Below are positions 1 to 34,287 of a DNA stretch of 34,287 bases, piece by piece. Location: NCBI GenBank assembly GCA_038222365.1, contig JBBRHQ010000001.1:1-34287 (forward strand), read 5' to 3'. A model generated the notes under the pieces. It was not told where the DNA came from, made no database searches, and was given only the letters and a program-made list of their open reading frames with translations. The position numbers were made by a program, and so were the translations under genes. The stretch is from Solirubrobacterales bacterium. GTDB lineage: Bacteria; Actinomycetota; Thermoleophilia; Solirubrobacterales; 70-9. Each line of letters begins with the position of its first letter. Position 1 is the first letter of the stretch.

Positions 1-1215
1 ATCGCGCGGCGAAACCGCGACGTCGGCGAGCTGAACGCCTCGGCCCGCGCCCTCCTACTCGCCGAAGCGAGGGTGGGGGCCGAGGCGGTGCGGATAGCCG
101 AGCGCGAGTTCGCCGCCGGCGATCGGGTCATCACCCGGATCAACACCGCAGAGGTCTCCAACCGCGAGCGCTGGACCGTCACCGCGGTCGACCCCAAGCG
201 CCACAGCGTGGAGCTGCAGCGGATCGGCGGCGGCGAGCGAAACGTCAACCTCGGCGCCGACTACCTCCAGCGCCGAACCCAAAATGGCGACCCTGCCCTC
301 GAGCACGCCTACGCCCTGACGATCTACGGCTCAGAGGGCAAGAGCGTCGATCAAGCCTTCGCCTTGCTCGACGCCGGCTCCGGCCAGGAGGAGCTGGTCG
401 TCGCCCTATCCCGCGCCCGCGCGCAGACCCACGCCTACGGGGTCGCCTCGATCGAGCTGACCGACCCCGAGCTGGGGCCGGGCAGGCGGCCGATCGAGGA
501 TGAGCTACACGAGCTCCGCGCCGCCGCCGAGCGCCCCGGAGCCGAGGGCGCGGCGCTCGAGCTCACCCTGCGGGAGCGGATCGCGCAGGCCGAGGTCGGT
601 GAGCTTCGTGCCCGCCAAGCCGAGCTGCGCTCCCGCCAGCGCGCTTCGGAGGCCCGCTCACCGCTTCAGAGCGAGCTCACCGAGATCGATCAGCGGGTCG
701 AGTGGGCCGAGCGCGGCCTGGAGCGCTGGGGCGAGCTCGAGCGGGTCGGGACGAACCAGGCGTGCGGGGCCGAGGAGCTTTGCCGTCTTTACCCCGAGCG
801 CGATCGCCTCACCGCGGAGGTCGCCCGCTTCGAGGCCCAGAGACCGAGTAGTCTCGACCCCTCCGAGCGCCTCGAGCAGGGGCTGATCGCCGAGCGCCTA
901 GGTCAGCTGCTGCGCCGCGAGGTCGCCGCCGAGCGCCTCCAACCCTCGGCCTTCCTCCGCGAGGCGCTCGGGGAGCGACCGACGGATCCACGTCTGCTCG
1001 AGGCCTGGAACCAGGGCGCTCAGGAGATTCACTCCTACCGCCAGGCCCACGGGGTCCGCGACACCCGGCGGGCCCTCGGAGTCGAGCCGCAAGGGGGCTT
1101 CGAGCACGCGGCCTGGGAACGGAGCGCGGAGCGGCTGGCGGACCTGCAGCGCCAGCTCGGGGTGAGCCGCGAGCTCGAGCGCTCGCTGGAGCGCCGCATC
1201 GGGCTCGAGCTCTGA
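1..1215 (+). CDS. Relaxase/helicase C-terminal region (MobF/TraA-like), 5'-truncated by the window edge
   Basis: Frame 1 is open from nt 1 (IARRNRDVGELNASARALLLAE...), so the ORF-track start at 73 is internal. FAAGDRVITRINTAEVSNRERWTVTAVD and EHAYALTIYGSEGKSVDQAFALLD resemble the C-terminal helicase part of TraA/TrwC-type relaxases. The HKSQG-type motif is degenerate here. A long Arg/Glu/Leu-rich coiled-coil tail follows. Stop TGA at 1213-1215. Confidence 0.55.
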   Translation: MARRNRDVGELNASARALLLAEARVGAEAVRIAEREFAAGDRVITRINTAEVSNRERWTVTAVDPKRHSVELQRIGGGERNVNLGADYLQRRTQNGDPALEHAYALTIYGSEGKSVDQAFALLDAGSGQEELVVALSRARAQTHAYGVASIELTDPELGPGRRPIEDELHELRAAAERPGAEGAALELTLRERIAQAEVGELRARQAELRSRQRASEARSPLQSELTEIDQRVEWAERGLERWGELERVGTNQACGAEELCRLYPERDRLTAEVARFEAQRPSSLDPSERLEQGLIAERLGQLLRREVAAERLQPSAFLREALGERPTDPRLLEAWNQGAQEIHSYRQAHGVRDTRRALGVEPQGGFEHAAWERSAERLADLQRQLGVSRELERSLERRIGLEL

Positions 1216-1306
1216 TCGCTTCGCAGCGCAGCTGAGGCACCCTCACGGCCGCCGTCTGCGCGGCGTCGGCCGGGCGTCGGTCGGCCAAGTCTGGCACGGC
1301 TTCGCC

Positions 1307-1891
1307 GTGCGGTTGGCCGCCCTCATGGACGCCCAGCCGAAGTCACGAGCATCTGTCAGCCGTGAGCGAAACGCCGAGCTGCTGGGGGCGGTTCTGGCCG
1401 AGTCCGAGGCGCTGCTGCGCCGCCAGGCGCGGAGGCACGCCGAGCTCTCCGAGGACGCCGAGGACGCGCTCTCCTCCGCCTGCGTGCTCTTCATCGAGCG
1501 CTACCGCGGCGACTGCGATCCGCTTGCCTGGCTTCAGACCACGGTCAAGCGCGAGGCGTGGCGGATTCGGCGCAGGGCGTCGAGGAGGCGCGAGGTCAGC
1601 CTCGATGCTCCCTGCGCCGGGGTCGAGGACGGGTGTCCCTGGGTCGAGGCGGTGCCTGCCGAGTCGCCAGAACCGGAAGTGATGGCGATCCGCTGCGAGG
1701 AGCTGCGCGAGCGCGAGGCGCTGTTGGGGGAGCTGAAGCCGGACGAGCGGCAGGCGCTGGTGCTGTTGGCGCTCGGTTTCAGCTACGCCGAGATCTGCGA
1801 GATCTGTTCGTGGACGTACACGAAGGTGAACCGCTCGATCGCCGAGGGGCGCGCGGCGCTTCGCGGCCGCCTCTCCCATCAGGGGGGCTAG
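1307..1891 (+). CDS. Sigma-70 family (ECF-like) RNA polymerase sigma factor
   Basis: Region-2-like AEDALSSACVLFIERYRGDCDPLAWLQTTVKREAWRIRRR. Region-4 HTH-like LKPDERQALVLLALGFSYAEICEICSWTYTKVNRSIAEGRAALRGRL. The start is uncertain (GTG 1307 or ATG 1325). Confidence 0.7.
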   Translation: MRLAALMDAQPKSRASVSRERNAELLGAVLAESEALLRRQARRHAELSEDAEDALSSACVLFIERYRGDCDPLAWLQTTVKREAWRIRRRASRRREVSLDAPCAGVEDGCPWVEAVPAESPEPEVMAIRCEELREREALLGELKPDERQALVLLALGFSYAEICEICSWTYTKVNRSIAEGRAALRGRLSHQGG

Positions 1892-2003
1892 ATCGCGGTC
1901 GTCACGGCTCTATCAACCATGCCCGGGCATCGGTGTTACGAAGCTTCAGCCGCGCCTAACGGCGCAATTGATCGGATTCGACGACATATAGATCTGAGAG
2001 CAC

Positions 2004-2267
2004 ATGTCGGGCGTGAGTCAAAAGAGCGAGGGTCCCAACGGATCCGAGACCAAGAAAGCCGGGGCGGTCACAGCTCTCCTGACCGCCGAGGAAGTGGCCG
2101 ATCTGCTCCGAGTGACCACCTCCTGGGTGTACGCGCAGAGCCGGGCCGAGCGGATACCGCACGTTCGACTCGGACGCTACGTGCGCTTCCGCCGCGACGC
2201 GATCGAACGATGGATCGCTCGCGTCGAGGCCGGCGCAGATCCCACCGCACTGCCGTTCAAGCGCTGA
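2004..2267 (+). CDS. xis: Excisionase-type helix-turn-helix DNA-binding protein (MerR/HTH_17-like)
   Basis: LLTAEEVADLLRVTTSWVYAQSRAERIPHVRLGRYVRFRRDAIERWI is the classic excisionase-family HTH pattern. The gene lies immediately upstream of the integrase. Confidence 0.75.
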   Translation: MSGVSQKSEGPNGSETKKAGAVTALLTAEEVADLLRVTTSWVYAQSRAERIPHVRLGRYVRFRRDAIERWIARVEAGADPTALPFKR

Positions 2268-2312
2268 GGGCGGCCCGGAGGCAGATGGAATCAGCCTTGC
2301 GATGACGCGCTG

Positions 2313-3545
2313 ATGTCACCGGATGAGCCGTCAAGTGAGGTCGGTGTCAAACGTCCGTACGGTGCAGGCTCCCTGTCGGTGCGCCGCGCCGCGACGGGTC
2401 GGGAGGTCTGGTACGGGCAATGGTGGGTTGGACGGAAGCACCTCAAACGCAGGCTGGGGCTGAAGCGGCCAGTCGGCACGCGGGAAGGCCTGACCAGATC
2501 CCAGGCTGAGCGCGAGCTCCGTCGCCTGATCCAGAGCGAGAGCCCGGTGGCGGAGGCGGGTTCGTCCCTAACGGTTGAGGATGCCGGCTCCCGCCTCCTC
2601 CGGCAGCTGGCGGGCGCCGGGCGAAAGAAGTCCACGCTGGAGGGGTATGAGTCGGCGCTCCGGGTCCATCTGGTGCCCTTCTTCTGTGAAAGGGGGCTGG
2701 ATCGGATCAGCCGGGATGACGTCGAGGCGTTCGCGTCACGCGTGTCCTCGGGGCGCTCCGCAAAGAGCGTGCAGAACTACGTCGGCCTCCTGCATTCGAT
2801 CTTTGAGTTCGCGATCGCCCGAGGCTGGGCTTCCTCGAATCCGTGCAAGCGGGCACTGAGGCCGCAAGCGATCGAGGCCGATCCGGACATCCGATTCCTC
2901 GATCAGCCAGAGCTCGAGTCGCTGCTGGGCGCGGTCCCAGATCCTAAATCCCCGATCGGGAGGCTCAGCAAGGCGCTCTACCTCACGGCGGCGATGACCG
3001 GGCTGCGCCAGGGCGAGCTCTTGGCCCTGCGCTGGCGCGATATTGATTGGTCGGCGGGCAGAATCCGGGTGCGGCGCAACTTCGTTCGTGGCGTATACGG
3101 AACGCCGAAGTCCAAGCGCTCTTCAAGATCGGTGCCGCTGGCCGGTCGGGTCGCCGAGGCGCTTGCCCACCACTTCGATTGCTCTGTCTACAAGACTGAC
3201 GACGACCTCGTCTTCGGGCACCCCGAATCTGGCAAGCCGCTCGATCGCTCCAGGCTGCTGAAGCGCTACAAGGCGTCGCTCAGGCGGGCGGGGGTGCGCG
3301 ACGTTCGCTTCCACGATTTGCGCCACACCTTCGGCACACGCTGCGCGGCGGCCGGCGTTCCTTTGCGGACGATTCAGGAGTGGATGGGCCACCGTGACTT
3401 TAAGACGACGCTGATCTACGCCGATTACGCGCCTAGCGAGCGAGAGGCCGAGATGATCGAGCAGGCTTTCAACCGCGCGGAGGGGCGAGGCGGAGGAGAG
3501 GGTTCCTCCGAGGATCCGGCCGAGCAGACTGGCGTTATTCGTTAA
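2313..3545 (+). CDS. int: Tyrosine site-specific recombinase (phage-type integrase)
   Basis: The C-terminal catalytic region reads ...LTAAMTGLRQGELLALRWRDID...FHDLRHTFGTRCAAAGVPLRTIQEWMGHRDFKTTLIYADY, giving the R..HxxR..Y signature. The N-terminal SAM-like domain reads YESALRVHLVPFF. ATG 2313, TAA 3543-3545. Confidence 0.92.
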   Translation: MSPDEPSSEVGVKRPYGAGSLSVRRAATGREVWYGQWWVGRKHLKRRLGLKRPVGTREGLTRSQAERELRRLIQSESPVAEAGSSLTVEDAGSRLLRQLAGAGRKKSTLEGYESALRVHLVPFFCERGLDRISRDDVEAFASRVSSGRSAKSVQNYVGLLHSIFEFAIARGWASSNPCKRALRPQAIEADPDIRFLDQPELESLLGAVPDPKSPIGRLSKALYLTAAMTGLRQGELLALRWRDIDWSAGRIRVRRNFVRGVYGTPKSKRSSRSVPLAGRVAEALAHHFDCSVYKTDDDLVFGHPESGKPLDRSRLLKRYKASLRRAGVRDVRFHDLRHTFGTRCAAAGVPLRTIQEWMGHRDFKTTLIYADYAPSEREAEMIEQAFNRAEGRGGGEGSSEDPAEQTGVIR

Positions 3546-3589
3546 GTTTTCCCGCAGAAAAACCTAACAACTTTGCTACACTCTCGCGT

Positions 3590-4339
3590 GTGGGTAAACC
3601 AGGCCAAAACCCAAAGCGCAAACGCGAAAAGAGCTCCCATGCCGGGAGTGCCTCTGCTCGCATCCGCCAGCGGGTGAGAGCTGGCGGAGAGCGCTACTGG
3701 CGCCATGAGGACTTCCCCGCTCTGCCGACGGCAGCCGTGGCCATGACCTTGTCGAGGCTGGTCAGCGAAGGGGAGCTGCAGCGGGTGCGCAAGGGCCTCT
3801 ACTATCGACCCCGGCAGACCCGCTTCGGTCAAAGCATTCCGGTGGCGAGCGCCGCGGTGGCCCAGAGTCTGCGTACGCCCGTTCATCCGGCCGGGCTGAC
3901 CGCCTCCAACGCTCTGGGCTTCACGACCCAAAACCCAGCCCGCCTGGAGTACGCAACGCCGGCGAGTGACCCGCCGACGTCGCTTGCCGATGCGATCGTC
4001 TACACGCGCCGCCCAGCCGCCCGCGAGGGTCTCAGCGCCGAAGATGGCGCGCTGCTGGAGTTTCTACGCGAGCGGGGGCAAAGCAGCGATCTGTCCCCCG
4101 CCCAAACTCTTGATCGTTTGCGCCGGCTGCTCTCCGAGCCGGGTCGTTTCGCGCGGCTGGTGCGGGCGGCAGAGAAGGAACCGGCCCGGGTGCGGGCGAT
4201 GCTCGGTGCCCTCGGGGAAGAGCTGGGCGGCGATCCCAAGCTGCTGCGCAAGCTACGCCAGAGCCTCAGCCCGCTTTCCCGGTATGAGTTCGGGAAGCTC
4301 CGCGGGCTTGTCCATGCCCAAGCGTGGCAGGCGAAGTGA
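3590..4339 (+). CDS. AbiEi-like antitoxin / transcriptional regulator (type IV TA)
   Basis: N-terminal winged-helix-like LSRLVSEGELQRVRKGLYY is the AbiEi_4-type motif. Its TGA stop at 4337-4339 overlaps an in-frame GTG of abiEii at 4336 (GTGA). 249 aa. Confidence 0.65.
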   Translation: MGKPGQNPKRKREKSSHAGSASARIRQRVRAGGERYWRHEDFPALPTAAVAMTLSRLVSEGELQRVRKGLYYRPRQTRFGQSIPVASAAVAQSLRTPVHPAGLTASNALGFTTQNPARLEYATPASDPPTSLADAIVYTRRPAAREGLSAEDGALLEFLRERGQSSDLSPAQTLDRLRRLLSEPGRFARLVRAAEKEPARVRAMLGALGEELGGDPKLLRKLRQSLSPLSRYEFGKLRGLVHAQAWQAK

Positions 4340-5289
4340 ACCTGCACGAGGCGGCGGAGTTCCAGGATGCGCTGCTCGCCACGGCCCAGGACCTCGACCT
4401 GGATGAGCGTTTCGTCGAGAAGGACTACTACCTGACCGAGGTCCTAAGGGTCGTCGTTGGGACCCACCCGGACCGGGCGATCCTCAAAGGCGGCACCAGC
4501 CTTACCAAGGGTTGGCAGCTGATCGACCGCTTCTCGGAGGACATCGACCTCTTCGTCGACCCTGAGGCTTGGACTCCGCCGCTCGGCAAGAATGGTGTCG
4601 ATCGCGAGCTCAAGTGCCTTCGCGATGCAATCGCTGCCCACCCAGCGCTCAGCTACGTGGAGGGTGAGGGCAACACAATCGGGGGCTTCGGTCGGGAGGA
4701 CTCCTTCAAATACGACTCGCTCTTCCAGGAGTTGCCTGGCCTGCGCAGCGCCATCCTGTTGGAGCCTGGGGTGCAGAGCGGCCGGCAGCCTACCGAGGCC
4801 GTCCAGGTCTCATCGATGGTGGGCGAATACCTCCGCGGGCATAGTGGGAGCGACCTCGCCGACGACCTGGAGCCGTTCGAGATGACCCTTCTGCATTTCC
4901 GGCGCACATTCGTCGAGAAGCTGTTCATCGTCCATGGCAAGGTCGAGCGTCTGCACACGGAAGGGCACCCACTTGGCCGCGACGCACGCCACTACGCGGA
5001 TCTCTACGCACTGGCCGGTCGCGCTGAGGTTGTGGAGATGCTCCGCACCTCGGAGTACGACGAAATCAAGGATGACTACGACCAGCTCAGCCGGCGGTTC
5101 TACCCGACGAGCTACAGGTCGCCGCCAGAGCTCAGCTTCGTGGACAGCGATGCCCTCACACTTCCCGCGGATCTTCGGGTCCAGATAGAGGTTGACTACG
5201 AGGCGGAGTGTCGTCGCCTCTTCCCGGGCCCCTATCCCTCGCTCGATGAGGTCGTCGAACGGCTCGGAACGCTGCGGGCTCAGCTATAG
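4324..5289 (+). CDS. abiEii: AbiEii/AbiGii-family nucleotidyltransferase toxin (DUF1814)
   Basis: EKDYYLTEVLRVVVGTHPDRAILKGGTSLTKGWQLIDRFSEDIDLFVD matches the nucleotidyltransferase G[ST] ... DxD core of AbiEii. The start is either GTG 4324 or the in-frame GTG 4336. Confidence 0.85.
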   Translation: MAGEVNLHEAAEFQDALLATAQDLDLDERFVEKDYYLTEVLRVVVGTHPDRAILKGGTSLTKGWQLIDRFSEDIDLFVDPEAWTPPLGKNGVDRELKCLRDAIAAHPALSYVEGEGNTIGGFGREDSFKYDSLFQELPGLRSAILLEPGVQSGRQPTEAVQVSSMVGEYLRGHSGSDLADDLEPFEMTLLHFRRTFVEKLFIVHGKVERLHTEGHPLGRDARHYADLYALAGRAEVVEMLRTSEYDEIKDDYDQLSRRFYPTSYRSPPELSFVDSDALTLPADLRVQIEVDYEAECRRLFPGPYPSLDEVVERLGTLRAQL

Positions 5290-5475
5290 ACCTCTCCACG
5301 TAGGTGCCAGCCGCAAGGGCCGGGGCTCGGCCGAGCCAAGCGGTCCTGCATTTTCAAGCGCGACTGGAAACGCGGTCCGAGCGCCGAGGTGTCTCCTGCG
5401 ACCACGCCTGAGGTCCCCAATTTGCGGACGAGGGCGTGTGCCATCCGAGCAGGGGGACAGAATCCCTCGGACATA

Positions 5476-5503
5476 GATCCGCCCGGCTGCAACCGGGCGG
5501 ATC
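5476..5503. repeat. Perfect 11-bp inverted repeat (stem-loop), possible factor-independent terminator or protein-binding site
   Basis: GATCCGCCCGG-ctgcaa-CCGGGCGGATC is read directly. There is no U-tract after it. It sits in the 304-nt gap between abiEii and the hicA-like gene. Confidence 0.5.
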
Positions 5504-5593
5504 GGAGCTTCACATCGAGAGAGATCACATGACCACAACGCGACGTTGCGAAGAGTGAAGATGCCGTCGGACGCCAATGGCGGCGGTCTTTAG

Positions 5594-5854
5594 ATGGCCC
5601 GCAAGAAGAAGCCCAGCGGCGCCATGCGACGCGGGCCGTTCGCCTTCCAGGATTTGGAGCGGGCGATCAAACTTGGCGGCTGGAAACTAGAGGGCCACGG
5701 TGACCATCCGAATTACAACCACCCCCGGAAGTCGGGCAAGGTCCAGCTCGACAAGAAATGGACCGGGATCCGAGCCAACGACACGATATTCAGCAGCGTT
5801 GCGCGCCAGGCTAGTCTCTCCAATCGCCAACTCCTGCAGCTGCTGAATGAATAG
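5594..5854 (+). CDS. hicA: HicA-like toxin (YcfA-like mRNA interferase)
   Basis: 86 aa. LEGHGDHPNYNHPRKSGKVQLDKK...SSVARQASLSNRQLLQLL follows the HicA pattern G-[SD]-H-x-x-[FY]-x-H-P ... [IV]-x-[IV/L] ... ILKQAGLS..EF..LL. A HicB-like ORF follows. Confidence 0.6.
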   Translation: MARKKKPSGAMRRGPFAFQDLERAIKLGGWKLEGHGDHPNYNHPRKSGKVQLDKKWTGIRANDTIFSSVARQASLSNRQLLQLLNE

Positions 5855-5917
5855 AGCCAAAGGGGCGATCCATTGCGCGATTGGAGTCCAGCGGGTGATT
5901 GTGCGACCATCAGGAAG

Positions 5918-6286
5918 ATGCCAGCCGCAAACTCGCCGGCGACGCAGGAAGCTCCTGCTGGCTGGCCACAAAGCATCCGCATCAATATCTGGGTCACCCA
6001 GGAAGAAGGGCATTACGCGGCCCTTGTTCAGGAGTTCGACATCGTTGGCCAAGGCCAGACGGCCGAGGGAGCGATCGCCAACGCCCAGGAGCTCCTCGGG
6101 GCCTACCTGATGAGCTACTTCGAGAAGGCCGAGCCGTTCGAAGCTGCCAAGCGGCCAGTTCCGGCGCGCTCAATCCTGAGGTTCCAGATCCTCGCCGCGA
6201 TCGCCCGGGTGCGAGCCCTGCCGCATCGCTGGGTAGGGCATAGCCGCCTCGATGTACCGGGAGCCGATCGGTTCGCAGCTTGCTGA
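5918..6286 (+). CDS. hicB: HicB-like antitoxin (UPF0150-type N-terminal domain)
   Basis: IRINIWVTQEEGHYAALVQEFDIVGQGQTAEGAIANAQELLGAYL fits the HicB N-terminal fold pattern. ATG 5918 is preceded by AGGAAG, whereas the ORF-track start at 5873 is a TTG without an SD. I did not recognise a C-terminal RHH/HTH. Confidence 0.5.
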   Translation: MPAANSPATQEAPAGWPQSIRINIWVTQEEGHYAALVQEFDIVGQGQTAEGAIANAQELLGAYLMSYFEKAEPFEAAKRPVPARSILRFQILAAIARVRALPHRWVGHSRLDVPGADRFAAC

Positions 6287-6319
6287 CGAGCTGAACCTAC
6301 ACAGGCAAATTAGTCGTCG

Positions 6320-6526
6320 ATGAACGGTGAAGCGAGACCCAGGACCAAGTGCCCCGGGTGCGGGCTCGTGATCGAGCCCGACGAGGCACGCGAGCTGATC
6401 GAAGCCGTCGAGATCGTGCCCGTGCCGGGGTTTGGAGCAGAGGGGGACGAGGCCGAAGGGATCGGGGCCCTATTTCACGCCGATTGCTTTGTAGAGGGTG
6501 ACCCCGGCTACCGGCGGGTCGACTGA
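6320..6526 (+). CDS. Small hypothetical protein with a CxxC ... HxxC arrangement (possible zinc ribbon)
   Basis: 68 aa. It contains KCPGCG and HADC and is acidic. Codon usage is consistent with its neighbours. No family recognised. Confidence 0.4.
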   Translation: MNGEARPRTKCPGCGLVIEPDEARELIEAVEIVPVPGFGAEGDEAEGIGALFHADCFVEGDPGYRRVD

Positions 6527-6673
6527 GCCAACCAATCGGCGGAAGGCCGGACGTGCGGCGATCCGGCGCTGGTCCGATAGTCGGGGCATGAGCCAAGCAC
6601 GCATCACGAACCGAGACGAGCTGGGGCGCTGCGACTTCCATGGTGCGTCCTCGCCAGCGACCGGACACAGCCC

Positions 6674-7027
6674 GTGAGGATCAGCGACGAGCCCGAGCGG
6701 ATACTCGAGGCCCAGCAGCTGCGGGTGCGAAGCGTCGACGACGCGGAAGTCCAGGTCGCCCTGAGCCGCCAGATGGCCTTCGGCGAGCCGAGCCTCGTCA
6801 AGATCCGGTCGATCATCGCCGAGGCCGACCGGGTCGGCCACCCGCCCGGCATTCCAGACTCGCTGGCGTTCCGGTTGTCGGGCGAGCTGACCTTGATGGA
6901 GGGCCGCCACCGAACCTGCGCCCTCTTCTTGCTCGACCCCCCGGAGCTGGAGCTCAACACGGATGTCGTCTCGGGTGAGGCCGCTTGGTCCGCCTATCTC
7001 GATCCCTGGCTTAGGGTCGATTCATGA
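6674..7027 (+). CDS. Hypothetical protein with a weak ParB/Srx-like xGxHR motif
   Basis: 117 aa with a GTG start. LTLMEGRHRTCALFLL resembles the DGxHR / DGQHR-type motif of ParB-fold proteins. This rests on the motif only. Confidence 0.35.
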   Translation: MRISDEPERILEAQQLRVRSVDDAEVQVALSRQMAFGEPSLVKIRSIIAEADRVGHPPGIPDSLAFRLSGELTLMEGRHRTCALFLLDPPELELNTDVVSGEAAWSAYLDPWLRVDS

Positions 7028-7451
7028 TCGCACCTCATAGGCCTATTGCCCGATCACTCGATTTGAGGGGATTGAGATATCCTCGACTCCCGGCCGCGTA
7101 GGCGCGAAGCACCCGATCGCCGCGGATCGTCGCGGGTCACCTCAGCAGCTCGAGCGCGCGCTCGACGGTGTTGTAGTGGGCCGGGGCTCGGCCCAATCGG
7201 CCCGCGCGGCCTAACCCGGGTCCTCGAAGAAGCGCTGCGGCGCCCGGTTGAGCGCATTGGCGAACACTAGGCCTCCGCCGACTCGGCTGCCGCTGAGGAT
7301 TCCGACGCCATTGAAGCCCGCGGTTCTAGCTTCGCTCGAAATTGACAGGGCTCCAATTCGGGCTCCAATTTGTAGGAAAGCCAGCGACACCGAGGGCACC
7401 TGTCGTGCGTGAACCGGCGCGTCTCGATCGCTAGAAACTGCCCTGGTCGGT

Positions 7452-7496
7452 TTGTGGTCCAGGCGGTCGCGGGTTCGAGTCCCGTCGCTCACCTTG
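7452..7496 (+). repeat. tRNA-His(GTG) 3' fragment, copy A (tRNA positions 32-73 plus TT); att-like site
   Basis: TTGTGGT (anticodon loop with U33, GTG and G37) - CCAGG - CGGTC - GCGGG TTCGAGT CCCGT (T arm) - CGCTCAC (acceptor 3' strand) - C73, the His-specific discriminator. No matching GTGAGCG 5' strand or D arm lies upstream. It is identical to the copies at 10405 and 12999. Confidence 0.85.
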
Positions 7497-7614
7497 AGGC
7501 ATTCCCCTCTACAACGGGGAATCTCCCGACCTGGCTCTCGACTGCGACCTGGGCTGCTACCAACTTGGTCCCAATCTGTAGCTGCCGGGTAGCCAGGAGG
7601 CCGATGGCGAGATG
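7497..7614 (+). repeat. Conserved ~120-nt module following the tRNA-His fragment, copy 1
   Basis: About 85% identical by eye to 10450-10568. It contains the hairpin ATTCCCC-tctacaac-GGGGAAT, the TTGGTCCCAAT motif, GCTACC/GGTAGC pairing options, and AGGAGGCCGATGGCGAGATG. Confidence 0.8.
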
Positions 7615-7765
7615 GGGCGCATCGGCACTAACCTGGCCACATTCCCGCCAGCCACAGGCCAGCTTCGGGCTCTGGCGCTGAGAGAATTCCACGGGCTGGG
7701 TAGTTCTGCCGGTTCCATAGCTCCTACTCAGCCGGGCCAGAGCAAAGCGCGATACTGGGCAGGCG

Positions 7766-8182
7766 ATGTCGCAGGAGAACGTGGAAATCGTGCGACGGCT
7801 CTACGCGGAGTGGGAGGACGAGGCATTCAAGGGCCTCGATGACGAGGCATACGACCTTCTCGATCTCGATCCTGAGATTGAATGGGACGCGTCCAGACGG
7901 ACCTTCGATCCAGGCGTGTACCACGGCTATGACGGCATCAGGGCGATGTCGGCTGGACTGCGCGAGGTCTGGGAGTCCGGGCGTATCGAGCCGCTGGAGT
8001 TCATTCAGGCAGGGGAAAAAGTCGTCGTCCCAGTCCGGCTCGTGATGGTCAGCAGGACAGATCGCCAAGCGGTCACCGCCAACGCCGCACACATATGGAC
8101 GTTGCGAGACGGAAGGGTTATTCGGCATTGCGGGTTCCAAACCAAAGCCGAGGCCCTCGAAGCCGCAGGGCTGTCGGAGTAG
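7766..8182 (+). CDS. NTF2/SnoaL-like protein, array cassette 1
   Basis: 138 aa. N-terminus MSQENVEIVRRLY, C-terminus KAEALEAAGLSE. Size and helix-then-beta pattern are typical of SnoaL_2/DUF4440-type NTF2 folds. Confidence 0.8.
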   Translation: MSQENVEIVRRLYAEWEDEAFKGLDDEAYDLLDLDPEIEWDASRRTFDPGVYHGYDGIRAMSAGLREVWESGRIEPLEFIQAGEKVVVPVRLVMVSRTDRQAVTANAAHIWTLRDGRVIRHCGFQTKAEALEAAGLSE

Positions 8183-8185
8183 GCG

Positions 8186-8629
8186 ATGTCGAAGGAGAAC
8201 ATCGAGCAGGAGAACGTGAGGGTTGTGCTGGAGGGGTTCGCCCGCTACAACGCCGATGAGGGAGGCCTGGAGTGGCGGCTGCGGGCGCTGCCCAAGGTGA
8301 TGGCGACGTATTGGCAGCCCGACGGGGAGTACCACACCGATTCGAGGGACCCCGATTCGACGATCCATCGCGGGATCGATGCCATCACGCGGCACTTCGC
8401 CACCTGGTTCGAGGCATACCCCGATCTCAAGGTCGAGCCGGTGGAGGCGAAGGCAAGCGCTGACAAGGTATTCGTCTGGCTGCGCTTCAGCGGTCATGGA
8501 GCGGGAAGCAACGTCCCGATTGAGATGGAACTGGCGCACGTCATCACCCTGCGGGACCGCAAGTGGGCGCGAACAGTTGAGTACGCGGACAAGGCCCAAG
8601 CCCTCGAAGCCGCCGGGCTGTCGGAGTAG
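8186..8629 (+). CDS. NTF2/SnoaL-like protein, array cassette 2
   Basis: 147 aa. MSKENIEQENVRVVLEGF carries a duplicated N-terminal motif. C-terminus KAQALEAAGLSE. It starts 3 nt after the cassette 1 stop. Confidence 0.8.
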   Translation: MSKENIEQENVRVVLEGFARYNADEGGLEWRLRALPKVMATYWQPDGEYHTDSRDPDSTIHRGIDAITRHFATWFEAYPDLKVEPVEAKASADKVFVWLRFSGHGAGSNVPIEMELAHVITLRDRKWARTVEYADKAQALEAAGLSE

Positions 8630-8632
8630 GCG

Positions 8633-9034
8633 ATGTCGCAGGAGAACGTGGAGATCGTGCGGCGCATGAACGAGGCCTTCAACCGCGGCGATATGGATGC
8701 CGTGGCCGAGTTGCTCGACCTGCAAATCGTCTACTTCGAGCACGGCTCGAATGTCGATACGCCCTCCGTTCTCCATGGCCGATCTGCCCTGTTGGAAGCA
8801 CTGGGCCAGTTCATGGAGGCCTTTGATGACCTCGTGGGGGATATCGAGGAGCTTGTGGATGCTGGTGACAGGGTTGTTACGACGACCCACTGGCGGGGTA
8901 CCGGCGCAGGCAGCGGCGCAGCGGCTGACCTGCGGGAGGTGATCTCCTGGAAGGTCGAGAACGGAGTCGCCGTAGAGGGTCGCGTGTTCGCGGATCGCCA
9001 GGAGGCCCTCGAAGCCGCCGGGCTTTTGGAGTAG
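8633..9034 (+). CDS. NTF2/SnoaL-like protein, array cassette 3
   Basis: 133 aa. MSQENVEIVRRMNEAFNRGDMDAVAELLD is the canonical SnoaL-like N-terminal helix. C-terminus RQEALEAAGLLE. Confidence 0.85.
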   Translation: MSQENVEIVRRMNEAFNRGDMDAVAELLDLQIVYFEHGSNVDTPSVLHGRSALLEALGQFMEAFDDLVGDIEELVDAGDRVVTTTHWRGTGAGSGAAADLREVISWKVENGVAVEGRVFADRQEALEAAGLLE

Positions 9035-9037
9035 GCG

Positions 9038-9430
9038 ATGTCGCAGGAGAACATTGACTTGCTTCGTCCTGGCTATGAACAGTTCGCAAGGGGCGACTTC
9101 AGCGCGTTCTCGGAGTTGCCCGATGACTTCGAGCTTGTTCTCGCCCCTGAGATGCCCGATGCGGGTAGCTATCTCGGTGAGGCAGCCCGACGCTGGCTGA
9201 TGTCGTGGGTGGAGTCTTTTGATCGGCTCACGATGGAGGCGATCGAGTTCATCGACGCTGGTGACCAGGTGCTCATCGAGATGATTCAGCGAGGCTGGCT
9301 TGCGGGGAGTGATGAAGTCGTCGAGACGCGTACCTGGGCGGTAAATACCTTCCGTGAGGGTGCCGTTCTGCGAATCGAGTTGTTTCAAGCCCGGGGAAAA
9401 GCCCTCGAAGCCGCCGGGCTTGAGGAGTAG
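9038..9430 (+). CDS. NTF2/SnoaL-like protein, array cassette 4
   Basis: 130 aa. MSQENIDLLRPGYEQFARGDFSAF ... RGKALEAAGLEE. Confidence 0.8.
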   Translation: MSQENIDLLRPGYEQFARGDFSAFSELPDDFELVLAPEMPDAGSYLGEAARRWLMSWVESFDRLTMEAIEFIDAGDQVLIEMIQRGWLAGSDEVVETRTWAVNTFREGAVLRIELFQARGKALEAAGLEE

Positions 9431-9433
9431 ACG

Positions 9434-9832
9434 ATGTCACGGGAGGACGCCGACAGAATCCGGCGGGCCTATGAGGTTTGGAATGAGTCGGGTCCAGCAG
9501 CGGTGACGGTTCGGTTCTGGGCTGAGGATGCCGTCTATCGCGAGGGGCCGGGCTGGCCCAATGCCGGTGTCTACGAAGGGCGTGCAGCCGCCCTTGAACG
9601 CATGCAAAGTCTGATCGAGCTGATGGGGTCGATCGAGGTGTGCCTCGATGAGTTGATCGATGTCGGAGATGGCCGCTTGGTTGCCTGCACGAGCATGGTC
9701 GGGGAGGGTGCGAACGCGCCCTACACTCAGTCCTTCGCCGTCGTGCATCGCATGCGGGACGGCCTCATCGTCGAGGCCGACTACTACCTCGACCGCGCCC
9801 AGGCCCTCGAAGCTGTCGGGCTTGAGGAATAG
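9434..9832 (+). CDS. NTF2/SnoaL-like protein, array cassette 5
   Basis: 132 aa. MSREDADRIRRAYEVWNESG ... RAQALEAVGLEE. Confidence 0.8.
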   Translation: MSREDADRIRRAYEVWNESGPAAVTVRFWAEDAVYREGPGWPNAGVYEGRAAALERMQSLIELMGSIEVCLDELIDVGDGRLVACTSMVGEGANAPYTQSFAVVHRMRDGLIVEADYYLDRAQALEAVGLEE

Positions 9833-9835
9833 GCG

Positions 9836-10240
9836 ATGTCGCAGGAGAACGTGAAGGTGGTGCGGCGGTTCTGCGAACGGGACGACCAGACCAGCCTGGA
9901 TTCGCTGATGGCGATCCTGCACCCGGATATCGAATGGGTCCCGGTGGAATCAGACCCGGAGTACTCCGTACACCGCGGACACGACGACGTTCGCGCCTGG
10001 TTGACGTCTTGGGCCGAGTCGTTTCCGGACCTGCGTTGGGAACTCGATCGCATCCTCGATGCGGGGAGCGATCTCGTGGTCACGTTCGTACGTATGGCGG
10101 GCCGCTCTGACGCGACTGGTATCGACCTGGAAACCCCGTCCTACGCGGTGGTATTCACGCTCCGGGGCGAGAAGATCGCGCGGATCCATGAATACGTCGA
10201 CAGCCAGGAGGCTCTCCAAGCCGCAGGGCTGTCGGAGTAG
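9836..10240 (+). CDS. NTF2/SnoaL-like protein, array cassette 6
   Basis: 134 aa. MSQENVKVVRRF ... SQEALQAAGLSE. Confidence 0.8.
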   Translation: MSQENVKVVRRFCERDDQTSLDSLMAILHPDIEWVPVESDPEYSVHRGHDDVRAWLTSWAESFPDLRWELDRILDAGSDLVVTFVRMAGRSDATGIDLETPSYAVVFTLRGEKIARIHEYVDSQEALQAAGLSE

Positions 10241-10243
10241 GCG

Positions 10244-10375
10244 ATGTCGCAGGAGAACGTGGAGACAATCCGGCGGGACTACTCGGCGAGCCCATCCCGT
10301 GGTAGCAACCGAGGTAACTCAATGAGCAAATCTCAGCCGAACTCAGAGCACCTCAGCGAAGGTCACCGTACCTGA
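10244..10375 (+). pseudogene. Vestigial seventh NTF2 cassette (only the conserved 5' end is retained)
   Basis: ATGTCGCAGGAGAACGTGGAGACAATCCGGCGG (MSQENVETIRR) follows the standard TAG-GCG junction. The sequence then diverges and stops after 43 codons, just before tRNA-His fragment B. Confidence 0.7.
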
Positions 10376-10404
10376 GCGACGGCTACTGATCCCAATCTCT
10401 GAGG

Positions 10405-10449
10405 TTGTGGTCCAGGCGGTCGCGGGTTCGAGTCCCGTCGCTCACCTTC
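10405..10449 (+). repeat. tRNA-His(GTG) 3' fragment, copy B; att-like site
   Basis: The 42-mer is identical to copy A and is followed by TT. The upstream sequence has no D arm or anticodon-stem 5' strand. Confidence 0.85.
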
Positions 10450-10568
10450 AGTGATTCCCTCTACAACGGGGAATCTCCCCCACCTGCGTTCTCGACGCGA
10501 CCTCGGGCTGCTACCAATTTGGTCCCAATCCGTAGCTGCCAGGTAGCCAGGAGGCCGATGGCGAGATG
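10450..10568 (+). repeat. Conserved ~120-nt module following the tRNA-His fragment, copy 2
   Basis: Homologous to 7497-7614 with the same hairpin, TTGGTCCCAAT motif and AGGAGGCCGATGGCGAGATG. Small indels shift every reading frame, which argues for a non-coding function. Confidence 0.8.
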
Positions 10569-10849
10569 TGGCACAGGGCCGGGATCGGCGAACGAGAGGA
10601 ACGCAACTGATGACTGAGAAGGAGCTTCCAGATAGCGTCAGGGCCGAGGTCCAGAGAATCCTGGACCGAGAAGCTCGACGGCTCCTGGACGAGCAGCTCG
10701 CGGAGCAGAACAGGGCGAGCGAAAGGCCCTGCAACCACCGGTGAATAGCCGCACACGCCAGCGGCCCGTTACCTAAGATTCAGGCACACAGACCGGGGCC
10801 TGCGACCGCGTGAACGGCCCAGGCCCCATGACCATCAGGAGGTACCCCG

Positions 10850-11056
10850 ATGGCACGCAGGAGCGTAACCCCCAGCTCGCCGCTGGCCCCGCCAGCACCC
10901 AGGGAGCCGGTCGAGCTGGAGTTCGTCCAGGAGCCCTACCGGAGCCGCATTCGGCGCGAAGCTAAGCGGCAGGGAGGCGTCGAGAGCATCGCTGTCGGAG
11001 GCGAGGCGATCCTCGTCAGGTACAGCAGCGGCGCTTCTGCCGTGTACGGCGGGTGA
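10850..11056 (+). CDS. Hypothetical protein (68 aa)
   Basis: A good SD (AGGAGG) lies 7 nt upstream of the ATG. No family recognised. Confidence 0.4.
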   Translation: MARRSVTPSSPLAPPAPREPVELEFVQEPYRSRIRREAKRQGGVESIAVGGEAILVRYSSGASAVYGG

Positions 11057-11113
11057 TCCAGTTGAACCGACGCTCTGAGAGCCGTTCTGAGGCTTCCGAA
11101 ATATTTCCCCGGA

Positions 11114-11550
11114 GTGATATCCCTTCCGGATAGCGGGGTCCCGCTGGTCACCACGAACTGGCGCACGGCGAACCAGCTCCACGAGACCGGGTCGCGGTCC
11201 TTCGTACCGGTGCGAATCAGCCTGGGTCGGCTCCGCGATTTGGGCTGGACGGAGGCGGTCCATGCATCCGGGAGCTCGTCCCGAGCCGGCGCATCTTCCG
11301 GGCCCCGCCAGGGGAGTTCGACTCGCGCTATCTGGAGCAGCTCGAGAAACACGGCGTTGAGAAGATCGGCGAGCGGATCATCGAGGTCCACGCCGAGTAT
11401 CGGCTCCCGCTCGCGCTGCTCTGCTTCGAGGACGTTCACGCGGGCCAGGACTGCCACCGTCGCCTGTTCGCCAAGTGGTGGGAGATGAACACCGGCCAGA
11501 CGGTCCCGGAACTGGGGCCGTACGTCCTGCGCGGGGGCCCTATTCAGTAG
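11114..11550 (+). pseudogene. DUF488-like gene interrupted by a frameshift near 11250-11265
   Basis: The N-terminal part reads in one frame (PLVTTNWRTANQLHETGSRSFVPVRISLGR). The C-terminal part reads in another (IRELVPSRRIFRAPPGEFDSRYLEQLEKHGVEKIGERIIEVHAEYRLPLALLCFEDVHAGQDCHRRLFAKWWE...) and ends at TAG 11548-11550. LLCFE...CHR is the DUF488 signature. Confidence 0.55.
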
Positions 11551-11626
11551 GTTCCGACGATGACGAGAGGGACGGTGCGTATGCCGGCGGTGCCAGCCCT
11601 GGAGCTCAGAAGGAGCTAAAGCCTCA

Positions 11627-12307
11627 ATGGGCCACATCTTCCTCTTCTCGCTGGTCGCCGCAGCGAACGCCACCCTGCTCGCCGCTGTGACGGCGATGCT
11701 CTTCCTGCCGAACCCGAAGCGCCTCCTGCTCGGCTACCTACTGGGCGGCCTGCTCGTCAGCCTCACCATCGGCTTCGTGATCGTCTTCGTGGTGCACCAG
11801 TCGGGCGCGACCAGTACGACGCAGAACAGCATCAGCCCAGCGATGGACATCGCGCTCGGGCTGATCTTGTTGGTGGTCGCCTACGTGCCCCGGAGTGAGC
11901 GCATGGAGCACAGGCGGGAGCGGAAGAGGAAGGAGAAGGAAGGGGTTGAGAAAGGCCCGTCCAGGGTCGAGCGGATCCTGGGCAGAGGCTCCGCCGGCGT
12001 CACGTTTGTGGTCGGCGTGGTTCTCACCCTCCCCGGCGTCTCCTACCTCGCCGCACTCCACGAGCTCGACAATCTGAACTACGGGACAGTCCCGACCATC
12101 CTGGTCATCCTCGGCTTTAACGCGATACTTCTGCTGCTGCTTGAGATCCCGTTGATCGGATATGTGTTAGCCCCGGAGCGGACCGTGGTGGAGGCCCAGC
12201 GCTTCAGGGCCTGGCTTAGCCGGAATGGCCTCAGGGCAGGGATTTACGTCGCAGCGGGACTGGGGGTGCTGCTGATCGTCCGGGGCGTGATCGAGTTCCT
12301 CACATAG
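11627..12307 (+). CDS. Integral membrane protein, GAP/Sap (DUF2910)-like
   Basis: 226 aa with several hydrophobic helices. The N-terminus FSLVAAANATLLAAVTAMLFLPNPKRLLLGYLLGGLLVSL and a central basic loop (RRERKRKEKEG) resemble the actinobacterial GAP family. The family call is tentative. Confidence 0.55.
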   Translation: MGHIFLFSLVAAANATLLAAVTAMLFLPNPKRLLLGYLLGGLLVSLTIGFVIVFVVHQSGATSTTQNSISPAMDIALGLILLVVAYVPRSERMEHRRERKRKEKEGVEKGPSRVERILGRGSAGVTFVVGVVLTLPGVSYLAALHELDNLNYGTVPTILVILGFNAILLLLLEIPLIGYVLAPERTVVEAQRFRAWLSRNGLRAGIYVAAGLGVLLIVRGVIEFLT

Positions 12308-12635
12308 ACGCCACCCCCACGTGAGTCGGATAGGGTCGGCTTGACCCAACCGAAGGAGGGCATCGCCGTCTAACCCGCCTGGCACCGCTAACGGCCGGAC
12401 TGCCGGAGTAGGCCGCGCGTTCTGGTCAGGCGGCAGGTTCTGCGGCGCGGCGAGGCCAAGCCGGGACCTAACAAGCGGCGGCGAGAGGTCGCCGCCTGAG
12501 GCGACGCAAGCAGGAAGTCCTTCCGATCCCGCTACGACACTTGAGCAGCAGCTAGTAACTCGGCTTGCGGAGAACGCTCCCCGTAAGCCATGCCACCGAG
12601 GGCCGGAGCAAGAGCCTCGCCGCGACCCGAGCCTC

Positions 12636-12884
12636 GTGGACCACAATCACCAGCCGACCCGGGACGTGGAGAACAACCCGGTCGTGCTCGACGCCAAGAT
12701 CGAGAAGCTCGCTGACCTGGGCGAGCTGCATGCGAAGGTCCAGCACCTGATCCGCCTCGAAAAATCGGTGGAGGCGAAGATCCGCGACTACATCGAGGCC
12801 CACGGCCCCGAGCTGCTCCAGGAGTTCAATGAGCTGGTCGAGCGGGCGTTCAGCTCCCTGCCCTCAGCGGCAGAGCATCGTTAG
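12636..12884 (+). CDS. Hypothetical small coiled-coil protein (82 aa)
   Basis: GTG start and a charged helical sequence. It ends 9 nt before the tandem TTGGTC(A/C)CAAT motif. No family recognised. Confidence 0.35.
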   Translation: MDHNHQPTRDVENNPVVLDAKIEKLADLGELHAKVQHLIRLEKSVEAKIRDYIEAHGPELLQEFNELVERAFSSLPSAAEHR

Positions 12885-12998
12885 CGGGGTGCTTGGTCAC
12901 AATTTGGTCCCAATCCGTAGCGCACACCCCTCAACGGCACCCCCCAAAGGACGCCTGGATCGAACTCAACGCAACAAGACGGCACCCACCCCGTCTAA

Positions 12999-13044
12999 TT
13001 GTGGTCCAGGCGGTCGCGGGTTCGAGTCCCGTCGCTCACCTTCA
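12999..13044 (+). repeat. tRNA-His(GTG) 3' fragment, copy C; att-like site and probable outer boundary of the accreted islands
   Basis: The 42-mer is identical to copies A and B and is followed by TTCA. The A/B downstream module is absent here, and the flank differs and leads into backbone-like genes. Confidence 0.85.
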
Positions 13045-13145
13045 CGGATTCCCATCCTAGGGACCACCAGCAACGGCTCTGATTCCGGGCACATGCCGCC
13101 CTCCGGATAGTTCGGCGGCTTGACGGTTTGGGGTGCATGATGGAC

Positions 13146-13724
13146 TCAGGCATGCAGGGTGGGCCGGTAGACGAACTCTTGGATGTGGCTGTCGAGCGTC
13201 CGGCTCTCGATCAGCTCGAGGTCGAAGTCGGCCGCACCCTGGAAGACCGGGTCCAGCCCGGTCTGAGCGGTGATCACAGGGAAGAGCGTCACCTGTACGC
13301 GGTCGACCAGACCGGCGGCCATCAGCGCCCGGTTCATCGAAAGGCTGCCGTGCGAGCGCAACGGCACCGCGGACTGATCCTTGAGCCGAGCGATGACGTC
13401 GACGGCATCGCCGCTCACGACGGTCGCGTCCGGCCAGTCGAGGGGCCCTTCCAGTGTGGTCGACACCACCGTTGCCGGCAGGCTAACCATCCGGATGACC
13501 CATGGGTCACGCACGTCGGACTCCTCGGGGCTCGAGGCCAGCATCCGCGCGAACGCGCGATACGTGTTGGCCCCGAAGACCATCCGCTGCTCCTCGCCGT
13601 ACAAGGCGAGACGGTGGTCGAGCAACTCCGGGCCTTGCTTGCCCCAGTAGCCGGTCCAGTTGCCGCTGGCGGCGCCGAAGCCGTCGAGGCTGGAAAAGAC
13701 GTCGAAGGTGTACGTGGCGGCCAT
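13146..13724 (-). CDS. Dihydrofolate reductase family protein (RibD C-terminal domain-like)
   Basis: MAATYTFDVFSSLDGFGA...MVFGANTYRAF...LRSHGSLSMNRALMAAGLVDRVQVTLFPVI matches the RibD_C/YwjB-like family pattern. AAGGAG lies 7-8 nt upstream of ATG 13724, so the longer ORF-track start at 13811 is unlikely. Confidence 0.8.
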   Translation of the reverse strand: MAATYTFDVFSSLDGFGAASGNWTGYWGKQGPELLDHRLALYGEEQRMVFGANTYRAFARMLASSPEESDVRDPWVIRMVSLPATVVSTTLEGPLDWPDATVVSGDAVDVIARLKDQSAVPLRSHGSLSMNRALMAAGLVDRVQVTLFPVITAQTGLDPVFQGAADFDLELIESRTLDSHIQEFVYRPTLHA

Positions 13725-13848
13725 GATGCTCTCCTTGAGTGCGGGTGATCGTGCAGGTACTCGAACAACCAGTGTCAATGTTGAGTTTCTGAGATCGATC
13801 GGGCCTGTCATCCGGCATGTGCAGAAACAAACCGATGCGACATCGCTA

Positions 13849-14241
13849 CTACTCCTGTAGTCCGGCGGCTTCGAGGGCCTCGGCTCGGCCGACGATCGTC
13901 CTCAACTCGATCAGCCTCTCGCCTGCAAATGTGAACAGCCAAGCCAGCGGTTGGTCGAACTCCACTCCGCTGGTGCGGCCACGGGCGTGCACCGCCCCGA
14001 AGGCGAGGAGCCGACCCTCGGACGCATCCCTGAACTGATCGACCGAGATGCTCCAATCCTCGAACTGATCATCGATCTCGGCCATCCACCGCCGCAACCC
14101 GTCGTAGCCGCGATACTCCGCATTGGTCATCGCCGAATGGACCACGAAGTCGGGATGGGCGATCTCCGCATCAATCTCCCTCTCGCCCGCATTCCAGCGC
14201 TCAAAGGTGCGGCGCATCAGATCTTCGGTCTCCTGCGACAT
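13849..14241 (-). CDS. NTF2/SnoaL-like protein, lone paralog of the array family
   Basis: MSQETEDLMRRTFERWNAG ... RAEALEAAGLQE. It begins ATGTCGCAGGAGAC like the array cassettes and ends TAG TAG. Confidence 0.8.
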   Translation of the reverse strand: MSQETEDLMRRTFERWNAGEREIDAEIAHPDFVVHSAMTNAEYRGYDGLRRWMAEIDDQFEDWSISVDQFRDASEGRLLAFGAVHARGRTSGVEFDQPLAWLFTFAGERLIELRTIVGRAEALEAAGLQE

Positions 14242-14289
14242 CACCTGCGCATTATCGCTCGCGACGGGGCCGGGTCGAAGCGGGGTCCG

Positions 14290-15279
14290 CTACCGAGGTT
14301 GAACAACCGAGAACCGGCTGAGGTGGGCCGTGAATGACCCGCCCGCCAACCGTACGTTCGCCCTGCCCGGGAAGGACGCCCTCAAAGCCCCCCTCCAGCG
14401 ACCCGATGCGTGGTGTCGGCGATGCCTGAAGCGCCCTCTGCCATGGAATGGCGGCGGCGGGTCGACCAAGGCCCGTCTCGATTCAGGGTCATAATCAAAT
14501 GAGTGCGATGGCGCATCGGTCGCGTAGGCGAATCGAAGGATCCGCAGCCGGCCGCGATGCTCGCTGATCGATGCAGAGAAGTGGGCGCGACCGCGCGGCC
14601 GATTCTTCATTGCCGTGAACTCGACCTGCATTCCGTTGGATCTGCGGTGGGCATCGAGCTCCACTCCCGGCCCGCCCGGTCCGGTGGTGGAGCCGAAAAC
14701 GCAGCCGAAATAAGGCGGCGCAAAAAAGCCCCGGTACTCCGGAGCTTTGACAATGGGACCGGCCACCGTGTAGCCACCTTCGCCCCTGAATCTGAACGAC
14801 CCGGCGAAGTAACCCCGCTGCATCAAGAACTGCTTTTCGCAGACATGAACGATCCGCGGAGGGCCGCCGGTGGGCTTGAATGACATCGAGACGCTGCCGA
14901 GCTTGCCGAAGCTGGCGGTGAAGCTCCACGGGTCTGCGTTCACGGTTGCCGGAGCGCGGTAGAAGGCGAGCCGGCCGCGCTTGTAGACGCTGGCGGTCAC
15001 CGAGTGGCTGTTTCGAATGAAGACGGCGATCGAGTAGCCGTGGGTGCCGTGAACCTTGAATCCCACTGGGGGGTAGGCGACTTCAGCGTTCCCCCTGGAC
15101 ACGGGCGTTTGGCGTAAACCAAAACCCCCGCCGTCGAGCCCGAGTGCGGCGGTGGCGATCCTCTCCTCTTGACCGCGAAGGGTGGTGGAGGCAGAGGCTG
15201 GGAGGGTCGTCCAGGCAAGGCCGATCGAGATTGCGGTCATCGCTGCGAATGACAGCCTCCTCGTCCTGACCTTGGTCAT
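14290..15279 (-). CDS. Secreted hypothetical protein
   Basis: From ATG 15279 the protein reads MTKVRTRRLSFAAMTAISIGLAWTTLPASA/STT, a Sec-type signal peptide with an AxA site. The remainder is beta-rich with no family recognised. Confidence 0.6.
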   Translation of the reverse strand: MTKVRTRRLSFAAMTAISIGLAWTTLPASASTTLRGQEERIATAALGLDGGGFGLRQTPVSRGNAEVAYPPVGFKVHGTHGYSIAVFIRNSHSVTASVYKRGRLAFYRAPATVNADPWSFTASFGKLGSVSMSFKPTGGPPRIVHVCEKQFLMQRGYFAGSFRFRGEGGYTVAGPIVKAPEYRGFFAPPYFGCVFGSTTGPGGPGVELDAHRRSNGMQVEFTAMKNRPRGRAHFSASISEHRGRLRILRFAYATDAPSHSFDYDPESRRALVDPPPPFHGRGRFRHRRHHASGRWRGALRASFPGRANVRLAGGSFTAHLSRFSVVQPR

Positions 15280-15358
15280 GGCGGTCACCGATGCCTCTGA
15301 TCGCAATCTACCGGGTGCGCGTCCACTGTGGTCGGCTTTCGCACGCGTGTCGGTCACA

Positions 15359-15721
15359 ATGCGGCAGATGGCCTCGTACTCGGTCAACGACCGCGCGGTG
15401 ACGCGCGCCCGGCAGCTGATCGACGCCCGCCAATACGTTCTCGAGAGTGACTGGGGAGAGGTCCAGCCCTCTGCCGAGGACGAGAACGCCTACCTGGAAT
15501 CGCATTCCTGGGAGGAATACGCCGAGTGGCATCTGGGCTTGACCGAGGGTGCCTCCGAGGAGACCAAGGCCCGGTTCGGGTTCGTCTATGGGGACTTCCG
15601 CCGCATCCACCGATCGGCACTGATCGCGTCCCAGTACCGAGCCGCCGAGTGGCACCACAAGGAAGTCGAGCTCGCGGCTCACGAATTGCTCCAGCGTCTC
15701 GACGACGCGAGCGGCGGCTGA
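15359..15721 (+). CDS. Hypothetical protein (about 120 aa)
   Basis: The ORF-track entry 15182-15721 overlaps the divergent secreted-protein gene. The internal ATG at 15359 (MRQMASYSVNDRAV...) avoids that overlap. No family recognised. Confidence 0.45.
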   Translation: MRQMASYSVNDRAVTRARQLIDARQYVLESDWGEVQPSAEDENAYLESHSWEEYAEWHLGLTEGASEETKARFGFVYGDFRRIHRSALIASQYRAAEWHHKEVELAAHELLQRLDDASGG

Positions 15722-15886
15722 CCGGAGCAGAAAGGCCGTTCAGGGTAGCGCTCGGTCCCAGGCGGGCACGGACCCCTGCCTCGGGGGCCGCGGATCGTCC
15801 ACGCCGCTATTCAACGTTTGTACGAGAGGCCTACTCACTACTGGTATAGCTGAGGCCCAATAAAGAACCATTTTCGGAGGAAATTG

Positions 15887-15949
15887 GTGCAGGTGACGAA
15901 GGGCCATGGGGGTGAGCGGGTGGGGTCGAAACAGGCCCCCGAGAGGTGA
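15887..15949 (+). promoter_or_regulatory. Possible 20-codon leader ORF translationally coupled to the first polysaccharide-locus gene
   Basis: GGAGG (15876-15880) lies 6 nt upstream of GTG 15887. The ORF reads VQVTKGHGGERVGSKQAPER and its TGA (15947-15949) overlaps GTG 15946 of the downstream gene, which has no well-spaced SD of its own. Confidence 0.25.
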
Positions 15950-17526
15950 GCGGCAACAGGCTGAGACCAGCAGAACCGGTCTTGGCCGTGGTCGGGCTCG
16001 GATATTGGGGCCCCAACCTGCTTCGGATCCTGATCGAGATGGGCGGGGTTCGGGTCAAGTGGGCGTGCGACCAGGACCCCGAGCGGCTGGAGCGCTTTGG
16101 GCGCCGCTACCCGACGGTGAACTTCACCGCCGAGTACGGCCAGGTGCTGGATGACCCGGAGGTGGACGGGGTGCTGATCGCCACTCCGGTCGGCACGCAC
16201 GCCGAGCTCGGGCGCCAGAGTCTGGAGGCCGGCAAGCACACCTTCGTCGAGAAGCCCCTGGCGGGGTCGGTCCAGACGGCAGATGCCCTGATCGCCCTCG
16301 CGCATGACGTCGACCGCGTCCTGATGCCCGGCCACACCTTCATCTACAGCCCACCCGTCCGGGCGACCAAGGACCTCCTCGCGAGGGGTGAGCTGGGCGA
16401 CATCTACTTCATCTCCTCGAGCAGGGTCAACCTAGGACTGCATCAGCGCGACGTCAGCGTCGTCTGGGACCTCGGGCCGCATGACTTCTCGATCCTCCTC
16501 TACTGGCTGGGCGAGCTGCCGAGGAGCGTTCGGGCCGTCGGCAGAGCCTCGATCGTCGACGGCATCCCCGACGTCGCATTCATCGCGCTGGAGTTCACCT
16601 CGGGGATCGTCGCCAACATCGAGCTGAGCTGGCTGGCTCCGAGCAAGCTGCGCCGAACGGTGATCGTCGGCAGCGAGAAGATGGTCGTCTACGACGACGG
16701 CAGCCCGGAGCCGATCAAGCTCTACGACCAGGGGGTCGTCTATCGCGATCCGGAGACCTTCGGGGAGTACCACCTCTCCTACAGGACCGGCGACGTCCTC
16801 GCCCCCAAGCTCGAGACCCACGAGCCGCTGGGAGCCGAGCTTGAGGCCTTCGCGACAGCGATCCGATCCGGAGAGCGGATGGAGGCCGAGACCTCGCTCG
16901 CCCGGGACGTCGTCTCCCTGACCGAGGCGGCGGATCGCTCGCTCCGAGAGGGCGGGGCCGAGGTGCTGATCGAGAGGCGCCGGGTATTCAGTCGCGCCCT
17001 GGCGGCAAGTGGTCGGGCGCTTCGGGAGGTGGATCGTCCGGCCCCCCGCGACTACGCGTCGGCGCCGGAGGAAGAGGAGCGCCGCGTGCAGGCGGTGCTT
17101 CTGGTCGACGGCGCCGACCCCCCGGATCTCGAGTTGAGGACTCTTCTCGAGGAGACCCTCCCCTTCGAGAGGGTGATCGAGGCCGAGCGCGCTTCCGCCG
17201 CGATCGTCGCGGCCGACGCGGAGGGAGGCTGCCTCAGCCTGATCCTGGTCGCCTGCGACTCGGATGCAATCGACGCGGACGAGGTCCTGGCCGGGCTCTC
17301 CGAGGCCTGCCCGGACGTGCCGATCCTGCTCTGGTCCAACTCCCTGGAGTCGCGCGACGTCCGCTGCGCGCTCGATGCCGGGATGCGCGGACAGGTGGTC
17401 CATTCGAGCGATCGCGCCGGGCTGAAGGCGGCGATTGCCGCGGTTGCCGATCAGGGTGGAAGGTCGTCCAACGGCCTGCGGCAGCCCGGAGATGAAGCTC
17501 GCCGGCGCGTACTGGTGGTCAGGTGA
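15946..17526 (+). CDS. Gfo/Idh/MocA-family sugar oxidoreductase fused to a C-terminal receiver-like (CheY-like) domain
   Basis: The N-terminal Rossmann region LAVVGLGYWGPNLLR...EKPLA and the dimerisation region are typical of WbpB-type UDP-sugar dehydrogenases. The last ~140 aa (AVLLVDGADPP...LSLILVACDSDAIDADEV...VPILLWSNS...ALDAGMRGQVVHS) follow the REC beta-alpha pattern but lack the conserved Lys. Confidence 0.8.
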   Translation: MSGNRLRPAEPVLAVVGLGYWGPNLLRILIEMGGVRVKWACDQDPERLERFGRRYPTVNFTAEYGQVLDDPEVDGVLIATPVGTHAELGRQSLEAGKHTFVEKPLAGSVQTADALIALAHDVDRVLMPGHTFIYSPPVRATKDLLARGELGDIYFISSSRVNLGLHQRDVSVVWDLGPHDFSILLYWLGELPRSVRAVGRASIVDGIPDVAFIALEFTSGIVANIELSWLAPSKLRRTVIVGSEKMVVYDDGSPEPIKLYDQGVVYRDPETFGEYHLSYRTGDVLAPKLETHEPLGAELEAFATAIRSGERMEAETSLARDVVSLTEAADRSLREGGAEVLIERRRVFSRALAASGRALREVDRPAPRDYASAPEEEERRVQAVLLVDGADPPDLELRTLLEETLPFERVIEAERASAAIVAADAEGGCLSLILVACDSDAIDADEVLAGLSEACPDVPILLWSNSLESRDVRCALDAGMRGQVVHSSDRAGLKAAIAAVADQGGRSSNGLRQPGDEARRRVLVVR

Positions 17527-19049
17527 GCACCCTGGATCAGATCGCGGTCCGCTCGCCTGCCGAGGCCGGCGCCCTGCCGGCGTCCTCGGTTCCCCGAGCG
17601 CGGGATTACATCGCCAGGCGCGCCCTGGCCATCTGTGACGCCGCCGCGATCGCCGCGGCGATGGCGATCGCCCTTCTCCTGGTCACGCCGTCGCCGCAGG
17701 CCGACCTCGACTTCGCCTTCAGCCTTCTCGCCCTGCCGTTCCTGATCGCCCTATTCAAGGTCTACCGCCTCTATGACCGCGACTCGAAGCGGGTCAGCCA
17801 CTCGACCGTCGACGACGTTCCGTGGCTCTTTCACGCTCTGCTGGTCGGCTCGATCGGGCTCTGGGCGTACTCGAAGATCGCCTGGCCCGACCGGATCCAG
17901 CTGGCCCAGGGAGTCACGCTGTTCATTGCCGCGCTGATCGGGATCCTCGTCGCCAGGGCATCGGTGCGCATCGCGATCACCCGATGGAGCCCGCGCGAGC
18001 GGGTGCTGCTGGTCGGCGACGGGCCGGCGGCCCGCTTGCTGGTGAGAAAGATGCGGCTCCATCCCGAGTACGGCCTTGACGCGATCGGCTACCTGGGGTC
18101 CGTGGATGGCTCGGGCCAACCGATCGAAGAAGCCGACACCGACCACGAGGCTCTCCACCGGATCGCCAGGTTTCACTCCGACCTCGAGCGCCAGCAGATT
18201 GACGGAATTCCCTGTCTCGGGGGCACGGAATCCGGGCTCGAGACGGCCCACCGGCTCTCGGGCGTCGACCGGGTGATTCTGCTCCAGGACCTCGACGACG
18301 ACGTCCTGCTCGGGATCGCTCGGCGCTGCTCGGATCTCGAGATCAAGATCAGCCTGGTCCCCAACCTGGTCGAGATTCTCGGCTCCTCGGTCGAGGTCGA
18401 CGACCTCGAGGGAGTGACGCTGCTGGGGATCAATCCCCCCATGCTGACCCGCTCCTCTCGGGTGGTCAAACGGGGGCTCGACATCCTCTTGGCGGCCGGA
18501 GCACTGCTGCTTGCGCTCCCGGTGATGGCGGTCGCGGCGCTGGCGATCAAGCTGACCTCGAGGGGCCCGATCTTCTTCGTGCAGGAGCGGATCGGCCGCG
18601 GCGAGCGTCGCTTCCGCCTCTACAAGTTCAGGACGATGGTCGAGGACGCGGAGGCGCGCGAGGCGCAGCTGCGCGCCGAGAGCGTTCACCCCGCCTGGCT
18701 CCTGCTCGAGCGCGATCCGCGGGTCACCGGGGTCGGCCGAATCCTGCGCTCCACCAGCATCGACGAGCTGCCCCAACTGGTCAATGTGCTGAAGGGCGAC
18801 ATGAGCCTGGTGGGCCCGCGGCCGATGCCCCCGGCAGTGGACGAGCAGATCGACGGATGGGGGCGCCGCCGGCTCGACCTGACGCCCGGCATCACCGGGC
18901 TGTGGCAGGTGCTCGGGCGGACCAGCATCCCCTTCGAGGAGATGATCGGCCTCGATTACCTCTACGTGACGAACTGGTCGCTGTGGCAGGACATCCGGCT
19001 CCTCGTACGCACGCTCCCGGCAATCGCCGGGCGCAGGGGCGCCAACTGA
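17523..19049 (+). CDS. Polyprenyl-phosphate glycosyl-1-phosphate transferase (WbaP/EpsB-type bacterial sugar transferase), priming enzyme
   Basis: N-terminal TM helices and a central linker are followed by the C-terminal catalytic domain [54 protein letters not shown]...[21 protein letters not shown]. Confidence 0.9.
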
Positions 19050-19068
19050 CCAAAAAGGAGGCAGCCTG

Positions 19069-20061
19069 ATGAGGATCCCATCGAAGCGATTCGTGGTCAC
19101 CGGCGGCGCCGGTTTCATCGGCAGCCACGTAGTCGACCAACTGGTCCAGAAGGGCGCCGAGGTGGTCGCGATCGACGACCTCAGCGTCGGTCGGCCCGAG
19201 AACCTCTCCGCAGCCCTGGCGGCGGGGGCGGAGCTGCAGGTCGGCGACATCCTCGACAGGTCGTTCATGCAGCGCGGCCTCTCGGGCGCCGACATCGTCA
19301 TCCACATGGCCTGCGACAACCTCCGCGCGTCGCTCGCCGATCCGGAGCGAACCCACGAGATCAACGCCACCGGGACGCTGGTCGCCGCGCTCGCGGCGGT
19401 TCGCGCCGGGGTCAAGCGCTTTGCCTACGTTTCCTCTTCGGAGGCCTACGGATCGGCCGTCGACGGGCTGATGAGCGAGTCGCATCCGCTGCGGCCGACC
19501 ACCGTCTATGGGGCGAGCAAGGCCGCGGGGGAGCTCAATGCCCAGGCATGCATGCGCACCTACGGCCTGCCGGTGATCGTGATCCGGCCGTTCAACTCAT
19601 ACGGGCCGCGCGAGCACGCGGAGGGCACCAGCGCCGAGGTGATTCCGAAGTTCGTCTCGCGGATCACGGCCGGCGAGCGGCCGGTGATCTTCGGCGACGG
19701 AACCCAGACCCGTGACTTCACCTGGGTCGAGGACACGGCGGCGGGAATCGTCGCGGCGGCGGCTCGCGACGAGCTGGTGGGCGAGGCCGTGAACATCGCC
19801 TACGGCAGCGGGGTGAGCATCCGGCAGGTCTGCGAGATGCTGCTCGAGATCCTCGCCGCGGAGCATCTGGAGCCCGAGTACGTCGACGGGCGCCCTGGGG
19901 ACGTGATGCACCATCGCGCCGACACCACCAAGGCGTATGAGGAGATCGGCTTCTGCGCCGGGATCCCGATCCGCGAGGGCCTCGAGCGCTACATCGCTTG
20001 GGCCATGGAGCAGGGCGATCGGGAGCCGGCGGGCGAGCCTCAGCCGGTCCGCAACTGGTAG
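19069..20061 (+). CDS. NAD-dependent epimerase/dehydratase (extended SDR)
   Basis: VVTGGAGFIGSHVV (GxxGxxG) and YGASKAAGE (YxxxK). AAGGAGG lies upstream of the ATG. Confidence 0.9.
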   Translation: MRIPSKRFVVTGGAGFIGSHVVDQLVQKGAEVVAIDDLSVGRPENLSAALAAGAELQVGDILDRSFMQRGLSGADIVIHMACDNLRASLADPERTHEINATGTLVAALAAVRAGVKRFAYVSSSEAYGSAVDGLMSESHPLRPTTVYGASKAAGELNAQACMRTYGLPVIVIRPFNSYGPREHAEGTSAEVIPKFVSRITAGERPVIFGDGTQTRDFTWVEDTAAGIVAAAARDELVGEAVNIAYGSGVSIRQVCEMLLEILAAEHLEPEYVDGRPGDVMHHRADTTKAYEEIGFCAGIPIREGLERYIAWAMEQGDREPAGEPQPVRNW

Positions 20062-20065
20062 GGGA

Positions 20066-21025
20066 ATGAGCTTCGGCAACGACATCGGCCCGGGGCACCG
20101 AATGGTGATCCTGGGCGCCGATGGCTTCATCGGCAGCGCCGTGGTCCGAGCGGCTCTGGAGGCCGAGGCGAAGGTCGTCGCCCTCTGCGCGAAGCCACCA
20201 TGGCGGCTCGGTGATCTCGAGGACGACCCCGCCCTCGAGCTCGCCGACCTGGGCGCCTGGTGGGAGCCGGGTCGGGCTGAGTCTCTCGAGCCGGTGATCG
20301 CCGGCGCGGCCGCCGTCGTCCTGCTCGCCTACCGGCCGCCCCCGGATCGGCGCTCGGCCCACCGCCACGAATACGAGGTGAATACCGCCGGGGCGGCGGC
20401 GATCGGCGAGGTCGCCGCCCGCGCAAAGGTCCGGCTGGTGTTCACCAGTTCCGCCGACGTCTACGGCCTGTGGCGTGAGGAGCCGGTGACCGAGGAGACG
20501 CCGCCGCGCCCGCAGACGCCGTATTCGGAGGCGAAGCTCGAGGCCGAGCGTCTGCTCTCGGCGACCGCCGTCCCGGGTTCCGTCGTCAGCCTGCGGCTTG
20601 CCACGGTCTTCGGCCCGGGCGAGGACGGTCCGCGCGCGATCCCCTCCTTCATCCGGGCATTCCTTCGCTCCGAGGAGCCGGTTCTCCACGGCGACGGCAC
20701 GGACGTCCGCGACTACGTCCACGTGGACGATGTCGCCGGCGCGATCCTCAGCGCCTGCCGGCTGCCATCTCCCCCGGCGACCGTGAACATCGGCTCGGGG
20801 GTCGGCCGCAGCACCGCGGAGGTGCATCGCGCGGTGGCCGCGGCGATGGAGGTCGAGCCGCACGCCAGGCTGGAGCCGAGCCCGCGGCCGCCCACGCGGC
20901 TGATCGTGGACTCCGGGCTCGCGGCCCTTCAGCTCGGTTTCGCCCCGCGGCGGGAGTTCGAGGCCGCCCTTCGTGAGGAGGTGCGCTGGTTGCGGAACCG
21001 GCGCGAGGCGCAGGTGGCCGCATGA
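20066..21025 (+). CDS. NAD-dependent epimerase/dehydratase family protein (second SDR)
   Basis: ILGADGFIGSAVV and YSEAKLEAE. ATG 20066 is the start that does not overlap the previous gene; the ORF-track start at 19937 does overlap it. Confidence 0.8.
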   Translation: MSFGNDIGPGHRMVILGADGFIGSAVVRAALEAEAKVVALCAKPPWRLGDLEDDPALELADLGAWWEPGRAESLEPVIAGAAAVVLLAYRPPPDRRSAHRHEYEVNTAGAAAIGEVAARAKVRLVFTSSADVYGLWREEPVTEETPPRPQTPYSEAKLEAERLLSATAVPGSVVSLRLATVFGPGEDGPRAIPSFIRAFLRSEEPVLHGDGTDVRDYVHVDDVAGAILSACRLPSPPATVNIGSGVGRSTAEVHRAVAAAMEVEPHARLEPSPRPPTRLIVDSGLAALQLGFAPRREFEAALREEVRWLRNRREAQVAA

Positions 21026-22164
21026 GGGTCGCGATGCTGCTCGAGAACAACCCCTACCCGCAGGACGTGCGGGTCCGAAACGAGGCGGAATCGCTGGCCG
21101 CGGCGGGTCACGAGGTGACCGTGATCGCGCCACGGTCGAGGGGGCAGGCCCGTCTGGGGCGAGTCGGAGAGGTGACCGTTCGGCGATACCGGCTGCCGGC
21201 CTCCTCCGGCGGGATCGGCGGATTCCTGCTCGAGTACGCGGTGGCTCACGCGCAGCTCTTCACCCGCGGCATCCTCGAGCTCCTCCGCGGCGCCGAGGTG
21301 GTCCACATCCACAACCCGCCCGACACCCTGTTCCCGATCGGGCTGCTCGCCAGGGCGATGGGCCGGAAGGTCGTTTTCGACCACCACGACCTCTTCCCCG
21401 AGCTGTTCGCCGAGAAGTTCGGCGGCTCGCCGCTGGTCGCGATTGCCGGCGCCAGCCAGCGAGCCAGCCTGCGGACCGCGACCGCCGTGCTCGTCACCAA
21501 CCGCTCCCAGGCCGACACCGCGCTTGCCCGCGGCGTGCGCCGGCCGGAGAGGCTGACTGTGGTGCGAAACGGGCCCCGGCGGGCCACCCTGGCGAACGCG
21601 GGGCAGCCGAGACCGGGCAGCCTGGTCGACCCCCATCTGATCTTCGTCGGCGAGCTGGCCTCCCAGGACGGCGTCCTGGCGCTCCCGGAGCTGATGGCGA
21701 AGCCAGGGCTGGAGCGGGCGACGCTGACCCTGGTCGGGGACGGGGGGGACCGGCCCGAGCTGAGCGCGGCCTTCTCGCGGCTTGGCATGGCGGACCGGGT
21801 CGAGTTCACGGGCCAGGTCGAGCATCGCCGGGTTCCGGAGCTGATCGCCTCCTCGGACATCTGCATCGACCCGGCGCCGTGCTCGGAGCTCAACCACGGC
21901 TCGACCATGATCAAGGTCACCGAGTACCTCGCCGCCGGTCGCCCTGTGGTGGCGTTCGGGCTGACCGAGACTCGGCGCACCGCCGCAGACGCGGCGCTCT
22001 ACGCACCCTGCGGAGATCTCGACGGGTTTGCGGCCCTGATCGTCCGCCTGGCGTGGAACGGCGATCTCCGCCGGGAGCTGGCCGAGCTGGCGATCGCGCG
22101 GGCGGATCAGCTCGTCTGGGAGCACTCCGAGGCCGAGCTGCTGGGGGCCTATGAGCTCCTCTAG
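21022..22164 (+). CDS. Glycosyltransferase family 4 (GT-B, Glycos_transf_1-type)
   Basis: MRVAMLLENNPYPQDVRVRNEAESLAAAGHEVTV is an N-terminal GT4 pattern. The C-terminal half reads FVGELASQDGV...ADRVEFTGQV...ICIDP. ATGA overlap with the previous gene. Confidence 0.85.
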   Translation: MRVAMLLENNPYPQDVRVRNEAESLAAAGHEVTVIAPRSRGQARLGRVGEVTVRRYRLPASSGGIGGFLLEYAVAHAQLFTRGILELLRGAEVVHIHNPPDTLFPIGLLARAMGRKVVFDHHDLFPELFAEKFGGSPLVAIAGASQRASLRTATAVLVTNRSQADTALARGVRRPERLTVVRNGPRRATLANAGQPRPGSLVDPHLIFVGELASQDGVLALPELMAKPGLERATLTLVGDGGDRPELSAAFSRLGMADRVEFTGQVEHRRVPELIASSDICIDPAPCSELNHGSTMIKVTEYLAAGRPVVAFGLTETRRTAADAALYAPCGDLDGFAALIVRLAWNGDLRRELAELAIARADQLVWEHSEAELLGAYELL

Positions 22165-24403
22165 CCTGCAGAGCGCCCCCGCCCTGGGGGCCAACGGCGA
22201 CTCTGCGTCCGGGACCCGGATCCTGCTCGTCTCGCCGGTCCACAACGAGGCCGAGCACATCGTCGAGGTGGCTCGCGCCGTCGCGGCCCAGACACGGCCG
22301 CCGGACCTCTGGCTGGTGGTCGACGACGACTCCGGCGATCAGACCCTCGAACGGTTGCGCGAGCTGGAGCCGCAGATCCCCTTCATGCGGGTCCTCTCGG
22401 TGCCCCGCGGTCTGACCGAGGGAGGCGGCGACCGCCTCGCCGCCGCCGCGGTCGAGCGCGCCTACATCTGGGCCCTCGGGACCGTGGACTGGCGCTCCTT
22501 CAGCCACATCGGCAAGCTCGACGGCGACACGGTGCTGCCGCCTGATCACCTCGCGGGGATGCTGGAGCGATTCGCGACCGATCCGAGTCTCGGGGTCGCC
22601 GGCGGCGCGCTGACCGAGCGCTCCGGTGGCGTCTGGAGCGTGGTTCCGACGCCGAAGGATCACGCCACCGGCCTGGCCCGGATCTACCGCCGCGAGTGCT
22701 TCGAGAAGATCGGAGGCGTTCCGGACCGGCTCGGGTCCGACCCGATCACCGTCACCTACGCCCGGATGAGCGGCTACCGGGCCCGCACCTTCGACGAGCT
22801 CCCCGTCCGCCACCTGCGACCGATGGGCAGCAGACAGGGGACCCTCCACGGCCGTGCCCGCCACGGTGCCACCCACTACATCGTCGGCTACGGATTGCTC
22901 TGGGCCGCGCTGAGATCGTTGCTGCTGGCGGTGCGCTCGCGGCCGCCGGTGATCGGGGGCGCCGCCTTTCTCTACGGCTATCTGCGGGCGGCGCTCGGGC
23001 CGACCGAGCGAGTCGAGGACAGCTCCTTCCGGGCCTTTGTGAGACGCGAGCAGCAGCGGCGCCTGCTCGCCGTCCTCGGCGCCACCGGCGCCCGGGTCTC
23101 TGGCGCCGATTCCGGCTCGCCCGCCCTCGCCACCGCTGCGGCCGGCGGCCCGGCCACGCAACGGCAAGCCGAGCAACGGCGCGGGCAACTGGTGGAGGTC
23201 CTGCGGACCCTGGAGGCCTACGGCGATCGCCACGGCTGGATCGGCAGCGATCCTTATGAGGGGCTGAACGCAACCCGGTTGGTGACCCCGCTGCAACACT
23301 CGTTTCGCGGCAGGCAGGCGATCATCCAGGCGGTCAAGCGCTCCCCGGTCGACCTGCGGCCCTGGCTCGGGATCGAGCCGGGCCTCAATGCGGCGACGAT
23401 CGCCTGGGCGATCTCCAGCTATGCCCGCGACGGCTATCTGCCGGGGCGGATCGCCGAGGCCCGGCTCGCGAAGTCGCTCGAAGCCCTGCGGGCGCTGCGC
23501 TGCGATGACTTCAATGAACCCTGCTGGAGCTACCACTTCGACACTCAGTCCCGGGTCTTCTTCTACTCGAAGACCGCCCCCAACACGATCGCCACCGCAT
23601 TTGCCGCAAACGCGCTGCTCGACGCCTACGAGCGCACCGGAGAGGAGGAGCTACTCGAGGAGGCGATGGGCGCCGGTCGCTTCTTCTTGCGCCGCATCCA
23701 CCAGACCGAGGCCGATCGGGGCGCCTACTTCGGATACATCGTCGGCGATCGGGCCCCGATCCAGAACGCCAATACGCACGTCTGCGCGGTGCTCGCGCGG
23801 CTCCTCCGGCACGGCGGCGAGGAGGAGTTCCGCCCGGCGGCGGAGGCGGGGATCGAGTACGCGCTCTCCTGCCAGCGCCCCGATGGGTCCTGGCTCTACG
23901 GAGAGCGGCCCGACCTCGCCTGGGTCGACGGCTACCACCACGGCTACGTCCTCGATTCCCTGCGGGTCTGTGCCGATGCCGGGCTCGACGACCGCCTGCC
24001 CGAGGCGATCCACCGCGGCCTGGAGTTCTATCGCCGCGAGCTGATCCTCCCGGACGGCACCCCCAAGTACTTCTCCCACAAGGTCTACCCGATCGACTCC
24101 CAGTCGGTCGCCCAGGCGATTCAGACCTTCTCGATCGCCGCCACCGAGGACCCCGCCTACATCGAGCCGGCGCGCCGGGTCTTCGATTGGTCCCTGCGGA
24201 ACATGCGGCGCCCGGACGGGCTGTTCATGTTCCAGCGGCGCCGCCACTGGAGTAACCCGCTTCCCCACATCCGCTGGGTGATCGCCGCGCAGCTGCTCGC
24301 CTGCACCCACCTCTGGCGGGCCGAGCGGGTGATCGCCGGGGAGCCGGAGGATCAGCGATCATCGCCGCGCTCGGCGGCGGCGATCCGCTCGGAGAAGAGG
24401 TGA
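22151..24403 (+). CDS. Glycosyltransferase family 2 domain fused to a C-terminal alpha/alpha-toroid-like (six-hairpin / QW-repeat-like) domain
   Basis: The N-terminus ILLVSPVHNEAEHI...LWLVVDDDSGDQTLERL is a GT2 pattern (DDxSxD). The C-terminal ~400 aa contains NTIATAFAANALLDAYERTGEEELLEEAMGAGRFF and ALSCQRPDGSWLYGE, which resemble alpha/alpha-barrel enzymes such as glucuronyl C5-epimerase or prenyltransferase-like repeats. Confidence 0.75.
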   Translation: MSSSSLQSAPALGANGDSASGTRILLVSPVHNEAEHIVEVARAVAAQTRPPDLWLVVDDDSGDQTLERLRELEPQIPFMRVLSVPRGLTEGGGDRLAAAAVERAYIWALGTVDWRSFSHIGKLDGDTVLPPDHLAGMLERFATDPSLGVAGGALTERSGGVWSVVPTPKDHATGLARIYRRECFEKIGGVPDRLGSDPITVTYARMSGYRARTFDELPVRHLRPMGSRQGTLHGRARHGATHYIVGYGLLWAALRSLLLAVRSRPPVIGGAAFLYGYLRAALGPTERVEDSSFRAFVRREQQRRLLAVLGATGARVSGADSGSPALATAAAGGPATQRQAEQRRGQLVEVLRTLEAYGDRHGWIGSDPYEGLNATRLVTPLQHSFRGRQAIIQAVKRSPVDLRPWLGIEPGLNAATIAWAISSYARDGYLPGRIAEARLAKSLEALRALRCDDFNEPCWSYHFDTQSRVFFYSKTAPNTIATAFAANALLDAYERTGEEELLEEAMGAGRFFLRRIHQTEADRGAYFGYIVGDRAPIQNANTHVCAVLARLLRHGGEEEFRPAAEAGIEYALSCQRPDGSWLYGERPDLAWVDGYHHGYVLDSLRVCADAGLDDRLPEAIHRGLEFYRRELILPDGTPKYFSHKVYPIDSQSVAQAIQTFSIAATEDPAYIEPARRVFDWSLRNMRRPDGLFMFQRRRHWSNPLPHIRWVIAAQLLACTHLWRAERVIAGEPEDQRSSPRSAAAIRSEKR

Positions 24404-25599
24404 TTCAGCTGCCGCGTCGATTCGCCGATCGCGTAGTGCTCGATCACCCTGCGCCGCCCGGCCTCCCCGAGGCGCCGGCGCTCCCCCGGGTCGGCGGCCA
24501 GGCCCTCGAGGGTGGCGGTCAGCTGCCCCAGATTGCCCGGGGCTATCAACTTTCCGCTGACTCCGTCCTCGATCAACTCGGGGATGCCCATGATCCGCGA
24601 GCTGACCACGGGCAGCTCCATCGCCATCGCCTCCATCAGCGAGACGGGGACGCCCTCGGCGAAGCTCGGCAGGCAGAAGGCGTCGGCGGACTCGAGATAG
24701 CCCAAGATCTCGTCCTGGCCGACCGCACCCGTGAAATGGATTCGGTCGGCGACTCCGAGCTCCGCGGCGAGCGATTCGAGGCTTGGCCGGCTCTCGCCCC
24801 AGCCGATCACCGTCGCGCGGGCGTCGATCCCGCGCCCGACGAGCGCCGCGACCGCCTCGATCAGCAACCCCTGCCCCTTGAACGGGACAAGGCGCCCGAC
24901 GCTGAGCAGGTTGAGGCCCGTCGCGCCGTTCCGCTCAGCCGGCGGCGAGAACACCTCGGAGTCGATCCCGCAATGGATCACCTCCAACTTGCCCCAGTGC
25001 TCCTCGGAGACCAGGGCCATCAGCTGGCTGCGGGCGAAGTCACTGATGCAGACGACGAAGTCGGCGCTCTTGACCTTGGCGCGAAGGTTGAAGCGGGACA
25101 CCTCGTAGAACTCATCCGGGCCGTGGACGGTGAAGCTCCAGGTCCATGGGGGGGTCGCGCCGGACTCATACCGTTTGACCAGGAGTGCGATGTCGGTCAC
25201 CTGGTTGGTGAATTGGGCGTGCAGATGGTGGATCCCACGCGACTCACACCGCCTCCAGACGACCATTGCTTCGACGAAATAGAACAGCTGCCAGAGGCGG
25301 CCGCGAAGTCCGGGCCTGCTGAGGCGAAGCGCCAGGACAAGGGTCGAGAGATAGGCGGAGGGCGCGCGGACGAATGCAGAGAGATGGGCACGCACCAACT
25401 CTGCCCATCGCGGCGGCAGGACCGTGTATGTGCTGGCGTGCTCCCGAACTGCGGCGTCGGTCAGCAGTTGGTCGTCGGCCGCGCGGTGAACAGAGATCGT
25501 CTCGATCTCCACACCGCGAGCCCGCAGGCCCTCCACCTCACGCAGGATGAAGGTGTGGGAGATGGACGGGTAGTGGCCAACCAGGTAGGCGATCTTCAT
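24352..25599 (-). CDS. Glycosyltransferase family 4 (WcaL-like)
   Basis: MKIAYLVGHYPSISHTFILREVEGLRARGVEIETISVH is the characteristic N-terminus of WcaL-type GT4 enzymes. The C-terminal core reads LLSVGRLVPFKGQ...FCLPSFAEGVPVSLMEAMAMELPVVSS (E-x7-E region). Confidence 0.85.
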   Translation of the reverse strand: MKIAYLVGHYPSISHTFILREVEGLRARGVEIETISVHRAADDQLLTDAAVREHASTYTVLPPRWAELVRAHLSAFVRAPSAYLSTLVLALRLSRPGLRGRLWQLFYFVEAMVVWRRCESRGIHHLHAQFTNQVTDIALLVKRYESGATPPWTWSFTVHGPDEFYEVSRFNLRAKVKSADFVVCISDFARSQLMALVSEEHWGKLEVIHCGIDSEVFSPPAERNGATGLNLLSVGRLVPFKGQGLLIEAVAALVGRGIDARATVIGWGESRPSLESLAAELGVADRIHFTGAVGQDEILGYLESADAFCLPSFAEGVPVSLMEAMAMELPVVSSRIMGIPELIEDGVSGKLIAPGNLGQLTATLEGLAADPGERRRLGEAGRRRVIEHYAIGESTRQLNHLFSERIAAAERGDDR

Positions 25600-25747
25600 G
25601 GCTCTTGGGGGCCGGCGCCGAGCCCGGCTACTTGCATCCCTGCGCCCATGGGGGCTCAGGGGCGACGCCGATCCTACCGATAGAGAGAATTGAGTACGGG
25701 AATTAGCCGAAATCGGTTACAGCCGTGCAAAACAGGCTGACTCGCCC

Positions 25748-26731
25748 ATGAACGAGACCGCGCATCAGATCCGACCACTCTTCCTGCTCTCGCTGCCGCG
25801 CAGCGGTTCGACCCTGGTCCAGCGCGTTCTCGCCCGCAGCCCGCAGGTTGCGACCGCATCCGAAACGTGGTTGCTAATGCCATACCTCGCTGCAACTCCG
25901 GTCGAGCCCCTGCCCTCGAGGGGCGCCTGGGATGTGACCGCGGCCGCGGGGATCGCGGACTTCAACCGGGAGCTGCCCGCCGGGATCGATTCCTATCGCG
26001 AGGCGGTGCATGACTTCGCAGTGAAGCTGTATTCGCAGGCAGCCGATCACGGTGCCATCTATTTCCTAGACAAGACCCCGCCCTATGCGCATTTCCTGCC
26101 CGAGTTGGCGCAGACCTTCCCGGAGGCCAAGTTCATCGCCCTTTGGCGGAACCCGCTGGCGGTGGTTGCGTCGATCGTCGAGACCTTCTGTGACGGGCGA
26201 TGGGAACCGGACCGCTATCCGCAGAGCCTTTACGGCGCTCTGGAGGCGTTAGTCTCCTCGATCGAGTCACATCCGGATCGTGTCCGCTCGGTCCGCTTTG
26301 AGGACTTGGCCTCGGCGGATGCCGGTGCGTGGACGGGATTGATGGACTTCCTCGATCTCGAGTTCGACCCCGCCTTCCTCGATGACTTCGGTCAGGTGAC
26401 CCTGGCCGGCCGGTTGGGCGACAAGCACGGCGCGGCTCGGTACTCGGAGCTGAGCCTCGAGCCGCTGACGAAGTGGAAGCGGGCGATCCACAACCCGCTG
26501 CGCAGGGCCTGGTGCCGCCGCTACCTCGATTGGATCGGACCGCAGCGCCTCGAGGTGATGGGCTATGACCACGCGCTGCTCCAGCGGGAGCTGGCAGCGA
26601 CGTCCGTCGGCCCCTCAGGACTTGCCGGGGATTCGGTACGGACGGCCGAGTCAGTTGCCCGGCGCCTGCTACGCACACGAGCGATCGCTGCGGAGGCGGC
26701 GATGGGGACGGAGGCGGCGATGGGGACGTAG
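25748..26731 (+). CDS. Sulfotransferase family protein (Sulfotransfer_3-like)
   Basis: LFLLSLPRSGSTLVQRVL is a 5'-phosphosulfate-binding loop (PRSGST). YFLDKTPPYAHFLPELAQTFPEAKFIALWRNPLAVVAS is the 3'-phosphate-binding region. Confidence 0.8.
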   Translation: MNETAHQIRPLFLLSLPRSGSTLVQRVLARSPQVATASETWLLMPYLAATPVEPLPSRGAWDVTAAAGIADFNRELPAGIDSYREAVHDFAVKLYSQAADHGAIYFLDKTPPYAHFLPELAQTFPEAKFIALWRNPLAVVASIVETFCDGRWEPDRYPQSLYGALEALVSSIESHPDRVRSVRFEDLASADAGAWTGLMDFLDLEFDPAFLDDFGQVTLAGRLGDKHGAARYSELSLEPLTKWKRAIHNPLRRAWCRRYLDWIGPQRLEVMGYDHALLQRELAATSVGPSGLAGDSVRTAESVARRLLRTRAIAAEAAMGTEAAMGT

Positions 26732-26745
26732 GCGGCGATGGGGAC
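26692..26745 (+). repeat. 18-bp tandem repeat, three units (GGAGGCGGCGATGGGGAC)
   Basis: Units lie at 26692-26709, 26710-26727 and 26728-26745. Units 1-2 encode EAAMGT twice at the sulfotransferase C-terminus. In unit 3 a GAG-to-TAG difference forms the stop codon. Confidence 0.9.
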
Positions 26746-26751
26746 GGGCCG

Positions 26752-27684
26752 ATGACGGAGCCCCGCGAGATGGCGAGCCTCGACGAACTGGACGGCGGCG
26801 TCACCGTGAGCGCAGCGGGCGCGCCACCGGGTGCAGCCCCGGCGAGACCGGCGCCGGATATCGCCGAACCCAGCGCTCCGCCGCCACATCCCTCGAGAAG
26901 GATCGGTTTTGCCGAGGCGATCCGATGGCATTGGGCGACCTTCGCGATAGCGGTCGTTTTGATCACAGCTCTCGCGATCGCGGCCGGGTTTCTCCGAAAT
27001 CCGGACTACACCGCAGAGGCCAAGCTGGCGATCAGTGAAACCGCCGGGGGGGCGGCCGGGCTCGCTGGATTCGCCGCCAACAGCCAATCGCTGGCATCAG
27101 GTTTCAGCCAGGCAGTAAATGCACCCGGCGTGGTGCGTCGGGTCGCCCGCCGGCTTGATCTGCCCCAGGGCGAGGTCAGATCCAACATCACGGCCTCCTC
27201 CACCGTGGGCAGCCCCGTGGTGCGGATCCAGGCGGTCAGCACGAGTGCATCCTCCGCGGTGTCCCTCGCCAACGCGACGAGTGCAGCCCTAATCGCCTAC
27301 GTCAACGGGGTCAACGATGGCGAAGGCGCCACCCAGGAACCGCTCCTCAAGAAATTTCGGGCCGCCACCGTACGGGTCAATCGCCTCAGGTCCAGGGTGA
27401 AGGCTTTAGGGGCCTCCGGCTCCGATTCGGCCGACTTGAATAAGGCTCGCGCAACCCGCGACGCGGCCGAGCTGGTGGCCGGGGCGGCTAGCGCCGCCTA
27501 TAAGGCAAGCCAGGAAGGTCGTGCCTCGGCGAGCAGGCTGCAGGTCCTGAGCCCGGCGGGACAGGCCTCGAGCGATCGCACCAGCAAGCTCCAGCTTCTG
27601 GGCTTCATCGGCCTGCTGATCGGCATCGCTGTCGGCGCCACCCTCGCCAGCATCCGCGCCAACGGCTGGCCCGGTTTTGGCTGA
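26752..27684 (+). CDS. Polysaccharide co-polymerase / chain-length determinant (Wzz-like)
   Basis: N-terminal TM WATFAIAVVLITALAIAAGFL is followed by NPDYTAEAKLAI. A long helical middle region leads to the C-terminal TM LQLLGFIGLLIGIAVGATLASI. This is PCP-type topology. Confidence 0.55.
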   Translation: MTEPREMASLDELDGGVTVSAAGAPPGAAPARPAPDIAEPSAPPPHPSRRIGFAEAIRWHWATFAIAVVLITALAIAAGFLRNPDYTAEAKLAISETAGGAAGLAGFAANSQSLASGFSQAVNAPGVVRRVARRLDLPQGEVRSNITASSTVGSPVVRIQAVSTSASSAVSLANATSAALIAYVNGVNDGEGATQEPLLKKFRAATVRVNRLRSRVKALGASGSDSADLNKARATRDAAELVAGAASAAYKASQEGRASASRLQVLSPAGQASSDRTSKLQLLGFIGLLIGIAVGATLASIRANGWPGFG

Positions 27685-29191
27685 CCATACCCAGAGCCCC
27701 CGCATTCAGCCGGGCTCGCGCGGCGCCGGGCTGGCGACAGCCGGACTCGTTGCCGCTGCGATTGCGGCCGTCGCTGTCAACCGAGGAGCGTTGCCGCTGT
27801 TGATGCTGCTCGGACTGCTCGGACTCGCCAGCGGTGCCTATCTCGCCTGGAACGTCGAGCCGGCTTGGACGCTGAGCGGCTCGGTTGCGTTGTCCGTCTT
27901 CGGCGGCTACTGGGGGCAGCTTGGGCCGCTCGGATACCTGCCCGTCACACCCGACCGCCTGATGCTGGTGGCAGGTGCCGGCGCGCTTCTTCTTCGGGCT
28001 CCCGGCGCGCGTCACCGAGAAACCCTGCGGCTCGAGCCAGTCCACTGGTTGCTGGTGTCGGCAATCGCCTTCGCGATTGGCTCAGCCCTGGCATCCGGAA
28101 CGCTGTTCTCGAATTCCGATTTCTTCCGGCTCTTCGACCGTTTCGGCGTCGCCCCATTCCTGATGTTCACGATTGCACCGCTTGCCTTCCCCGGCGAGAG
28201 GCACCGGAGGATCTTCCTCGGCGTCCTGGTGGCACTCGGCGGGTACCTGGGCCTGACCGCGCTGCTCGAGACCGTCGGACCGCAGGCACTCGTCTTTCCG
28301 CACTACATCACCGACCCCGACCTCGGCTACCACGTCGGCCGGGCTCGAGGGCCCTTCCTCGAGGCGGAGGCGAACGGCATTGCCCTGTTCATCTGCGGAG
28401 CCGCCGCGGCCGTCGCGGCGACAACGTGGAGAAGCGGCGCACTATTCAGGTGTCTCTGCTGGCTTGTCGTCTGCCTGTGCTTCGGCGGCTGCCTCTTCAG
28501 CCTCTCGCGCGGGGTTTGGGTGGGGGCGGCGTTGGCGATATTCCTGTCTCTCCTCGTCTTCCGTCCGATCCGGGGAATGCTGGTACCGGCGGTGATAGGA
28601 ATACCGTTGGCGGTGATGCTCGTCATCGGGCTTGTGCCGGGACTCGCCGGCAGGATCGACGAGCGCGGAAGCGAGAAGAGCTCCGTCTGGGACCGGGAGA
28701 ACCTGAACGTTGCGGCTCTCCGCATGGTTGAGGCAAGACCGCTGCTCGGTTTCGGCTGGGGGCGCTTTACGGATGTCAGCCCCCCCTACTTCTGGCAGGC
28801 CGCGGATCGCCCCCTGACGGCGGTCGGGGTGCAGAGCTGCGACGCGGTGTCGGCCGCCGCGAGACAGACCACCGACGGGTCAAATCCGCAATGCACGGTG
28901 CCGGTGCATAACGCGTACCTCGCCAACGCGGCCGAGCTGGGCCTTTTCGGGGTCACGCTGTGGATCGCGGCCGGCGTGGTCGCTATAGGTGGAGCGGTCG
29001 CCCGGCGCTCGGCCCCCGGGGCCTTGTCGTGGCGCATCGGGCTTTTTGCGATGGCGACCATGTGGGCAGTCGTGATGTTCTTTACGCCGCTCGAGGGCCC
29101 ATTTTCACCGGTCGTCCTGTGGACCTGGGCCGGCATTGTCTGGGCCAGCGGCCTTCCTCTGGCGCGAAGCGGTTCGGGTGAGCTCCGGTGA
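27677..29191 (+). CDS. O-antigen polymerase/ligase family membrane protein (Wzy-like)
   Basis: Polytopic membrane protein with the Wzy_C-type motif FSLSRGVWVGAALAIFLSLLVF. The TTG start is uncertain. Confidence 0.75.
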   Translation: MADHTQSPRIQPGSRGAGLATAGLVAAAIAAVAVNRGALPLLMLLGLLGLASGAYLAWNVEPAWTLSGSVALSVFGGYWGQLGPLGYLPVTPDRLMLVAGAGALLLRAPGARHRETLRLEPVHWLLVSAIAFAIGSALASGTLFSNSDFFRLFDRFGVAPFLMFTIAPLAFPGERHRRIFLGVLVALGGYLGLTALLETVGPQALVFPHYITDPDLGYHVGRARGPFLEAEANGIALFICGAAAAVAATTWRSGALFRCLCWLVVCLCFGGCLFSLSRGVWVGAALAIFLSLLVFRPIRGMLVPAVIGIPLAVMLVIGLVPGLAGRIDERGSEKSSVWDRENLNVAALRMVEARPLLGFGWGRFTDVSPPYFWQAADRPLTAVGVQSCDAVSAAARQTTDGSNPQCTVPVHNAYLANAAELGLFGVTLWIAAGVVAIGGAVARRSAPGALSWRIGLFAMATMWAVVMFFTPLEGPFSPVVLWTWAGIVWASGLPLARSGSGELR

Positions 29192-30831
29192 GCCCGCCAC
29201 ACCCACCAATTCACCCCTCCAGGAGTCTGGTTGGAGTCACGCCGGCCGCGGCGCTTGAGGAAAACCGGGGGCTCTTCGAGGCGCTGGAGGTCGTCTTTCC
29301 AGTCCGCTTTGAGTCGCGGGCGCCGTCGGATGAGCAAGGCCTCGACGGAGCCTTGATACTCGGTGATTCCCTCGATCCTCCGGCGCGCCCCTGTCTGATT
29401 GCGGCTCCGGGGGCCAGCGAGCGGAATCTGGCCGATCGCCAGGATGAGGTCCGCTTCGCTTCGAGCCCGGCGCTGGACCCGTGCTTGCGCGGCGCATCGC
29501 TCCACGACGCCCGAGCGGCGAGGCTGATGCCGTTGACGGTCGGATCCCGAGAGCAAGTCTTGGCGACCGGCCCGAACGGGCCGGTCTGGACCAGACGCGG
29601 CGAGGGCGAGGCCCGGGTCGACCGGGTGGCGCTCAGCCCGGTGCAGCAGCACGACTCATCCCTTCCCCTCAGGGCGCAGCTGCGTGTTGGTCGGTTCCTC
29701 TCCATGTTGCCGCTGGCGGTCTTCCTGCGCGAGCTGAGCGAACCCCATCAGTGGTCGCGGCCGCCGTTGAGAGCGAGCATCGTGATCGACGACCCGAACC
29801 TGCGCCGGCCGACCTACGGCTTCATCAACTTCCGCGATCTCGCGTCGCACGCGGCGCAGCACGGCTACCACGTCGCGATAGGCTCGGTTCCGCTCGACTC
29901 CTGGCCGGTGAGCGGCTCGGCGGCCCGCGTCTTCGCGGAAGCCCGCGAATCGGTCTCGCTGTGCATTCACGGGCTCGCTCATTCAAAGCACGAGCTGGAG
30001 CGATTTCGCTCGACCAACGAGGCTCGCCGGGAGCTTGGCCTGGCTTTGCGACGAGTTGCGAGCCTGGAGCGCCGGGCGGGCGTGCGGGTCGACCGCGTGA
30101 TGGTCGCCCCGCATGAGCGCTGCTCGGCGCTGAGCACCGAGGCGATGCTGCGGCTCGGCTTCGAAGCCCTGGTCATAGATCGGGCGAACCCGTGGCGGTT
30201 CAGGCCGGAGGAAGAGAGGCCGGTGGCCGGGTGGGAGCTCGCAGAGCTGGTCAGCGGGGGGCTGCCGGTGATCCGGCGGGAAAGCCTGCGGGCGGAACGC
30301 GATGACCTGATTCTGAGAGCGTTCCTCGGCCAGCCACTCGTGCTCTACGGCCATCACGACGACCTCGCCGACGGGCCCGACCTGCTGGCGGCCGTCGCTG
30401 GGGAAATCGATCGACTCGGAGACGTGCGCTGGATGTCCCTCGGCGAGATCGCCCGAACCAACTACCTGCAGCGAAGGACCGGATCCCTGCTGAGGGTCCG
30501 GATGCTCTCCAGACAGGCGCGGCTGCGGCTGCCCGAAGGCGTCTCGGAGATATCGGTCGAGATGCCGGCCATCCACGGCGCTTCCGAGGGGACCGTCTCG
30601 ATCGGCGACGTCTCAACCCGATGGGAGCTCGACGGGCGCAACCTGCGCTCGTCTCCGACCGGGGTTGGGGGTGACACCGTCGACGTCCTGATCGCCCCGC
30701 CCGCGGCGCCCCCGGCCGCCGGCACGGCCAGCCATAGGGCGGGAGCCTGGACGCTTTGCCGGCGGCTGATCGCCGAGGGCCGCGACCGGGCCGCACCGGT
30801 GGGCCGACACCTGGCTCGAGATGCGGCGTGA
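29188..30831 (+). CDS. Hypothetical 547-aa protein, possibly carbohydrate deacetylase-like (DUF2334/NodB-like barrel)
   Basis: It is translationally coupled on both sides (GTGA and ATGA overlaps). ASIVIDDPNLRRPTYGF...GYHVAIGSVPLD...VSLCIHGLAHSKHE resembles the DD ... HGxxH pattern of deacetylase-type barrels. This is a weak, motif-level call. Confidence 0.5.
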   Translation: MSPPHPPIHPSRSLVGVTPAAALEENRGLFEALEVVFPVRFESRAPSDEQGLDGALILGDSLDPPARPCLIAAPGASERNLADRQDEVRFASSPALDPCLRGASLHDARAARLMPLTVGSREQVLATGPNGPVWTRRGEGEARVDRVALSPVQQHDSSLPLRAQLRVGRFLSMLPLAVFLRELSEPHQWSRPPLRASIVIDDPNLRRPTYGFINFRDLASHAAQHGYHVAIGSVPLDSWPVSGSAARVFAEARESVSLCIHGLAHSKHELERFRSTNEARRELGLALRRVASLERRAGVRVDRVMVAPHERCSALSTEAMLRLGFEALVIDRANPWRFRPEEERPVAGWELAELVSGGLPVIRRESLRAERDDLILRAFLGQPLVLYGHHDDLADGPDLLAAVAGEIDRLGDVRWMSLGEIARTNYLQRRTGSLLRVRMLSRQARLRLPEGVSEISVEMPAIHGASEGTVSIGDVSTRWELDGRNLRSSPTGVGGDTVDVLIAPPAAPPAAGTASHRAGAWTLCRRLIAEGRDRAAPVGRHLARDAA

Positions 30832-31694
30832 TGGGTGCCGCTCTACCCAACCTGCTGATCATCGGCGCCGCGAAATGCGGTACGACCAGCCTTCACTTCT
30901 ATCTGGATCAGCATCCCGACGTGTTCATGGCCCGTCCCGATGGTGGGCCCGGGGCGCCGAAGGAGATGCGCTTCTTCTGGCGTGACGACTGGCGCGAGCG
31001 CCTGGGGTGGTACGAGCAGCAGTTCGATCCCAGCGCCGCGGTCCGCGGCGAAGCGACCCCTTCATACACCCATTTCCCCTACCTCCCCGACGTTCCGAGT
31101 CGGATTCATTCGATTCTTCCCGAGGTGAAGCTGATCTACCTGGTGCGCGATCCGATTGAGCGGATCGTCGCCCACTGGGCCCAGACCCAGGAGGACGGCG
31201 ATCGCATGCCTCTGGAAGAGGCCCTGACGGATTACGAGCGCCCGGATCATCGCCTCGTCTGTGCCAGCAGATACGCGACACAGGTCGAGCAATACCTCGA
31301 GTATTTCTCCGCCGACCAGCTTCTCGTGCTGGACATGCACGACCTCAGCGCGCGGCGCCGAGAGGCGATCGAGAAAACATTCGGCTTCCTCGGTGTCGAC
31401 CCTCACTATCGCTCGCCTGAGTTCGAGAGCCGGCTCAACACGCGCCGCGACAAGCAGGCCCTGACGAGGGGCGGCGCCCTGCTCTGGGATCGAGTGCTCG
31501 TGCCCGCCGGACACACCCTGCCGGTTGGCGTGCGGCAGAGGGCGGCGCCTTCGCTTCGGCGGCTGCTGTCACGGAGCGTGATCACGCCTCCGCTGCGGGA
31601 TTCGACCGTCCTCGCCCTAAAGGGGCTGCTCGCGCCGGAGGTGGAGCGATTGCGCGGTCAAACGGGCATGGAGTTCGAGACTTGGTCGATGTGA
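30831..31694 (+). CDS. Sulfotransferase domain protein (Sulfotransfer_1-like, carbohydrate-sulfotransferase type)
   Basis: LLIIGAAKCGTTSLHFYL is a 5'-PSB loop and LIYLVRDPIERIVAHW is a 3'-PB motif (RDPxxR..S/H). The ATG 30831 start overlaps the upstream TGA. Confidence 0.85.
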   Translation: MGAALPNLLIIGAAKCGTTSLHFYLDQHPDVFMARPDGGPGAPKEMRFFWRDDWRERLGWYEQQFDPSAAVRGEATPSYTHFPYLPDVPSRIHSILPEVKLIYLVRDPIERIVAHWAQTQEDGDRMPLEEALTDYERPDHRLVCASRYATQVEQYLEYFSADQLLVLDMHDLSARRREAIEKTFGFLGVDPHYRSPEFESRLNTRRDKQALTRGGALLWDRVLVPAGHTLPVGVRQRAAPSLRRLLSRSVITPPLRDSTVLALKGLLAPEVERLRGQTGMEFETWSM

Positions 31695-33253
31695 ACCCAA
31701 TCCAGGCGCGGGCCTCGTTCCGGGAGGGCTTCGGCTTCGCAGCGATCAGCGCTGCGGTCGGTGGAGTGATCGGAATCGTCTCGAGCATCCTGATCGCCCG
31801 CCTCTACGGGATCGAGGTGATAGGCCAGTACGCGCTGGCCACAGCCCCGATGGGAATAGTCTGGTTCTTCTCGACAGTGCGGGAGAGGCCGGGGCTGATC
31901 AGGGCGTTGAACCCGCTGGCGCCCCGCTCTCCTGAGATCACCGGGATCTTCGCCGCCGTCCTCGCATTCTCGGTGGCTCTGACGGCGGTGGTCTCGGCCG
32001 TCGGTGCCGGAATCACCTACCTGCTCTTCAACGGCCCAATCGACCAGCCGGAGCTGTTCGGGCCGGCCGTCGCCTGCCTGGGCGGCTACCTGGTTGTGAT
32101 CAACACAGGTTGGAACCTCGACGGGGCCTTCTCCGCATTCCGAGCGGGGCGGCAGCTCTTCTGGATCCGCCTCCATCAAGCGGTGGCATTCATGGTCTTC
32201 GCGGCGGCCGCGAACCTGATCGCAGATTCCGTCTGGTGCCTGATTCTCGCTGTGCTGGCCGCGGCCCTGACCTCCCTGATTCACCGGATCATCTCGGTGC
32301 GCAGATGGATGAGGTTGATCGTGCCGGCTTCAGAGCTCAGAGCGGGGCTGCGGACGCTGCCGGAGATCCTCTGGTTCGGGCTCCGGGTCACACCTGGATC
32401 GCTGGCCGACGGGGCGAGTGCGGAAGCCGGGACGTGGATCCTGGGGCTGTTCAGCTCGGTCGCGACCGTGGGAGCCTGGAACATCGCCTGGACGCTCGGA
32501 AAACGAACCCTGGACCTGAACATCCGCTTGGCGGAGATGCTGTTCCCCACACTCGTCCAACGGTGGGCGGCCGATGATCGACGCGGCTTTCAGCGGGCCC
32601 TGACCGACTCGACCCGATACGCGGTCACCGTGATGTTGCTTCCCGCCGCTGTGGCGGGTGGCGCCTCCGATGGAGTCATGGGCCTTTTCGGGCCGGGCTT
32701 CTCCCGGGCGAGCGACGCATTGGTCCTGTTGCTGTTCGTCCCCGCACTGGCGACGACGATGATCTTCCAGACGCAGGCCCTGCTCGCCGTAAATCGCCCG
32801 ACGCTCACCTCCGTGCTCTCCGTCGTGCGCCTGGTGGTGACGCTGAGCGCGAGCGTCGGCCTGACGATCGCGATCGGGATCACGGGAACCGCAGCTGCGG
32901 TCGTCCTGGGCTTTGCCGTGCAGCTGGTGGCCCAGTTCAGGTACGTCGCCGGCCACTTCGAGGAAACCATCTTCGAATACTGGCCCCACCGGCAGATAAT
33001 CGCCCTGGTCCCGGCCTATCTGGTCGGCTTCGCCGCCGCCCGGCTGCTCGACACCGCAATCGCGCAGCCGGCCGGCCTGCTGGCCGCGCTGCTCGTCGGC
33101 TCGGCCGCCTACGCAACCTGCGTGCTCCTGATCGGCGGTGTCCTGCCCAGGGATCGCGAGCTGGGACGATCGATACTGCGGCGCATCTCGCCGGGGCTTG
33201 CTCCAAAGCTGTTTGCCCTCGGTGGCAGGGGCCGGCTGAGGGGTGTCGGATGA
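31682..33253 (+). CDS. Wzx-type oligosaccharide flippase (MOP superfamily polysaccharide biosynthesis protein)
   Basis: About 520 aa and polytopic (12-14 predicted helices by eye). Its position in the operon fits. The start is TTG 31682 or the in-frame GTG 31691, which forms a GTGA overlap. Confidence 0.75.
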   Translation: MVDVNPIQARASFREGFGFAAISAAVGGVIGIVSSILIARLYGIEVIGQYALATAPMGIVWFFSTVRERPGLIRALNPLAPRSPEITGIFAAVLAFSVALTAVVSAVGAGITYLLFNGPIDQPELFGPAVACLGGYLVVINTGWNLDGAFSAFRAGRQLFWIRLHQAVAFMVFAAAANLIADSVWCLILAVLAAALTSLIHRIISVRRWMRLIVPASELRAGLRTLPEILWFGLRVTPGSLADGASAEAGTWILGLFSSVATVGAWNIAWTLGKRTLDLNIRLAEMLFPTLVQRWAADDRRGFQRALTDSTRYAVTVMLLPAAVAGGASDGVMGLFGPGFSRASDALVLLLFVPALATTMIFQTQALLAVNRPTLTSVLSVVRLVVTLSASVGLTIAIGITGTAAAVVLGFAVQLVAQFRYVAGHFEETIFEYWPHRQIIALVPAYLVGFAAARLLDTAIAQPAGLLAALLVGSAAYATCVLLIGGVLPRDRELGRSILRRISPGLAPKLFALGGRGRLRGVG

Positions 33254-34275
33254 GCGTCGCGACAGACACCCCGCCCAAATTCCTCTTCTCCTGCCTCTCC
33301 GAGAACGACCCCCGGTGGCTTTCCAGCGTGCAGGGGCTCGTCCTCTCCCTGCGGCAGTTCGGGGGGAGCTGCAAGACGGCCCGATTCGTCGTCAACTACG
33401 TCGATCGGGTGCCGGCGGAGGCCGAGGCCGCCCTCTCCGAGCTCGGGGCCGAGACACGTTCGGTCCCACCTCTGGGCGATCGTGGCCCGCAGAACAAGCT
33501 CCGCATGCTCGATTTGCACGAGTCGTTCGATTTCGACCTGCTGGTGGCGCTCGACTGCGACACCGTTGTGGTCGGCGATCCCTCTCCCCGAATTCCCTCG
33601 ACGGCGATCGGCGCGAAGCCGGTCGACCATGACCTGCTCTCCCATGCTGACTGGCGGCGCCTCTGTCGCGCCCTGGCGGGCCCCGCGCCGGGGTCAGGCT
33701 CGGGCGTCCCGGCTGCTCGGCCGGAGATCCCCCGATGCTTCAACAGCGGGGTCCTGACCGTGCCACGAGCGTTCTGTGAAAAGTTCCAGGATGAATGGCT
33801 CAGCGCCCACCGATGGGTGACCGAGGCTCTCGGAGGCGATTCTCGACTGATCCCAAGGCACCTTCACTTCTTCGCAGATCAGCTTTCGCTGGCCTTCTGT
33901 CTGGCCCGCAGCGGCCTCGGCGTCGAGCCGCTGCCCCTGGCGATGAACTTCCCGACCCACATGCCGGTGGATTGCACCGAGCTCTGCGAGGATTCACCTC
34001 CGCTGATCCTCCATTATCACGATGCGGCGGACGAGCGGGGCTTTCTCTATCGACCGCGCTCCGCCGGCGGCGCGGCTCAGGTCGAGGCCTTCAACCTTGC
34101 TCGAGCGGCGTCCCTCGGGCCCCTCTACCCGGGCTTGCGCGGAAAGCCGCTTCTCTCTCGCCTCGGCCGATGGCTCTGCCGTCGGTTCTGGTCGATCCTC
34201 GCAGTGCGGCAGCGGCTGCGTACCCGACTCGCCGGCCGACCCGATCGTCTCGGGGCCACCTCGCTCGGGGACTAG
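33250..34275 (+). CDS. Nucleotide-diphospho-sugar transferase, GT8-like
   Basis: LLVALDCDTVVVGD (DxD) and CFNSGVLTV (the NSGV motif typical of GT8). ATGA overlap with the flippase gene. Confidence 0.6.
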   Translation: MSVATDTPPKFLFSCLSENDPRWLSSVQGLVLSLRQFGGSCKTARFVVNYVDRVPAEAEAALSELGAETRSVPPLGDRGPQNKLRMLDLHESFDFDLLVALDCDTVVVGDPSPRIPSTAIGAKPVDHDLLSHADWRRLCRALAGPAPGSGSGVPAARPEIPRCFNSGVLTVPRAFCEKFQDEWLSAHRWVTEALGGDSRLIPRHLHFFADQLSLAFCLARSGLGVEPLPLAMNFPTHMPVDCTELCEDSPPLILHYHDAADERGFLYRPRSAGGAAQVEAFNLARAASLGPLYPGLRGKPLLSRLGRWLCRRFWSILAVRQRLRTRLAGRPDRLGATSLGD

Positions 34276-34287
34276 CCCTGCTTCACC

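Follow-up and report, generated by a model that had tools for sequence, protein, structure and literature searches.

Probable serial accretion of mobile elements at a tRNA-His gene in an uncultured Solirubrobacterales bacterium

Introduction

How does a contig in which no tRNA gene is found come to carry three identical copies of the 3′ part of tRNA-His(GTG), each separated from the next by a few genes that lack an integrase? The window analysed here is a complete contig of 34,287 nt, and an earlier note on it had proposed that the copies record the accretion of genomic islands at a single tRNA-His site. The analysis supports this proposal. The best explanation, with a probability of roughly 85%, is that three elements integrated site-specifically, one after another, into a single tRNA-His(GTG) gene of an uncultured Solirubrobacterales bacterium and left the three 42-mers as att cores. 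In this explanation the two intervals between the cores (islands 1 and 2) are what remains, after decay and loss of the integrase, of other elements whose arm specificities were different.

Results

The Repeat Is the 3′ Part of tRNA-His

The 42-mer TTGTGGTCCAGGCGGTCGCGGGTTCGAGTCCCGTCGCTCACC has exactly three sites in the contig, all on the plus strand, with 0 mismatches and directly followed by TT, as the earlier note had it:

7452..7493, plus strand: copy A, read as a hybrid junction that joins the attR core of the resident element to the attL side of island 1
10405..10446, plus strand: copy B, read as the hybrid junction of islands 1 and 2
12999..13040, plus strand: copy C, read as the terminal attR core, with no P′ arm after it

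None of 100 dinucleotide-preserving shuffles contained a match to this sequence, and a fuzzy search of the contig allowing up to 12 substitutions gave no fourth copy. The parsing of the 42-mer as tRNA positions 32-73 is correct when checked against the intact tRNA-His(GTG) of a close relative (L122 1107-1181), where it begins with the first anticodon-loop base and ends at C73, and where G-1 is encoded upstream. It is also true that no copy is attached to a tRNA 5′ half: the 32-nt 5′ half of tRNA-His is absent from the contig at up to 9 substitutions, as is its D-arm at up to 3 mismatches, ARAGORN finds 0 tRNA genes in the contig, and Rfam yields a single hit, a sub-threshold tmRNA at the T-arm of copy C. 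Since the window is the whole contig, it has no sequence on its left that could be scanned for the intact gene, as the earlier note had proposed. The contig begins within the relaxase gene of the leftmost element, and hence the intact tRNA-His is not directly visible.

A scan of the genome collection returned 123 exact 42-mers, nearly all of them in Solirubrobacterales or Thermoleophilaceae. Most (89/123, 72%) lie within intact tRNA-His(GTG) genes, the 42-mer being positions 32-73 of the gene in 89 genome stretches, and the other 34 are orphans. This speaks against the 42-mer being a dispersed repeat of non-tRNA loci. When an intact gene and an orphan are found on one contig, the orphan is downstream and on the same strand. 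No free attP form was found in viral contigs.

The Resident Element

To the left of copy A lies an element that carries its own integrase:

1..1215, plus strand: TrwC/TraA-type relaxase gene, of which the contig's left end leaves only the 3′ part
1307..1891, plus strand: ECF-type sigma-70 factor gene, directly 5′ of xis
2004..2267, plus strand: xis, excisionase-like
2313..3545, plus strand: tyrosine integrase gene, with a likely start at 2379 giving a 388-aa product (P0001)
3590..5289, plus strand: two genes of AbiEi/AbiEii toxin-antitoxin cargo
5293..7314, no strand assigned: additional cargo of ~2 kb with small ORFs, between AbiEii and the P arm
7348..7371, plus strand: P arm, tandem GGGCTCCAATT x2, ~100 nt upstream of copy A

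The relaxase frame (frame 0) is open from base 1, its product sharing 76% identity with L121's 1075-aa TrwC relaxase (residues 655-1075) and matching the NCBIfam TraA_Ti model (E=1e-11). The sigma factor (Pfam Sigma70_r4_2 and r2, NCBIfam sigma70-ECF) has 81% amino acid identity to the L121 gene at the same position, Xis (Pfam HTH_17, E=3.6e-13) has 90% to its L121 homologue, and Int (Pfam Phage_integrase, PF00589, E=9e-31) has 92% to P0121 and contains the catalytic motifs LRQGE, HDLRHT, MGH, and IYADY (R, K, HxxR, H, Y). The AbiEi/AbiEii genes (Pfam DUF6088/AbiEi and AbiEii) are 90-97% identical to those of L121 and syntenic with them. Int and Xis would presumably be active at present.

The close relative (L121/L122, a 593-kb contig) shows what a complete element of this kind looks like. 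Its nucleotide identity to the window is 86.7% over positions 1-5292 and 81% in the P arm and core, with a blastn alignment that stops at 5292 and restarts at 7315; the additional cargo is thus absent from L121, and its small ORFs have no significant match in Pfam or NCBIfam. The relative's element spans 21 kb, from an intact tRNA-His that ends with the exact 42-mer (L122 1107-1181) to an orphan core (L121 13043-13084), with GGCTCCAATT x2 as P′ arm at the tRNA end and GGGCTCCAATT x2 as P arm at the orphan core end. In that genome it stands alone at the site, with no islands behind it. Two further relatives of the integrase (L001 and L002) have the order tRNA-His, cargo, (xis) int, TA, P arm, and orphan core.

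In the 21-kb relative, TrwC relaxase is the only transfer gene by precomputed Pfam annotation, and there are no VirB4-, T4CP-, or TraB-sized genes. TraB or Rep was seen neither in the visible part of the resident element (Pfam, NCBIfam) nor in the relative (Pfam). With its own int/xis and a relaxase, and no complete conjugation apparatus, the resident element is an integrative mobilizable element (IME), its completeness being judged by homology. The suggestion that it is of the pSAM2 type was not borne out, as it has a TrwC/TraA-type relaxase and, in these searches, neither an FtsK/SpoIIIE-like TraB/TraSA nor a RepSA-type initiator.

Arm Repeats Flank the Cores

The cores are accompanied by further tandem repeats of ~11 nt, arms of a kind typical for the integrase family concerned:

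7494..7621, plus strand: P′ side of island 1, with a hairpin at 7501-7522 and the arm repeat GCTACCAACT/TGGTCCCAATCT at 7556-7577
10301..10323, plus strand: decayed P arm of island 1, GGTAGCAACC GAGGTAACTCAAT, abutting a truncated SnoaL gene
10447..10575, plus strand: P′ side of island 2, with a hairpin at 10454-10474 and the arm repeat GCTACCAATT/TGGTCCCAATCC at 10510-10531
12895..12916, plus strand: P arm of island 2, GGTCACAATT TGGTCCCAATCC, with 21 nt in common with the P′ arm of island 2

From left to right the contig therefore reads P, A, P′; decayed P, B, P′; and P, C, with no P′, which is the pattern predicted by a tandem array that ends at C. The GGGCTCCAATT x2 P arm has one exact site in the window. 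This repeat has the same spacing to the orphan core in L121, L044, and L049, and a P′ arm matching it adjoins the intact tRNA in L122. After the decayed P arm of island 1 comes TGAGCAAATCTCAGCCGAACTCAG, which is similar to the TGAGCGAAACTGAG... tail of the P arms in L057, L063, and L065. The P′ sides at 7494-7621 and 10447-10575 are 86-90% identical (repeat families D4 and D5).

This arrangement extends to other genomes. A tandem repeat is present at -130..-65 of the core in 20/33 orphans, against 1/33 in the control window, and at +80..+140 in 24/85 intact tRNAs, against 2/85 in the control window. At 8/34 orphans the downstream repeat is found as well, which identifies these as tandem arrays in other genomes. 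The int reading frame of several relatives contains the P arm repeats within its 3′ end (...AFGAGSNSGSNL). Among eight relatives, Ints sharing an arm type are mutual closest matches in the N-terminal, putative arm-binding region; the corresponding region of the window Int has only 30-36% identity to Ints with GGGGTCCAA arms.

A broader reading of these data is possible, if tentative. One tRNA-His core might be common to a dozen or more Solirubrobacterales integrase lineages, the ~11-nt arms (e.g., GGGCTCCAATT, GAGCTACCAAT, GGGTACCAATT, GGGGTCCAATT, CGGGCATCAAT, and GGGGACAGAA) having diversified with the Int N-terminal domain, so that co-resident elements would be orthogonal. If the arms were such codes, stacked elements would not excise each other, remnants losing their own integrase would be locked in place, and the site would hold a natural set of orthogonal integrase/att pairs on one attB.

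The Islands and the Right Flank

Both islands are flanked by 42-mer cores and are without integration or transfer genes, as there is no Int homology in 7494-12998 and no transfer gene in either island by Pfam or NCBIfam. Their recognizable contents are as follows:

7766..10282, plus strand: island 1 cargo, six tandem SnoaL_2 genes (7766-10240) and a truncated seventh (10244-10282)
11627..12307, plus strand: island 2 cargo, gene of a Sap/SfLAP-family membrane protein (Pfam SfLAP, E=1e-28)
12636..12884, plus strand: ORF with the C-terminus ...NELVERAFSS, ELVERAF being encoded at 12831-12851

The SnoaL_2 genes have Pfam matches and are covered by repeat families D1-D3. The seventh copy is truncated after ~13 codons, and the right end of island 1 is a deletion joint within this SnoaL gene. 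Because the P and P′ arms of island 1 are also poorly matched to each other, its history is more complex than one clean integration. In island 2, the SfLAP gene has an 87% nucleotide-identical relative near another orphan core (L099). ELVERAF is like a conserved integrase C-terminal motif, since Ints of relatives end in ...HE..LVERAFG... directly before the P arm or reading through it. Hence, the ORF at 12636..12884 may be a remnant of the int gene of island 2, a short match that is only suggestive.

To the right of the array, one gene was taken as a marker of the chromosomal flank:

13849..14244, minus strand: SnoaL-like gene, convergent with the att array

In L037, L098, L061, L009, and L028, SnoaL genes are likewise convergent and closely follow tRNA-His or the last orphan core. 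The genes farther right are of polysaccharide synthesis, with no mobile-element functions. The RibD_C gene directly right of C is no syntenic backbone gene but a module with a wide dispersal, and G+C is low up to ~16 kb, so the DNA right of C may not be pristine chromosome.

Discussion

A Model of Successive Integrations

In the attP of such elements, a copy of tRNA positions 32-73 would be bracketed by tandem ~11-nt arm repeats, with the P arm ~100 nt before the core and the P′ arm ~100 nt past the point where the core begins. Strand exchange in the anticodon-loop region would be carried out by a heterobivalent tyrosine integrase, and integration would regenerate the tRNA at attL and move the previous 3′ half to attR. 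Elements would then stack by repeated integration at the regenerated tRNA. Under this model one would expect the order tRNA-His (off the contig), resident IME, A, island 1, B, island 2, C, and chromosome, and copy C to be the 3′ end that the tRNA-His gene had originally, before its displacement. The youngest element would be the leftmost one, whose visible part (relaxase 3′ end, sigma factor, xis, int, and AbiE) is intact. By homology with the relative, the intact tRNA-His would be ~15-16 kb left of the contig end. We infer both the order of arrival and the position of the crossover.

Serial accretion, and with it the order of element, copies, islands, and backbone given in the earlier note, is supported by four findings independent of each other: by the 42-mer being a genuine tRNA 3′ part, by the arm pattern, by the layout around the relatives of Int, and by the islands having no integrase. 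Sequence identities, arm layout, gene content, and the architecture in relatives are direct observations. Against this explanation stands the fact that the tRNA-His/attL end of the resident element is off the contig and is placed by homology only. The complex history of island 1, the possibly non-chromosomal DNA right of C, and the lack of a free attP form among viral contigs also count against it. Tandem accretion with decayed elements is documented elsewhere (PMC5704250, PMC9513070, PMC4383910).

Alternative Explanations

The array might be a functional composite, in which the resident Int and Xis would recombine the tRNA-side attL with B or C too and so co-mobilise the islands with the IME. 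In its favour are the 100% identity of the three cores, an Int and a Xis that look intact, the presence of a relaxase, and a recognizable P arm kept at C; streptococci and Streptomyces also provide documented cases in which such tandems undergo cis-mobilisation. However, the resident arms are GGGCTCCAATT x2 and those at C are GGTCACAATT/TGGTCCCAATCC, the P arm of B is decayed, the N-terminal region of the window Int is far (30-36% identity) from that of Ints using GGGGTCCAA arms, and the same IME is found without islands in the close relative. Because the island arms differ from those of the resident element, and the arm type tracks the divergent Int N-terminal domain, mobilisation of the islands by the neighbouring integrase, as suggested in the earlier note, is doubtful. 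A functional composite is therefore unlikely.

A different order of arrival also seems rather improbable. Later elements might have entered an orphan core (an attR-type site), or a pre-assembled composite might have come in one transfer, and both integration at attR and transfer of whole composites have been described for ICE, IME, and CIME tandems. In addition, the P′ regions after A and B are ~88% identical, and islands 1 and 2 could thus share some history. Yet decay rises from left to right starting from the intact element, which fits the newest element being beside the tRNA, and orphan cores are without the 5′ anticodon-stem half of the attB core.

The contig is part of a metagenome-assembled genome, and in related genomes many alternative occupants are found at this hotspot. 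An assembly chimera that strung together alternative occupants of the tRNA-His site from co-existing strains is nevertheless highly improbable: the exact shared repeat is only 44 nt, shorter than the k-mers usual in assembly, each junction has the P/P′ combination expected of a real tandem array, and tandem junctions of the same kind are found in long-read-scale contigs elsewhere (e.g., L044 and L049). Finally, partly duplicated copies of a tRNA-His gene, or a short dispersed repeat that has no connection with mobile elements, have nothing in their favour except the repeat itself and are effectively refuted by the tRNA-His scan counts and the arm-repeat enrichment, as the identity spans exactly the anticodon loop to C73 in all copies, there is no other copy in the window and 72% of those elsewhere are the tRNA itself, and the arm repeats, int-xis, and relatives bounded by a tRNA and an orphan core point to site-specific integration.

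Comparison with Known Systems

In pSAM2 of Streptomyces ambofaciens, Int/Xis adjoin attP, and the element integrates in a tRNA gene, in its 3′ part, by an identity segment that begins in the anticodon loop and continues to the 3′ end; AICEs of this type transfer double-stranded DNA by TraSA (FtsK-like) and replicate by RepSA. The resident element shares int/xis and the identity segment with pSAM2, but it and its relative encode a relaxase. As in lambda-type heterobivalent integrases, arm-type repeats are at fixed distances on both sides of the core, a xis gene is present, and the arm sequence co-varies with a divergent Int N-terminal region, whose arm binding is putative. A difference is that the P arm repeats are within the 3′ end of the int reading frame in several relatives.

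The tRNA-Arg hotspot of Streptomyces, where AICEs and defective AICEs accrete, holds one to three elements of different families with identical direct repeats and an ancient remnant, their integrases being only distantly related (PMC9513070). The present array is similar in its actinobacterial tRNA gene, stacked elements, and identical direct repeats, but the Streptomyces elements have TraB/FtsK-type transfer and the resident element a TrwC/TraA-type relaxase. Islander lists 2083 class-A islands, with 125 tandems of at least two and 4 of at least three, its tandem criterion being an own integrase in every member (PMC4383910). Like class A islands (anticodon-centred attP), the array has displaced 3′ fragments in the same orientation, identity from the anticodon loop to the 3′ end, and a tyrosine integrase. 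A regenerated tRNA at the other end, in the orientation of the fragment, is seen in the 87%-identical relative and in L001 and L002. Unlike Islander tandems, two of the three members here are without an integrase, and the tRNA is off the contig.

The ICESt1/ICESt3 elements of Streptococcus thermophilus and other IME/ICE/CIME tandems provide an example of accretion with decayed CIME-like remnants (PMC5704250). In common with them, the array has one site, identical direct repeats between elements, hybrid internal junctions, and one element that keeps its recombination module next to neighbours that lost integrase and transfer genes and kept att. Host (Solirubrobacterales), target (tRNA-His), and integrase lineage are different. 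The remnants have arms that differ from those of the resident element, which makes cis-mobilisation, the functional hallmark of CIMEs, doubtful here. In conclusion, accretion at a tRNA gene is a real but well-known mode of genomic island build-up, found here in a soil actinobacterium.

Three copies of a tRNA-His 3′ part

The 42-mer TTGTGGTCCAGGCGGTCGCGGGTTCGAGTCCCGTCGCTCACC occurs at 7452-7493 (copy A), 10405-10446 (copy B) and 12999-13040 (copy C), always on the plus strand, with 0 mismatches and with TT directly 3′ of each copy. It has no match in 100 dinucleotide-preserving shuffles, and no further copy was found in the window with up to 12 substitutions tolerated. The earlier note, made from the sequence alone, had reported the three exact copies and parsed them as tRNA positions 32-73; both points hold, as the same 42 bases begin with the first anticodon-loop base and end with C73 in the intact tRNA-His(GTG) of a related genome, whose gene also encodes G-1, upstream. 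Its remark that the copies lack a tRNA 5′ strand or D arm is likewise upheld, since neither was found in searches of the window, and ARAGORN detects no tRNA gene there. The sole Rfam match, to a tmRNA on the T arm of copy C, is sub-threshold and was rejected as spurious. The window takes in all 34,287 nt of its contig, so the record has no sequence further left to scan.

An exact scan of one genome per species identified the 42-mer in at least 118 stretches, almost all of them from Solirubrobacterales, Thermoleophilaceae or Conexibacter-type MAGs. The matches listed comprise 123 copies, 89 of them inside intact tRNA-His(GTG) genes and the other 34 orphans, that is, cores without the tRNA 5′ half; where a listed contig has both, the orphan lies 1.4 to about 80 kb downstream of the intact gene, on its strand. 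These counts and positions dispose of the alternative, raised in the earlier note, that the 42-mer is a repeat dispersed at non-tRNA loci.

Gene content of the contig

The evidence supports serial accretion at tRNA-His, in the order resident element, copy A, island 1, copy B, island 2, copy C. The features are the following, from left to right.

Left end of the contig: gene for a TrwC/TraA-type relaxase, of which the 3′ 1.2 kb are present, with the frame open up to the contig's first base
1307-1891: ECF-type sigma factor, right of the relaxase
Right of the sigma factor: HTH_17 excisionase (xis)
2379-3545, right of xis: tyrosine integrase (int), catalytic motifs all present
Right of int: AbiEi/AbiEii pair
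5293-7314: small ORFs over about 2 kb that separate AbiEii from the P arm, with one weak PHD-like antitoxin hit and otherwise no family matches
7348-7371: P arm of copy A, GGGCTCCAATT twice, exact
7556-7577: repeat GCTACCAACT/TGGTCCCAATCT of the P′ region right of copy A, which also has a hairpin
7766-10282: six SnoaL_2 genes in tandem and a seventh cut after about 13 codons, between copies A and B
10301-10323: P arm of copy B, decayed and fused to the truncated SnoaL gene
Right of copy B: P′ region with 86-90% identity to that right of A
Between copies B and C: unassigned ORFs and a gene for a Sap/SfLAP membrane protein
12895-12916: P arm of copy C, with 21 nt in common with the P′ arm after B
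13078-13751, minus strand: RibD_C gene, directly right of copy C
13849-14244, minus strand: SnoaL gene, right of RibD_C
Right of the minus-strand SnoaL gene: polysaccharide-synthesis cluster, without mobile-element genes

No integrase homology was found between copies A and C, and neither the 410-aa nor the 388-aa form of the window integrase has an identical protein on record. A G+C step at about 2 kb was considered as the boundary of the resident element and ruled out, the relaxase gene being open as far as base 1. No candidate for attL was found left of int, where the window has neither a tRNA 5′ half, nor a fourth core, even a degenerate one, nor a P′ arm of the GGCTCCAAT type. The sigma gene has an odd position, between the relaxase and xis-int, both here and in L121 (8932-9354), a stretch carrying a close relative of the element; its product may regulate excision or transfer. 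Near the end of a sulfotransferase-family ORF (25748-26731), three 18-nt tandem repeats resembling GCGATGGGGACGGAGGCG are present at 26681-26747.

Arm repeats around the cores

Orphan cores of other genomes have a tandem pair of ~11-nt units about 100 nt upstream (for example GGGCTCCAATT, GAGCTACCAATT, GGGTACCAATT or GGGGTCCAATT, each twice), and occupied tRNA-His genes have a similar pair about 100 nt past the core start. With a simple detector applied to a set search window and a control window, the upstream repeat is found in 20/33 orphans (1/33 in the control) and the downstream repeat in 24/85 intact tRNAs (2/85 in the control), in both cases among the matches listed. The repeat is found downstream as well in 8 of the 34 orphans among these matches, and such orphans mark the junctions within tandem arrays of those genomes. 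Hence, tRNA-His is a major integration hotspot in this order, with at least a quarter of the sampled tRNA-His genes occupied and with recurrent tandem junctions. The repeat pairs are putative P and P′ arm-type sites (left and right of the core) of a lambda-like heterobivalent integrase.

The contig shows the pattern P, A, P′; P, B, P′; P, C, with nothing arm-like to the right of C, which is exactly what is predicted for a tandem array ending at C. Its arms are of the types GGGCTCCAATT, GCTACCAAYT/TGGTCCCAATC and the decayed B arm. The ORF upstream of the P arm of C ends in ...NELVERAFSS, resembling the conserved integrase C-terminus ...LVERAFG..., which in the relatives either adjoins the P arm or continues through it; this short match is suggestive of a deleted int gene. 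At loci of relatives where int abuts attR (L044, L049, L087, L105, L023, L021), both arm repeats are part of the int frame, at its 3′ end, and encode ...AFGAGSNSGSNL or similar, so that the arm-type sites and the C-terminal tail of the integrase are one DNA.

Relatives of the resident element

In two genomes whose integrases have 62-65% identity with that of the window (L001 and L002), the order is tRNA-His, cargo, (xis) int, toxin-antitoxin, P arm, orphan core, and the identity block begins at the same TTGTGG. A closer relative was reached through the proteins P0121, a member of the 90% cluster of the window integrase, and then P0143. The source of P0121 is a 593-kb Solirubrobacterales contig, of which L121 and L122 are parts. 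Window positions 1-5292 align with it at 86.7% nucleotide identity, and the P arm with copy A at 81%. The genes for relaxase, sigma factor, xis, int, AbiEi and AbiEii are in identical order (76-97% amino acid identity), and the ~2 kb at 5293-7314 are an insertion compared with L121, where the element is otherwise collinear. The P arm of the relative is GGGCTCCAATT twice, as in the window, and its orphan core, different by one base, borders on ordinary chromosome, with no P′ arm to its right. An intact tRNA-His(GTG), whose 3′ part is exactly the window 42-mer, lies 21 kb upstream of this orphan core, with the P′ arm, GGCTCCAATT twice, ~105 nt past its core start. By homology, the element of the window would run about 15-16 kb further left and end at an intact tRNA-His.

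The complete relative contains IS copies, DUF3892 and DUF5122 genes, and a TrwC relaxase of 1075 aa; genes for TraB, Rep, VirB4 and a coupling protein are absent from it. With this combination, the resident element is best called an integrative mobilizable element (IME).

The regenerated tRNA of the close relative (L122 1139-1180) and its orphan core (L121 13043-13084) are one T-loop base apart, GGTTCGAGTCCC versus GGTTCGAATCCC, indicating that element and host tRNA were non-identical at recombination. Placing the crossover from this difference (G versus A) was dropped, because either parental assignment fits. An epimerase gene upstream of tRNA-His is seen repeatedly in many of the scanned genomes, and the NAD-dependent one directly upstream in L002 (343-2754) has an intein (Intein_splicing and LAGLIDADG Pfam domains). 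The same tRNA-His site has a 10.3-kb occupant in L076+L028 (CAVRTB010000001.1, 640553-650880), with xis, int and two large ORFs that, judged by eye, look like RepA/AAA-type and terminase-large-subunit-like proteins. If this is right, satellite- or phage-like elements use the tRNA-His core too. Despite this phage-like look, neither the exact 42-mer nor a degenerate version of it, as in a free attP, was found in viral contigs.

Mobilization of the islands

The earlier note suggested that the neighboring integrase could excise or mobilize the two islands in trans. The cores of A, B and C are identical, but the arms at the three copies differ. The N-terminal region of the window integrase is only 30-36% identical to that of integrases with GGGGTCCAA arms. 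Among eight integrases with known arms, the N-terminal ~70 residues have 30-55% identity, against 50-70% for the rest of the protein, and within this small sample the pairs with the same arm type (L001/L087, L023/L021 and window/L121) are mutual best matches at the N-terminus. Differing arms and a divergent N-terminus that tracks arm type argue against mobilization of the islands by the resident integrase, in trans or in cis, which we consider unlikely. A tentative generalization, possible but short of probable, has a single tRNA-His core serving many integrase lineages whose arm codes are mutually orthogonal.

The right flank and the SnoaL genes

In five stretches (L037, L098, L061, L009, L028), SnoaL genes face tRNA-His, or else the last orphan core, in convergent orientation, which fits a chromosomal origin of the minus-strand SnoaL gene of the window. 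In L009, L030, L037, L050, L061 and L098, SnoaL genes, often paired, adjoin tRNA-His. The seven SnoaL_2 paralogues at 7766-10282 and 13849-14244 have 24-38% protein identity to one another and common termini (MSQENVE..VRR and ..EALEAAGLSE). Their junctions of ~75 nt, with 3 nt between stop and start, have 70-77% identity. A role of these junctions as cassette or recombination signal was rejected, conserved protein motifs at the N- and C-terminus in a high-G+C genome being simpler.

The RibD_C gene is 86-93% identical at the nucleotide level to more than 549 soil-metagenome loci, the similarity to the window being limited to the gene and a ~70-nt trailer, with flanks mostly unrelated among loci. 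A search for empty sites through this gene found tRNA-His or the core in 0/80 metagenome loci (L124-L203), but a dispersed conserved module is no synteny marker, and so this search is uninformative. Many loci have a conserved leader of ~100 nt upstream of the RibD_C start, missing in the window, and none of five such loci matches Rfam. Possible readings are a single-gene module that has been transferred very widely, or an undescribed leader RNA. L099 was discarded as a synteny partner of island 2: its Sap gene is 87% identical, without wider synteny.

Comparison with known systems

The contig can now be annotated as a relaxase-bearing mobilizable element and two dead remnants, followed by chromosome. 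Of the layout proposed in the earlier note, the tandem array ending at C stands, by the arm pattern and the relatives, and the tRNA-His itself would lie hidden beyond the contig end. The comparison with pSAM2 made there did not survive: unlike a pSAM2-type AICE, the resident element has a TrwC/TraA-type relaxase, and its relative lacks TraB and Rep. The contig provides a clean, well-delimited case of island accretion in an actinobacterial order that is uncultured and little studied. The integrase/arm-repeat pairs collected for comparison are a possible source of orthogonal recombination tools.

The Islander catalogue (PMC4383910) is built on regenerated tRNAs with displaced 3′ fragments, on anticodon-centered attP sites and on tandem arrays; it has 2083 class-A islands, 125 tandems with at least two members and 4 with at least three. 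Tandem accretion with decayed CIME-type remnants has been reviewed for streptococcal elements (PMC5704250), and tandem accretion is likewise described at a tRNA-Arg hotspot of Streptomyces (PMC9513070). Our literature search found no paper linking Solirubrobacterales to such accretion at a tRNA site. The mechanism is already known, while the taxon and the element family appear to be undescribed.

Follow-up and report, generated by a model that had tools for sequence, protein, structure and literature searches.

A junction module of about 48 nt, here called J, is nearly identical in hundreds of genes across soil Actinobacteria (Thermoleophilia) and appears to let single genes be gained, lost and swapped. 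That J is a family-wide nucleotide element is a new result. It was recognized in a 34,287-nt stretch of DNA (the window) from Solirubrobacterales bacterium GCA_038222365.1. Six complete SnoaL_2/NTF2 genes and a truncated seventh lie there head to tail on the plus strand. The array is read, with moderate confidence, as a six-gene single-frame operon of modular NTF2 cassettes that are exchanged by recombination at J and carried on an integrase-less tRNA-His islet. Each gene would be a modular cassette bounded by J, in a family found mainly in Thermoleophilia.

Organization of the NTF2 Array

The features of the window are listed in Table 1. The initial annotation had described six complete cassettes and one vestigial cassette, and an ORF and junction check confirmed their number, their starts and their spacings of 420, 447, 405, 396, 402 and 408 nt. 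All array ORFs share one reading frame and are joined by TAG-GCG-ATG (...GAG TAG GCG ATG TCG...). Pairwise amino acid identity among the six complete cassettes is 25-35%. A vestigial start like that of cassette 7 follows 24 of 124 terminal genes at other loci.

The leader of the array is found upstream of 150 first-in-array or singleton genes at other loci, with a per-base consensus of about 70-99%. It is confined to first genes, and internal genes have J upstream instead. The leader is predicted to be a promoter that gives a near-leaderless transcript. The first cassette alone has the conserved GATACT leader, and this predicted promoter would drive the array.

Table 1. Features of the window. 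Positions are counted from its first nucleotide.
Feature	Start	End	Strand	Description
Tyrosine integrase	2313	3545	+	Pfam Phage_integrase 9.1e-31; PHROG integrase 2.9e-73
AbiEi/AbiEii toxin-antitoxin pair	3590	5289	+	Pfam AbiEii 6.5e-23; DUF6088/AbiEi
att-like repeat copy 1	7452	7495	+	44 nt; 3' half of tRNA-His(GTG)-like sequence, anticodon loop to discriminator base
Arm sequence, element side	7496	7621	+	Contains motif TTGGTCCCAATCYGTAGC; counterpart at 10449-10575
Array leader (predicted promoter)	7747	7765	+	GCGCGATACTGGGCAGGCG; -10-like GATACT 9 nt before ATG
Cassette 1	7766	8182	+	138 aa; SnoaL_2 1.9e-10
J (1/2)	8153	8200	+	ALEAAGLSE codons, TAG, GCG, then ATG TCG AAG GAG AAC
Cassette 2	8186	8629	+	147 aa, N-terminal insertion; SnoaL_2 6.1e-14
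J (2/3)	8600	8647	+	Junction alignment
Cassette 3	8633	9034	+	133 aa; SnoaL_2 6.6e-17; 64% identical to L001_7
J (3/4)	9005	9052	+	Junction alignment
Cassette 4	9038	9430	+	130 aa; SnoaL_2 19.3 bits, below cutoff; 57% identical to L001_1
J (4/5)	9401	9448	+	Junction alignment
Cassette 5	9434	9832	+	132 aa; SnoaL_2 5.1e-12; 80% aa identity to L018_6, dN/dS 0.15
J (5/6)	9803	9850	+	Junction alignment
Cassette 6	9836	10240	+	134 aa; SnoaL_2 1.8e-16
J (6/7 vestigial)	10211	10258	+	Junction alignment
Vestigial cassette 7	10244	10375	+	Family-like in first ~14 codons (~45 nt) only
att-like repeat copy 2	10405	10448	+	44 nt, identical
att-like repeat copy 3	12999	13042	+	44 nt, identical; 2.6 kb beyond copy 2
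Singleton eighth family member	13849	14241	-	Both terminal motifs; vestigial next-cassette start behind

Junction Module J

J is comprised of the codons GCC CTC GAA GCC GCC GGG CTG TCG GAG, the stop TAG, a GCG spacer and the codons ATG TCG CAG GAG AAC. Near-identical junctions had been described over about 60 nt; the near-identity holds, but strong nucleotide conservation spans about 48 nt, from -33 to +15 around the ATG. A survey of 80 scanned sequences gave 449 hits to the family, and the largest array size was 12. Of about 240 pairs of adjacent family genes, 143 have a gap of exactly 3 nt. The same ~48 nt were found in about 78 loci of other genomes, mostly Thermoleophilia.

Conservation in J extends to sites that do not alter the protein. 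In 139 junctions from other genomes the third codon positions are mostly 78-97% conserved, and codon use differs from that in the cores (GAA 91% vs 21%, GGG 78% vs 25%, TCG 95% vs 26%). The stop codon is TAG in 98% of these junctions and the GCG spacer is conserved in 95% (single bases 92-97%). The same codon is used for the same amino acid in 77% of cases at the termini and 46% in the cores between genomes, compared to 73% and 38% within the window. The pattern also holds in 124 terminal or singleton genes. The left half of J also occurs by itself, in around 30 solo copies that are not part of a cassette. These have a sharp 5' edge; some are located upstream of arrays, and often a copy directly follows the stop codon of an unrelated gene. 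Sharing of the variable codons of J, a further sign of recombination at the module, is 30% within an array, 16% between loci and 13% within a subtype across loci.

In an ordinary paralog expansion the termini would be kept for folding or oligomerisation and for Shine-Dalgarno coupling, and arrays would differ by duplication and loss. The GGAG-TAG-GCG-ATG layout is ideal for coupling, and the N-terminal motif QENVxIV is also present in the distant Burkholderia NTF2 protein 3fgy. Protein constraint, however, does not explain third positions with disfavoured codons, the TAG stop or the GCG spacer, nor the same pattern in genes with no downstream cassette and in the solo copies. For these reasons the null alternative of the initial annotation, in which termini are conserved only for folding and coupling, is insufficient. 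Conservation of the synonymous sites is best explained, on a theoretical argument, by selection acting on the sequence itself. A trans-acting RNA- or DNA-binding factor would explain the conservation of J equally well.

J could instead be primarily an RNA element (a processing or stability site, a hairpin masking the Shine-Dalgarno sequence, or a regulatory RNA or protein target) with recombination as a by-product. It is present at each cistron boundary, and the position of many solo copies right behind stop codons fits such a role. A 12-bp interrupted hairpin can also be drawn, in which GGAG, the spacer and the G of TAG are base-paired to the LEAA codons. However, the fold stability of J did not exceed that of dinucleotide shuffles (69-mers; z -0.08 to -1.1) or that of synonymous recodings which leave the peptide unchanged (mean z -0.26 vs +0.16 for control core segments). 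No covariation was detectable in J and Rfam gave no match to it. As the tests of fold stability, covariation and Rfam similarity were all null, it is the sequence rather than the structure of J that is conserved, and a primary role as an RNA element is improbable.

Under the preferred reading of exchange at J, the module would have two jobs. Because the Shine-Dalgarno GGAG, the stop and the start lie one codon apart, translation of each promoterless cassette would be coupled to that of the preceding one. The near-identity of J across all cassettes and genomes would also make it portable homology for cassette deletion, insertion and exchange. RecA, replication slippage or a site-specific recombinase are candidate agents. 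Cassettes with a drifted J would be unable to recombine and would be lost during array turnover. At 48 nt and ~90% identity, J is short for RecA to act on efficiently, which counts against this explanation.

Cassette Turnover Between Genomes

Arrays of other genomes were compared for changes in cassette content. Loci L014 and L015 are exactly one cassette apart, and the junction in L014 is chimeric, with a crossover within GAAGCCCTCGAAGCCGCCGGGCT that maps to the 23-nt invariant core of J. Loci L050 and L065 have flanks that are 91-94% identical overall, and near-identical up to the array boundary, with no cassette in common; the point from which they are alike again is precisely the left half of J in the final cassette. 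L016 and L042 share a tract of 95% identity that spans one cassette and stops 11 nt inside the next. Similarity was lost at most 33 nt from the ORF ends in ten more non-syntenic pairs. Cassettes with 81-95% amino acid identity were found beside unrelated neighbours in other genomes.

These comparisons show that cassettes are exchanged; the evidence is all comparative and comes from draft MAGs, in which 400-nt repeats could be misassembled, and neither recombination intermediates nor heterogeneity inside a population were observed. The one-cassette indel in the core of J, the full replacement of content and the cassettes among unrelated neighbours bear out the suggestion of the initial annotation that the conserved flanks are shuffling sites. 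Shuffled neighbours also count against a simple paralog expansion, which is favoured by the syntenic pair L025 and L053, where the same two cassettes are retained. As no genome closely related to that of the window was found, the islet and array of the window were seen in one state only.

The crossover position is equally compatible with homologous and site-specific recombination. In an integron-like site-specific system a recombinase would recognize the invariant core of J and move cassettes as circles, with solo copies of J as empty landing sites. The crossover within that core, the sharp 5' edge of the left-half copies, some of which precede arrays, and the uniform orientation of promoterless cassettes downstream of one leader all suit such a system, as does the origin of a related NTF2 protein in an integron cassette. 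It is nevertheless quite improbable, as homologous recombination fits the crossover equally well, J lacks an attC-like architecture and has a spacer of only 3 nt, and no recombinase recurs near arrays (Phage_integrase in three and Resolvase in two of 150 neighbouring ORFs).

Cassette Proteins

Five of the six cassettes matched Pfam SnoaL_2 (PF12680) at 41.7-62.4 bits, compared to a gathering cutoff of 27. Cassette 4 was sub-threshold, yet it aligned end to end with the family. The AlphaFold2 model of cassette 3 had a pLDDT of 91.5 and an NTF2 alpha+beta cone fold. Foldseek matched this model to TerC, 3ebt, KSI, IdmH and 1tuh (probability 1.0, TM 0.7-0.8). The original assignment of the cassettes to NTF2/SnoaL_2 is thus supported by both Pfam and fold. 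Every NCBIfam match was far under cutoff.

Across 302 full-length cassettes, conservation above 80% was confined to the termini, Gly48, Gly110 and Val80; Gly77, Gly90, Gly94 and Ser93 were conserved at 76-79%. No invariant polar core residue and no catalytic constellation was found in this set. The initial annotation had named such a constellation beforehand as a result that would speak against its own reading. Pockets are variable and shared catalytic residues are absent. The proteins would most likely be a set of small-molecule binders or enzymes, an assignment that is tentative.

The termini are conserved far beyond any core position, and the family-specific C-terminal tail EALEAAGLSE lies outside the region that can be aligned to solved NTF2 structures. 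Both observations count against paralog expansion. The median core dN/dS of 0.31 indicates purifying selection, which is in its favour. On the whole of this evidence an ordinary paralog expansion is unlikely. The cores had been described as hypervariable, which does not hold. The closest relatives of the window cassettes in other genomes have 41-80% amino acid identity, and the best match of each cassette has a median of 59% in another genome compared to 37% within its own locus. The cores are old paralog subtypes which diverged anciently and are under purifying selection.

tRNA-His Repeats and Genomic Context

The array had been placed between two identical tRNA-His att-like repeats. The 44-nt copies are indeed identical, but they are 3' halves and not tRNA genes, and a third copy exists. 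Repeat families of this kind are far beyond chance (shuffles gave 0 expected matches). Copies 1 and 2 also have ~130 nt of downstream sequence in common, including an 86-nt block at 86% identity and a 23-nt exact block. Downstream of copy 3 the sequence has no relation to the flanks of the other two copies, and copy 3 is therefore taken to be the chromosomal side. No intact tRNA was predicted in the window by ARAGORN or Rfam, so the target tRNA-His must sit outside it, beyond position 1.

The segment bounded by the repeats is ~2.9 kb in size and has no integrase of its own. At least three segments are stacked at the tRNA-His site, and this array islet is one of them. It adjoins an element with Abi cargo, as originally proposed, in which integrase and AbiE genes were identified. 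The AbiE pair is cargo of that integrase-bearing element and belongs to a separate att-bounded segment from the array. The integrase, which is the nearest to the array at 4.2 kb and also lies in a separate att-bounded segment, is a candidate for acting in trans on the tRNA-His repeats. The whole array would be islet cargo, and the islet is presumably mobilized by this or a similar tyrosine integrase.

A link to tRNA genes was also seen at other loci. Family loci had a tRNA density of 3.8 per 100 kb and control loci one of 0.44, and the adjacent family gene was 3' of the tRNA in 12 of 13 cases. Islets with repeated tRNA 3' ends hold arrays in six further loci (L058, L078, L002, L043, L047 and L062). 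The tRNA-fragment islets are 1.2-3 kb, and in several genomes the att copy or tRNA gene is followed at 26-77 nt by the start of the same promoter-plus-NTF2-array module.

The initial annotation had suggested small binding or neutralising proteins with an immunity, antitoxin or anti-phage role, or one in ligand sequestration. NTF2-fold immunity families occur in polymorphic-toxin systems. The array has tandem, small and diverse proteins, a mobile context and an adjoining AbiE toxin-antitoxin pair, all of which are consistent with such a role. The pair, however, is in a different att-bounded segment, and no recurring toxin, defence gene or other partner was found among 150 ORFs neighbouring arrays. 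The cassettes had no match to Imm-NTF2 Pfam families at E<=0.1, to PADLOC or to PHROG, J was not found in 2.9 million viral contigs, and the L001 arrays are surrounded by housekeeping genes. A role in immunity or defence is very improbable and this part of the initial annotation is not supported.

Significance and Comparison with Known Systems

A wider interpretation is possible and is put forward tentatively. J might be a self-propagating translated recombination element in a previously undescribed cassette system, mainly in Thermoleophilia, that has no dedicated integrase; complete NTF2 genes would circulate both inside and between species, solo copies of J would be landing pads and tRNA-targeting mini-islets would move whole arrays from genome to genome. 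If exchange at J is true, soil Solirubrobacterales and other Thermoleophilia, a large and poorly studied group, maintain a repertoire of small proteins with the NTF2 fold that can be shuffled. One boundary element would then be coding sequence, translational coupler and recombination substrate together. It would be a rare case in which cross-species conservation of synonymous sites and a stop codon arises from gene-cassette dynamics, and a second, independent route to integron-like modularity with a different molecular logic. The 48-nt motif, the one-cassette indels and the tRNA-linked arrays would provide a handle on accessory-gene turnover in uncultured Actinobacteria. Thousands of family members would also be flagged as genes that gene callers and assemblers may mis-join because they share ends.

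The array proteins share their fold and Pfam family with SnoaL_2/NTF2 structural-genomics proteins (3ec9, 3fgy, 3ebt, 3grd), SnoaL, ketosteroid isomerase (KSI) and limonene-epoxide hydrolase (LEH). Unlike SnoaL, KSI and LEH, the array family has no invariant catalytic residue and carries the EALEAAGLSE tail. Those enzymes are encoded by single genes in pathway clusters, whereas the family described here forms arrays.

As in integrons, promoterless single-gene cassettes lie head to tail in one orientation behind one promoter, here a predicted one. Cassette content changes much faster than the flanks, and identical cassettes are found in different genomes. The soil integron cassette protein Bal32a (PDB 1tuh) is a relative of the array proteins in sequence and fold. 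Unlike integrons, the array has neither IntI nor attC. Integron attC sites are imperfect palindromes of 57-141 nt; the R''/L''-L'/R' architecture was not found in J, where the intergenic distance is 3 nt. J also differs in being translated, as the last nine and first five residues of each protein, and all cassettes of the array come from one protein family. Recombination in NTF2 arrays is probably homology-driven, unlike that in integrons.

Coding motifs at module boundaries provide the homology for module swapping in CdiA-CT/CdiI and Rhs-CT/immunity orphan arrays and in pilS/vls silent loci. Truncated vestigial module starts are present at the array ends of these loci, as in NTF2 arrays. Unlike the modules of these loci, the NTF2 cassettes are complete ORFs that are predicted to be expressed rather than silent or displaced fragments, and they have no toxin partner. 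Exchange in NTF2 arrays consists of the gain or loss of whole genes, not the replacement of one domain of one expressed gene.

The islet resembles the accretion of integrative elements at tRNA genes, as in CIME-type remnants and tycheposon islands (bioRxiv 10.1101/2020.12.28.424599). In both, partial-tRNA att repeats mark successive integrations and integrase-less cargo adjoins an integrase-bearing element. Among the marks of a tRNA island, an intact tRNA at one end and an integrase inside the array segment were not found in the window, while flanking tRNA 3' repeats are present as three identical 44-nt copies, with the same layout in L058, L078 and others. The NTF2 islets differ from other tRNA accretion islands in their very small size of 1.2-3 kb and in their recurrent promoter-plus-array start.

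Array anatomy and surroundings in the window

Six complete cassettes, each a single SnoaL_2/NTF2-fold gene, lie head to tail in the window and are followed by a short seventh ORF (table below). All seven ORFs share a single reading frame, and each passes to the next through TAG, three bases (GCG, with ACG once) and ATG. Pfam SnoaL_2 matched all six cassettes, cassette 4 scoring under the gathering threshold. Pairwise protein identity between the cassettes is 25-35%. The ORFs, the shared frame and the SnoaL_2 matches agree with the initial annotation, which had described six complete and one vestigial NTF2/SnoaL-like genes in tandem. The 554-aa antisense ORF is most likely an artefact rather than a gene, as it can be ascribed to the high G+C content and to in-frame TAG stops being read as CTA on the opposite strand.

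Features of the window
Feature	Position	Strand	Remark
ORF	73-1215		no family match; upstream of integrase
ECF sigma factor	1307-1891		directly upstream of integrase
ORF	1919-2305		no family match; upstream of integrase
Tyrosine integrase	2313-3545		upstream of array
AbiEi/AbiEii pair			upstream of array, after integrase
44-nt repeat, copy 1	starts 7452
Antisense ORF, 554 aa	7724-9388	-	overlaps four cassettes
Leader motif	7747-7765		ahead of cassette 1
Cassette 1	7766-8182	+
Cassette 2	8186-8629	+
Cassette 3	8633-9034	+
Cassette 4	9038-9430	+
Cassette 5	9434-9832	+
Cassette 6	9836-10240	+
Short seventh ORF	10244-10375	+	family-like only over first ~14 codons
44-nt repeat, copy 2	starts 10405
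Third att-bounded segment	10449-12998		between copies 2 and 3; without integrase
Small ORF	10568-10744		in third segment
SfLAP/Sap-family membrane protein	11627-12307		in third segment
44-nt repeat, copy 3	starts 12999
RibD_C gene			downstream of copy 3
Singleton, eighth family member	13849-14241	-	just outside last att copy
Polysaccharide biosynthesis cluster	15946-30831		chromosomal flank

The ECF sigma factor and the two unmatched ORFs may be part of the integrative element of the integrase. SnoaL_2 C-terminal domains are present in some ECF sigma factors, and cassette 6 gave a weak match to models of such sigma factors. A GATAAT-type leader precedes the singleton, and after its stop comes TAG CG ATG TCG CAT, the vestigial start of a lost next cassette. 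The polysaccharide cluster includes a GFO/IDH/MocA oxidoreductase with a receiver-like tail, a sugar transferase, an epimerase, GT4 and GT2 glycosyltransferases, a sulfotransferase and a Wzy-like ligase.

Distribution of the family

Searching proteins with cassette 3 gave more than 5,700 clusters. Of the best 120, most start with MSQENVEIVRR and have EALEAAGLSE at the C-terminus or close to it. This search was word-indexed and so favours sequences sharing the terminal motifs; conservation was therefore re-measured on genes detected by HMM. For this, one 334-kb contig and 78 loci of GTDB species genomes were fetched, the loci coming almost entirely from Solirubrobacterales or Thermoleophilaceae MAGs. 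The HMM gave 449 family matches in the 80 sequences scanned. Array sizes were 1 (n = 100), 2 (54), 3 (25), 4 (17), 5 (5), 6 (5) and 7 (2), with arrays of 8, 9 and 12 seen once each. The loci are nearly all contigs of MAGs, whose assembly can misjoin repeats of about 400 nt, a caveat that also covers the comparisons between loci below. Of about 240 pairs of neighbouring genes, 143 are separated by exactly 3 nt. On these sizes and gaps, the window array is a large but typical case of a recurrent architecture. The array of 12 belongs to L016, an Ilumatobacteraceae MAG whose bin is assigned to Acidimicrobiia. Fifteen junctions had a 2-nt spacer, which breaks the common frame. Seven family ORFs from several loci overrun the family model by 134-142 residues, each being two in-frame cassettes that have become one two-domain protein through loss of the TAG.

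Within the protein collection cassette 3 is present on the window's contig only. A metagenome scan for a close relative of the window genome, using the flanking GFO/IDH/MocA oxidoreductase, recovered relatives at 60-70% identity only. Literature searches found no paper that contains the motif strings or deals with SnoaL arrays in Solirubrobacter.

Conservation of the junction

The junction module J (about 48 nt) spans the last nine codons of one cassette, the TAG, the GCG spacer and the first five codons of the next. Its consensus over 139 junctions of other genomes is GCC CTC GAA GCC GCC GGG CTG TCG GAG TAG GCG ATG TCG CAG GAG AAC. Most third codon positions of these junctions are 78-97% conserved. 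GAA for Glu was used in 91% of junctions compared with 21% in the cores of the same genes, GGG for Gly in 78% compared with 25%, and TCG for Ser in 95% compared with 26%. The stop codon was TAG in 98% and the spacer bases G-C-G were conserved at 92-97%. Where the amino acid was the same, codon identity between genomes was 77% at the termini versus 46% in the cores, and within the window 73% versus 38%. The junction is thus conserved as nucleotides, beyond the protein level. When 302 cassettes were aligned as proteins, conservation was highest by far at the termini, and no invariant polar core residue was found. The C-terminal tail falls outside the region alignable to solved NTF2 structures.

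The pattern was equally strong in 124 genes without a downstream cassette, 24 of which are followed by a vestigial GCG ATG TCG CAG. The seventh ORF of the window and the stub after the singleton resemble these vestigial starts. About 30 solo copies of the 33-nt left half of J lie outside any recognisable cassette; an unrelated ORF ends directly before some of them, and some others lie ahead of an array.

An element acting through RNA only was considered. A hairpin can be drawn in J, in which the LEAA codons pair with GGAG, the G of TAG and the spacer. However, J folds no more stably than dinucleotide shuffles or synonymous recodings (mean z -0.26), and mutual information gave no pairing signal. 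On these results RNA structure is rejected as the main cause of the codon conservation. The conserved feature of J is sequence, not structure.

Cassette cores and protein fold

The initial annotation had called the cores hypervariable; they are instead old subtypes. The best match of each cassette had a median amino acid identity of 59% in other genomes compared with 37% in its own locus, and core dN/dS had a median of 0.31 (23 orthologous pairs). Counterparts of window cassettes 3, 4 and 2 were found in L001 at 64%, 57% and 43%, in a different order and spread over two arrays. Cassette 5 has a counterpart in L018 at 80%. The AlphaFold2 model of cassette 3 is of high confidence (pLDDT 91.5) and shows the NTF2 fold. 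Its PDB neighbours include Bal32a, the product of a soil integron cassette. An integron-like enzyme system was considered as a rival account of the array.

The proposal that the array is an immunity repertoire is without support. Pfam assigned 161 families in the 150 ORFs that lie within 3 kb of arrays with at least three cassettes, and none of these families recurs as a dedicated partner. A defence or phage role was likewise rejected, as PADLOC and PHROG gave 0 matches each and the junction pattern had 0 matches in IMG/VR. Recombinases among the 150 neighbours were three integrases and two resolvases.

Cassette gain, loss and exchange

Exactly one cassette separates the syntenic loci L014 and L015 (94-97% nt). 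In L014 the junction is chimeric between the two junctions of L015, with the crossover within the invariant GAAGCCCTCGAAGCCGCCGGGCT. The flanks of L050 and L065 are 91-94% identical and the two loci have no cassette in common (at most 38% aa identity). Their left flanks are near-identical as far as the stop codon of the upstream gene, and on the right similarity restarts precisely with the last cassette's left half of J. The one-cassette difference and the replacement of content between flanks bear out the earlier suggestion that the conserved flanks serve as shuffling sites.

L016 and L042 share a 95% nt tract from the leader motif to 11 nt inside the next cassette. This sharing, between an Acidimicrobiia bin and an actinomycete bin, is either a cross-class transfer or a binning error. 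In 10 more non-syntenic pairs (at least 81% aa identity) similarity ends at most 33 nt from the ORF ends. Variable J codons are shared within an array at twice the rate seen between loci, independently of cassette subtype. Plain paralog expansion was considered as a rival account of the array. Recombination at J may be homologous or site-specific. The conservation of J probably reflects selection on recombination competence, or possibly a binding factor.

Putative expression signals and nearby motifs

A conserved leader, GCGAGATACTGCGCGGGCG-ATG, precedes first-in-array and singleton genes. It contains a -10-like GATACT, 9 nt ahead of the ATG. In front of internal cassettes there is just the GGAG supplied by the final Ser-Glu codons of the previous gene, six bases from the ATG. 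This arrangement suggests one near-leaderless promoter followed by translationally coupled cistrons.

Upstream of the leader, TAGCTCCTACTCAGCC...GGCCAGAGC is common to the arrays of the window (7700-7746), L042 (~9950-10000) and L017. CCTACTC in this motif is the complement of the junction's GAGTAGG. The motif might be bound by a regulator, or be the remnant of a junction in inverted orientation. A second small repeated hairpin, (G)CCGCTTTGSAYGRAAAGCGG(C), was seen just past array ends (L044 ~12620, L056 ~4320, L063 ~1700) and about 20 nt upstream of array leaders in L002, L012, L025, L027, L054 and L063. This hairpin is perhaps a terminator, or else forms a further repeat family.

tRNA-His repeats and islets

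The 44-nt att-like repeat is present in three identical copies. It corresponds to the 3' half of tRNA-His(GTG), an identity read by eye from the anticodon loop TTGTGGT, the T-arm and the discriminator C. About 130 nt past the repeat are common to copies 1 and 2 and are not shared by copy 3. The repeats reported as tRNA-His att-like sequences are real; they are not tRNA genes, as neither ARAGORN nor Rfam found a tRNA in the window. Rfam gave 0 matches at the gathering threshold, with chance-level matches only around the att repeat and a junction. The sole match of the att region to other sequences was 42 nt of a Pseudarthrobacter plasmid.

The remainder of the third segment includes an unannotated stretch. 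Taken with the array segment and the integrase/AbiE element, it looks like serial accretion at one tRNA-His site. The motif TTGGTCCCAATCYGTAGC occurs at 7563-7580, 10517-10534 and 12904-12921, with a degenerate copy at ~10385-10402. The copies run in direct orientation some 70 nt inward from either end of the att-bounded segments, where an integrase might bind them as arm-type sites. The other loci have no exact copy; a partial copy lies ahead of an array in L042.

tRNA genes are strongly enriched at family loci (3.8 per 100 kb versus 0.44 in 80 control loci). A family gene adjoining a tRNA was 3' of that tRNA in 12 of 13 cases, often 26-77 nt away and on the same strand. Small islets delimited by repeated copies of tRNA 3' ends were found in several other loci. 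In L058 a module of att copy, 7 nt, leader and array is present four times, and the remaining islets hold assorted accessory genes without an integrase. Since tRNA-fragment islets with arrays are found in other loci, the att-bounded array of the window is a recurrent design.

The reading with most support is an operon of modular NTF2 cassettes with translational coupling, recombining at a shared junction of about 48 nt, on an integrase-less tRNA-His islet. Its anatomy, the conservation of J as nucleotides, cassette turnover with a crossover in J, and the link to tRNA genes and att repeats are shown; the promoter and the coupling are inferred. The islet would have been moved by the neighbouring integrase. 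Serial integration at one tRNA site is known from other systems (bioRxiv 10.1101/2020.12.28.424599), and the repeat-delimited islets in the family loci match it.
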